In this document: positions 1 to 40,489 of the stretch, piece by piece | How the letters are laid out: each line of letters begins with the position of its first letter | Position numbering within the stretch: position 1 is the stretch's first letter | From: Catajapyx aquilonaris | Lineage: Eukaryota | Length of the DNA stretch: 40,489 nt | NCBI GenBank assembly: GCA_000934665.2 | Contig: JYFJ02003527.1 | Span: 1-40,489, forward strand | Reading direction: 5' to 3' | Notes under the pieces: generated by a model | What the model saw: only the letters and a program-made list of their open reading frames with translations | Databases searched by the model: none | Told to the model about the DNA's origin: nothing | Position numbers and translations under genes: made by a program

Positions 1-38
1 TCTTATTATTGTATTTGAGAAATATTATTTATTGCAAC

Positions 39-92
39 TCGCGGCCGCCCCTAGGCCAGTGCCTATTGTGCCTAATGGGAAATCCGCCACTG
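39..92 (-). mobile_element. Probable end of a non-autonomous DNA transposon (terminus CAGTGGCGGATTT...)
   Basis: GC-rich island in AT-rich intron, ending aatccgccactg, a terminus type common in hAT-like MITEs; partner end not seen. Confidence 0.35.
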
Positions 93-920
93 ACTGTAGG
101 TGGTCGAAATTAGGAACTTGATAACTTTCTACTGTGGCTGCTGGTTCACATCGACAAGTTGCAGCATGATGTCGCTACTTTAAAACATGCAAATAAACAG
201 TGTAAGCAACATCATAGGCTAAAAGAAATTATTGAATAGCATAGCTTAATTGCTGGGAAATGATGGCCAATAATAGCATACGCTGCAGTCTACCATGCGC
301 TTAGAAACAAACTGGGGCATCAGTGCTGCCAGCTCACCAATTCCATCTCTGCACATTTTACCACTGTCACCGGCAATTTGCAGCACGTTACCACAGAGAT
401 ATCTTGGTAGTTGGAATATGAAGCGCTTAGAACAAGTGGCCCAAGTCCAAAAATGCCCTTTTAGAGATAGGAATGGCTTGTGTATTCAGCTATAACAGAC
501 CTCGGTTATAACAAGACTGATCCCTTGAAGTCTATTATATCCGGATTCAATTTTATTACACCCAGTCAACAATGGTGTAAGTCCATGATTCTGTAGGATC
601 ATTATGGTGTAAGTCACATATGATTTTTTATCAATAAATCAGTTTTTTTGTTACAGTAGCAATACATCTAAAAAAGACTGCCATGTAATGATTGCCAATC
701 TGACATAATATGGATCGAGACATATGATTTCTCTTTCGAACTTGCAGGCGAATTATCCCAACTTGAGCTTTTTGGACTAGGGCCACTTTTGCCTCATATG
801 GACCCCTTCCCCTATTCATTTTCGTGTACAGGAATCTGAGGAATGTATCAGTATACTGGTATAGTAGGCATTCACTAAGGTATGAGCCTCTAACTCACAT
901 CAATTTCGGCATCCCTGCAG

Positions 921-1387
921 TTTTCTGACATGGTCCGCCTGAACTCGATTCGGTGTGGAACCGACACTTTGACTGATGAGGTCCGACCATACTGCATGGA
1001 CAGCGATCATTTGGACCAGGTGGTGCGCCATCGCTTGGTGGTGACTACTTGCAATGCATCAGGGACCTTCTACACTTTGGGCCTTCCCAATGGACACTTT
1101 ACACATGTGTTCATAGACGACGCAGGGTATGCCAATGAGCCTGAGGCACTGGTGCCCATTGGCCTTCTATCCACCAGTGATGGAGAAGCACAGGTGGTCT
1201 TGGCAGGAGATCCGAAGCAGCTGGGACCTGTCCTCACCAGCCATCTTGCCAAGAGGAATGGACTGGAATGCTCACTCCTTGAGAGACTTACTGCTGAAAA
1301 CCAACTGTACCAGAGGGATGATGTCAAATTTTCCCATGATGGAAACTATCACCCATTACTTGTCACAAACCTGGTCATCAATTACAG
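921..1387 (+). CDS. armi: helicase exon (motifs Ib-III)
   Basis: Acceptor ccctgcag|TTT at 920/921; donor TACAG|gtatgg at 1387/1388; phase 2. Confidence 0.85.
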
Positions 1388-3504
1388 GTATGGTTGTTGC
1401 GTTACTATAAAGGAACATGTACAGTGCTTGCAAATGGGATAAATTCAGCAGCAACAAAGGGACCTGTGACTCTCTTTCAACACTGCATGTTCTTGTTGAT
1501 GTTTCATTAGTCATTTGCTGCTTAAATCATGATTTTTTTTCACTCCTTTCTCTGCCTTTATTTCACATGTTTAGATCGGATCCCCTCCTTCTGAAATTTC
1601 CATCGAGGATGTTTTACCACGATGAACTGATAGCAAAGGCCGATCTAAGCAAGTGGGCTGACTTGCGGAAGCTAGATATCTTCCCCACAAAGTCAGTGGC
1701 CTTGGTGTTCTGTGGTGTCAAAGGGGAGAATGAGCAGGACAAGCACAGCCCATCCTGGTACAACAAGGCAGAGGTGTTTGAGGTGTGGCGGCACTTGCAA
1801 GTGCTCTACGATCAGGGAGGTCTGAAGCCTGAACAAGTTGGGATAATCACCCCATACAGGAAGCAGGTAAGATTTTTTTTTTCTTTCTTAGGAAGTAACA
1901 GTACTGTAGGTACACTCAAGGCGGTCTCAAGTAGTGTATGTGCTTGAAAATGTAGTAATCAATGATCAATCCCTTGTGTATGAGGCATTCCAAGGCCACC
2001 CTTCCGACAAATCCTTGAGGACCTTGACCAAAATTTAATGGCAGGTATACTATTCATTGACTTATGTAGGAAGCCAAATTATTACACCTCTGTGTTGCAT
2101 GGTTTTGTACTACAGGGTGCGGAAAAATTTAAAGTCAAAAGTTTGCACTCCAATTTTGATTAGGATATTTCTCAAACTTAGACACTTTTGAGATTTTTTG
2201 AATGACTCTTAAAATATGGCTGGACATGTCTGGCCGATATTTCCGATAACTCTACGAGGACGATTTTAGTCTTTCACGCTCTAGAAGCCAAAACGAAACC
2301 CTTGTGCATGCATGTGGACCAGCTTGCCCGCCTTTCCGCGTATGTATCCATCGTTCTCACTATCTGGATGTAATCCACTGCAGCTGGCTTTATGTGACCT
2401 TTACTTCTATCTGCAGATATCTTTCATACCCAACTGAAGAAAAGTGTAATTTTTTGTTGTTTGTTTACACACATAACAACGCCCTTTCCACATGCAGTAC
2501 GCGTAGAACACAAATTAGTCATTTACGACAAAGGGCAAGGCGGGCTGGCTGGCCCACACGCATGCACACGGATTACGTTTCGGCTTCTAGAGAGTGAAAG
2601 ACCAAAATCGTCCTCATAGAGTTTTCGAAAATATTGGCCGTACATGTCCAGCCATGTTTTAAGAGTCATTCAAAAAATCTCAAAAGTGACTATGTTTGAG
2701 AAAAATCAAAATCAAAATTGGAGCACCAATTTTTGACTTTCCATTTTTGATTCTCTTAATCATCGGAATAGTGAGTTAAAATAGGCATCCAATGCACACA
2801 TCAAGTTTAGGATTTGTACTTATCCTCTAGGAGTTATGGTAATCCAAGTGAATGCATGAGAAGCAAAAATCTGTATAAATTGGTAGATTCCGCACCCTGT
2901 AGTTACGCAACCAGTTACGCAACTCGGAGGTATAATAATATTCGGCTTCCTGCATAGGTCGATGAGTAGTAGATTGTCGCTAAATTTTGGCCAAGGTCCT
3001 CACAGACTTGTCAGAAAGGTGGCCCGCTTGGCGTGGAATCCTCGTATATACTCGTCCATTCTTATTTGGGTGCACTGATATGATTATTACATAAATTTTT
3101 CCCTTCCCTTTCTCACTGATGGAACATCACAGGTGGAGAAGATATGCCATCTCTTAGATGACAGAAACGTCCCTAAGCCAAAGATTGGGTCAGTGGAGGA
3201 GTTCCAGGGCCAAGAGAGAGTGGCCATCATCCTGTCAACCGTTTCATCAGTGAACGATTTGCGCAAGATCAACCAGATCTTCAACTTAGGTTTTGTTGCC
3301 AGCCCAAAGCGAATGAATGTGGCCCTAACAAGAGCAGAGGCCTGCCTGGTGGTGATTGGAAACCCTCACTGGCTGGCTCTGGACATGGAGTGGAGGGCCT
3401 TTTTGTCCTACGTGTACGAATTAGGAGCATACAAAGGATGCGAAATGCCACGTATCGTGATCAGGGGGGACGATGATGAGGATGGGGTCCCTAATGTCTA
3501 TTAG
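921..3504 (+). CDS. armi: Armitage/MOV10L1-like SF1B RNA helicase, 3' part only; join(921..1387,1575..1866,3133..3504)
   Basis: Spliced translation contains the SF1 Upf1-like motifs HVFIDDAG (II), VLAGDPKQLGP (III), NYRS, GIITPYRKQV, IGSVEEFQGQE (V) and KRMNVALTRA (VI). YHPLLVTNLVINYRS and KIGSVEEFQGQER resemble MOV10L1/Armitage. Junctions are GT-AG and phase-consistent. Motif I exons were not found and are presumably upstream of the window. Confidence 0.88.
1575..1866 (+). CDS. armi: helicase exon (RSDP...TPYRKQ)
   Basis: Acceptor tttag|A completes the AGA codon; donor AAGCAG|gtaaga. Confidence 0.88.
1981..3044. mobile_element. Composite foldback/MITE: outer TA-flanked element with ~130-bp inverted arms (1981-2110 / 2902-3044)
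   Basis: TA|TGAGGCATTCCA... matches ...TGGAATCCTCG|TA; gaggaccttgaccaaaattt matches aaattttggccaaggtcctc. Confidence 0.75.
2113..2899. mobile_element. Inner Tc1/mariner-type MITE (TA|CAGGGTGCGGAA...TTCCGCACCCTG|TA) with ~210-bp internal inverted arms
   Basis: 12-bp perfect termini with TA flanks; ~2125-2340 is the diverged reverse complement of ~2530-2750. Confidence 0.75.
3133..3504 (+). CDS. armi: helicase terminal coding exon (motifs V, VI, stop TAG)
   Basis: Acceptor cacag|GTG; encodes SVEEFQGQE and KRMNVALTRA; TAG at 3502-3504. Confidence 0.9.
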   Translation: MEKICHLLDDRNVPKPKIGSVEEFQGQERVAIILSTVSSVNDLRKINQIFNLGFVASPKRMNVALTRAEACLVVIGNPHWLALDMEWRAFLSYVYELGAYKGCEMPRIVIRGDDDEDGVPNVY

Positions 3505-3633
3505 GAAATCAGGTTTTCTTGTGGTTTCCGCGTTTCATCATTTACAGATATGGAGCTCAGTCATGTGCCTGAATTACATGTTTATGTAGTAAGAATGAGT
3601 TTTTTCGGCACTTTAAGCGTAGTTATTAGTAGT

Positions 3634-3890
3634 ATATGAAGGGGTTAGTGCCATAACGTGCTAAGCCACACTTTTGTGTTTTTTGAGCTTGCACGTGTCT
3701 GAAAGTCCCACCATCGTGCTTCACAAGTGGGCATCACGTAGTTAGAAAAATTCCCCATAGATCACGAGAAAATCACGAATAATGTTCCTTGTTTTGTATG
3801 ATTTGCCATGTTAAGCCAAACTTTTGAAAGCCCATATCTCAGAATGAAGGTTTTGTGGCTTAGCACGTTATGGCACTAACCCATTCATAT
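3634..3890. mobile_element. MITE with 37-bp TIRs in helicase 3' region
   Basis: 3634-3670 versus reverse complement of 3854-3890: 36/37 identical. Confidence 0.8.
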
Positions 3891-4474
3891 GTTTAAGTTT
3901 TAAGCTGAAAATTGAGGTGATATTTTGCAGGATAATTTGAAAACACTGAAAGTTACCACTTTTGTGGACTTTGCCTATTAATATTACTCCTCAAATAATA
4001 GTAGGTGTTGAAGTCCATTACTGAATGACAGTATTATTAGTGTAGTGACTTTTTTTTCTTGTGCACATTTTAAAATCCTTGCACCCACATGTTGTATATG
4101 CCTATTATTTTTTCTCTGATAACCAAAGCTTAGGGCAAGTGATAATTTTAAGATATTAAGTGCCTTATGAAAGCAGTTTAGTATTGTATCTAGATACGAT
4201 ATTAGTAGATAGTGTAGTCTGATGTACTTTTAAGTCTTTGATATCAGTTAAAGTTTTGATCTGTCACAGGGTTGGTTAAATTATTTTGATCCACTGCAAT
4301 ATAAAACAACAAAAATTGCAGGGGAAATCTATGAACTGGAAGCTACAAATTTGAAATATAATTGTGCCCCAATCTTGTCACATGTAATGATTTTGAGGCA
4401 GGAGAGAATGATGAAGCTGTACTTACCATAAGAGTTGTGCCTTTGATAAGGCAAGAGTGTTCTGAAGTGGGCGG

Positions 4475-4480
4475 AATAAA
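4475..4480 (+). terminator. Candidate polyadenylation signal for the helicase
   Basis: AATAAA ~970 nt after the stop, followed by a T/GT-rich tract. Confidence 0.4.
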
Positions 4481-5918
4481 CTTGAAAATGTAAGCAATAC
4501 TGTTACGTTATTTGTTATCCACCTATTGCCGTTATTTATTTATTTTGTACAAATTCAGTGTTCTGTGGGATTTACCTGGCACAAATGAATGTCTTGACAG
4601 CTGAGAAAATTCCTGTGACACTGGATCTTACTTTTCATACAGGGTATTTCTTACTAGTAGCAGGTCATCCCACCATCAGCATATTTCTTAGGCCAAAACA
4701 AGTCAAAAATGTAGGGGGAAGAATAAATTGTCGAGGGAGCAACCGCTAACAAGGTAGACGACCAGAAACCTTGGCCTGATGCGTCGTGTGAGTGAGTCCT
4801 TGAATCCGGAGAGTGGGTGGGAGGTTTTTCTTCTCATTTCACGACTGCACGTGAATGGAGGAGGTGCTGCACTGTGCTGGACAATTGACACATACATACC
4901 GCACCATGTCGCCTGACCGGTACGTTTCAAATTGTACGCAGCCTACACAATTTTTGGCAAAGATGTAGCACACGACTGACAGTGAGTGTAGGCTACTTGT
5001 GCATGTACCCAGTGAAATTGGGATGGGAGCCATTTGATTTGCAATGTCCATAATATTAAGTAATTCATTATTAATAACGTTCTTGCAGATTATTATTTTT
5101 CTCTACAGTGAGAAGAGATTTGAATAGGAAGAGCTGGCAGTTGGGGCAAGATTCGAAATTTAATCTTGCTATTTTTACAGGAATGACTGATGTGCTGACC
5201 TTGCAGACGAGATGAAGTCAACAAGTGGAATGTGACCACACCTCCTGTCAATTGTTATGAGCCAGTCACGTCACTAGTCCCAATTGTCTTTAATAAATGA
5301 AAATATTTGACTACTGTTGTGTTTTAAATCACTCCTCTTATTCACTGTTGATAAAAATTAGCTATACATCCGTAAGCATCATTTACCTTTCCGTGTAAAA
5401 CAAGTCTCAGCAGTAATACTACAGTTGCTGTACTTACCACTGAGTGGTCACCTTCTGCTGCAAAAATGCAATGGTGGAAAGCTGCAAAATTCTGAAAACT
5501 TAAAAAATTCGTCCATGCACCACCATTGCTCAATGCAGTTGGGAAAAGTTAGTTCTGCCATTGCTGTCGTTTATTTCCTCACTTGACTTATTCTTTCACC
5601 CCCACCTTCCCTATACGGAGTGCCTACCCTGCATATACAAGTCCTGATTCATATGGTTTCTCTGCCTGACCAGACTTGGAATATTGGAAGTGGTAAAAAA
5701 ATTACTCATAATTCAGTACTACTGTATACCTCACATGGACGAAGAATTGCAGGAGAAAGGTTTGGTACAGAAAATGATTTCAGATCGTGTCAATTGATGT
5801 ATGTGTAATTTTACCAACAAGAGCGGGCACAACAGAAATATTCTAGTTGCTGAGATTCGCTCCGTTGCCTCAATTTTAACCACTTGAAATGACTGCAGTG
5901 TGCCAAGTGATGCAAAAC

Positions 5919-5953
5919 TCACAATTTCAGATGAACATAATGCCATTTGTCCA
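5919..5953 (-). CDS. Nurf-38: PPase terminal coding exon
   Basis: ctttctttcag|TG GAC AAA TGG CAT TAT GTT CAT CTG AAA TTG TGA gives the conserved VDKWHY tail. Confidence 0.88.
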
Positions 5954-8900
5954 CTGAAAGAAAGCAAAAGAGAAACTTATTACTGTATGCATATGATGGA
6001 TCACAAATTTAGTCGACCTAGGAGATTCTCTGGGCTCTAGAAGCACCACAAACTCCAAACATTCACTTAGCTAAAAAGCAATTACATCAGCTGAAAGAGT
6101 GAAACCTGTACTGTCCAAATTGTGAATCAATATAAATTTTTACTGGTAATCTTTTGAGTAATAGCAGAAGCAGAACTTTCTTGATGAATGTTTCCCATTT
6201 GGTACAATCATAGCGCCTAAGTACACAATGTATATACAATGAAAAAATAATATTATATGCCTTACCAATTGGATCTAATGGTGCTGCGGGTCCATATTCA
6301 TCACTTTTATTCACCACATCATCAGCCTCTTCTATGCTCATTTTAAAAGGTCCCTCCTTTGTTGTAGTTGAACTGTATTACCAAAATTTCATTATACAAA
6401 ACCGCCAGTATTAACATTGTCCCACCAAAGCATGGTAATAGATGTACTCACCAGACTATTTCTCCAGCATCGATCTCCTTTTTCATAAGTCCTTGCCAGT
6501 GCTTATGCGTCTCTTCAATTATCTGGAGTGCAAACTCCTTCTTGCGAACCTCTCCTCCAAATGCAAACTTATTCTCGGGCTTCCCGTCAGGAATCTTGTA
6601 GATGCGGAACCATTCTATGGTCGCTTTCAGTAAGCCAGGCATTTCCTTTTCGACATCGTCAATGTCTAGTAATGCAAATATAAGTAATCAAACTATGGGC
6701 TGTGAATCACTGATGCAAGAGACCAAGGTGTATCAAAATGCAGGAAGTCCATGACTGACCATGTTCATAGAAATTTTAAAGTGCAATCAATTGTGGGGAC
6801 AAGAGTACTTCATAAGTCAACTAAACATTAGCTACATAAAAAATAAAAGGCTTGTGCAAACACTTGAAAAAATTGGTGATATCAGTGGAGGCATGAATCT
6901 TGCTATCGGATTACATGCAGCTACGTAACTAGTGACAAAAAAAAATCCATTCCCACATATTTGAAATGCAAGCCATACCATTGAGCTGAGCTGCCATTGG
7001 GTCCTGGGAGTTAATTGCAATTAACTTCCAGTCAGTCTCGCCTTCATCAATCATGGCTAGAATTCCTAACACTTTGACCTGCATCACTTCACCACATTTG
7101 GCTACCTGTTAAGTAACATTGAAGCAGAACATGAGCCTCTTCTATCAGATCAGATCGTCATGATGCTAACATCTCAAGTGAATATTATCTCACCCGATGT
7201 CCAATTTCGCAAACGTCTATGGGATCGTTGTCACCTTTACAACCAGTCGATTCATCCAGGACGTTAGGGTTCTCCCACGTCTACAATATCATTAAGGAAT
7301 AATTAATTAGCATGTTGGCAAATATTTCTTTCAAAAGTGACTCCGGAAAAGTTATCATAATTTACAGCAAAGAGCCTTCTATCTTGTGCTAAATTATTTA
7401 TCTCTGAAAATTAGTTGCCAAAATTACCTGTGGCAAAGCTCCATAGTTCCAGATGTATCCTTTGTGGGGAAATGAATTTGCGACGAATCTCAACTTCCCT
7501 TTCTTTGTGTCCTGCTTGAGTGGATTGAGCGGGTCCACCCGGCTAATCTAACAAAATGCAAGTGGGGTTAGAATGAATCAATAAATCAACCAAGATCAAT
7601 CATCAGGAAATCATTAAGCCAAATAGCCACCACTACTATCATATGAGCAAAATATGCCTTCCTTTCTAAATTGAAACAAAGGCAATGGGCAATATTTTTG
7701 GATATACACTGTACTCCCAATTATCCAGGCTAATGAATGCATAGGTGTCATCAGATAATCGGAAAACGTGAATAATCTGAAAATAGTCCTAAATACCGTT
7801 AACTATTCAGAGGTTTTCATGTACAACTGTACATAGTGTATGCTACTTTAACTAAGGCTTAATCACAATAAACTTACCATAGCTTTTTAGTTCGTCTTAT
7901 AGAAAAAGGATGTTATATTTCTACATTTGCGAGAGATTCGCATTTTTTTTTTTGGACTTCTATTTTTAGTTTTATTTTTTGGCAATCCACAGATAATTCA
8001 CACCCGGATAATCAGGAGTAGTGTACTTTTATCCTCAATTACCCTAAACTTTTGCAGTGTTACACCTTGTACACATCCCAACAAAAAATCGATTCATTTT
8101 CTTTCTACCAAAAAGAGCAAAGCATGACATATTTATGGTTGATTACTGCACCATTAAGTCCATGAATGAATGCGCACCAAGTCAACCTCAATTAAAGATA
8201 ATGACAAACAAATTATAAGCATGGAGAGCCAGGCAGCAAATTAGTGAGGGACTCACCTCCATCTTAGCATTGGTCCATCGAGGAATCTCAACAATCATGT
8301 TGAACATCTTCCCAGGGCCATTTTCACCAGCAACGAGCGGAATGTCGTGAAATGGCGAGATGGGTCCATCCTCATTCTCTGCAAGGTTGGAAAAAAGGAA
8401 ACCGAATAAAAATCTATACATCCTGCAATATTTTACCATCGACATGCTTACGGCTTTGCTGCTGCTAATAGTAAAAAAATAAATAATAATAATAGACATG
8501 GAGGGTTATCGGAGATCCACCTATAAAACGTTGATTGCTAAACAGGAAAATGTAATGAAGGAATTGTGAAGGACTCTGCATATTACAGGGGTTTTCCTGT
8601 TTAGCAATCAACATTTTATAGGTGGATCTCCGACAACCCCGTATGTCCATTATGATTATGATTATGATGATTATTATTACAGAGTGGGGACATGCTGCTC
8701 GCCAGTTGCTTATATTGTTTATTACATCATCAAACTCATCATATCCTTTGCGTGTACCTGACCAGTCACCTAAGGTTTGTCACATTCGGTCAAGTGAGAT
8801 GGCAAGGTGTTTTCGCTGGCTCTTTGGGACAATGCCGTGAAGATATGTACGTATTATTATTATCATTAGCACACAGCAGCAGGAGCAAAGCTGTTCCTTG

Positions 8901-9532
8901 CACGTCCCGTTTCCATGGTAATGTAACAAACATCAATCATTGTTTTTTGAGGCCATGATAATCCTACTGCCGTGAACAAACAGACAAACTTCACCTTACA
9001 CAGTACATGTAAGACTTTTATTATTATTGTTCATCCAGTGATACTTCTGTGCCAATCATTCCTATTTACCCCTAGCAGCTGTTATGCAACGTGCAAGGGC
9101 AGCCTTCCCACAAGTTTCCCAGCGCCTTGAAAGTCAGGGCCCCACCTCTAAACCTGTGTGAAAGGTGTTCTCTCCCTGACACTCACTATAGTAGATCCTG
9201 TACGAGGCTGTGTTTGGGGATCCCCTTTCCACAGTGGTGAACATGCCGGCAGTGGTTGCTGCTGCAGCGGGGGCGACTCTGGCTCTGGTGGTCCAGGTGG
9301 GGCAGAGGCGGATGGGGAGGCAGCTGCAACCGTCCGTCTGGAGCTGGGAGAGCGGGGGCAGGAAGCGTCTGGCCACGGGTCCTATCCGGGGCAGAAGGGA
9401 AGGGCAGGAGAGCAAGACTCGTTTGGCCACGGCCGGCAGACGGGGAGACATCACGCGGGGGGAAAAGGCAAGCAGGTTTTGTCTGGTTGGCGTCCTTGGG
9501 AGCAAAACAGCCGGCGTCAGGAGTGCCAACAT
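5919..9532 (-). CDS. Nurf-38: Soluble family I inorganic pyrophosphatase (PPA1/PPA2/Nurf-38-like); complement(join(5919..5953,6266..6372,6452..6665,6979..7105,7194..7280,7428..7547,8257..8378,9187..9532))
   Basis: Motifs [67 protein letters not shown] and C-terminal [11 protein letters not shown]. All introns are GT-AG and in phase. Product is 289 aa from ATG 9244 or 385 aa from ATG 9532. Confidence 0.95.
6266..6372 (-). CDS. Nurf-38: PPase exon 7
   Basis: acag|T TCA...[14 protein letters not shown]...LDPI G|gtaagg. Confidence 0.88.
6452..6665 (-). CDS. Nurf-38: PPase exon 6
   Basis: [35 protein letters not shown]...TG|gtgagt. Confidence 0.93.
6979..7105 (-). CDS. Nurf-38: PPase exon 5
   Basis: VAKCGEV...[14 protein letters not shown]...QLN G|gtatgg. 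Confidence 0.93.
7194..7280 (-). CDS. Nurf-38: PPase exon 4
   Basis: TWENP...[14 protein letters not shown]|gtgaga; carries the catalytic Asp motif. Confidence 0.93.
7428..7547 (-). CDS. Nurf-38: PPase exon 3
   Basis: [13 protein letters not shown]...WNYGALPQ|gtaatt; 120 nt; not in ORF track. Confidence 0.93.
7705..8025. mobile_element. Degenerate pogo/Tigger-like MITE in PPase intron 2
   Basis: tacactgtactcccaattatccagg versus reverse complement of cccggataatcaggagtagtgta; internal gataat subrepeats. Confidence 0.55.
8257..8378 (-). CDS. Nurf-38: PPase exon 2
   Basis: ttgcag|AG AAT...ISPFHDIPL...NAKME|gtgagt. Confidence 0.93.
8495..8647. mobile_element. Hairpin MITE (~55-bp inverted arms) in PPase intron 1
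   Basis: tcggagatccacctataaaacgttgattgctaaacaggaaaa pairs near-perfectly with ttttcctgtttagcaatcaacattttataggtggatctccga. Confidence 0.75.
9187..9532 (-). CDS. Nurf-38: PPase exon 1 (ATG 9532; internal in-frame ATGs 9451 and 9244)
   Basis: Ends ...[21 protein letters not shown]|gtgagt. Start choice uncertain. Confidence 0.8.
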
Positions 9533-9538
9533 GGGACG

Positions 9539-9546
9539 TGACGTCA
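9539..9546. promoter_or_regulatory. Perfect CRE palindrome TGACGTCA just upstream of the first PPase ATG
   Basis: Motif match in a GC-rich 5' region; function untested. Confidence 0.35.
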
Positions 9547-9762
9547 AAGCCGGCGCCGGGGTTGCCACATCGACCCCGCACTCTTTGAATACGGCTATAG
9601 TGAGCAGTATTATCAGTAAATTCGGTTCTGTCTCAATATTTGGCAACAGTGTGGCCTTGATTCATGATCAATCAGATGGGATGTCTGTAAAGTGATTGAT
9701 TGAGTTCCGGGTGCGGTGTTGCAGGGACACGCAAACAGTGGGGCACAATAATTCAGGCCGTT

Positions 9763-9768
9763 TTTATT
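9763..9768 (-). terminator. Candidate ChAT polyadenylation signal
   Basis: AATAAA on the minus strand ~950 nt downstream of the ChAT stop. Confidence 0.45.
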
Positions 9769-10711
9769 ATTGTTTTCCTAAACATTCATTAGAGCCGTAC
9801 ATTACATGGAACAATAAACTTCTAGCAAACGTAACGAGGATTTAAATATGATAAAATCAGTTTGGCAACAATAAGTAGAGCTAATAAGTAAAAACAGTTC
9901 AACTTAAGCGACTTAGCCAGGTTGACAACTCTAAACGTAACTGTTATCACAGAGTGTGTAATATTATAGGCCATTACTGTTAATTGTGTACACAGTACAT
10001 TAAGCGTTTCTCAAAATGACAGTTTGACAGACAAGTGGCGTGAGTTACACAAGTACTGTTTGGTTCGCGATATTTTTGCACATTTTAGGGGTTATCCTAA
10101 TATTAGTTTATGAGTTATATAGACCCTTAAATGGAATTAATATCCGGGTTTTGCAGCGCTTTAAACTTAATTACACCCACGATTACACCTGACAATAATA
10201 ACTAATATTGCACTTTTGATAACCCCTAAAAATCACTTTAGTTCAATAATCGCACATTCTTTAACTTGGATAGTAATTTTGTGCAAAACCTCACGCTGAT
10301 ATGTAACATTCACAGTCATACATCTTTGGTTAAAACATCTAGTAACTTTTAAAACCCGCAAGACACTGTGTACTACCTGACACTTGGTGTAGTTGGTAAG
10401 TTATCGCCAACAAGTGACGCAACCCACATTTAAAGACAATGCTGGACATCTGAAAATTATGCAGCTACATCGATAATTTTTCGCGAAAAGACATACCTAC
10501 ACGTACGGCAATGACAGGTAAGAAGAGATAGCTATGTACAGGGTGTTTCGTAATGATTTGCACAAACTCGATTATTTCATGATATCAGCATCTTTGTTAC
10601 TTGTATACACAGCCTACGACACTTCCATCGTCTGCGTTTGAAAGTGATTCTTTCCGTGCAAGTTTATGCGACTCATTATGAAACACTCTGTAGTGTGCTG
10701 TACTACTACAT

Positions 10712-10927
10712 CTACATGTGGCTGGCAGAGCTTCGCTGGAGCATCTGCATCATGGCATCTAGACTGGATGAGAGGCAGTCTGCGAAATTGAGTGACATGG
10801 TGTTCTCGCAGGCCCTGAAGCAAGTGAGACAGAACACGATGCAGTCCGGATGAGGATTGTACGCTGCTCCGTAGCCGTCGGGTACCACAGCTCCGTAGCC
10901 CATCACTGTGTCCTCTCGTGTTGGAAT
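10712..10927 (-). CDS. ChAT: ChAT terminal coding exon
   Basis: gacag|IPTREDTVMGYGAVVPDGYG...SHM TAG. Confidence 0.93.
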   Translation of the reverse strand: MPTREDTVMGYGAVVPDGYGAAYNPHPDCIVFCLTCFRACENTMSLNFADCLSSSLDAMMQMLQRSSASHM

Positions 10928-13900
10928 CTGTCGGTGAGCAGACACACTGCGGTTATTCATCAAACTGGTCCCCAATGGCCAATATGATGGATCTGACCTG
11001 GCTTGTGGACAGACTGAAGTGGTTGGCTATCCGGTACGATTCGTCCTCAAATATCTCTGGTAAGGGCTGACCACTTTCTTTGGCCATCTCTCGTAGGCCG
11101 AGCAGGTGTATGTCGATGCCCTCTCCTAGTATGTTCTGTGTCATGATGTTGGTTTGAGCCTCCACCGCTTTCCAGAACAGTGCAGCCTTGTCCTCATCCT
11201 GCGATCAGTCAACGTTTTCGTCAAAACCATTAACGCGACCGAGAACGTGAAACATGGGTCCAACGCAAGTCCTGCGCATGCGCGTTCCAAGAACTCGTGC
11301 GCTGTCCTTCTGCGCATGAACTTACATGCGCATGCGCAGGACCCACTTTTCACGTTTTCGGCGTAACTCACCGGGGCTTCTCCGACCATGGCCTGGACCC
11401 ACTGCAAAGCCTCCATGTGTGCTGATCTGATGCAGTCCACGCGTCCTAGTCTGAACCTACGTGTTGATGCGCTTTCGTACGTGGCCACCATCTTGCGATT
11501 CAACCTGTGCACAACAATTTATTTTGTGGAGTGTAAAAGTTACAATGAGGGGGTGTGTACAGTGCGGTGTCAGGCATACCCGTAGTATGTTAACTGAAGG
11601 GCGAGTTGCAGATAGGCATCAGGGCTGACTTTGCAGGACTTGATGAAGTCCTTGCCATACGCGTTGTACCGGAACACTTCCAGGTCTAGCTCGTCGATGA
11701 GTCTGAAATTGGCAGTAGTATGAAAGAACAATGGCGACAAAAATATCAACAGGACATAATAGGATAATATGATATTTGCAAGGACATCTGAGAAATTGCG
11801 TTGCACACATACGTTATTACAGTCATATGAAATTTATTGCAATTTCAGCATTGAAATGTCTTACATTAGGATTAGAGTTAGTAATATGAACTAAATGCTA
11901 ATTTAGCATTTAATACTTTAAAATATGTAGTCAATATATTGTTGCGCAGTACATTGCCGCCCGAATAGTTTATAGGCCTAATAAAATACAGAAATGATAG
12001 GCCTGTTCTTGATTATCGAGTCCTCTCATGGCTTCATTTAGTTTTTCACTTAGGATAGATAAGCTGCTTCATAATCATACCGTGCTTATGGCACGATAAA
12101 TCATACACGTAATAAAGATAGCGCAGTCTAAAAGGGTAAGGTCAGGACGTCTTTAGATCGCGATTAGATTGCGGCCAATAAGTTTAGTTGTAAATAGCAA
12201 CACTGCACTGCGTACTTTAAAATATTCGTCCCCTGTGCATATACTTGGCACTGGGTTAATGACTAATCAGCATCTGCTGATCAATTTCCGTTGGTATTCA
12301 TGCTGACCCAGAACTATGTCCTGTTTGTATTGCATAAGCTGCCCCAGCCAATGACCTGGTGACGGTACTGTTTTACTTAGTGCTGGTACGACAATATTGA
12401 AATGCACCTGTCGATATTGTGGGAGCATTCCTGTATGACTCGCAGCATCTCCTGTCCGATGTTCCACTGCAGCTTCTTGGGGTGGTCCAGCTGCTGGGAG
12501 GCCTTGTCTCCTGCAGATTTGATCCCATGCTGTCTCATCTTCTGAATAAAGTCGTCGATCAGCTGTACCACCGCGATACCTTCGGACGGGGAGTGCTCGT
12601 AGCACAGCCCGACCACGCCGTCTGACCCGACCACGACCTGCACCGTCTTGTCGAACCATCTGTTGGCCGTGTTGCATTTGGATCCCCCGCCATGCAGCAT
12701 CTGGTGGAGGTGGCTGGTCTCGTCGCGGGATGGCATTGACGTTGCCATCGACGATGAGTAGGTTGGGTTACCAGGGACCAGATGACGCTTGCTGTTGAAT
12801 TTTCGGGGGTCCAGAGGCTCGTCCAGGCACACCAGGAACGCGCATGTCTCCAGCATCTCCAGGGATGTGCGGTTCGTCGGATCTGGAATATTGCACATGC
12901 AAAATATTCAATGTAATGATCAACATCTAATTATTAATTAGATAAGTAATGAGATATGACCACTGAGGACATACCGCTTCTGAGGGCATCTCTTGCATGT
13001 GCCCACACATCTCTTCGTTCCGCGGTCAGGATTCCAACTGGAACAGCTGCGGTTCGTCCAATAGTTTGAACAATCCGATGAAGCTGAGTCACTAGCTCAG
13101 CTTCAGTCAGGCGCCATCCAGCTACTTTTACTTTTAAAACATAAAACTGTAAGATAAAACCACCAGCCTTAATTTGATTTATTGGCGCCAGTGAGATATT
13201 AAGGTTGTGTCCATAAAATACGTCATGCTGCCAGTGGTACATAAACTAACATTATATTAATAATAAATTTGCTAATATAGGCCAAAATATATTTAAAAAA
13301 ATTGCTATCCTTTTTAAAATATTCAAACGGTGAGGACGGTTGGGGACAGCGTTACGTACTTTTTGCAAGGGGTCTGGCCCAGCGTGACTGTGCGTGACAT
13401 GATTTATTAATGTGGAATGAAAACACAAAGATCAGAGTGACGTACTTTATGTCGACCCCTAAGAAATGTAGGATATGGTTTTTTAAACAATACCTGTATT
13501 CGGCTTCAGTTGTCGTACTCCTGCTATGCTAAGCAAATAGCTCTAAGATATAAAATACTATACGGAGCCCATCATTTCGGGGGATTACCTACCTGTGTTA
13601 ATAAGTTAAATAAATGCAATTGAAATAAATATACCGGTATGCAATTAATTATAAATATTTCATTCTACCTGTAGATCTGAAGGTATTCTCTCCAACGAAT
13701 TGATGCCATTTTAGAACTACTGTACGCCATACGACATTAACTTCACTCCTGTAACCTGAACCAGCTAATGTCTTTCCCCATTTGATGACATTATTTTCCC
13801 TCCACTCCTGGTATTACTTACTGAGCTTCGGTCCTGCGCTCTCAGGTAACCCAACGAGTAAAACAGCCATCATGCTCTGGAAGTGTGTGCGAAAGAAACC

Positions 13901-16900
13901 TGAAACGACGAACTGCCATGGAGAACTTAAAGACTGCGTGCATGCCGTGCATTTACGAGTAGCCAATTATAGGATAACGTATATAAAAGTGACAAGCGCC
14001 ACATTGAAACGTCAGGCGAAGTTCTGTCTTATATGTTACCTCCTTCTTGTAGGCCACGACGATATGCTCGTTGTCTGGAGGACCTTCTGTTCTAGTTGAC
14101 CTCAGGTAGTCCCTGGGTAGGGCTGGTACGCGGTAGGTGGTAAACAGACGGTAGTATTGTTCCATGCAGAGTGGTTGGCCCTTCTCGCGGGATGTGGCTA
14201 CGTCTTGAGGAAGGGCTCGTCTGTTCAATGGGAATTAATTGTGACTTCTTAATTAATACGTTAGGCACTTTCTTGCACCAGAATATATTTTTTTGTTAAT
14301 TTACTTGTGTCTTCTACGTCGATGACATTTGCAGGAATATGCAATGATTATGTTTTTAAATTACATTAATATTTAATATTTGCTTACTCGTTCTGAAAAG
14401 CGCCAAAATTAATCTCAGAAACTATATAATCCGAGCAAACCATTACGTTCTTCATATCAGTTTGGCCTGTTTGAGGCAAAAACACCATTTTTACGCGATG
14501 ATGTAATACCCTCATTCACAACATAACGGCAGTGACGTCAACCAAGTGGAAAAGTTCAGATTGGTGGGTGGTAACTTCAGTTAAGGAAGAACGTCACAAC
14601 CGGGCCATGTGCCAAAAAACATTTTGACCAATTCAGCTTGGTATTTAGCCAACTTTGTATGCATTTAGATTGCAAATTCTACAGATAAATCGTTGGTAAT
14701 ACGTGAAGTTGTGAGACGAAACGATCAAAGTGTGGCAGGCTTACAATATTTTCTTTCCATTTTTCTTTCTGTAGAACAGTAGGCTACATTGTTGTTCCCA
14801 TTTTCCAATTTTCTCACCAGTTGCCTACAGGTATCGGGATGCACCTGTTTTGAATCCCATAAACAGAACCGGGGAGCAGCAATCGTTACGTAACCCTAGT
14901 TCCCTCATCTGCCACCATGCGTCGGGCCATGTCCCTTTAAAGTCATCCTACACCCAGACCCCAGCAAGGTGAATCGATCTCTGGTTCCGACACCATGCAT
15001 ATATAGAGGCAGCCAGCACGCAATGCACCTCACGAAACCCTCTACTCTATAGGGGAAAATAAGAAGAAACCTAGCTACACATTTTCGTCTGGAAAATTAC
15101 ATGCGCGTGTAGGAAACTACGATTGAAAAAAATATATATATTGCTAGGCCACCCCCTTCTCTGAAGGTGTTAAGCTGATTAGGAATCCGGTCCACCATTT
15201 TGAGGAAGTGGTCCCTGGAGGATTATCATCTCCAATGAAGCGGTTCCATCCCCTCCATGTTCCAGACAAAATTGCTCATTAATTAATGATTTTAAAATCC
15301 GCTCTAATCCGGTATGTGTCATCGGGAGGATTTTTCGCGCTGGTTTCAATCCTAAAATCCGGGACTTAATTGGTTGGAACCAGTTTGGGATGGGAAATGC
15401 CGTTCATATCGTACTATAGGAGGTTAATTTTTTAAATACACACCATAGAATAGTTGAGCGAATTTCCGTGTTCTAGTCGGATTTATTTGGGTGAGCCATA
15501 ACAGCTGAAGTAGTAGGATATAATGTATTTGCACTTTCTAGGAAGAATGTGTTAAAATTTTCGGACATTTATCGACACAATATATGTGGTGGTGCTTGTA
15601 GATACTTTCTGTGGAAAGATAACTCAACTGTTAAATATTTCACTTCTCATATTACGCTTCCATAGACAGAGATCATAGGTCGAATCTTCTTCATTTCAGA
15701 CAAGATCCTATATCCTATTACGTACAGTGTTGAAACTTCTTAAAATAGCTTTGCACATTTTGTTCATGTCCTGCACGCCCTGGCAATTTCCCATCTCTTA
15801 ATTAAGAAAGGATAAAAACAGCCACAAACTTCCAAATCCCCTTCTGACTATCAATATCCACACATATCTTTTCCCCCTAATTTCCTATTCCGGTCAGAGG
15901 TCGGATTACATTTCCCATCCCTCCAACCCCCACTTTTCTCTCTCAAAAAAAGAGAAAAAAAAATCCCACCCACTGGTTATGTGAGACCATCCGAAGGTCA
16001 AAGGGCACAGGTGCAGCCGGATTGATTTTCCAGCTCAGGCTCAGCGACTGGGACTTTTTTTTAAAATATTATCCCTCCCACCTGCACACCACCCACCATC
16101 AATTGCACCGTACCTATCCAGCACGTCCTTGTAGTCCATCAGGAAGTTGATGATTTTGGCCGCATAGACCAGCTGGTCTTGAATGGAGTGGAACGTTTGT
16201 TGTGGAAAAGCCATTCCTGGATTGGAGTTGATGGGTAGTGGTAGCATGTTGTTCATATACATGTCCTCCAGCCACCATTGGTATGCCTGGAATATGCAGA
16301 TTAGTGCAATATTTCTGATAGCTGTTCAGACAAAAAAATGTTGAAACACCTTGTATTTGGTCTGGCTGTTGTGAAATCTCGGTTTTATCTCTTCCGATAG
16401 TGCCTTTGTGAGGCTTGCTTAGCGCTCCAAGCACAAAAGCTACTCAAGAGCTCGGATCCTCCAGGGGTGCATTAACGTACTGAGAATCGGTATAGAACCG
16501 ACCTTTGACCTTTTGAACCCCAATATTGTTCCAAAAAAGTGAGGCTACCACTTGACATGTCGCGTGTTGTTTTATTCGGTGTGTCCGTGTGGGAAAGACG
16601 CACGTCATAATTTTTCCAATATTGTCCTTTAGTGACCCCATATTATGCCGTGACGTCCGATGCAAATGTGAGGCCAGAAAGCACACTGCGGGATTCATTT
16701 ATACAGGACCACACGTCATGCCAATAGGATTTCGTGGCATTCATATCGGATGGTATTGATTACTGTCCACAGAAGCGTGAGAATCTATAGATCCGATTGT
16801 ATCTGGACTATAAAAAATGAGCGCTGTTATTATAGCGAACTAAAATCTGCATGACGTGCATGACAAAGATTCAATCAAAATGTCGCAAACGTGGACAGGT

Positions 16901-18302
16901 GACTGTGAGAACACCAAAAATAGCCAGTGAAAAGCAGCTAATTAAATAGTATGTTCGTGCACATTTTTACTGATATATCTAGTGGCGAAATTCTTTATTA
17001 TGATTTGTCCTTGCCTGAAAAACATGGGTCGCAAGTATCCTGAAAAAGGGGCCTAAACCAATTGGCACGCGTGGCCCAGTAATTGACAGCACAAGCAGAA
17101 AACACATGTAGCCATCACTTCTGCAAACATCCACATCCATCTCTTGCCGGTTAATCCAAATCCTGATTCAAATGAGCGTAACGTGGTTAACACGGGTTCG
17201 CCTCTTTGATTAATCCCCGTAATCGAATCAATCCTTCCGACCTATCGCATTAGGGACCTGTCCGGGATTCGAACCCTGCACCTCTAGAGATATGTGTTTG
17301 TTCATTACTAAGGATTAGATTTTTAAAAAATGGATATCCTTAACTTCAATATTGACAAGCAAAATTTACCGACCCCCCTCCGACGTGTGATTTAATTGCA
17401 GACGTGACGTCACGATGCTTGGCTCCACATCGTTAGCGCATAATCAAACGGGCTTCCGGCTGAGTTGTTTCGACTTCCGCTTTTCCTCCCACGTGACTGA
17501 TTAGCGCGGGCAAAGGAGTGGAAAATGCGATTGAAAATCAATTTCTATTTGGTTGCCGCCCCCAAGAAATTGCTTGTTTGATCTCTCCGCCAGTGAGGGA
17601 AATTCTTGTTTTGGTAATGGAGGTTGCACATACAGATGCGGTGGTTTACTGAATGAAACGGATTTATGCTTGAAATATTTTTGTTTAATATTTAAATATA
17701 TTATTTTAAAATATTAAACTAGGCCCCTATGGCTGATAGTGAGACAATTAATAGTTCCTCCTTCCGCCCACCAAAGGCGCTGCCTTCTCCCATTGCGCCG
17801 GCGCAGAACGGGGGCCAATAGGAAGCTTCGCACAAACAATGTACGGCAGGCCAATCAGGAGCCCCACCCAAGCAACGATTTTAAAAGTAGCCTATAAATG
17901 AATCACTACATCACAATAACTAGGCTAAGGAGAAAAAATACGTATATACACACAAAAGGAGCCTTGCTAGAGTGCTGGCGCTCCAACTGGTATTATTTCA
18001 AGACATGCTGTTCTTCCCTGCGCATTTTATTTTTTTATTCCATAATATTTGACGCCCCTTTCAAAAGAAATTCTTAATATTACAATTTTATTATTAGTAA
18101 GATATTAGTAAGATATTAGTAAGATATTAGTAAGATATTATTAGTAGATATTGAGTAATCAGTAGTAAGATATTAGTGGATATTCAGTAATCAGTAGTAA
18201 GATATTAGTAGAGATTATTAGTAGATATTAGTAAGATATTTGTAGATATTAGTAAGATATTTGTAGATATTATTAGTAGATATTAGTAAGATAGTAAGTT
18301 AG

Positions 18303-18385
<83 letters not shown>

Positions 18386-21300
18386 GTAATTTTATTATGA
18401 CACTTTAACTTTAACCTACCCCACCTGCTGTAATTATAGACTTTTCCGAGCCAGAAGCCTAATATTTTCAGCAGTTAGTAAAATTAATTGGGCCGTAAAT
18501 AACCGGTCCATTATCATCTGAAAGTAACCACATCAGGTCTCCCCAGAAAATAGTACATAAATAAGAGGAAGAGTGGACTGCTTTTGTTCGGGTCGATTAT
18601 ATCCCCATCCTTGCTCTTCCCCCCTTTTCCAAACGTAGAGGGGCCGAAGGGCATCCCTCGAAAAAGAAGGGAAAAAAACATTAATTAGATTAGTTACAGT
18701 GGGCCGTGTAGGGTAATGAACAGCCCACAGCACAAGCTGGGAAGGGCAACATGTTTGAGCCCTCCCTAAATACGTGACTCATACTTGGTTCGATACCAAC
18801 TGGCTTCATTTGGGTACGATTGTCTCGTTAGTACCACCAAATTGGATATGAAAAATATTTTTGACTCACCCAGTTCTCATAAATGTCCCTCTTCTCCACC
18901 AGCCTTCTCTGCAGAGGTGGTCCTGGTCCATCTGGTTTCAAGAAGGCATCAACCAACTCACTAGTCCTCTGGTACTGTTCGTCGTTCAACAGTGGTTGGA
19001 CTGCAGCTAAGTACCTCTGCATTGTCGTCTCCAAAGGTGGTACCGGCAACTTGGGCAGTTTTCCATCGTCCTGAAGAATAAAAGCAATGGATCAAATTCG
19101 GCATCAAATTGGCTAGGTGCCCTCGAGGAAGAAAAAGAAGTCTAAGCAATCAATAGGTTGGTCCAGCTTGTTTACATTTAGGGAGGGCTTTTCGGTTTTC
19201 TTTTTCTTCCCTTATTTTCTCCTGGACCGATATTATCCCTGAGGCCTTACAAAGGTTGACATCGGGATTTCGGATCTCATAGACAGAGAAGGATATCGTC
19301 GTGAAATGGTGGGGAGAGGAAGCCAAGTTGTTTGGAAACATCCTCTTCAATTTGGAGAGTGGCACAAGTGGTCATTTAATAGTTGTATAACAACTTGCAT
19401 TACTAATATAAGAGCCAGCGACTTTTTGGTCATAGTTCACTGACTATAAGCCAAGTCAGGCAGATATAAGCCACTATCATGAATGCCTGTTTGTGTACTC
19501 TTTGCCCTCCCCCATTCCAGTCACCACGCCTTGAACCGCAAGTGTTGTGGTCCTCACGCCTCCGGAATGAATCCGGAGCCACTTCATAATAATAAAAAAG
19601 CTTCCAACCTCCCTCCCTAACTATTCTTACATGAGACCAGCCAACCGCACAAAGTTGGGCGAATTACTTCCTAGCCCTGCGTCTAAATCACCCCTGAAGC
19701 CTATTGTACCCCCCCCCCCTCCCTTTCCTATGCAAACTCTCCCCTCTACCGGATAACTTCATCCCCATCCAGCAGAGTTGGTAGGAGGGGTAAGGCCCTT
19801 AATGAGATTCTCCATTATTCATGGTTGCCCGGACTTTTCTCTCCATGGGATGCTTAGGATCTGCCCGAGTTAGCACTTTGCAAGGTAAAGTTCGAGATTT
19901 TTTTGAGAATTGTTGTTTGGAATATTTGCATCCCATGGTAAAGGGTCAGTGTTTATAGGGACTTTAGTTGTATATTATTTTACGCATCTTTTTACAGCAT
20001 AAGTTCCACGAATGTGTCGACTGCGCTAACCGAGGCGTGATTGGCCACCTCAGATGAGGTATTGAACCTCATCTGAGGTGACCAATCACGCCTCGGTTAG
20101 CACAGTCGACATATGCGGGGAACTTACTTGAAAATAATAATCCAGTGTTTTTTAATACCTCATCTGAGGTGGCCAATCACGCCTCGGTATGCAATGGCTC
20201 ATATAATATTGTACAATTTTTCAATCTTTAGTCATTATGCTAGTTTTTTGCTCATTAAAATATCTAAAAATTGAACATCAGCATATCATTTACAGATTAA
20301 GTACACCTTAGCCTGCCTTGTACTGAATCTTCCATACCCAATAAGGTGTGTTATACTCCTGTCGTATTCAATCAGTTGTTCAGCCCTCTTCTGCTAACAT
20401 CATTAGTTTCTGGGAGGGGATATCAAAAAAGAAACCCGAGACTGGGAAAACGTAACCTCGAGAGCAGGGTCGCGCCCCTTGGTAGATAAAGTACCTCATT
20501 TTAATCCAGTTTCGACTTTCCTCATTAGCCCTTTCCCCTCTGAACAATGCTAATCATGCAATTTTCTGATTATAAGGTGCGCAAACTGTGGCCGGATCTT
20601 CATTACTTTGGGTTTCACATTAAAGGGTAAGGTGTTATATTGCCGCATAGTAAAGACAACGGAGGTCTTGGAATTTGGTGAAACATGCAACGGTTGTACT
20701 TATGCAAATTCTTGCATGTTATTTGCATATTTCGTTTATTACATTTACAGTCATATCAAGTTCCTGTAGTATGTACTTATCTTTCATTGTTATGCTCGGT
20801 ACAATTTCTTGTCACCTACACTATACTTTACGTGCATCTTAGCAGCACTATGATTATTATCTTCATTGTTATATTACGTGACATTTCCTTGCTGGCCACA
20901 ACAGACCGTGCTAATGAATTAAACATGCAATATCTTAATCCAAGTTTGTCCCCATTTCGAGCTCGCCATTTCAAAAAAGGATTCGATTGAACCACCAAAA
21001 TGGGTTGGCAAATCCGGTAATTATTCCTACGCAAATGCTCGCGTGTGCTGGTGCCCAATAGGCAATTAAATAGGAAGGTCTGTAACCTAGCTGCATGTGT
21101 GATGGGGTATAGGGACCTAACATATATCGAGGCTTTATATCCATTAGGGGGACAGGTAACACAAAACTCTGGGTAATCTCCCCCACAAGATCACTTAAAC
21201 TGGAGGACAAATTAGGGAATGGGAGTGGAAAATCGATGCTATTGCGTGAGGGTAATGTTCGTTAGGAGAAACCTATAGTTTAATGGGTTGGAAGGTACAA

Positions 21301-24300
21301 TATTTAAAACATTGTATTACCTTTTTGCACCACCATATTACATCTATTGAAGACTATAGGTTGCAATAGTCCTTTTAACTTGACACATGTTTTTTACGTC
21401 TTCTTGTGAGAAAAGCTCGGTTCTTGGCTCCACAAATCCGGAGATTGGGGGGCGTTGGAGGAAGAAAAGGACAACATTGTCCGGACAGATCGAAAGGGAA
21501 AGAAAGTCTCTAAGCTTCTTTTTGTGTCACAACGATAGCCCATGTCAAAGGAAAGGCTGAGAAAAGACGCTTCCAATCCTTAGAGGATTTTAGCATTTTT
21601 TTTCTCTCTCTCTCTTTCTCCTTTTCCTGAAAGATGCACTGAATATTACTTTAATTGGATGGATTGTAGTTGAGGGAATAGTGTACCATCGAATTTAAGG
21701 GAGTTTTGCCCTGTGGGAACATGTGGGGTGACCAAGACAAATGGTTTCTCTTTCATTTCGAACAATGTCAACACCACCTGTGCAGATTCCCACAAGACCC
21801 CTGTGAGTTTTATGCCTGATTCTGGTTTAGCTGCAATTTTACACAAATATTTTCCTCCATCATATTTATAAATAATTTTTTGCTCACATTGCTGATAAAC
21901 ACTGAAGGTTGATGCCTTACAGTGTATTTTTTTACATCGTCGTGCATCAATGTCAGTGTCCCCTGCTCATCCTTACAGTGCCATCCATTTCCCCTCCTAT
22001 TCGATACCATCCTCTCCACCACACTTACTCGAAATCAATCAATTATCACAACAAAGGCCACGATTCGTCACAGTGGCGGGTTATGAATGATTGAGAGGGA
22101 ACAGAGGGGACTCACGCTCCCTTTGCCAATTTAAACAAAGGGGGGAGAAGAGAGACCTGAAGAATAGAAGGGGGGGACACTATTATTATTGCAGGTTCCT
22201 TCCTGTATGTTTATAATACTCTACCACCACCCACTAACCCTCACCAGCCCGCCATCACCTTTTATAGCGAAAAGGGTAATTGGTTTGGAGGAACGAAGTG
22301 GGTTATGAAGGGTATTAATTGCTGGCATGCACCTGGAAAACAATTATCGGCCTACTGGTGTTGAATAATTGGTTGCAATTTTCGGACGACAAACTAAATA
22401 ATTATGACACGAGAGATAATTTTTGAAGTTGTCTAAATAGTTTTTTTGGTCCATAAATAGCCTCGCGATATGCTAATAAATATGGAAATAACTGAAACAG
22501 TGTATCAGTTACGCGATGCCTGAATTTGTGATGCCCTGCGATAATTGAATTATGATTTATGATCTGAACAAATTGCATCTGTACTAAATATGAAATCTGA
22601 GCTACTGTATGAACCAAAAATCAAACTTTCCATCTGAAAAACAACGGAGAAGTTGACCTAAAAACTAAAGTACTGTACATGTGTGTAAAGTACCTGTATT
22701 ACAATAATAATTGCAGCCTTATTAATTAACAATGATTTCAAAATGTTACTAAACAGACACATTCATTTCTAGGTAATGTTGGAGAAATTTCCGAACAGGA
22801 GTTAGATTAATTAAGACCATCCCATAACTGCAAGTCGTTAATAAGGAGCAACTTAGACATTCAGTTCTCAGGGATGCTGTGACTGCGGTTGGGAAATTTT
22901 CAAAGTAGGCGACGAGACTTTAGATATGTGTACACAGACTTAATCAACTTGATTCTGACGGGAACCACGCAGCTTCAACCACCACCAGGCACGTTTGTCC
23001 CCAGTGTCAGTTGGGTGATGAAATGCAGTCTGAGTGTCCGGGGAATGAAATCGATTTCAGCATGACAAATGAGGCAGTCAGGATGCTGGTCACACTAGCC
23101 TCCGTCCAAATGTAATGAAGGTGTTGACGCCATTGTTGTGACTGAAGGCTAAGCCTCAATCCTGCGCCACTAATCGACTTTGTCTGATTGTCTGGTTTCC
23201 TACCTTTGTAACAATAAGTTACGAGCTAATGGTCGTTATAATTGGTATGTTGCTTAAACTACCTAGGAAGAGCCTAGGCCTAACTAGGTAGGCCTATAAC
23301 CCGCGCCATCTCGTGGAGGCGTCCCTACACCATTCGACCCGCTTCATTCCCAGCCCCAATCCTTTTATGGTGTACCCTTGAAGAGGGTTCCGATGCGGAA
23401 AGAGGAGCTAAATAAGCGAGAAGAAGGGTCAAAGGGCCTCGGCCCATGCTTCAACGAAGAAGCAATTTTATTACTCCCTAGCAGGAGGGTGTTTCTGACT
23501 CACTCGAGTGCGTTTGGCCTAGGGAAAGAGTCAACATCGGCTATCCGAAGAGGTATTATGTCTACCTTTGGTTTCACTTAGAACATCTGATGGGGAACAT
23601 ATATCTTGTGTGGAGGTTGGTCAATAACAGCCAGGAAGCTCTGGCAACTTGCTGGAGGAAATTTTGGTGAGGGGCATGGGGCAGAAGAATCGACCCGTCA
23701 GCCAAAGTACTAATAGACTGGGCTAACGATCGGCGCTTGGCTCTATTAATGCTGCACGTGAGTCCATTCAAGCCTGCACGGGAACAAGCAGGTGAGAGAG
23801 GGGAAAAAGTGGCAGGAAATGTGCGATTGTGACGTGTTGCACAAATTATTATGGATCTTGGTGTTGGGATATATTGAGACAATTTTCTGAGGTGCAGGAA
23901 ATTTTACTGATGGCATAGGTAAAACCTCAGGCAGAAATGCACTGCTTAATAAATATGCAATAACTGAAATAGACACCTTAATTATTGGCACATGCTGTAC
24001 TGTAGGACTAATCAGTGTATTTTACTCGCAGTATTTATTATGCTTATAGGAACTGTCATGCATTGTGGAGCTTCCGACCATGACGAATTCCACAGTGTCC
24101 TTTGCCGTTCATTTAGAGTGAACGCAAATAGTTTCTGTTTACATTCCGCTCAATGGGCACCTGCTAACTCTAATCGAATCACGTTTTCCCCTAGAAACTC
24201 CAGGCGATTTAGGATGGAAATAGTCGCATGGGCAAACATGTCCTGCAACTGCTCATTACATGGATACACACCCAACCAACCCCTCTCTCCTTTTTTTGTG

Positions 24301-25105
24301 CACTAACAAACCCCTTAGGGTGTACCGAGGCAAAGGGTGGTGCGCGCCCCCCATTTTGCTTTTTGATTAATTGATATGGCACACGAGGCAAGGGAAAGCC
24401 GGTCGTTCTTTGTTTCGCCAGGGGGGTAGGGGTGAGTCGGACCCTTTTGAAAACTGCGTGCTAAGTACCCCTCGGGGTTGAGCAGAAAAGGGGGGGACAC
24501 CCTACCGGCTTGCTTTTGAATGAGAGGACCACTTGACATGTTTCGATGTCGGTGCCGACAGTGGCGTGGATGTTCCAAAGGACTGGAGCCCCTGAGTTTG
24601 CCCTTCGATCACCTCAAAAGGCCACTTAACTATTAAAGAAGGGAGGGGAGATTGACCCCCAGGGGAACCTATATGCAAATTGAACTAGAAGCATCGTTAG
24701 TTAATGTTAATAATTATTTTAAGCTACGGTTCTCGTTACTTTTGCAACCTAACCATGTTTATCCTTCAGGACTGAACCAGACACAACAAATGTTGGGATC
24801 TCCTTCCCTCCGCCTCGTAACATTTCCCTCAACGCAACCCTCAATATTATGGTCCATAATGGCCTCATAATATCTTCCGGTTGGGATGCTGTGGAAACAC
24901 ATTAATAGAGGGGGTCGTCCCTAGTAGGAGCCCATCTCCGTGAGAAAAGGGCACATGGCACCCTCAGTCCCCCATTGTTGTTGCGGAGTGTGAGTCAGTT
25001 TTACCTGGTTTTGGCTTGATCCAGCGGTGCCATCTTGCATGGGCGTGTTCCCGGCTGTGGCCGCCAGGAAGCGCCGGGGAAGTGAGAGGAATGAGTCCCG
25101 CCAGC
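10712..25105 (-). CDS. ChAT: Choline O-acetyltransferase, probably 5'-incomplete; complement(join(10712..10927,10998..11198,11372..11504,11580..11702,12408..12882,12975..13146,14040..14220,16114..16286,18870..19070,25005..25105))
   Basis: Motifs LPKLPVPPL, ENWAYQWWLEDMY, PLPINSNPG, QPLCMEQYYRLF, NRWFDKTVQ, catalytic EHSPSEG, TYESASTRRF-GRVDCIRSA, LSTSQIPT and MGYGAVVPDGYGAAYNP. Ten exons join in phase (1976 nt) and lie next to VAChT. Confidence 0.96.
10998..11198 (-). CDS. ChAT: ChAT exon
   Basis: cgcag|DEDKAAL...GEGIDIHLLGLRE...LSTSQ|gtcaga. Confidence 0.93.
11231..11365. repeat. Inverted repeat filling a short ChAT intron
   Basis: ccgagaacgtgaaacatgggtcc...gtcctgcgcatgcgc pairs with gcgcatgcgcaggacccacttttcacgttttcgg. 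Confidence 0.7.
11372..11504 (-). CDS. ChAT: ChAT exon
   Basis: cacag|G LNRKMVATYESASTRRF...GEAP|gtgagt. Confidence 0.93.
11580..11702 (-). CDS. ChAT: ChAT exon
   Basis: ttcag|A LIDELDL...YGKDFIK...SPDAYLQLALQLTYY GG|gtatgc. Confidence 0.93.
12408..12882 (-). CDS. ChAT: ChAT exon with catalytic His (EHSPSEG)
   Basis: tccag|AT PTNRTSL...NRWFDK...EHSPSEG...HNID AG|gtgcat. Confidence 0.94.
12975..13146 (-). CDS. ChAT: ChAT exon
   Basis: tacag|FYVLKV...VGILTAERRDVWA...RS G|gtatgt. Confidence 0.92.
13203..13459. mobile_element. PIF/Harbinger-type (Tourist-like) MITE with TAA target duplication
   Basis: TAA|GGTTGTGTCCATAAAATACGTCA ... TGACGTACTTTATGTCGACCCC|TAA; imperfect TIRs. Confidence 0.6.
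14040..14220 (-). CDS. ChAT: ChAT exon
   Basis: aacag|A RALPQD...QPLCMEQYYRLF...YKKE|gtaaca. Confidence 0.92.
16114..16286 (-). CDS. ChAT: ChAT exon
   Basis: tccag|AYQWWLEDMY...PINSNPG...VLD AG|gtacgg. Confidence 0.93.
17253..17288 (-). mobile_element. tRNA-derived SINE fragment (B-box GGTTCGAATCCC)
   Basis: Minus strand reads gcagggttcgaatcccggacaggtccc; no 5' tRNA half, so not a tRNA gene. Confidence 0.5.
18092..18298. repeat. Degenerate minisatellite, ~11-bp unit TATTAGTAAGA
   Basis: Tandem copies directly visible. Confidence 0.9.
18305..18385. repeat. (TTA)n microsatellite, ~27 units
   Basis: Perfect trinucleotide run. Confidence 0.97.
18870..19070 (-). CDS. ChAT: ChAT exon
   Basis: ttcag|DDGKLPKLPVPPLE...YENW|gtgagt. 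Confidence 0.93.
20000..20188. repeat. Long hairpin (20000-20126) plus a third arm copy (20154-20188)
   Basis: ~60-bp arms around a 5-nt loop; 20154-20188 is the exact reverse complement of 20029-20063. Confidence 0.85.
25005..25105 (-). CDS. ChAT: ChAT N-terminal small exon (xWRDSFLSLPRRFLA...MQDGTAGSSQNQ)
   Basis: tttcctacacag|GC TGG... ...CAG|gtaaaa. Resembles the recalled Drosophila ChAT segment GWKDSILSIPKKWLS and is in phase with the next exon. Confidence 0.82.
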
Positions 25106-28100
25106 CTGTGTAGGAAACAAATTTAACTCTAGTTTAAAAAGTGTAACCAGAAGTATTTTTTTTCAGTCCAGTGAGTGGTGACAGGCAACACTGCTTCTTG
25201 TTTTATGCCCAGACTAGGATAGGCCTAACCAGCGCCATCTCATGTAGGTGTACTGTACCTTTACCAACAGCCACTTTTAACCTCCAGGCTTTAACTGGCC
25301 GTTTGTAAATAAATAAGCTTATTTAACCTATCATTTTCTACTAATAAAAAAACCATGTTAACTGACCGTTTAAAAGAACTAGTCAAAGTTAGCTTATGTA
25401 GCTGGAGAATCCGATCATTACTGGTTCATTTTACATTACTGTTGACCTTCTGTTCAGTAATGGAAAATACATGTACGTTCGTTTTTAGTGGTAATGAGAA
25501 TAAACTTTTGGTTGTTAAATTAACTGTGCTGTAAGGGCACATTATTTATTCAGTAGTGGTTTATGGGAGGGGTCGACTGTTACACTTCAAGGTTTCTGTT
25601 ACTCTACAATTCAGACCCACAGACGAAAATAGCAAGGTCGTAAGTACGCTGTAACATGCTGATTCAAAGGCAGAAGATCGGTGGTTAGGCCTCTGGTGTA
25701 ATGCATAATTCAACGACACTGCCAGCTCACCTGTATTTTTTGGGCCTGACTTTTGCAGGGTTTTCCTAAACTGCATAATAATCAACAACAGATCTGCATT
25801 TTGTTTAAATCCTAGACTGTTTGTGTGCAGAGTGGCCAAAGTAATTTGCATTGTTTTAAAATACTGCCTTTGAGTAATACGTGTCCTTTGTTCACAACGG
25901 TAATTGAATCGTAACTTCAGGAGTAGTAATGGGTAATATTGCTATAAAAGTTTGAATGCAGCCACTTTGTTAAGAAAACAAGACTTTCCGTCATGATTGT
26001 AGACTACCATCTCAGACTATTTTGAATGCAAAAGTAAGTTTCTGCATTAGTTTGAGTAACTCCTATTTACATGACAGGCCCTTTCAGTCGCTTATTATTT
26101 GGCCACATGTTTTATGTTATGAGCCATACTTTGAACGCCTATAGGCCCTACTTAGAAGTTTGGCTTTCTAATTAGCATTGGGATGTTTAAAAGCCTGCAG
26201 GAAAGACTATTGTATTGCCGGTAACAAGGCATTTACAGTGCACCTAGTGCAGTTACCTGCTTTATATGTTCATGTTTTGATAACTACTAGAAATCTCTAA
26301 CTGAAATTGTGACATACTGAGCAATTGTCAACACTATTTTCAGTCCAACCGTCAAAACCGATAATTTGGGTTGTATCATGCAAGGATGAAAAGTGACCCA
26401 AGTGGAAGGGTACCTTTGCAAAAATATATAGCTCTCACCAACTGTCAGGTGACAAATACCCATCTTTCTAAGCAATCCTCTTCTGGCATACATCACAATA
26501 AATTCAAAAGTGTCACACCACCCGGTAACGTCACCATTCATCCCACGCTGTCACCAACCTCCCCATAAGTCACACTATATCCAGAGTTTGTACGACACGT
26601 CACAATTCCCATCCACCCTACCCAAAAAATCAACATTTCTCTCCTCGTCTCTGATCTTTATCGAAAAAAAAAAAACTCATTCCCGGAAGGAGCGAGAGGA
26701 CCAAAAATTTTCCGGAGGCACGAATTTAGGTAGGGGGGGGGGGGACTGAGGCTGTTCCGGGGAGTGTTCCGGAGCGACGTGACGGGAGAGAAGAAAGGAT
26801 GGATGGCCCTTTGAGACCATTGCTGGAAAAGGAGGATTTTTCGCCTTTCCCCCCCCCCCTCCCCCATGTTGCTTTTTCTAGAAAGGTTTACTGTGGAGGA
26901 GAGAGGCTGGACCTCTTCGTTTCGTGATGGTGACTTTGGATCCATTAGTGTAGATTCATTGCCTGCCTTTTATTAGTATTGCTACAGAGTGAACTGAGAC
27001 CATCTCTGAAAGAAGCGGTCTCAACACCAAGATTATGACGGTGAAGAACGTCTTTAATACCAGGTATTGCAAAAGAAGTTTAACAAGATTTTTCTCGTCC
27101 CCTACTAAGTCAACACGATTGGGTTTCGACTTGAGCCTTTAAAACCGTTAGTTGAGCCTTCATGAATTTTTTCTAAGAGGGGGTGTACACTATGCTGTTT
27201 CCGGTCCACCTTTTCCCTATAGAGTAGTGCTTCATCTTGCAGTTGAAGATTTGGACACATTTACTGCGATTTCTTTGACTGCCTCAGGAGGATTTTGCTC
27301 CTGGAGGTGTATAGAGTCCATTGTGATCAAGTTTTAGGGTAGCAATCTTGACTTATCTGTCCCTTGAGAAATTGGCTATAACTTCAAAGTTAATATGTCT
27401 GAATACAAATGGCAGGGGTTATGTACCCGATAAGAAGGCAGGTTCCGGTAGGAAAGAACTTTGAATCACCAGCAATGGTCCCCCTCTTTTTTCCACACGC
27501 AAAGCTCAGGTGCTGACTCACAAAATTTATTCCTCATTAGGACCATGGAAGGGCGAGCGGATGGGGAAGTCTATTTCCCTCACTCCGGGACAGACCGAGG
27601 GTCTCCCTGGAATCAATGCCAGTTACAACTCCGGTTCTTAATGGATGGTATAGCAGAAGACGTGGGCCCACTGATATACACAGGGAGGCAACAAAAATAA
27701 AACACATGAAAATCCACTCAGCTCGTAACTTTGTAAACCAAATTTGCGTGGAAATTCCATTTCAATTTCGAAGTTTGAAAGTAGCCGGATGCTAATTTTA
27801 GGAATCTGCAAGCCAAATTGGCAGGTATTTTTTTGCGCAGGTGAGCAAATCGGCTCCCATTTAATTCAATCCAATTCTGAGCGCAAATTATCCGGATAAC
27901 TTATCGAGTTATATGTGTCAAAGAAGTCATCAAATGTAGAGTGGTTCTCCCTGCAACATATATTGTACATAGAGTGAATCGGACATGGTTTCTCGTCACC
28001 TCTGATTGAATAAGTCCGCACTTGTCGCGCTAACTAATGCAGGCCACCACTCCTCTCACGCAGCCTAATTAAGTAGGATTTACCTTCAGATCCCAGAGAT

Positions 28101-31100
28101 TCCCATCCAGCGTGGCAAATCCCATGCAGGGAAGGGTGGGAGATGGGGGAAGGAGCAGGAGGGAGTGGAAATGGATAAAAGGGCCCGAATCTGTTTCGTC
28201 GCACACCCAAAATAATTCTCTACAAGAGTCTAATAGCTTAGGTGATATTGTGTGATTTAAGCCCACCACAAAATAATGAAAGGTGTCCTAACAATGCTGT
28301 CCCGCCGAGTGATATGCTAGGCCATTATGCCTATTTAAACCTCCCAGGCTATATCTAGTAGCAATAAATGCTTTCTGTCCATTAATTTTATTTTTAAACA
28401 TATTTAGTGCAATGTATGAGTTCACCCTTACCTAAGTACACTGCGACAGGAACTAATTCAACCTCTCTTCACCACGTAACTTAAATCCAGCCTTGGTTAG
28501 GACTCAGAAATAATCGCACGAATAACAAAGCCAATCCTGGACCTAGGTTCGATTGGGTTTCCCTCACCCTCCAGATTCACAGGGAAGCTGGAGGAGTAGG
28601 GGGAGAGGGAAGGAGGGATTTGCCATGGCCAATTGAGTTTTCGCTCCTCTCTTGCCAAGGAACCCGATCTATAAATTTAATATCAATTTAAGAGATGAAA
28701 GCCATTTCATGCTTGGGGAGACGGCCCGAAAGCTCTTAATGCTGCGAATATTACACGCATCGACAACAAGGGATCCGTCCACGATGACACGTGTCCTAAC
28801 CATATACGTCATTCTATGCTCAAGGGAAAGATGGAACTTGTAGATACTGAACAAGTTAGTTGTTTACAGCAATTAGCACTTACCTTTTGCCTTGTCTTCA
28901 AATTCTTCCTGGGTATTTTCAGCTTGAATTTACAGCCTCCATATTTGCCCCCTCCCAGAGCAAACACTTCAAATTTTCCGCAGCTTATCCTAAGCCAAAC
29001 AAAACTATAGAAAATATCCCCCACCTCCCTATTGGGCTATATGTGCTATACCCTGCAGTCACAAATTGGAGCAAGCCAGTTACGATTGTCAAGGGTGCCA
29101 TTTGCCTGCTCTTGCTTTCCATGGCTTCCTTTTCTCTTTTCTCCCCTCCTAGCCAGCAGCATCCTGATAGCAACCTCCCAATTATTCCGGTCGACGATAA
29201 ACCCGGTGGGGGCAGAGGATACCTTGCCAAGTTTCGGGGGTTATTGCCCATCTGAACAGGATATTGCGTCCGGATTATGACACCTGATCCAATAAGCCGG
29301 TATAGCACAATTTTAACCTTTTCGGCACTTGAATTTAACGGAGATATCTAGCCACGTGTTATTTCTGACATGGCAGACTGAAATAACAGTCGTTGTGAAC
29401 AACTGGATACAAAATATTGGCATTATTATTCTAGTGTGTTGACATAAATTTTGATCAAGAGTGTTAATAACCGCTCGTATATTACACACGGATCCAAGTA
29501 AAAGTCAGGCTAACCCCTGTCCTTTATTACACTTTTATGATCCAAGTCTCCCCCCATATTACGACGAAAGAGCAATAACTGCACTCTGCGGGTGGTGGCA
29601 CCACTGATCCTCTGTGTGTCACTCACAAACCAATCCTGGATGATGGATTTAGGTAATCACAGACGTTTGTGATATTTTATATGCTGACTATATCATTTAC
29701 CGTTAGAGGGCGAGTGTATTTTATTTTATTGCCAGCGAACCATATGATTACTATCCTTGTTGGACCACCCTGTACTCTAGAAATTCTTTTCAGGGCATGG
29801 TCGTCCCTTCTGAAGCCTTAAAAATAAAATTGGCCACCATGCAGTCTGGAGCTGGAAGGACTTTGCGAGAAAAAAAACCGTGTCTTCTCCCCCTCTGCAT
29901 CGATCCCTGGTCTCATTCTTTCTGGGGGAAGGATTTGGCTTGATTCCTAACGAGCTTGTAAGGTCGTCGGTGGCAATGGTTTTGGGGTGCCCCTGACCAG
30001 AGAAGAGGATTCAGCCATTTCCAGCAATCCATCACACTGTCGACCCAACACATTTCGACTCACGCACAAGGATTTGCTACCAAACCCTCTTCCAAATTTT
30101 TCCTTATTTTTTTACAAAAAAAAATTCAATGACGATCAGTTTTTAATAAGTATCTTGACAGATTTTTCACTTCGGTACCGCCTGCCAATCTGTCCCATTA
30201 AAGTGTGACAGCAAGGCCACCTGTAATTATATTAAGTCGTTAAAAGCTGTCTGTTGCGGCAGACATTTTTGCATCATTTGATGGAAGGAATCTCCCTCAG
30301 ATCAACCCCTAGCTAATATTCCAAATGGGATGGTATGAGATGTGCTTAGTCACCATACCCTGGGGAGGTAGGTTTAAAGGAGTGAATATGAGATTTTAAA
30401 AATATTTAACATTAAATTGCAATACGATTTCACATAACTATAACAATGATTTAGATACTCCCCAGGCAACACCAAAGTGTGATAAGATTGCCTGGTTATT
30501 TTTCTGAGTTACACTGTCATTTCTATCATTTTCCCCTCGCCTTGCGTAAACCTTATCTGACAAATTAGCATGATTAGACAGGACTCAAATTAGTGCAGAG
30601 ACCTCTAGAGGGGAGATGGTGAAAAGAGGGGGAAAAAAATAATCGAAAGTAGGGTGCAAGTAGATAGGAAGTTGTTGGGTTCCTCCACCCCTCTTGAACC
30701 ACCCGAGTGTTTGGACCGTCTCGTCATTGCCGGTAATTGGGTTATTCCGCGGGAATTCTGCCCAACAGACGGAGGGGGAATCTTACAAGGACATTTTTTG
30801 TGTGAAGATGGGGGAAGAAGTCTGTAACTCGCTGAGGGAACTCAGTCGCTGAAAGTTTCGCTTGGGAAGAAGGGGAGATACCGTTTATGTACTGGTAAAT
30901 AAACGCTGCACTTATTTCCAACACTACGTTTGAGGAACAAAATGGCTGACATTAGGTTGTCAGAATACTGTTGTCCAGGGTTCTAGATGATGAGCGATTA
31001 TTAAAAGTGCATGTCACTGTATATCATATATATTATTCCTCTCGATCTAACCTAAACAGGATTTGCTGCTTTCACATTCACATTAATTTCAGCCATCTTT

Positions 31101-33605
31101 TTTTAGTACACTTCACTGTACATGTTCAGCTTTTGCATACAATATTCTCTTTAACAGCATTCGGTAACAAACCAACTTTGCAAGTATTTTTTTTGGCGTG
31201 AAAATGCACACAAGTACACACATAGGAGCTGCGTCCAACCAATCACATCCGTCCTGGTTAACAATGTTTTCTTATTTTCTTTTGGTAAATCTTGCCTCAC
31301 AACACGAAGAAGGGAACACGAGTCACACATCTTTTTTTAAAACTTAGTGTTCTTTTTTTTGTAAGAAAAGTTTCTATTGCACACACTTGTAGCAATTGTT
31401 CAGGTGACGCTAAGCACACTTGTTTTCAAGTTAAAGCTGTTAACACCTTCCAAATTATACACCTTATTAGATGGCAACAAAATAACAAACATTTTACTTC
31501 AACAAGAAGTAAGATAACTCAAACGCTACTTTTTTTTTGTTCACTCGAAGAAGACAATAATTGACTTTCGAAGTGACTGTTAAAATAATACTCTTATTGC
31601 TTGATGGGAAACTTGAACTCTGTACAAAGTTTTAACACGACACTAACTATAGTTCCATCTCTGTATAGTTTGGTGTCCTACGTCTATTTTTTTTTAATTT
31701 GCTCCGTTAACACCGATATTTCAATTTTTAAATATTTGGTAGACATTGTAGACAGTTATGTCACATCAGGTTATTACTATATATTTTTTGACTGGGGGGG
31801 TTGAGTAAACAGGAAACGATTTTGAAAATAGCCTCTACCTTTTACACAGGGCTTCGATGTTGCAATCATATCTGGATATTTGAACAGTGTGCTTCAGTAT
31901 GTGTTTTACATGTGTCTTTTTTATGTAATAGTGTACAGGTATGTGTGTGTATTAGCAGTTTTATTGCTGTAGTGACAATCTCCAAGCCCACAATTTTGTT
32001 GTTTTTTTTCGGCTGCGAAAAAATGCGAAGAGTTGTTTCAAAAGGACGTTCGGTGGATAATAGACACATATAACATTTACTGTCGGGTTTTTTTTTTGAA
32101 GTATTTAGGATTCAAGGTAGGGTCCCGCACGTCACAACAGGTCTGCACGATTGGTACCAATTTTTAAAAATTCACTCCTCAATATATATTTTGCATACAG
32201 AAGAAAGCTCTGACATACATGACCTACCATTTTTCCACATGTTCTGCGTGCGTTATTTTATATTTATAACATTACATCATTCCTGCAGGCACCAAGAAAA
32301 CGCTCAACAGCAACTCGTGTGATTTAGTCGTAAATCTGCAGATCCACAGTTGACTTGGAGTTAACACAACATTGTTACCGGGTCATCATCAAGTCGTAAA
32401 TTACACGACATGTTGGGAAGTTTTAACTGGTGATATCTTATGTTGGGGGAGTATTTTTTTATATAAACAAAAGCGCAACAATTCTTTCATAACATCCCAA
32501 TAAGAATTGGTGGAATATCACAAACATTCTATGTACATTAATATTACATCTACCAAGTGCACCTGATTGATCACACCGGACACTGAGGTCAGGGGTCATG
32601 AGGAGGAATGGGTCTAATTTTTTTTTGTTCATGACACTATTTTTAACATTTGGGGGGGGGGGGNGTGGGGGGTAACTACTTCACAAACTAAACACCGTTT
32701 GGCTCTGTGTAGTAGTCTATGTTCCTCCTCAATAAATCAAAAATAATTATACACAACTATTATTATTTAATTATTAAAGACAGGATTATTCTCACCCGAG
32801 AAATTGTCCCGACCACTTACATTTGTAATGATATGTGTTAGCCTTGGTTGTTGTCATGATTGTGACATCAGCACAAACTATGACACGATATAAGACCACA
32901 ATTAATTACGCATCGCGCAATATTAGCATTTGGGGGGGGAGGGTTATAATAGATATACACATTTGAAGTTTGCAATGGGGAGCTTGAATATATTGGCTTT
33001 AAAAAAATAATTATGCGCTACAATCATGTGGAGCGTGAATAATCTCGCATGACCCGTTCCAGAAATAAGCTTGCGTGAGTCGCGTGATCTATTAAACCTA
33101 CTTTCCTTTTAAAAAGAAAAATTCGGGGGAATATATATTTTTTTTCATGAAAGATTTAAATCAATTCGACGGAAGACTAATTCGTACGGAAAAAATGGAA
33201 CACTCCTTGCCCACACAATAGGCAATTTTTTTTAACACAATATAATACTGATATAACTAAGCACCTCTAATTTGCAATGTTAAAAGGCGTACCCTCACTT
33301 TTTTTTGTCCTATCAACAATGAGAATCTTAATGCAAATACTTGGTAAGAACAATTAATTTTTTTACCATGCGTGTAGCCATTTTCCTGATACTTAAAAAG
33401 GGAACTTACCTCGTTACATTCAGGTCTCGACATGTCAATTTTTCGACCCATTTTCTAAGCTGTTTAGGGGCAGTTGAAGCGAGAAAATGAAATTTTGGCA
33501 CGCCTTGTATGTAAGCCATATTGGTGATCCATTGAAGTGCTTGCTTTTTTATATATATTTTTTATCAGATATATTTGGATACTGGAGTGTCCAAGTACAG
33601 ACAAG

Positions 33606-35498
33606 TTAATACCCAAACCCTTGTTTGAACGGGTTGGATCCGGTGGTACCTTGCTGTACATTGCTGGCTGGCGTACTTTGCCTAAACGGATTGTTGTCCA
33701 CCGGTGCCTGCTGCTGGTATTGCTGCTGGGGTTGCTGTTGTTGGTACTGTTGAGGTTGTTGTTGCTGGTATTGTTGTTGCTGTGGTTGTGAGGAAGGCGG
33801 AACAGGAGGTCGGGATGATGCAGGTGGTCTGGAAGGCTGGTTCTGCTGGGAATAACCAGCCGACCCGTACGACTGGTCCTGCGACTGGTTGTGGTATCCG
33901 TTAGGACCGACAGCGTCTATGTTAGTCTCGGTGATCTGGGTCGCCTGTCCGTCGGCGCACGGTTCTTCCTGCAGCTTGGAGTAGAGGAGGTGGTTCTTGA
34001 GTTCGTTGAGTATCGGCCTTGGACCCGAGCTGTCGTGCATGGCGTATGTCTGGTACTGCTTGTCAGGTGGGTCGCCCATGATGATGTTGGCCTCGTCTTC
34101 GAACGGCTTGTAGTCGTAGATGTTACGCAGGAAGGCCAGTACCGGTACGTACATGAGGTTGGAGATCGCGATGCCGATGTTGAGAGCCACGAACCCGATC
34201 GTTTGAACCACACCGCCAGCGATGATGGGCCCGATTGCGTATGCCATGGAGTAGGATATGTCGGCTATGGCGTAGATGCTGCCGTACACCGACACATGCC
34301 GTACGTCCACCAGGTATCCGAGTGTCGGCAGCAACGCGGTGTCGATCAGCGCGATTCCGAAGCATATCCCGCATATGGGTATCATCAGCACCCAGTACGA
34401 CGTGGCCATCGGGACTATGAAGCAGCAGAGACCCTCCATGGCCAGACCAATTGCAGCCATGAGCCACTGGTACTGTGGGTACTTTTTAGCCATTTTGACA
34501 GTCAGCACCACGCCGAAGACATGTGGGAAGAAGGCCGGCAGCCAGATCATGCCCATCTGCCACTCCACCACGTCCATGTGGTCCATCATCCAGAGGGATA
34601 TGGTCGGCTCCAAGAAGGCCAGAGACACATTGGACATCATGAGTGCTCCTGCGCACACCGCGATGTACGGGTCCATCAGCAGCTGCCATATTGGGGTGCC
34701 CTTCTGGTGCTCCATACTCTGCTCCTTCAGGATCTGCTTGATCGGCTTCATCACCAGAAGCAGCATGAGACCATCAGCCAGACAGACAAATGCCAGGACC
34801 AGGAAGGGAAACTCCTTCCCGCAGAACTCGTACAGGATGCCTCCGAACGGGGGCGCTACCAGACACCCGAAAGAGATGAAGGCCAGGGCTATACCCAACG
34901 CCTGTTGTCGTTCGTTCTCTTCCGTGAACCTGTCCGCAATCATGGCCAGTCCGGATGTGTCAGCGAACGCGGACCCAACACCCTGAAGACTACGTGCAAA
35001 AAACAGCACGCTGTAGCTGGTACCGCACGCGAACACGGCCGTCGAGAAGAACATGATGGTGAGTCCGACCATCATCGGGATGTCGTACCCTATCCTGTCG
35101 ATCAGCGCTCCTGAGAAAGGGTTCACCATCAGCTGGATCATGGCTTTGGAGGCGAACAGCACCCCGATGGCCGAGTCTTCTCCTTCGTACACGATCATTC
35201 CTTTCATCAGCCTCCCAGGACCTGCCGCTACGCTGTAGTTTCCAGTGGCGTTGACGTGCCACGTGGGCGCATCGGTCACCATCACCTGGCCCTCGGTGTG
35301 AGTGTCCCACACCCCTATCTTCCGGAGGTAGTCCGGTATGATGGGCACGATGACCATATAGAGCATGTTGTCCAACAGGAGGGCTATGGACACGATGACC
35401 AGGACCAGCCTGCGTTGCGCCCTTGGTTCTTGAAGTCGGTCCCATAATGCGGCCCTCAGGTCGTTCAGCTCCAGGTTCAGCCCCGGTACCGTCGGCAT
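33606..35498 (-). CDS. VAChT: Vesicular acetylcholine transporter (SLC18A3), intronless, 630 aa
   Basis: Motifs ALLLDNMLYMVIVPIIPDYL, LFASKA, RSLQGVGSAFADT, LAFLEPTI, ALIDTALLPTL and YGSIYAIADISYS; Q-rich tail; Kozak ACCATG; same strand as and upstream of the ChAT exons. Confidence 0.97.
   Translation of the reverse strand: MPTVPGLNLELNDLRAALWDRLQEPRAQRRLVLVIVSIALLLDNMLYMVIVPIIPDYLRKIGVWDTHTEGQVMVTDAPTWHVNATGNYSVAAGPGRLMKGMIVYEGEDSAIGVLFASKAMIQLMVNPFSGALIDRIGYDIPMMVGLTIMFFSTAVFACGTSYSVLFFARSLQGVGSAFADTSGLAMIADRFTEENERQQALGIALAFISFGCLVAPPFGGILYEFCGKEFPFLVLAFVCLADGLMLLLVMKPIKQILKEQSMEHQKGTPIWQLLMDPYIAVCAGALMMSNVSLAFLEPTISLWMMDHMDVVEWQMGMIWLPAFFPHVFGVVLTVKMAKKYPQYQWLMAAIGLAMEGLCCFIVPMATSYWVLMIPICGICFGIALIDTALLPTLGYLVDVRHVSVYGSIYAIADISYSMAYAIGPIIAGGVVQTIGFVALNIGIAISNLMYVPVLAFLRNIYDYKPFEDEANIIMGDPPDKQYQTYAMHDSSGPRPILNELKNHLLYSKLQEEPCADGQATQITETNIDAVGPNGYHNQSQDQSYGSAGYSQQNQPSRPPASSRPPVPPSSQPQQQQYQQQQPQQYQQQQPQQQYQQQAPVDNNPFRQSTPASNVQQGTTGSNPFKQGFGY
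33706..33790 (-). repeat. Coding Gln-rich repeat in VAChT tail (QQYQQQQP-like x3)
   Basis: Translation SQPQQQQYQQQQPQQYQQQQPQQQYQQQA. Confidence 0.9.
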
Positions 35499-36962
35499 GG
35501 TGACAACCTTATGACCTCACGACACTATTCGACATTGAGGTATTAGAGAGGAGGCGACGGAGCAATCATTCTACACCCCGCTAGACCATAGATTTTTAAA
35601 CTATTGTTCAAAAGTGTCCGGTTTAAGCTGTCCCAATGGTGCGTCGCTCGTCCGTTATCTTGTGTGTGCAGGAACAGATGGGAACGAGTGATGTCCGCTG
35701 GATGCCATGGGTCATCATGGGACGGGTTGACCTTCAAAGAAGGAAAAAAAGGAACATTTTTTAGAAAAAAATTTACTTTTGTCAGCCCGTTTTTTTAAAA
35801 AAGAGAAGTTATTGTTTTTGATAATAATAACTGATGGGGTTTTTATAAGTGAGAGTGAAGCGCACTCGTTCCCATCTCCTCCTGTTAAGGAATATAAAGA
35901 AATGTGACAAGAGCATTTTAGAGTGATCCATCAAAATCATTTCCTGAAATACTTTTTTTTTACGCAAGTTCACTTTTTCAAACCCCATCACTAAAATGGT
36001 GGTGTGTCGGTGTGTGTCATGCACGTACCGTAAAATTGCAATGGTGTGATGATGTTATTATACAGGCGATGAACAGTTTATTTGTGGGGGAAATGCTACC
36101 AATGGACGGCTCAACAAAAATACTGTACTTCGAATTGTTTTATTGCATGCGATGTAAATGCCGTGTACATTATTTTTCAAAGGTAATCACGTAATTGCGC
36201 GTGTTCAGTGTTACTGTACATTCAGCGAGAGTCGATCAATATTATTCAACTACACATGCCATCTATGAACTACTTATAATGTTATACACACCGATCTACA
36301 CAACAATGGGTTTAATTATGAAGATAGAACAAATATTGTTATCTGCTATGAAAGTTTTGAGTATGAAAATGTTAGGACTTTGTCTACTACAATCGGCCAA
36401 ATTATTTACATACAACTTGAGCAACATCTGAGGAACGAACAGTATAGCAACTCTAACGTATTAGTTGCGCGGTAATAAAATACGATAACGATAGTCATCA
36501 ATGAGTACAAGATTACTGTTTCAAAACATATAACTTTAAAATTATAATGAAGTTATTATTTGAAAATCACCTGACTGATTATAATGCAGTATAGAGTGTA
36601 ACATATTGTCTAGAAACTCTGCATTTTTTTTGCCTTCGTCAAATGCTTTAGGCTGCATCACGCAGGCTTTATTATTGCCACATTCACTATTTGCTTAGTG
36701 TGTGTTCCTGAATGGGCCAGCCACAAATTACGGAATGTGCCAAAAGGTGTCAACTGTGTAGTCACTCCCACGCCCCACGCTGGGCGCCACTATCAAATCC
36801 CTGATTATTATTAATAGTAGTAGTAGCATGCTAGTTAATTTTGACACGGACCATTTTTGAGGTCGATACCTCAACTACATATTTATGAGTTCTGAAATTA
36901 CGTGTATGCATTAAATTGCGATTGGCAGCATTCCGTAATTTACAGATGGTCCGAGGAAGTCA

Positions 36963-36968
36963 TTTATT
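36963..36968 (-). terminator. Candidate polyadenylation signal of the VAChT-like paralog (second candidate 36668-36673)
   Basis: AATAAA on the minus strand ~80 nt after the stop. Confidence 0.4.
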
Positions 36969-37046
36969 TATGAGATTAGAGAAAAATAAATGCTATGGAC
37001 AACAGTCTAAGCGAAACATTCATTCTTGTCCTAACCACCCTCCCAA

Positions 37047-38621
37047 CTAATGCACATAATCGTACGGCACCGGTGCCCTCATAATGTTGGGTTGCTGCAC
37101 ACATGCAAAATATCTGGGCATCGGCGGGTCATCCAGCAACACACTATGATCCGCCAGCATCTGCAAGGGTTGATTCTCATTGGCATCGGCCACATTGGAC
37201 TCCTCCACGTACAAAGACCGCAACGAAATGAGGAACGGAGCGAAGAGAATGGCACACAGCCCGATGACGTACATGAGCGGGGAAAACCCTATCAACTGCA
37301 CCAGTCTCTTGGACGTGATTGGGGCCAACGCGAAACCCACGTTGTAACACATGTTGACCAGGGCGAACACCCGTCCGTAAGCAGACAGATACCGAGAGTC
37401 AACCAACGAGGCCATTGTCGGCAGGAGGATCATGTCGATTAGTGTGACCCCGACGCATATACCGCACATGACCACAGCCAATTTCCAGCAACAGTGCGCT
37501 ACTGGTATCAAGAAGGTGCATACCCCTTCCAGAAGCAGACCAAGTACCAACAGGACCCACTGGTGCTGCGGGTACGAGCTTACCATCTTGTAAGCGGCCA
37601 GTATGGACACAGCCACAGTGGACAGAAATATGGCGGACTGCGTGCCTGCGTTGATTCCCACTAGAGACCGCAAGGTAGGTATGGTGTCGATTGTGTGTGC
37701 CAGGTAGGCAGGGGGTATCCTGGAGATGATAAGGGCACCGGCTGGCAGGATGACCTGCGGGTCCATCAGTAGGAACCAGATGGGGACGCTGACCACTTCG
37801 GTATGCCGGTGAACTAGTCTGGACTTGACAGGTCTGACTATAATGATGCTCAGACCCACTGACAGAAGCAAAGAGGCCTGGAGCAAGAACGGCTCGGTTT
37901 TCCCCACGTGCGAGTACATGTACTCCCCAATCCTAGCGCTGTAGATGATCCCAGCCGAGACAAGCAGCTCGGACAGCCCGTAACCCATGACCCTCTCGTT
38001 TCGACCCCTGATGACATATGCCACCAGCGCAAAGGCAGCAGTCTCCGCAAAAGCCGAGCCTATCCCTTGCAACGCGCGTCCCAGCAAACTCAAGAAGTAA
38101 TTCTCCCCATACGCAAAAGTGACCCCTGACACGAACAAGAACCCAACACCCAAAATCATGGTTAGGTCAGTCCCGTGCTTCTCCACCAGCGATCCGGCTT
38201 TGGGGCAGGTGACGATTTGAAACAAGGACTTGGCAGCGTAGAGGAACCCGAAGCTAAAGTCCCCGTAGCTGTCGTAGTTGAACACGGTCCTCTCTATGAT
38301 GGTGGTAGTGTTGAGCAGAACCCCGTTGTGGTTTCTGGCACCATCCAGCTCCCTCTGGAAGTACGAGGCCAGAGGACCGGTGACGGGCACCAGCTGTATT
38401 CTGGCCGGCACAGTCACCACCCCTCGTTCCATCAGAAACTTGGTGACAATGGTCATGGAGGATCCATTCAGGACGCTGACCAGGAATAGTGTTAGAGGAA
38501 CCACCACGAGGACAAACCGTTTTTGGCAAGTGTCGCTCTGAAGGCAGGAGCAGAGGTAGTCTTTGAGTCTGGTGTTGTTGGAACTGGTTGTTGTGGTGGT
38601 TGTTGTGGTGGTGGTTGACAT
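37047..38621 (-). CDS. Divergent VAChT-like SLC18/MFS transporter paralog, intronless, 524 aa
   Basis: Uninterrupted ORF from GCCATG (38621). Collinear by eye with the neighbouring VAChT: QKRFVLVVV, YAAKSLFQI, RALQGIGSAFAET, PIWFLLMDP, YPQHQW, GICVGVTLIDMILLPTM, LVDSRYLSAYG. Multiple hydrophobic segments. Confidence 0.9.
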   Translation of the reverse strand: MSTTTTTTTTTTSSNNTRLKDYLCSCLQSDTCQKRFVLVVVPLTLFLVSVLNGSSMTIVTKFLMERGVVTVPARIQLVPVTGPLASYFQRELDGARNHNGVLLNTTTIIERTVFNYDSYGDFSFGFLYAAKSLFQIVTCPKAGSLVEKHGTDLTMILGVGFLFVSGVTFAYGENYFLSLLGRALQGIGSAFAETAAFALVAYVIRGRNERVMGYGLSELLVSAGIIYSARIGEYMYSHVGKTEPFLLQASLLLSVGLSIIIVRPVKSRLVHRHTEVVSVPIWFLLMDPQVILPAGALIISRIPPAYLAHTIDTIPTLRSLVGINAGTQSAIFLSTVAVSILAAYKMVSSYPQHQWVLLVLGLLLEGVCTFLIPVAHCCWKLAVVMCGICVGVTLIDMILLPTMASLVDSRYLSAYGRVFALVNMCYNVGFALAPITSKRLVQLIGFSPLMYVIGLCAILFAPFLISLRSLYVEESNVADANENQPLQMLADHSVLLDDPPMPRYFACVQQPNIMRAPVPYDYVH

Positions 38622-39353
38622 GGCCAAACTCTCCCCCTACGTACTTGTTGTGTCTTCTCGGTTTGTCTGGCACGTGGCAGTGGCCGTTGGTGTGATGGAG
38701 GCGCATAGCAGACAACCCCGCCCTCTGTATGCGACGTTGTACTCTACGCAGCAGCGTTCATGGTAGTAGTCTTGAACAGAGAGGAAAACGGAAACCATTT
38801 TCAGTGGGGGATCTTCCTTGTGCAGTCCACATTCAAGAAGCGATTAACCACACCCCAGATTAAACCCAAACGGACGTCATTACCATTATATGCGAATCTG
38901 TCCCGTACACTACGCAAGCCTGCGAATTACAAGTTAGGTAGCTCCGGGGCGCGACCTTCTAGTGCATGTACTGCACTGCGGTTGAGCCGCAAAATTAAAC
39001 AGGGGAATGGGAAACTTCACAAATTAGAAATGAAGTCGTTATTAATGCACAGGTGAAACTGCCGAGGCTCGAAGTGCCGTAGCTTGAAAGATGGACCAAT
39101 ATATTCTAAATAAACTTTTTGAATAAGTTACACACAGCGATATTTCATGCACCCTAAGTGAAAGTCAATTAATTCAGAGAAGTTTCTAGCTGACACACAC
39201 CATGCGGTTGCACAGTCATGTTGTGTGACAATAACTGCGACCATTCACGAAACGGGTGAAAGATATAACTACAGCGTCCCATTGATGTGTCCGTTTCACT
39301 CGGCAATTATTTGCAAGCTAAACTACCTTCCGAAGTCCTAAAATTAACACCCA

Positions 39354-39397
39354 ATGAAACTGTTCCAAAGAAACTAGTTTCTTTGGAACAGTTTCAT
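39354..39397. repeat. 44-bp perfect palindrome without spacer
   Basis: atgaaactgttccaaagaaact|agtttctttggaacagtttcat. Confidence 0.95.
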
Positions 39398-40489
39398 CAA
39401 CATGAAGGGCAAATAAAATAATATCGAAAAACGGACACTCGTCTGGAATACGCTGTTAAAAATGCACGCATAGGAACTATATCCGTTATGTTCATCCCAT
39501 CTATGAGCATATTAACACATTTGCATTAACATTAATATAATCCGGTAATGTTCAACCCTCCTTGTAATATAGCGGTACCTTCTTAAACCAGGTGCATAAA
39601 GAATCTTTAAAAACTGCTGCGAATCATGCAGAAATTTGCATATAATTTGGTTGAACTGAATGTCCCTTTAAAATGTCCAATATCATCACGACTGAGCCCG
39701 GCTGCAATGTGAATCCCACAACAAGACTAATCGCCATCCCCTGTCAAGGTCACACCCCTCACCGACAGCATCAGATAACGAGATGCTTATAAGTGTCAAC
39801 GGAATAACGTTAAGTTGCATCAACAATATTCGAGATGACACAACCCCCCCTTCCCCTCCGTATGGAATTCAGCAGCTGGGAACAAAATGTCTTCTCCTGT
39901 CCCCCTCTCCTATATCTCCCCAAAAGATTAGCCTCCTCTCTCTTCGTTATTGCCATCGCCATTACCTTCCCCGAGAACCTCTATTTTTCTTCTTCTCTCC
40001 TACCCTCCTCCTTTCACGTCCCATGCAATTAGGAAGGACGAAGGGCAGTTGGTTCCCAACTTTGCCCACTCTTTTTCCCCCCCGCTGTTTCTTTCAAGAG
40101 GAACACTTGTACTTTTCCTCAACACACTCCACAGAATTGTGAGAGACATTTTGACAGCGACATGGCGACACTTTTCGTGCAATAGAATTGCGTGGTCAGA
40201 ATTGTACCGAGTTGGTTGAATACCAGAACTTTTTTTTTTTGAGTTGTCGGTTCCAGCTGCCATATGCAATGTGAGACATTTTGTTCACTACCGGTACGTA
40301 AATGAGACAACGTAGCCTGCACGATGAGATGAATTATTAATGCACAGCGTGATGCCTTCACCTCCTTTCAGTATTATGCAGTGAGCTCTATCGGTTATTT
40401 TCTACTCCCGGTTGTATAATGCTATAGATATTGATCTGAGGATGAGCATTATAAATTTCGTTTGGGGGTGACCGAACCAGTACTGTCCC

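Follow-up and report, generated by a model that had tools for sequence, protein, structure and literature searches.

A divergent VAChT-like transporter gene in the ChAT/VAChT locus of Catajapyx aquilonaris

Results

Overall organization of the locus

The window, the whole stretch of 40 489 nucleotides analysed here (contig JYFJ02003527.1 of Catajapyx aquilonaris), is an arthropod cholinergic gene locus carrying one extra unit, and its VAChT branches with hexapod VAChTs. Read 5′ to 3′ on the minus strand, it contains a transporter reading frame termed ORF B (37047–38621), the VAChT reading frame, ORF A (33606–35498), and the coding exons of choline acetyltransferase (ChAT; 25105–10712). ChAT and VAChT are thus adjacent on one strand with VAChT 5′ of the ChAT-specific exons, which is the arrangement of a cholinergic locus. 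An earlier note on this DNA had described two intronless transporter ORFs upstream of the ChAT exons on the same strand, and both were found on the minus strand. The two are 31% identical over 501 residues (E = 2e-72) and both match the Pfam family MFS_1, ORF A with 118.5 bits and ORF B with 86.8 bits. The locus is a variant of the known ChAT/VAChT type in which a third, very divergent transporter gene is present. No Rfam match was obtained, and a metagenome scan for synteny returned two loci in which the sequence upstream of VAChT does not exceed 227 nt, too short for gene order to be compared.

Exon boundaries were assessed with contigs from one public run (X1), the RNA nature of which is indicated by their being spliced and confined to exons. 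The VAChT and ChAT exons are each entered through the acceptor named in the earlier note, as judged from contig junctions. The features of the locus, in the order of transcription and with the evidence for each in parentheses, are as follows.

38771–38790, minus strand: candidate splice acceptor for ORF B, polypyrimidine tract and AAG, placing the exon start at 38770 and thus 149 nt from the ATG (sequence motif alone)
37047–38621, minus strand: ORF B, intronless divergent VAChT-like SLC18 paralog, 524 residues, stop codon included (ORF list, Pfam and predicted model)
36963–36968, minus strand: first AATAAA after the ORF B stop codon, 79 nt downstream (sequence)
36714–36952, no strand assigned: 239 bp stretch with inverted arms of 24 nt and 79% complementarity, perhaps a small transposon (sequence)
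36668–36673, minus strand: second AATAAA after the ORF B stop codon, 374 nt downstream (sequence)
35732–35750, minus strand: VAChT splice acceptor, polypyrimidine tract and AAG (contig break; 16 of 18 pyrimidines)
32667–35731, minus strand: VAChT exon, comprising the 5′UTR (35731–35499), ORF A (35498–33606) and then the 3′UTR (X1 contigs)
33606–35498, minus strand: ORF A, intronless VAChT ORF, 630 residues (ORF list and homology)
25005–25105, minus strand: first ChAT-specific exon, 101 nt, likely start codon at 25040 (X1 contig)
18870–19070, minus strand: ChAT exon, Carn_acyltransf profile positions 1–67 (profile and contig junction)
16114–16286, minus strand: ChAT exon, profile 62–120 (profile, GT–AG model)
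14040–14220, minus strand: ChAT exon, profile 120–174 (profile, GT–AG model)
12975–13146, minus strand: ChAT exon, profile 174–236 (profile, GT–AG model)
12408–12882, minus strand: ChAT exon with the catalytic-histidine ‘EHS’ stretch, profile 239–374 (profile, GT–AG model)
11580–11702, minus strand: ChAT exon, profile 368–409 (profile, GT–AG model)
11372–11504, minus strand: ChAT exon, profile 407 to about 453 (profile, GT–AG model)
10998–11198, minus strand: ChAT exon, profile 454–523 (profile, GT–AG model)
10712–10927, minus strand: last ChAT coding exon, including the stop codon (profile, GT–AG model)

ChAT exons

Among the minus-strand ORFs running from stop to stop in positions 1–33700, 233 have 38 residues or more; nine of these match PF00755, jointly spanning profile positions 1–573, and a GT–AG model joins ten coding exons into a protein of 636 residues with a single terminal stop. 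In each of the three exons that were searched singly, the top PDB match is ChAT, with margins over carnitine acetyltransferase ranging from 0.3 to 15 bits (82.0 versus 76.2, 46.4 versus 46.1 and 54.5 versus 39.3 bits). Judged by its complete Carn_acyltransf domain, its catalytic histidine and its closer match to ChAT than to carnitine acetyltransferase, the gene is that of choline acetyltransferase.

An X1 contig is placed on 25004–25108 and is loose beyond; its loose end at 25004 matches 19040–19069 with no mismatches, so the exon 25105–25005 is spliced to 19070. The fit of the contig to the genome breaks at 25004 and 25108, with other sequence following, which bears out the acceptor that had been proposed at 25105. 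Because this contig joins exons of the window exactly, X1 contigs can be considered reliable at splice sites.

The VAChT exon and its leader

ORF A scores 555 bits against the human VAChT chains, compared with 356 bits for VMAT1, and is 59–74% identical to hexapod VAChTs. At 16 of the 17 pocket or charged positions it is identical to ten VAChT orthologues from several phyla; the position of S225 is occupied by a cysteine, as it is in seven of these ten orthologues. By sequence, ORF A is the VAChT (SLC18A3) orthologue.

The VAChT exon starts at 35731, letters 35732–35733 being compatible with both sides of the joint, and its contig cover reaches 32667 and probably 31021, beyond a single N at 32664. 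As had been anticipated for this acceptor, the fit of an X1 contig ends at the exon start and other sequence follows. This junction contig of 389 nt has 68 nt on 35666–35733, whereas the remainder has no placement in 20490–40489; the VAChT exon is therefore spliced to upstream exon sequence, 321 nt or more in length, that is absent from the window (one contig of one run). The entire VAChT ORF lies in this one exon, spliced from an upstream non-coding exon, as in other cholinergic loci. The 30 nt adjoining the junction have no match anywhere in the window with up to three mismatches allowed, so the leader does not lie between VAChT and the paralog. The earlier view that no first exon is found between the two transporter ORFs agrees with this result, which covers both 35734–37046 and 38622–40489. 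A shared leader within 35731–37047, which would have made the paralog a separate upstream neighbour, was looked for and did not appear. Since the leader is seen nowhere in the window, nesting is deduced from its absence within 4.7 kb: the leader would lie beyond 40489 and the paralog, like VAChT, most simply and probably lies within the transcription unit's first intron.

It is very unlikely that ORF B is instead a mere upstream neighbour, with the 321 nt or more originating from elsewhere through mis-assembly, an unplaced scaffold, trans-splicing or a chimeric contig. The position of the leader is not seen in the window, the joint comes from one contig of one run and, in the accessible text of the Ixodes study, a ChAT exon lies on another scaffold (PMC7524744), all of which would suit such an origin. 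Nevertheless, the position of the joint coincides precisely with a canonical polypyrimidine–AG, and the ChAT contig of the same run connects two exons of the window without error. Known spliced leaders, moreover, are usually far shorter than 321 nt.

The ChAT contig begins four letters before its exon, with one non-genomic letter and CAG, and the VAChT leader would end in CCAG if its acceptor is canonical; the two are compatible over a three-letter overlap, which is weak evidence. That one leader is common to ChAT and VAChT here is suggested by analogy with other arthropods, as far as the accessible accounts describe them (PMC7524744; bioRxiv 10.1101/2021.03.29.437568).

ORF B looks like a maintained gene

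ORF B is intact over 1575 nt despite its low identity to ORF A. Its GC content by codon position (0.521/0.412/0.698) resembles that of ORF A (0.575/0.389/0.737), with flanks at 0.358 and 0.429. The predicted model of ORF B, built with VAChT-rich alignment rows, has a pLDDT of 81.9 and a pTM of 0.82, and its five best PDB fold matches are all human VAChT, with a Foldseek target-normalized TM-score (TMt) of 0.88–0.90. The modelled fold is the 12-helix MFS fold of SLC18 proteins, with VAChT as the nearest solved relative; by sequence, ORF B scores 204.7 bits against VAChT and 155.5 bits against VMAT1. A Kyte–Doolittle scan was too crude for helix counting and was left out of the evidence. The C-terminal tail aligns with the arthropod VAChT motif EAN / [LI][LM]xDPP / Y, ‘DHSVLLDDPP’ in ORF B corresponding to ‘EANILMSDPP’ in arthropods and to ‘VLLDEPP’ in the human chain, and we take this di-leucine motif to serve in sorting. 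Among 1.84 billion representative proteins no relative of ORF B exceeds 36% identity, and a homologous-protein search with ORF B as the query found none.

With its intact frame, third-position GC content, predicted fold and sorting motif, ORF B looks like a maintained gene. The contrary reading, that it is a silent or recently dead duplicate without function and that its open frame is a leftover, is improbable to a high degree. It would fit the lack of close relatives in the representative library, the absence of E309, D425 and D46, and the retention of only 72 of the 163 VAChT-invariant columns, which is below the 87–109 kept by VMATs. At 31% identity, however, neutral drift would be expected to have broken a frame of 524 codons many times over, and the GC content at third positions stands well apart from that of the flanks (0.36–0.43). 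The preserved sorting motif, K131 and D398 also speak against decay, as does the confident model fold, although the alignment rows behind it are rich in VAChT.

Pocket residues

The roles of the VAChT pocket residues are taken from the accessible text of PMC11369146, in which acetylcholine is contacted by N47, Y50, M51, I221, S225, N302, L305, I394, D398, Y428 and Y432. ORF B does not preserve this set: two of the 11 residues are identical (D398 and Y428), three are conservatively exchanged (I221V, I394V and Y432F) and six are changed. Over all 17 pocket or charged positions three are kept (D398, K131 and Y428), and the changes include N47S, Y50N, M51G, N302R, L305P, E309A and D425N; D46 is replaced by valine. 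The acidic residues of the charged pocket are likewise not preserved as a set, D398 being kept while the others read D193E, E309A and D425N. Pocket residues are depleted relative to the other invariant columns (p = 0.035 in a post hoc comparison). Some of the residues missing from ORF B are invariant in VAChT and VMAT alike, a loss that would also result from relaxed constraint. ORF B is accordingly a divergent VAChT-like SLC18 protein with a largely replaced acetylcholine pocket, for which the label of a new transporter, used previously, is fair. Its sequence predicts that it probably no longer carries acetylcholine and is instead a vesicular transporter for another cation.

Phylogenetic placement

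Two quick trees were computed from 60 and 43 rows, hand-chosen from 150 and about 300 proteins, respectively. In the first tree ORF B falls within the VAChT side (29 rows at a support of 100), yet it is joined to other long branches; the second gives it no definite position, and its end branch there measures 4.14. AU tests rejected neither the grouping of ORFs A and B as sisters (p-AU = 0.552, with a log-likelihood 4.6 above that of the free quick tree) nor the joining of ORF B to the VMAT side (p-AU = 0.571), and the trees therefore neither date nor place the duplication. No nucleotide similarity was detected between the flanks of the ORF A and ORF B units.

Possible expression signals of ORF B

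The tract preceding 38770 contains 15 pyrimidines in 18 positions, a level reached by 29 of the 2285 AG sites on the minus strand. Such sites occur about once per 1.4 kb, so that the chance of finding one within 150 nt of the ATG is about 10%. The site has the AAG form, as does the verified VAChT acceptor, and the 5′UTR presumed to start there contains two upstream ATGs; the verified VAChT 5′UTR also has some. Downstream, the AATAAA candidates noted previously after the stop codon of the paralog are present at 36968–36963 and 36673–36668. No X1 contig lies on the coding sequence of ORF B, which is not evidence either way. A 33 nt X1 match at 38585–38617 is spurious, being loose on both sides and within the poly-threonine ACC repeat of ORF B. 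A 254 nt X1 contig on 36700–36952 has four mismatches and an end coinciding with the outer end of a 24 nt inverted-repeat arm; it may stem from another copy of a small transposon and was therefore set aside as evidence for an ORF B 3′UTR. The 36714–36952 stretch has no second copy within the window.

The most likely route of expression, which we put somewhat below an even chance, would run from the common leader to the 38770 acceptor, with the transcript ending at the AATAAA 79 or 374 nt past the stop. It is also a distinct possibility, though well short of an even one, that ORF B is an independent gene within the first intron. It would then be transcribed from a separate promoter, located between 38622 and the leader, would have a polyadenylation site of its own and no common leader, and the cells expressing it would not have to be cholinergic. 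Genes nested on the same strand within introns commonly carry promoters of their own, no X1 contig connects ORF B to a leader, the 38770 motif has the chance expectation given above, and the flanks of the two transporter units hold no residual similarity that would point to an inherited acceptor. On the other hand, a terminal-exon unit copied in tandem would initially use the leader, and the acceptor-like site just 5′ of the ORF B ATG is strong and shares its AAG form with the VAChT acceptor. Core-promoter words were also searched for in 38622–40489, a weak test, and neither a TATA box nor an Inr+DPE pair was present; Inr-like words number four against about 2.6 expected.

Discussion

Taken together, the observations are best accounted for by an old tandem duplication of the VAChT exon unit, the copy from which would have been retained as a coding gene under very fast evolution. 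ORF B would have kept its SLC18 fold, the aspartate that binds amines (human D398), K131 and a C-terminal di-leucine/DPP sorting motif of the VAChT type, and would have lost most acetylcholine contacts together with two proton-linked acidic residues (E309 to A and D425 to N). The whole account, in which ORF B is nested, descends from an old duplicate of the VAChT unit, has an altered cargo and is expressed through the common leader, has in our estimation not quite an even chance of being correct.

If the leader is indeed common, ORF B may act as a third alternative 3′-terminal exon in competition with VAChT and ChAT, and the three-way splice choice proposed in the earlier note is retained here as a hypothesis. 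The fullest form of this hypothesis is unlikely: one promoter and leader in cholinergic neurons would feed three alternative terminal units, ORF B would load a different cationic co-transmitter, and VAChT and ChAT output would be restrained by the acceptor and poly(A) sites of ORF B. Were this three-unit reading true, a second vesicular transporter, its pocket rebuilt, would be present in cholinergic terminals or in a subset of them selected through splicing. If expressed, ORF B is a candidate orphan vesicular transporter in which the amine-binding aspartate and the sorting motif are kept while the pocket is replaced, with a bearing on co-transmission in the cholinergic neurons of arthropods, cells that are major targets of insecticides. 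Without expression from the leader, what is left is a lineage-specific nested paralog.

VAChT is nested in the first intron of ChAT in Drosophila, in C. elegans (unc-17/cha-1) and in mammals, and the nested locus is the textbook case of promoter sharing by alternative splicing; from nematodes to mammals it is usually regarded as an invariable unit of two genes. A third gene in this intron, derived from VAChT, would indicate that this unit is able to grow by duplication of its internal terminal exon, and would offer a natural experiment on whether a new exon unit in a cholinergic intron inherits cholinergic co-expression. According to the accessible text of the respective reports, the Ixodes locus has an exon 1 that is shared, the exon with the VAChT ORF lying inside ChAT intron 1 (PMC7524744), and that of moths has two common 5′UTR exons followed by the VAChT exon (bioRxiv 10.1101/2021.03.29.437568). 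As far as these accounts go, the locus described here resembles both in its single strand, in a single-exon VAChT ORF 5′ of the ChAT-specific exons, in the splicing of the VAChT exon from an upstream non-coding leader and in the ChAT start in the next exon downstream. Unlike known cholinergic loci, it has a second, highly diverged SLC18 ORF between the presumed upstream leader and the VAChT exon, and a literature search returned no description of a cholinergic locus with such a third gene.

Among proteins of known structure, human VAChT/SLC18A3 (PDB entries 8zmr, 8zms, 8xtw and 9kkn) has the 12-helix fold in common with the ORF B model and is its best sequence match. The two share D398, K131 and Y428 and have similar C-terminal motifs (‘VLLDEPP’ in human VAChT and ‘VLLDDPP’ in ORF B), but differ at 14 of the 17 pocket or charged positions. 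The VAChT-like paralogs of scarab beetles (the P0027 family, from Popillia, Trypoxylus and Oryctes), which the first tree places on the VAChT side, are like ORF B in being lineage-restricted and fast-evolving SLC18 proteins with a remodelled pocket. At about 29% identity, however, they are no nearer to ORF B than VAChTs are, and the D398 position is an arginine in the beetle paralogs and an aspartate in ORF B. A further counterpart is Drosophila portabella (prt), which presumably lies outside the fly cholinergic locus. In the accessible text of PMC8566550 it is an orphan SLC18-type transporter of unknown substrate that is a relative of VAChT and VMAT, and to that extent it is akin to ORF B in concept, as an extra arthropod vesicular transporter of unassigned cargo.

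Organization of the locus and identity of its genes

The locus comprises the VAChT orthologue (ORF A), a divergent VAChT-like SLC18 paralog (ORF B) and ChAT, every one on the minus strand. The earlier note had reported two intronless transporter ORFs upstream of same-strand ChAT exons, and both were recovered as members of the MFS_1 family.

Genes of the locus and the neighbour directly downstream
37047..38621, minus strand: ORF B, 524 aa, intronless, MFS_1 86.8 bits
33606..35498, minus strand: ORF A, 630 aa, intronless, MFS_1 118.5 bits
25105-25005, 19070-18870, 16286-16114, 14220-14040, 13146-12975, minus strand: first five of the ten ChAT coding exons, GT-AG model
12882-12408, 11702-11580, 11504-11372, 11198-10998, 10927-10712, minus strand: last five of the ten ChAT coding exons, GT-AG model
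6451-7547, minus strand: inorganic pyrophosphatase gene, three exons, PF00719; directly downstream of ChAT

ORF A scored 555 bits against human VAChT chains (E 1.8e-165), compared with 356 bits against VMAT1, and is 59-74% identical to the best 120 of its 2080 relatives, among which the named rows are all hexapods (insects and one springtail); in a 43-row tree it falls within a 12-row clade of hexapod VAChTs with a support of 100. This points to an arthropod source close to or inside the hexapod/crustacean group. The ChAT model encodes 636 aa with a single terminal stop. A Pfam scan of window positions 1-33700 took in every minus-strand stop-to-stop ORF of 38 aa or longer (233 in total). Nine matched Carn_acyltransf (PF00755), in order and jointly spanning profile positions 1-573; the ORF containing the 25105 exon gave no Pfam match, as expected of a short N-terminal exon. 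ChAT chains were the top PDB match for all three individual exons tried, with margins over carnitine acetyltransferase that, judged by these scores, range from small to clear (82.0 versus 76.2, 46.4 versus 46.1 and 54.5 versus 39.3 bits).

On the plus strand, three ORFs at 897-3504 with AAA_11 and AAA_12 helicase-domain matches (E 1.5e-12 to 2.8e-19) represent the 3' portion of a gene for an SF1 (UPF1-like) helicase, which converges on the pyrophosphatase and ChAT genes.

Splicing of VAChT and ChAT

The sole public run covering the region (X1; record kind '?', word share 0.40) consists of contigs, which were compared with positions 20490-40489 and match there as exon-like pieces only, without internal joints. 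Record 7 (389 nt) fits the genome over 68 nt, at 35666-35733, and its other 321 nt match nowhere in this 20-kb stretch; the 30 letters beside the joint have no match in the whole window with up to three mismatches allowed. Record 1 (627 nt) fits 25004-25108 and its loose continuation equals 19040-19069 exactly, the exon at 25105-25005 being spliced to 19070 with the common G assigned canonically. Since its contigs break at acceptors and record 1 continues exactly at 19040-19069, X1 behaves like spliced transcript sequence. Of the three acceptors in the earlier note, those at 35731 for VAChT and 25105 for ChAT are therefore real.

The exon or exons joined to VAChT are absent from the VAChT-B interval and from the 1.9 kb upstream of B. 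A leader between VAChT and the paralog, which the earlier note had failed to find and had named as the observation against its proposal, did not occur, since the VAChT partner sequence is absent there. The simple reading is a leader further upstream on this strand, which would make B a gene of the first intron that precedes VAChT; this nested position is likely. Record 1 opens with one non-genomic letter followed by CAG, and with a canonical acceptor the last letters of the VAChT leader are CCAG, a four-letter argument that would be compatible with a single leader common to ChAT and VAChT.

An X1 contig of 1597 nt (depth 30) is colinear with 31021-32625 apart from four substitutions and ten gap letters, which are concentrated near 31530 and 32086-32278. 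This contig probably represents the distal VAChT 3'UTR with polymorphisms, making this UTR about 2.6 kb long. The gap before the next X1 contig contains the window's single N (32664). Upstream ATGs also occur in the VAChT 5'UTR (35499-35731, minus strand), with one short upstream ORF right after the acceptor. The VAChT encoded by a metagenome contig (L002, 1-260) shares 63% identity with A; ~90 nt 5' of its ATG lies a pyrimidine-rich '...gttcaaag|G' site with the AAG-type acceptor form seen in the window.

Candidate expression signals of the paralog

The earlier note proposed that one leader is alternatively spliced to all three genes, the paralog through an acceptor at 38770; that B uses the shared leader is a tentative reading. 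The candidate site, identified by motif, has 15 pyrimidines in 18 positions, a level reached by 29 of 2285 minus-strand AG sites, and the unusual AAG form of the verified VAChT acceptor; a site this pyrimidine-rich would lie within 150 nt of an ATG by chance in about 10% of cases. Neither a TATA box nor an Inr and DPE pair was found among core-promoter words upstream of B, and the AATAAA signals announced after its stop codon are present, 79 and 374 nt downstream. No contig of the single run X1 gave RNA support for B: a match at 38585-38617 was rejected as a low-complexity repeat, and a contig at 36700-36952, with four mismatches, coincides with an element bounded by inverted repeats. The candidate 5'UTR of B has two upstream ATGs, and further upstream positions 39354-39397 form a perfect 44-nt palindrome.

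Coding integrity, origin and pocket of the paralog

B is probably a maintained gene. Its frame is unbroken through 524 codons despite 31% identity to A (501 residues, E 2e-72), and its GC content by codon position (0.521/0.412/0.698) closely resembles that of A (0.575/0.389/0.737) and of one ChAT exon (0.534/0.392/0.75), the flanks having 0.358 and 0.429. An AlphaFold2 model built from a 39-row alignment reached pLDDT 81.9 and pTM 0.82, and its best five PDB fold matches are all human VAChT (Foldseek TMt 0.88-0.90); the alignment is VAChT-rich, so the model mainly indicates that B contains nothing incompatible with the fold. In its C-terminal tail, B lines up with the VAChT motif of arthropods as ADAN, a 12-aa insert and VLLDDPP..Y, the counterparts being DEANI-IMGDPP..Y in A, EANILMSDPP..Y in insects and VLLDEPP in the human chain.

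A HMMER search with B against 1.84 billion representative proteins (E <=0.001) returned 748 matches, the best 36% identical (223.7 bits), and no orthologue was found among them; of the 70 matches compared, every one gave A a better score than B. Trees give no placement of B, and the AU test retained both a sister relationship with A (p-AU 0.552) and a position on the VMAT side (p-AU 0.571). Descent from VAChT is suggested by the better VAChT scores, the C-terminal motif, the adjacency and the common intronless, same-strand structure.

Twenty VAChTs are near-invariant at 163 columns; B retains 72 of these and six VMATs retain 87-109. K131, W331 and D46 presumably have roles in human VAChT. Human numbering was transferred through an alignment with the human chain (offset 83), and this offset yields the correct identity for each of the 14 residues that PMC11369146 names. 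Sixteen of 17 pocket or charged positions are invariant across 11 VAChTs from several phyla, and B retains only K131, D398 and Y428, the others reading D46V, N47S, Y50N, M51G, D193E, I221V, S225I, N302R, L305P, E309A, W331F, I394V, D425N and Y432F. Retention is 3/16 in the pocket versus 69/147 in other invariant columns (Fisher p = 0.035, post hoc). We infer that the substrate of B has changed.

Divergent VAChT-like offshoots recur, since scarabs own such a paralog too; three relatives are 57-58% identical, and two of these come from named scarabs. This lineage-restricted, very divergent protein of Popillia, Trypoxylus and Oryctes (P0027, P0292 and P0293) carries Arg where VAChT has D398 and Tyr in place of D425.

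Comparison with known cholinergic loci

The full-text literature searched describes no cholinergic locus with a third SLC18 gene, an absence that is no proof. In Ixodes, an 82-bp exon 1 is common to both genes, and intron 1 of ChAT contains the exon with the VAChT ORF (PMC7524744); in moths, the VAChT exon is preceded by two common 5'UTR exons (bioRxiv 10.1101/2021.03.29.437568). The Catajapyx locus is of this known cholinergic type, with an extra SLC18 gene.

Follow-up and report, generated by a model that had tools for sequence, protein, structure and literature searches.

VAChT and ChAT make up a textbook example of a conserved two-gene unit, by which cholinergic neurons are defined. Portabella (prt, SLC18A4), a further SLC18A gene, is not known to be linked to VAChT in Drosophila. 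In the classical cholinergic locus VAChT lies within the first ChAT intron and the two share a 5′ exon (PMC12724666). Three reports describe prt as an orphan insect SLC18A paralogue akin to VMAT and VAChT, with an unknown substrate (PMC8566550, PMC3853582, PMC13205867), and one of them reports it from Drosophila and the honey bee (PMC3853582). An additional SLC18A gene, one that may define a novel transmitter, has a forerunner in prt. The locus described here resembles the classical two-gene locus in order and strand (VAChT, then ChAT), in its intronless VAChT and in a candidate 3′ splice site upstream of VAChT, but it differs in having a third, related ORF ahead of VAChT.

In the window, meaning the whole 40,489-nucleotide stretch of DNA that was analysed, the genes lie in the order VAChT-like paralogue, VAChT, ChAT, and each of the features located here and below is on the minus strand. 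The detectable exons of choline acetyltransferase (ChAT) span 10739..19058, downstream of VAChT, and match positions 62-573 of the Carn_acyltransf profile. The canonical VAChT coding sequence (P0002; 630 aa, with a Gln-rich C-terminal tail) occupies 33606..35498. Upstream of it, at 37047..38621, lies the intronless coding sequence of the divergent paralogue (P0001; 524 aa), which runs from an ATG at 38621-38619 to a TAG at 37049-37047 through 524 codons without a stop or frameshift. Its stop codon is 1,548 bp from the VAChT ATG, in agreement with an earlier note on this DNA, which had described a 524-codon intronless ORF on the same strand 1.55 kb upstream of VAChT. A tblastn search of the window found no VAChT-like place besides these two. 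BLASTP aligned P0001 with P0002 at 156 identical residues of 503 (31%; 47 gap positions; E 3e-78), with residues 17-504 collinear with VAChT 12-482, from before TM1 to past TM12. This end-to-end match bears out the heavy divergence and the TM1-to-TM12 collinearity that the same note had described, and the poly-Thr N-terminus that it had pointed out corresponds to residues 3-12 of the cytosolic N-terminus (38586..38615), encoded by mixed ACC and ACA codons. No known RNA families were found in the window, and no repeats common to 35499-40489 and the remainder of the window were found.

Sequence and structure comparisons placed P0001 close to VAChT. The Pfam MFS_1 profile (PF07690) matched it with 86.8 bits against a gathering cut-off of 33.4 (E 1.8e-24), and its best PDB sequence match was human VAChT (E 2.7e-59), followed by VMAT1/2 (E 2.2e-44 to 1.8e-39). 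An AlphaFold2 model (pLDDT 84.4, pTM 0.85) contained 12 long helices. When this model was used in a Foldseek search, the first five places went to human VAChT (TM-score on the target 0.87-0.90), VMATs appeared from rank 6, and the top 46 ranks were without exception VAChT or VMAT entries. The paralogue is therefore confidently predicted to encode a 12-helix SLC18A-type transporter with a fold closest to that of human VAChT. It is like VAChT (SLC18A3; 8ZMR, 8ZMS, 8XTW, 9KKN, 9WJI) in its 12-helix MFS fold, its intronless coding region, its strand and locus with ChAT, its TM10 Asp and TM2 Lys, its gate pair (R210/Y417 in VAChT), a lumenal loop 1 with an N-x-T sequon, and a C-terminal acidic dileucine motif. 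It differs in being only about 31% identical, in having the poly-Thr N-terminus, in lacking the Gln-rich tail, and in the substitutions D46V, E309A, D425N and W331F together with new pocket residues R301 and E218. The fold and the central Asp are also common to the VMATs (SLC18A1/2), the next-best PDB matches after VAChT. The TM1 aspartate of VMATs has a role in monoamine recognition, and the paralogue, unlike the VMATs, is without it; a clade with VMAT-type proteins was also rejected (see below).

Human VAChT contacts acetylcholine through 11 residues, namely N47, Y50, M51, I221, S225, N302, L305, I394, D398, Y428 and Y432 (PMC11369146). The neighbouring VAChT keeps 10 of these 11 contacts, whereas the paralogue keeps 2, D396 and Y426. 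D396 (codon 37434..37436) is the retained TM10 aspartate, which in SLC18A binds the substrate amine (D398 in VAChT, D399 in VMAT2, D407 in VMAT1; PMC11369146). In TM1, the segment V48-S49-x-x-N52-G53 (38463..38480) replaces D46-N47-x-x-Y50-M51 of human VAChT, which comprises an acidic residue and three acetyl-group contacts (PMC11369146), and all three of these contacts are changed (N47S, Y50N, M51G). At the pocket position of human N302 the paralogue has an arginine, R301 (codon 37719..37721), and at that of L218 it has a new TM5 acidic residue, E218 (codon 37968..37970). The pocket acidic residues D193, E309, D398 and D425 correspond to E193, A308, D396 and N423, so that one is identical, one (in TM4) is a conservative replacement and two are lost; D46 is the third acidic residue to be lost. 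The TM2 Lys is retained, as are five of the eight cytoplasmic-gate residues and the gate pair R210/Y415. The C-terminal cytosolic sequence D491-H-S-V-L495-L496-D-D-P-P (37122..37151) is a dileucine motif preceded at -4 by an acidic residue. The C-terminal acidic dileucine motif of SLC18A has been defined and its function described, and VMATs also bear a dileucine-type C-terminal signal (PMC2175167). Because 9 of the 11 acetylcholine contacts are changed, the paralogue probably loads a substrate other than acetylcholine, and the rebuilt pocket suggests that it has a new role.

The earlier note had also claimed that the paralogue is under selection, and five sequence tests support this claim. 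When the nucleotides of the ORF were shuffled 2000 times, every shuffle acquired in-frame stops (mean 19.8), and its five alternative frames hold 7 to 34 stops. Neutral drift, simulated 200 times on the VAChT core coding sequence down to 32% identity, never left it stop-free (mean 13.9 stops). GC3 is 0.70 in the paralogue and 0.74-0.78 in VAChT, with a flank GC of 0.36-0.44, and relative synonymous codon usage (RSCU) correlates with that of VAChT at r 0.69 in the paralogue frame and at 0.15, -0.35 and 0.09 in the off-frames and antisense strand. Across the 339 non-identical sites the mean BLOSUM62 score is -0.26, compared with -1.13 +/- 0.08 in 2000 shuffles. The paralogue keeps 21 of the 23 family columns with at least 90% conservation and 16 of the 121 columns below 30%; where the VAChT neighbour has the family consensus, it keeps 18/20 highly and 60/176 weakly conserved columns (Fisher p 1.5e-6). 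For the pair, dN is 0.73 and dS about 1.7, a value that rests on saturated sites. Selection is supported by the frame, intact where simulated drift always broke it, by GC3 together with codon usage, by conservative replacement, by the preferential retention of invariant columns and by the cytosolic sorting motif that has been kept; a pseudogene was ruled against by the same frame, simulation, composition, codon-usage and replacement results. As judged from sequence, the paralogue is a real gene and not a relic, and its replacements are conservative.

Phylogenetic analysis placed the paralogue inside the VAChT clade, both in a FastTree tree (101 rows, support 100) and in a quick IQ-TREE tree (43 rows, support 100). 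In AU tests (29 rows by 420 columns), a position in the VMAT clade was rejected (p 0.001), as was one outside VAChT plus VMAT (p 1.4e-5); the constrained trees came from fast searches, and these p-values may be somewhat too small. A position at the base of all VAChTs was not rejected (p-AU 0.34). Free maximum-likelihood (ML) trees set the paralogue beside its neighbour P0002 and P0015, and among 153 other proteins compared the top BLASTP bit score of P0001 was to the neighbour (246, the next being 227). Its terminal branch, at 3.0 substitutions per site, is very long compared with 0.18 for the neighbour, so its placement inside the VAChT clade is tentative, and in larger trees it was drawn towards other long branches. 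Between the paralogue and VAChT, pS is 0.67 and dS about 1.7, and such near saturation of synonymous sites indicates that the duplication is old. Remnants of a segmental duplication were looked for in the flanks, and the two upstream regions proved dissimilar by blastn; the sole match in three flank comparisons was a chance-level 32 bp, on the opposite strand, between the region upstream of the paralogue and that downstream of VAChT. The pS value, the dissimilar flanks and the ML position next to the neighbour support the earlier proposal of an old tandem duplicate.

A HMMER search of 1.84 billion representative proteins found no closer relative of P0001: the best match was 36% identical, and the eight top matches were canonical VAChTs. 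Compared with prt indirectly, through this library, which also covers insect proteomes, P0001 had its best matches in canonical VAChTs and none exceeding 36% identity. A second VAChT-like copy was found in none of 80 metagenomic VAChT loci, 26 of which extended 3.2 kb or more upstream. When metagenomes were scanned for sequences related to the paralogue, 43 stretches matched the pattern and no relative was among them. A word-index search with P0001 residues 110-480 returned just two weak bacterial-type MFS matches. In the literature searched, we found no description of a third SLC18A gene, intact and long maintained, in or beside the VAChT/ChAT locus. The earlier note's suggestion of an undescribed system is overstated, the finding being one divergent paralogue of a known transporter family. 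We rate it as a new, lineage-restricted, divergent SLC18A paralogue and not as a new kind of system.

Overall, evidence from one genome, comprising sequence and predicted structure, makes it reasonably probable that the paralogue is a functional, selectively maintained and lineage-restricted tandem duplicate of VAChT, sorted to vesicles and acting as an antiporter for a substrate other than acetylcholine. In the cholinergic locus of this pancrustacean-type arthropod the gene lies directly 5′ of VAChT and ChAT. It keeps the fold, the TM10 Asp, the TM2 Lys, a Glu at the TM4 acidic site, five of the eight gate residues and the dileucine motif, and its acetylcholine pocket is rebuilt. Its protein would be sorted to secretory or synaptic vesicles and would act as a proton-coupled antiporter whose substrate, though not acetylcholine, is probably still an amine or other cation. 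An ancient SLC18A3-side paralogue that predates the arthropod radiation and was lost or strongly diverged elsewhere, or a gene orthologous to a named insect paralogue (portabella/SLC18A4, for example), would not be specific to one lineage. Either would fit the saturated synonymous sites and the tree in which all canonical VAChTs are monophyletic and the paralogue lies outside them, which is merely 1.34 log-likelihood units worse and not rejected (p-AU 0.336). Other very divergent VAChT-clade proteins also exist, and the paralogue groups weakly with them (support 82-89), but its BLASTP scores to these divergent groups (149-159 bits) are lower than those to canonical VAChTs (200-246 bits), so the grouping looks like long-branch attraction. 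Since the free ML trees set the paralogue by its own neighbour, the exhaustive HMMER search of a library with many arthropod proteomes yielded nothing above the 36% match, and a second copy was seen in 0 of the 26 loci with sufficient upstream DNA, we regard such an ancient origin as unlikely.

Loss of transport is also unlikely, although several features point towards it. A non-transporting relic, either recently silenced or a "dead" transporter with a non-transport role such as VAChT regulator or chaperone, would account for three missing acidic residues out of the five that VAChT has embedded in the membrane, for a branch about 17 times as long as the neighbour's, and for N302R, which may neutralise the one remaining Asp. 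An out-of-frame upstream ATG (ORF 38254-38715) that overlaps the start of the paralogue points the same way and would hamper its translation if the 5′ UTR is long. Against this, the frame is intact where all the neutral simulations failed, GC3 and codon usage are held well above flank composition, replacements are conservative on a retained invariant scaffold, the gate pair and sorting motif are kept, and the fold is predicted confidently. This evidence excludes long neutral decay, though it is compatible with a non-transport role. With E309 and the TM1 Asp gone and an Arg beside the Asp that is retained, coupled transport could just as well have been lost. That the paralogue might instead also carry acetylcholine, as a subfunctionalised second transporter that differs in kinetics or in the cells expressing it, is in keeping with its location in the cholinergic locus on the VAChT/ChAT strand, with the retention of D396 and Y426, and with a report that D425N leaves vesamicol binding intact (PMC11369146). 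We consider this very improbable, however, since 9 of 11 contacts differ, including all three for the acetyl group, where the neighbour keeps 10, and since N302R brings a positive charge into a cation pocket.

On the favoured reading of a maintained tandem duplicate with another substrate, the vesicle-sorting signal and rebuilt pocket make the paralogue a candidate orphan vesicular transporter. Orphan SLC18A transporters are rare and can lead to unknown transmitters, as with portabella. VAChT is reported to be an insecticide target, and the changed pocket makes the paralogue relevant to target-site reasoning in that lineage. It is also conceivable, if improbable, that the locus is a three-gene cholinergic unit in which the paralogue is spliced from the VAChT/ChAT 5′ exon and expressed by cholinergic neurons, filling the same vesicles, or ones close by, with a second small cation; if true, this would be a built-in co-transmitter system, defining an unrecognised transmitter as portabella may. 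By consensus match, two pyrimidine tracts that end in AG are candidate 3′ splice sites: one at 38770..38800 (AG at 38772-38771), 149 nt ahead of the paralogue ATG, and one at 35731..35760 (AG at 35733-35732), 233 nt ahead of the VAChT ATG. A candidate polyadenylation signal, AATAAA (36963..36968), likewise recognised by its consensus, starts 79 nt after the paralogue stop.

The divergent VAChT-like paralogue P0001 (37047-38621, minus strand) is an uninterrupted SLC18-type ORF of 524 codons, running from an ATG at 38621 to a TAG at 37049-37047, and it lies in tandem with the adjoining SLC18-type ORF P0002 (33606-35498, minus strand; 630 uninterrupted codons), its stop codon being 1,548 bp from the P0002 ATG. 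The earlier note had described an intact ORF upstream of VAChT on the same strand, collinear with it and with a poly-Thr N terminus, and this description was confirmed: residues 17 to 504 of the paralogue align with residues 12 to 482 of P0002 (156/503 identical, 31%; E = 3e-78), and the Thr run occupies residues 3 to 12. Both proteins match Pfam MFS_1. The regions of the paralogue before TM1 and after TM12 (the cytosolic tail) also align with VAChT, indicating that the ORF is complete and that no extra exon is needed. Downstream of P0002, on the same strand, six ORF fragments at 10.7 to 16.3 kb match positions 62 to 573 of the Carn_acyltransf profile, and similarity to choline acetyltransferase (ChAT) exons reaches 19,058 in tblastn with P0009, a predicted VAChT-ChAT fusion protein of 1121 aa. 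The fusion is most likely a gene-model artifact of a nested cholinergic locus in another organism. Because the ChAT exons lie downstream of P0002 on the same strand, the order is paralogue, VAChT, ChAT. Apart from the additional gene on its 5' side, this is a cholinergic locus of the usual kind, and tblastn detected no VAChT-like sequence in the window beyond these two.

Judged by its sequence, P0002 is a canonical VAChT. Its residues 1 to 490 are 70 to 75% identical to proteins named vesicular acetylcholine transporter in their sources, from springtails, stick insects, cockroaches, water fleas, lobsters, and horseshoe crabs; it matches human VAChT with an E value of 1.8e-165 and, of the 11 residues that contact acetylcholine in the human structure, retains 10. 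Among the matches listed, none is more than 75% identical to P0002, suggesting that the collection does not sample its lineage closely. FastTree analysis of 32 rows placed it within Pancrustacea (support 95) and outside the winged insects (support 100) and did not settle its branching among decapods, branchiopods, and springtails. The C-terminal tail of P0002 (33606-33900, minus strand) is Gln rich with Pro-Gln repeats, and the paralogue has no such tail. A polyQ region of Drosophila VAChT is reported to set vesicle fill level (PMC6402538).

The paralogue is a divergent variant inside this known family. Its best PDB matches are three human VAChT constructs (E = 2.7e-59 to 7.3e-58), followed by VMAT1/2 (2.2e-44 to 1.8e-39) and then bacterial NorA (about 1e-9). 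Exhaustive HMMER searching of 1.84 billion representative proteins yielded 748 matches at E <=0.001 and 50 at E <=1e-30, with no relative closer than canonical VAChTs; the best match is just 36% identical, and the best 8 matches examined carry canonical VAChT motifs. Among 153 other proteins, the top BLASTP score belongs to its own neighbor P0002 (246 bits), followed by the library protein P0003 (227). Both FastTree (101 rows) and a quick IQ-TREE run (LG+C20 PMSF, 43 rows) placed the paralogue inside the VAChT clade with support of 100, on a very long branch grouped loosely with other long-branch sequences (support 82 to 89) and with long-branch warnings. When the other long rows were removed (24 rows, 396 columns, LG+F+G4), the unconstrained maximum-likelihood tree made it sister to P0002 plus the library protein P0015, with a terminal branch of 3.0 substitutions per site versus 0.18 for P0002. 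Forcing it outside all canonical VAChTs in this set cost 1.34 log-likelihood units, and the resulting tree was not rejected (p-AU 0.336). The paralogue again joined P0002 plus P0015 in a second set (29 rows, 420 columns) that included more remote SLC18-like outgroups, and in which AU tests, using constrained trees from fast searches, rejected its placement with VMAT-type rows (p 0.001) and outside VAChT plus VMAT (p 1.4e-5). The search constrained to keep it with VAChT ended on a poorer tree than the unconstrained search, whose tree already groups it with VAChT. Other very divergent library proteins also fall in the VAChT clade (P0026/P0113/P0149, P0029/P0037/P0075, P0030/P0053, P0044, and P0145), some of them without the TM1, TM10, or TM11 aspartates; Arg occupies the position of the TM10 Asp in P0029, P0037, and P0075. 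VAChT-derived divergent paralogues may thus have arisen repeatedly.

The suggestion that the tandem duplication is old was upheld by these free trees and by comparison of the two genes. Synonymous sites differ at a proportion of 0.67 (Jukes-Cantor dS about 1.7, close to saturation), and dN is 0.73. The same codon is used at only 33 of the 101 identical residues having four or more codons, and blastn of the two coding sequences found two short similar stretches only; together with the near-saturated synonymous sites, these data argue for an old duplication. No blastn similarity was detected between the two upstream regions.

The earlier note had proposed that the paralogue is under selection. 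Constraint was judged from its own single sequence, and the evidence favors selection. When the core coding sequence of VAChT was allowed to drift neutrally in simulation to <=32% amino-acid identity, in-frame stops averaged 13.9 and none of 200 runs remained open. GC3 is 0.70 in the paralogue and 0.74 to 0.78 in P0002, and the GC content of intergenic and flanking DNA is 0.36 to 0.44; the RSCU correlation between the two genes is 0.69, versus 0.15, -0.35, and 0.09 for the two off-frames and antisense strand of the paralogue. Replacements are conservative, with a mean BLOSUM62 score of -0.26 at the 339 nonidentical sites versus -1.13 +/- 0.08 in 2000 shuffles (maximum, -0.82), and hydropathy is correlated (r 0.30 versus -0.06 +/- 0.06 in shuffles). 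In a 72-sequence SLC18 alignment, the paralogue keeps the majority residue at 21/23 columns at least 90% conserved (P0002, 20/21), 35/61 at 70-90% (61/62), 28/88 at 50-70% (64/85), 34/134 at 30-50% (86/144), and 16/121 below 30% (29/118). With the count restricted to columns where P0002 has the consensus, a proxy for the ancestral state, it retains 18/20 highly conserved versus 60/176 weakly conserved columns (Fisher p 1.5e-6). AlphaFold2 with the same alignment predicted 12 long helices (mean pLDDT 84.4, pTM 0.85), with low confidence limited to the lumenal loop and termini, and the top five Foldseek matches of the model are human VAChT entries. Taken together, the drift simulation, composition, replacement quality, column retention, and fold exclude long neutral decay, and the paralogue is very probably alive as a gene.

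We mapped pocket residues from the human VAChT structure paper (PMC11369146) through HMMER alignments to the human chain and the alignment of the two ORFs. Passages of that paper identify human D398 as the amine-binding Asp common to VAChT and both VMATs and report that D398A and D398N almost fully abolish vesamicol binding, which is disrupted by E309A and not by E309Q or D425N. The paralogue retains this Asp as D396 and human Y428 as Y426, and five of eight cytoplasmic gate residues (A201, R210, L400, A404, and Y415; changed, I197F, L214Y, and Y421F). All three acetyl-group contacts are replaced (N47S, Y50N, and M51G), as are further contacts (I221V, S225I, N302R, L305P, I394V, and Y432F), so that 2 of 11 acetylcholine contacts are left. 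Acidic residues are lost through D46V, E309A, and D425N, D193 has become Glu, and L218E and N302R introduce new pocket charges. The reported mutant effects suggest that D425N alone would be mild in the paralogue and E309A would not. C389 and K131 are retained; we take the lysine to pair with the TM11 Asp.

After TM12 the paralogue carries a dileucine-type sorting motif, D491-H-S-V-L-L-D-D-P-P, aligning with D-V-L-L-D-E-P-P of the human chain and I-I-M-G-D-P-P of P0002. The -4 position of the motif is Asp in the paralogue and Glu in all three transporters treated by Krantz et al. 2000, according to passages of that paper (PMC2175167). Unless trafficking is under selection, it is difficult to see why so short a motif has persisted in an otherwise unalignable tail of low predicted confidence. 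The TM1-TM2 lumenal loop contains an N-T-T sequon (N104).

The best reading of the sequence is that the paralogue is an old tandem VAChT duplicate retained as a protein-coding gene. The scaffold, residue changes, and selection signals are established here: it keeps the alternating-access scaffold, central carboxylate, and vesicle-sorting signal and has rebuilt its substrate pocket. From these we infer that it works in vesicles as a proton antiporter whose substrate is not acetylcholine. Its interest is as a candidate orphan vesicular transporter within the cholinergic locus, known from the sequence of one genome. One metagenome scan, for relatives of the paralogue itself, recovered none. Another, with a VAChT alignment, recovered 80 VAChT loci, some of which may share one organism and none closely related to the source of the window; in 26 loci the DNA upstream of the gene extends for at least 3.2 kb, and in 13 of these the best segment was at least 59% identical to P0002. 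None of the 80, including those 26, contained a second VAChT-like sequence (tblastn, E 1e-5). Literature searches turned up no tandem paralogue of VAChT in work on VAChT, SLC18, the cholinergic locus, or portabella/SLC18A4 (CG10251), and text passages of the SLC18 phylogenies in PMC10244343 and bioRxiv 10.64898/2026.10.09.757917 do not mention one.

A candidate AATAAA polyadenylation signal (36968-36963, minus strand; consensus match only) starts 79 nt after the stop of the paralogue and fits with its having its own 3' end. Five AATAAA/ATTAAA motifs occur in the 1.5 kb between the two genes, and none in the first 600 nt after the VAChT stop codon (33000-33605, minus strand). Pyrimidine tracts followed by AG, candidate 3' splice sites by consensus only, lie 149 nt before the paralogue ATG (38772-38771, minus strand) and 233 nt before the P0002 ATG (35733-35732, minus strand), and would be compatible with a common upstream exon spliced to each ORF, the arrangement of known cholinergic loci. 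A different reading frame contains a 153-codon ORF (38254-38715, minus strand) that overlaps the start of the paralogue; its ATG lies about 85 nt before the paralogue ATG and, if included in the 5' untranslated region, would serve as an upstream start, which argues that the real 5' untranslated region is short.

Elsewhere in the window, a stretch immediately 3' of the last ChAT exon (9134-9695, both strands) has a richer GC content of about 0.50 and five frames simultaneously open for 115 to 175 codons; low sequence complexity or an unrecognized exon may account for this. An ORF fragment at 8188-8505 (minus strand) matches no Pfam family at E <=0.01 and contains a motif presumably typical of inorganic pyrophosphatase. 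Three ORF fragments at 894-3504 (plus strand) match SF1 helicase AAA_11 and AAA_12 (E = 1.6e-12 to 2.9e-19) and look like UPF1/MOV10-type helicase exons on the strand opposite to the cholinergic genes.

Follow-up and report, generated by a model that had tools for sequence, protein, structure and literature searches.

A divergent VAChT paralog beside the cholinergic locus of Catajapyx aquilonaris, perhaps a vesicular transporter with a changed substrate

Next to its canonical vesicular acetylcholine transporter (VAChT) gene, Catajapyx aquilonaris carries a divergent copy that is a VAChT-derived paralog. The substrate pocket of this copy is rebuilt, and it therefore probably no longer carries acetylcholine (ACh). 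VAChT is normally a single-copy, highly conserved gene, joined with that of choline acetyltransferase (ChAT) in one locus. The sequence suggests, with about even confidence on our part, that the copy is an orphan VAChT-derived vesicular transporter whose substrate has changed. A competing account, which we judge rather unlikely, is that of relaxed constraint: a duplicate without useful transport, drifting to a pseudogene or unexpressed, its reading frame still open. The evidence comes from the window, that is, the whole stretch of DNA analysed (contig JYFJ02003527.1, 40,489 nucleotides).

The cholinergic locus and the integrity of the copy

Along the minus strand the order is copy, then canonical VAChT, then ChAT exons, the copy sitting 1.5 kb upstream of canonical VAChT:

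38771..38772, minus strand: candidate splice acceptor of the copy, a pyrimidine tract plus AG suggested by the sequence, 150 nt 5' of the ATG
37047..38621, minus strand: the divergent VAChT copy, an intronless coding region of 524 codons (ATG 38621-38619, TAG 37049-37047; Pfam MFS_1, AlphaFold2)
36963..36968, minus strand: candidate polyadenylation signal AATAAA of the copy, about 80 nt past the stop
35882..35883, minus strand: candidate splice acceptor upstream of the neighbour VAChT ORF
33606..35498, minus strand: canonical VAChT (the neighbour), an intronless ORF of 630 aa
10715..19091, minus strand: ChAT exons, nine ORF pieces spanning positions 1-573 of the Pfam Carn_acyltransf profile

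Residues of the copy are numbered from a TTG at 38627 (positions 37320-38480 being residues 50-436), and an in-frame TAG lies six codons 5' of its ATG. The neighbour is 71-75% identical to arthropod VAChTs. Both by position and by strand the copy agrees with VAChT and ChAT as a candidate member of the cholinergic locus, candidate acceptors standing before both ORFs. The acceptor at 35882..35883 would be compatible with a shared 5' exon, in the style of Ixodes, whose exon 1 is described in passages of PMC7524744 as common to ChAT and VAChT.

The features of the reading frame argue for a maintained gene. Given the composition, 524 stop-free codons would occur by chance with P ~2e-9, the other five frames across the copy hold 7-34 stops, and GC3 reaches 0.70 (0.74 in VAChT), well over the GC content of flanking DNA (0.38-0.44). 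This speaks against relaxed constraint, as stops and frameshifts are expected from neutral drift at 69% amino-acid divergence. In favour of it, an out-of-frame ATG at about 38705 starts an ORF that overlaps the start of the copy from upstream.

Descent and relatives

Several comparisons place the copy with VAChT. BLASTP aligns it with its neighbour at 31% identity (E 3e-78); among PDB sequences human VAChT matches it at E 1.9e-59, as against 2.2e-44 for VMAT1; and human VAChT also takes the top five places in the Foldseek search, at TM-scores of 0.88-0.90 on the target. In a careful IQ-TREE tree (37 rows by 453 columns) it falls within the VAChT clade at 100/100, set against 8 VMAT rows, a placement repeated with FastTree (103 rows) and in a quick tree of 32 rows. 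The simplest origin, the genome being arthropod-like, would be a tandem duplication within the cholinergic locus. In an AU test the copy as sister of the neighbour VAChT is not rejected (delta lnL 4.48, p=0.39), which is no proof of sisterhood, and the derived states common to the copy and arthropod VAChTs, in three diagnostic columns only, are uninformative for dating the duplication.

The terminal branch of the copy measures 2.61 versus 0.21 for the neighbour in the 37-row tree, and 3.65 versus 0.13 in the 32-row tree; the rate of evolution of the copy is thus some 12 to 28 times that of the neighbouring VAChT. A branch of such length is what a duplicate freed from constraint could display, and it agrees equally with decay or with a new function. 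The same account is favoured by the failure to find an ortholog: a HMMER scan of 1.84 billion representatives, among which arthropod VAChTs are densely sampled, yielded 748 hits, the best being canonical VAChTs of at most 36% identity. No ortholog appeared either in a word-index search with the copy as query (one unrelated MFS protein) or in a six-sequence profile search (two unrelated MFS proteins), and none of the 43 stretches matched in a metagenome scan with the copy was related. Judging by titles and abstract openings, no published VAChT paralog of this kind was found.

Comparison with the other branches of the SLC18 family is instructive. VMAT1 and VMAT2 (SLC18A1 and SLC18A2) have the fold and the gate of the copy, which is VMAT-like, or at least non-VAChT, at two positions (Trp331 is replaced by Phe, and 338 is not His); by contrast, it lies outside the VMAT clade, lacks the VMAT TM1 Asp, TM7 Glu and TM11 Asp, and is matched by VMAT sequences with lower scores (E 2e-44 to 2e-42). 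VPAT (SLC18B1), described in passages of PMC12049414, is like the copy an SLC18 member without most canonical protonation sites, but only a distant relative (rank 19 in the ESM Atlas), whereas the copy descends from VAChT and has retained Asp398. Two VAChT-like proteins of the scarab beetle Popillia japonica, KAK9744154.1 and KAK9744837.1, resemble it in their long branches and altered charged residues; they share Glu at Asp193, one of them also Asn at Asp425, but they have Arg at position 398 and are 26-28% identical to the copy. The 37-row tree joins the copy weakly with these beetle proteins (92/64), a grouping that we discount as possible long-branch attraction. A Portabella-type orphan SLC18 may offer a parallel to the copy. 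No named Portabella sequence occurred among the hits whose names were checked, and an arthropod 'vesicular amine transporter-like' clade is found on the VMAT side of the tree. The insect orphan Portabella is described, in passages of PMC8566550, as a relative of VMAT and VAChT.

Pocket, proton-coupling sites and retained machinery

Residues were mapped to human VAChT through a MAFFT alignment of 103 SLC18 sequences and ungapped BLASTP. With these alignments, the six motif changes that the initial annotation had quoted, in comparison with the neighbouring VAChT, are all present where it had placed them. The positions of interest are the following:

38478..38480, minus strand: Val50 codon, at the TM1 Asp46 position (column of VMAT2 D33); Val in 0 of 102 relatives
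38229..38231, minus strand: Lys133 codon, the TM2 Lys131 retained
38043..38045, minus strand: Glu195 codon, in place of Asp193 in TM4, carboxylate retained
37968..37970, minus strand: Glu220 codon, where a new acidic residue replaces Leu218 of TM5 in the pocket lining; Glu in 0 of 102 relatives
37719..37721, minus strand: Arg303 codon, where a new basic residue replaces Asn302 of TM7; Arg in 0 of 102 relatives
37698..37700, minus strand: Ala310 codon, in place of Glu309 in TM7, with His311 instead of Pro after it
37605..37628, minus strand: TM8 stretch, with Trp331 replaced by Phe334, His338 by Ser341, and two prolines gone
37434..37436, minus strand: Asp398 codon, the amine-binding TM10 Asp retained
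37353..37355, minus strand: Asn425 codon, in place of Asp425 in TM11
37122..37151, minus strand: acidic dileucine motif DHSVLLDDPP in the C-terminal tail, residues 493-502

Retention of the TM2 Lys and TM10 Asp, as well as absence of the TM8 Trp and His, had been proposed beforehand and is borne out by these residues. Glu220, Arg303 and the proline losses in TM1, TM5, TM7 and TM8 are absent from the initial annotation.

Human VAChT seen by cryo-EM contacts ACh through Asn47, Tyr50, Met51, Ile221, Ser225, Asn302, Leu305, Ile394, Asp398, Tyr428 and Tyr432 (PMC11369146). The neighbour has 10 of these 11 residues and the copy 2 (Asp398 and Tyr428), the other changes being conservative in three cases and radical in six (Asn47, Tyr50, Met51, Ser225, Asn302, Leu305). 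Vesamicol contacts, as listed in the same work (PMC11369146), are identical at 5 of 18 positions in the copy, against 16 of 18 in the neighbour. In TM1, Asp46 has become Val50, Asn47 Ser51 and Tyr50 Asn54, while Met51 corresponds to Gly55 (BLASTP) or Thr59 (MAFFT): all three contacts of the acetyl group (Asn47, Tyr50, Met51) are changed. In TM7, Asn302, Leu305 and Glu309 have given way to Arg303, Pro306 and Ala310; Cys391 and Asp398 are retained in TM10, and Tyr428 in TM11. Because the acetyl-binding residues of TM1 and the Asn, Leu and Glu of TM7 are replaced, the pocket would no longer accommodate ACh, which supports the earlier view that the copy is unlikely to be an ACh transporter.

The canonical SLC18 protonation sites, D33, E312, D399 and D426 in VMAT2, are given in passages of PMC12049414 and correspond to D46, E309, D398 and D425 in VAChT. 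At these sites the copy has Val50, Ala310, Asp398 and Asn425, hence one of four retained, and the claim that most ACh-binding and proton-coupling residues have gone stands for both classes. In TM6, furthermore, Asp255 is replaced by Val257. The membrane carboxylates, retained or new, are Glu195, Glu220 and Asp398, and proton coupling, if any, would be confined to them, since the sites of TM1, TM7 and TM11 have disappeared. The initial annotation had held that compensating acidic residues in a proper alignment would count against its reading; such an alignment does bring one to light, Glu220, which tells in part against that reading. Its further suggestion of an uncoupled uniporter finds no support in these sequence comparisons, in view of the three carboxylates and of the precedent of human VPAT, which in passages of PMC12049414 is described as lacking counterparts of VMAT2 D33, D399 and D426, yet being an H+ antiporter; missing canonical sites alone are therefore no proof of uncoupling.

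The new charges would give the pocket an unusual outline, with Glu195, Glu220 and Asp398 facing Arg303 and Lys133, and it probably accepts another small cation or a zwitterion. In human VAChT, Leu218 contacts vesamicol, Asn302 contacts both ACh and vesamicol, and Asn302 and Asp398 share one hydroxyl of vesamicol as ligand (PMC11369146). Because of this common ligand, Arg303 might alternatively pair with Asp398, or with Glu220, altering the coupling between proton and substrate.

The changes extend beyond the pocket. Motif C, called the 'antiporter motif' in passages of PMC5138259, is lost from TM5, where Pro-Pro has become Ala-Arg and the second Gly of the next Gly-Gly is now Glu, and conserved prolines of TM1, TM7 and TM8 are also replaced; proline loss in these four helices could damage alternating access, as befits relaxed constraint. 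Of 123 positions that show at least 90% conservation across 16 canonical VAChTs, 64 are unchanged in the copy and 59 altered, without significant focus on the pocket (5 of 16 kept there, 59 of 107 elsewhere; Fisher p=0.11), an outcome that is also the one expected under relaxed constraint.

To be set against relaxed constraint is what has been kept. Pfam MFS_1 recognises the copy at E 1.8e-24, in keeping with the MFS/SLC18A (DHA1) fold and its two lobes of six helices each, and its AlphaFold2 model is a confident MFS fold with long helices throughout (mean pLDDT 83.9, pTM 0.85, with scores of at least 90 for 336 of the 524 residues). In the cytoplasmic gate (Ile197, Ala201, Arg210, Leu214, Leu402, Ala406, Tyr417, Tyr421) five of eight residues are identical (Ala201, Arg210, Leu402, Ala406, Tyr417), the three others being Phe, Tyr and Phe. 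Motif A keeps its charges, Asp-Arg having been replaced conservatively by Glu-Lys, and Lys133 and Asp398 are preserved. The copy has 51 of 82 SLC18A-universal positions versus 8 of 27 VAChT-specific ones. Its sorting motif DHSVLLDDPP aligns with ERDVLLDEPP of human VAChT and DEANIIMGDPP of the neighbour.

The resemblance to VAChT (SLC18A3, unc-17) is that of a 12-helix MFS protein of the same clade, encoded by an intronless ORF situated at the cholinergic locus, with TM2 Lys, TM10 Asp, cytoplasmic gate, acidic dileucine tail and a putatively glycosylated first lumenal loop (NTT106). The dissimilarity is in the ACh contacts, the protonation sites, the lost prolines, the new Glu220 and Arg303, and the branch length. 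With its intact ORF, its GC3, its gate, its sorting motif and its confident model, the copy still resembles a working vesicular transporter. It would remain a rocker-switch transporter, presumably sorted to synaptic-type vesicles.

Further readings and significance

Instead of handling a transmitter of its own, the copy might act as a modulator or 'opponent' in cholinergic neurons, co-expressed there and setting quantal size through leakage, through counter-transport or as a partner of VAChT, a role that we regard as distinctly unlikely. Its place directly upstream of VAChT and ChAT on the same strand would suit that role, as would the candidate acceptors before both ORFs, considered together with the shared exon 1 of Ixodes (passages of PMC7524744), the VAChT-type sorting motif, and the small residues that replace the lumenal-gate pair Met51/Glu309; opponent vesicular transporters are moreover described for another family in passages of PMC8566550. 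Yet a shared 5' exon was not located, and the basis of this proposal is position and analogy. A broader and quite improbable version is that of a three-gene cholinergic locus, where the copy would use the promoter and first exon of ChAT and VAChT in cholinergic neurons, either loading a second, non-acetylcholine molecule, for example a zwitterion with a quaternary ammonium group, lodged between Asp398 and Arg303, or opposing filling to set quantal size; if true, this would amount to a module for co-transmission or gain control that is hard-wired in the genes.

That the copy is still an ACh or choline/H+ antiporter of altered affinity or kinetics is very improbable: Asp398, Lys131, Cys391, Tyr428 and Leu402 are retained, Asp193 to Glu keeps a carboxylate and Asp425 to Asn leaves vesamicol binding unaffected in human VAChT (PMC11369146), but 9 of 11 ACh contacts differ, six of them radically, Arg now stands inside the cation-binding pocket, and Glu309 to Ala is a disruptive kind of change in the human protein, where E309A abolishes vesamicol binding (PMC11369146).

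Were the copy a decaying duplicate, it would be ordinary. An intact tandem copy that keeps the sorting signal and the amine-binding Asp while its pocket is rebuilt is a natural experiment on which residues of SLC18 proteins set acetylcholine specificity and which set proton coupling. Its expression in cholinergic neurons would suggest either an unrecognised substrate of vesicles or a protein that regulates their filling.

An additional gene at the cholinergic locus

The copy, a divergent VAChT paralog, lies upstream of the canonical VAChT ORF (the neighbour), with the following order on the minus strand:

37047–38627, minus: the copy, an intronless ORF of 524 codons, its ATG probably at 38621 and an in-frame TAG six codons upstream
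About 80 nt past the stop of the copy, minus: AATAAA
Between the copy and canonical VAChT: AT-rich spacer of 1.5 kb
33606–35498, minus: canonical VAChT ORF, 630 aa
19091 to 10715, minus: nine ORFs, pieces of a choline/carnitine acyltransferase covering profile positions 1–573

Apart from one gene added at the 5′ end, this arrangement is that of the classical cholinergic gene locus. The choline acetyltransferase (ChAT) exon ORFs, 14.5 kb downstream of the VAChT stop, form a complete set (Pfam Carn_acyltransf profile 1–573); as this full set lies at 10715–19091 (minus strand), the whole locus is within the window, where tblastn found no SLC18 gene besides the copy and canonical VAChT. The neighbour is 71–75% identical to hexapod, crustacean and horseshoe-crab VAChTs, 56–59% to those of annelids, chaetognaths and nematomorphs, and falls within the arthropod VAChT clade of the tree, which marks the source as arthropod-like. 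Its long Gln/Pro/Tyr-rich low-complexity C-terminal tail (33606–33900, minus) is not present in the copy, which begins with a run of ten Thr (38615–38586, minus). Downstream of ChAT, three ORF pieces (6451–7547, minus) match inorganic pyrophosphatase (PF00719). Exon-like ORFs at 894–3504 (plus) hit two superfamily-1 helicase domains, AAA_11 and AAA_12, a domain type like that of Upf1/MOV10, and run in convergent orientation to the genes for pyrophosphatase and ChAT. A GC-rich stretch (9134–9695), situated between ChAT's 3′ end and the exons of the pyrophosphatase, has open frames of 115–175 aa on both strands, for which no Pfam match was found.

In Ixodes, as described in PMC7524744, exon 1 is common to ChAT and VAChT, and the VAChT ORF sits inside ChAT's first intron. 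Here, pyrimidine-tract/AG candidate acceptors stand ahead of VAChT (35883–35882, minus) and of the copy (38772–38771, minus); a 5′ exon common to both is possible. A short uORF (ATG at about 38761) sits directly past the candidate acceptor of the copy, and an out-of-frame ATG at about 38705 gives a 153-aa ORF (38254–38715, minus) overlapping the copy's start, which would lower translation of the main ORF if within the 5′ UTR.

Descent and probable maintenance of the copy

In phylogeny the copy falls among the VAChTs, separated from the VMATs at 100/100 support; two further trees give the same placement. Its terminal branch measures 2.61 changes per site versus 0.21 for the neighbour (3.65 versus 0.13 in a tree that includes more arthropods). 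Inside the clade its placement is tentative: it joins other long-branch VAChT-like proteins at 92/64, including two clusters holding Popillia japonica proteins; a sister relationship to the neighbour is compatible with the data by AU test (p=0.39). Because of the tandem position, the common strand and the intronless state of both genes, local duplication would be the simplest origin. Among 1.84 billion cluster representatives, scanned in full with HMMER, no protein exceeded 36% identity, despite the abundance of arthropod VAChTs in the underlying collection, so that the copy is either lineage-restricted or too fast-evolving for recognition of an orthologous group. In several other long-branch VAChT-clade proteins, from ENA or JGI contigs (tree rows P0021, P0027, P0031, P0035, P0042, P0045, P0054, P0113 and P0150), charged residues of the pocket are altered as well; VAChT may have given rise to divergent offshoots repeatedly.

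Across 16 canonical VAChTs, 123 positions reach at least 90% conservation; the copy retains 64 of these, with no significant focus of loss on the pocket (5/16 pocket versus 59/107 other positions kept; Fisher p=0.11). With 51 of 82 positions common to VAChTs and VMATs kept, versus only 8 of 27 VAChT-specific ones, it appears diverged throughout, somewhat more at positions encoding VAChT identity. Such spread might suit a gene under relaxed constraint, a reading that we consider unlikely. Judged from composition, 524 codons in a row would escape a stop with a probability of about 2e-9; the remaining five frames over the copy contain 7–34 stops, and GC3 is 0.70 (0.74 in VAChT), with flanking DNA at 0.38–0.44 GC. 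The AlphaFold2 model (77-sequence alignment) has a mean pLDDT of 83.9 and a pTM of 0.85, and the top five hits to it in Foldseek are structures of human VAChT (target TM-score 0.88–0.90). Since unconstrained sequence at 69% amino-acid divergence would have lost these ORF, GC3 and fold properties, sequence and model favour a maintained coding sequence.

A re-charged pocket

Human VAChT residues, with roles taken from the cryo-EM paper PMC11369146, were mapped onto the copy by MAFFT alignment of 103 SLC18 sequences and ungapped BLASTP.

Human VAChT residues and their counterparts in the copy (numbered from the TTG at 38627)
Asp46: Val50
Asn47: Ser51
Tyr50: Asn54
Met51: Gly55 (BLASTP) or Thr59 (MAFFT)
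Lys131: kept (Lys133)
Asp193: Glu195
Asp255: Val257
Asn302: Arg303
Leu305: Pro306
Glu309: Ala310
Trp331: Phe334
His338: Ser341
Cys391: kept
Asp398: kept
Asp425: Asn425
Tyr428: kept

The initial annotation had the copy losing most ACh-binding and proton-coupling residues, and every motif change it quoted is present. Identical ACh contacts number 2/11 (10/11 in the neighbour) and vesamicol contacts 5/18 (16/18); PMC12049414 names four putative SLC18 protonation sites, and of these only the TM10 Asp is left. Other features had been missed: Glu220 and Arg303 occupy the Leu218 and Asn302 positions, both part of the ligand-pocket lining in human VAChT (PMC11369146), and neither residue occurs there in any of the 102 other aligned sequences; none of the conserved prolines in TM1, TM5, TM7 and TM8 is kept, the TM5 proline region being motif C, the "antiporter motif" (PMC5138259); and the C-terminal acidic dileucine motif is kept, nearly letter for letter as in human VAChT.

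Five of eight cytoplasmic-gate residues are identical, motif-A charges show conservative changes, Lys133 and Asp398 are present, and the long first lumenal loop carries a sequon, NTT106. The copy would be a rocker-switch transporter of synaptic-type vesicles. It might instead modulate cholinergic vesicle filling, as its sorting signal and location would allow, a reading to which we give rather little credence. Residual transport of ACh or choline, Lys133 and Asp398 notwithstanding, is the least probable reading: acetylcholine is an unlikely substrate because the acetyl-binding TM1 residues are gone, small residues replace the lumenal Met51/Glu309 constriction, and Arg stands at the position of Asn302, which helps to hold ACh and vesamicol in human VAChT (PMC11369146). 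There, vesamicol binding is abolished by E309A but not by D425N (PMC11369146), and Ala and Asn are precisely the residues that the copy has at the two positions. As one and the same hydroxyl of vesamicol is bound by Asn302 and Asp398 in the human structure (PMC11369146), Arg303 could be within reach of Asp398 (or Glu220), and could either neutralise the cation site or offer a zwitterionic substrate an anchor for an anionic group. The proposal that the copy does not carry ACh thus likely stands, while that of an uncoupled carrier is unproven: three membrane carboxylates are left (Glu195, Glu220, Asp398), VPAT, as presented in PMC12049414, is an SLC18 protein without three canonical sites and still an H+ antiporter, and sequence cannot decide coupling.

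An orphan among SLC18 offshoots

By descent the copy shares the VAChT clade, but it lacks the VAChT functional signature (ACh contacts, protonation sites, motif C) and is therefore classed as an orphan derived from VAChT rather than as a VAChT. Portabella is another SLC18-related orphan. It is described as related to VMAT and VAChT (PMC8566550), and divergent VAChT-like rows are also visible in the 103-row SLC18 tree; SLC18 offshoots that evolve fast are thus no novelty as a class. An arthropod clade whose members carry the annotation "synaptic vesicular amine transporter(-like)" (P0063, P0077, P0108 and 11 further rows) falls on the tree's VMAT side; it may be the Portabella group, and has Gln (13/14 rows) or Glu (1/14) at the TM11 Asp position (VAChT Asp425).

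The copy is unusual in combining a place inside the cholinergic locus with a VAChT sorting signal that has been kept and a pocket with new charges; a literature search, judged by titles and abstract openings, found no such cholinergic-locus VAChT paralog described. With moderate confidence, we read it as an orphan vesicular transporter whose substrate or coupling has changed. As a sequence-based prediction, it lends itself well to tests of expression and uptake.
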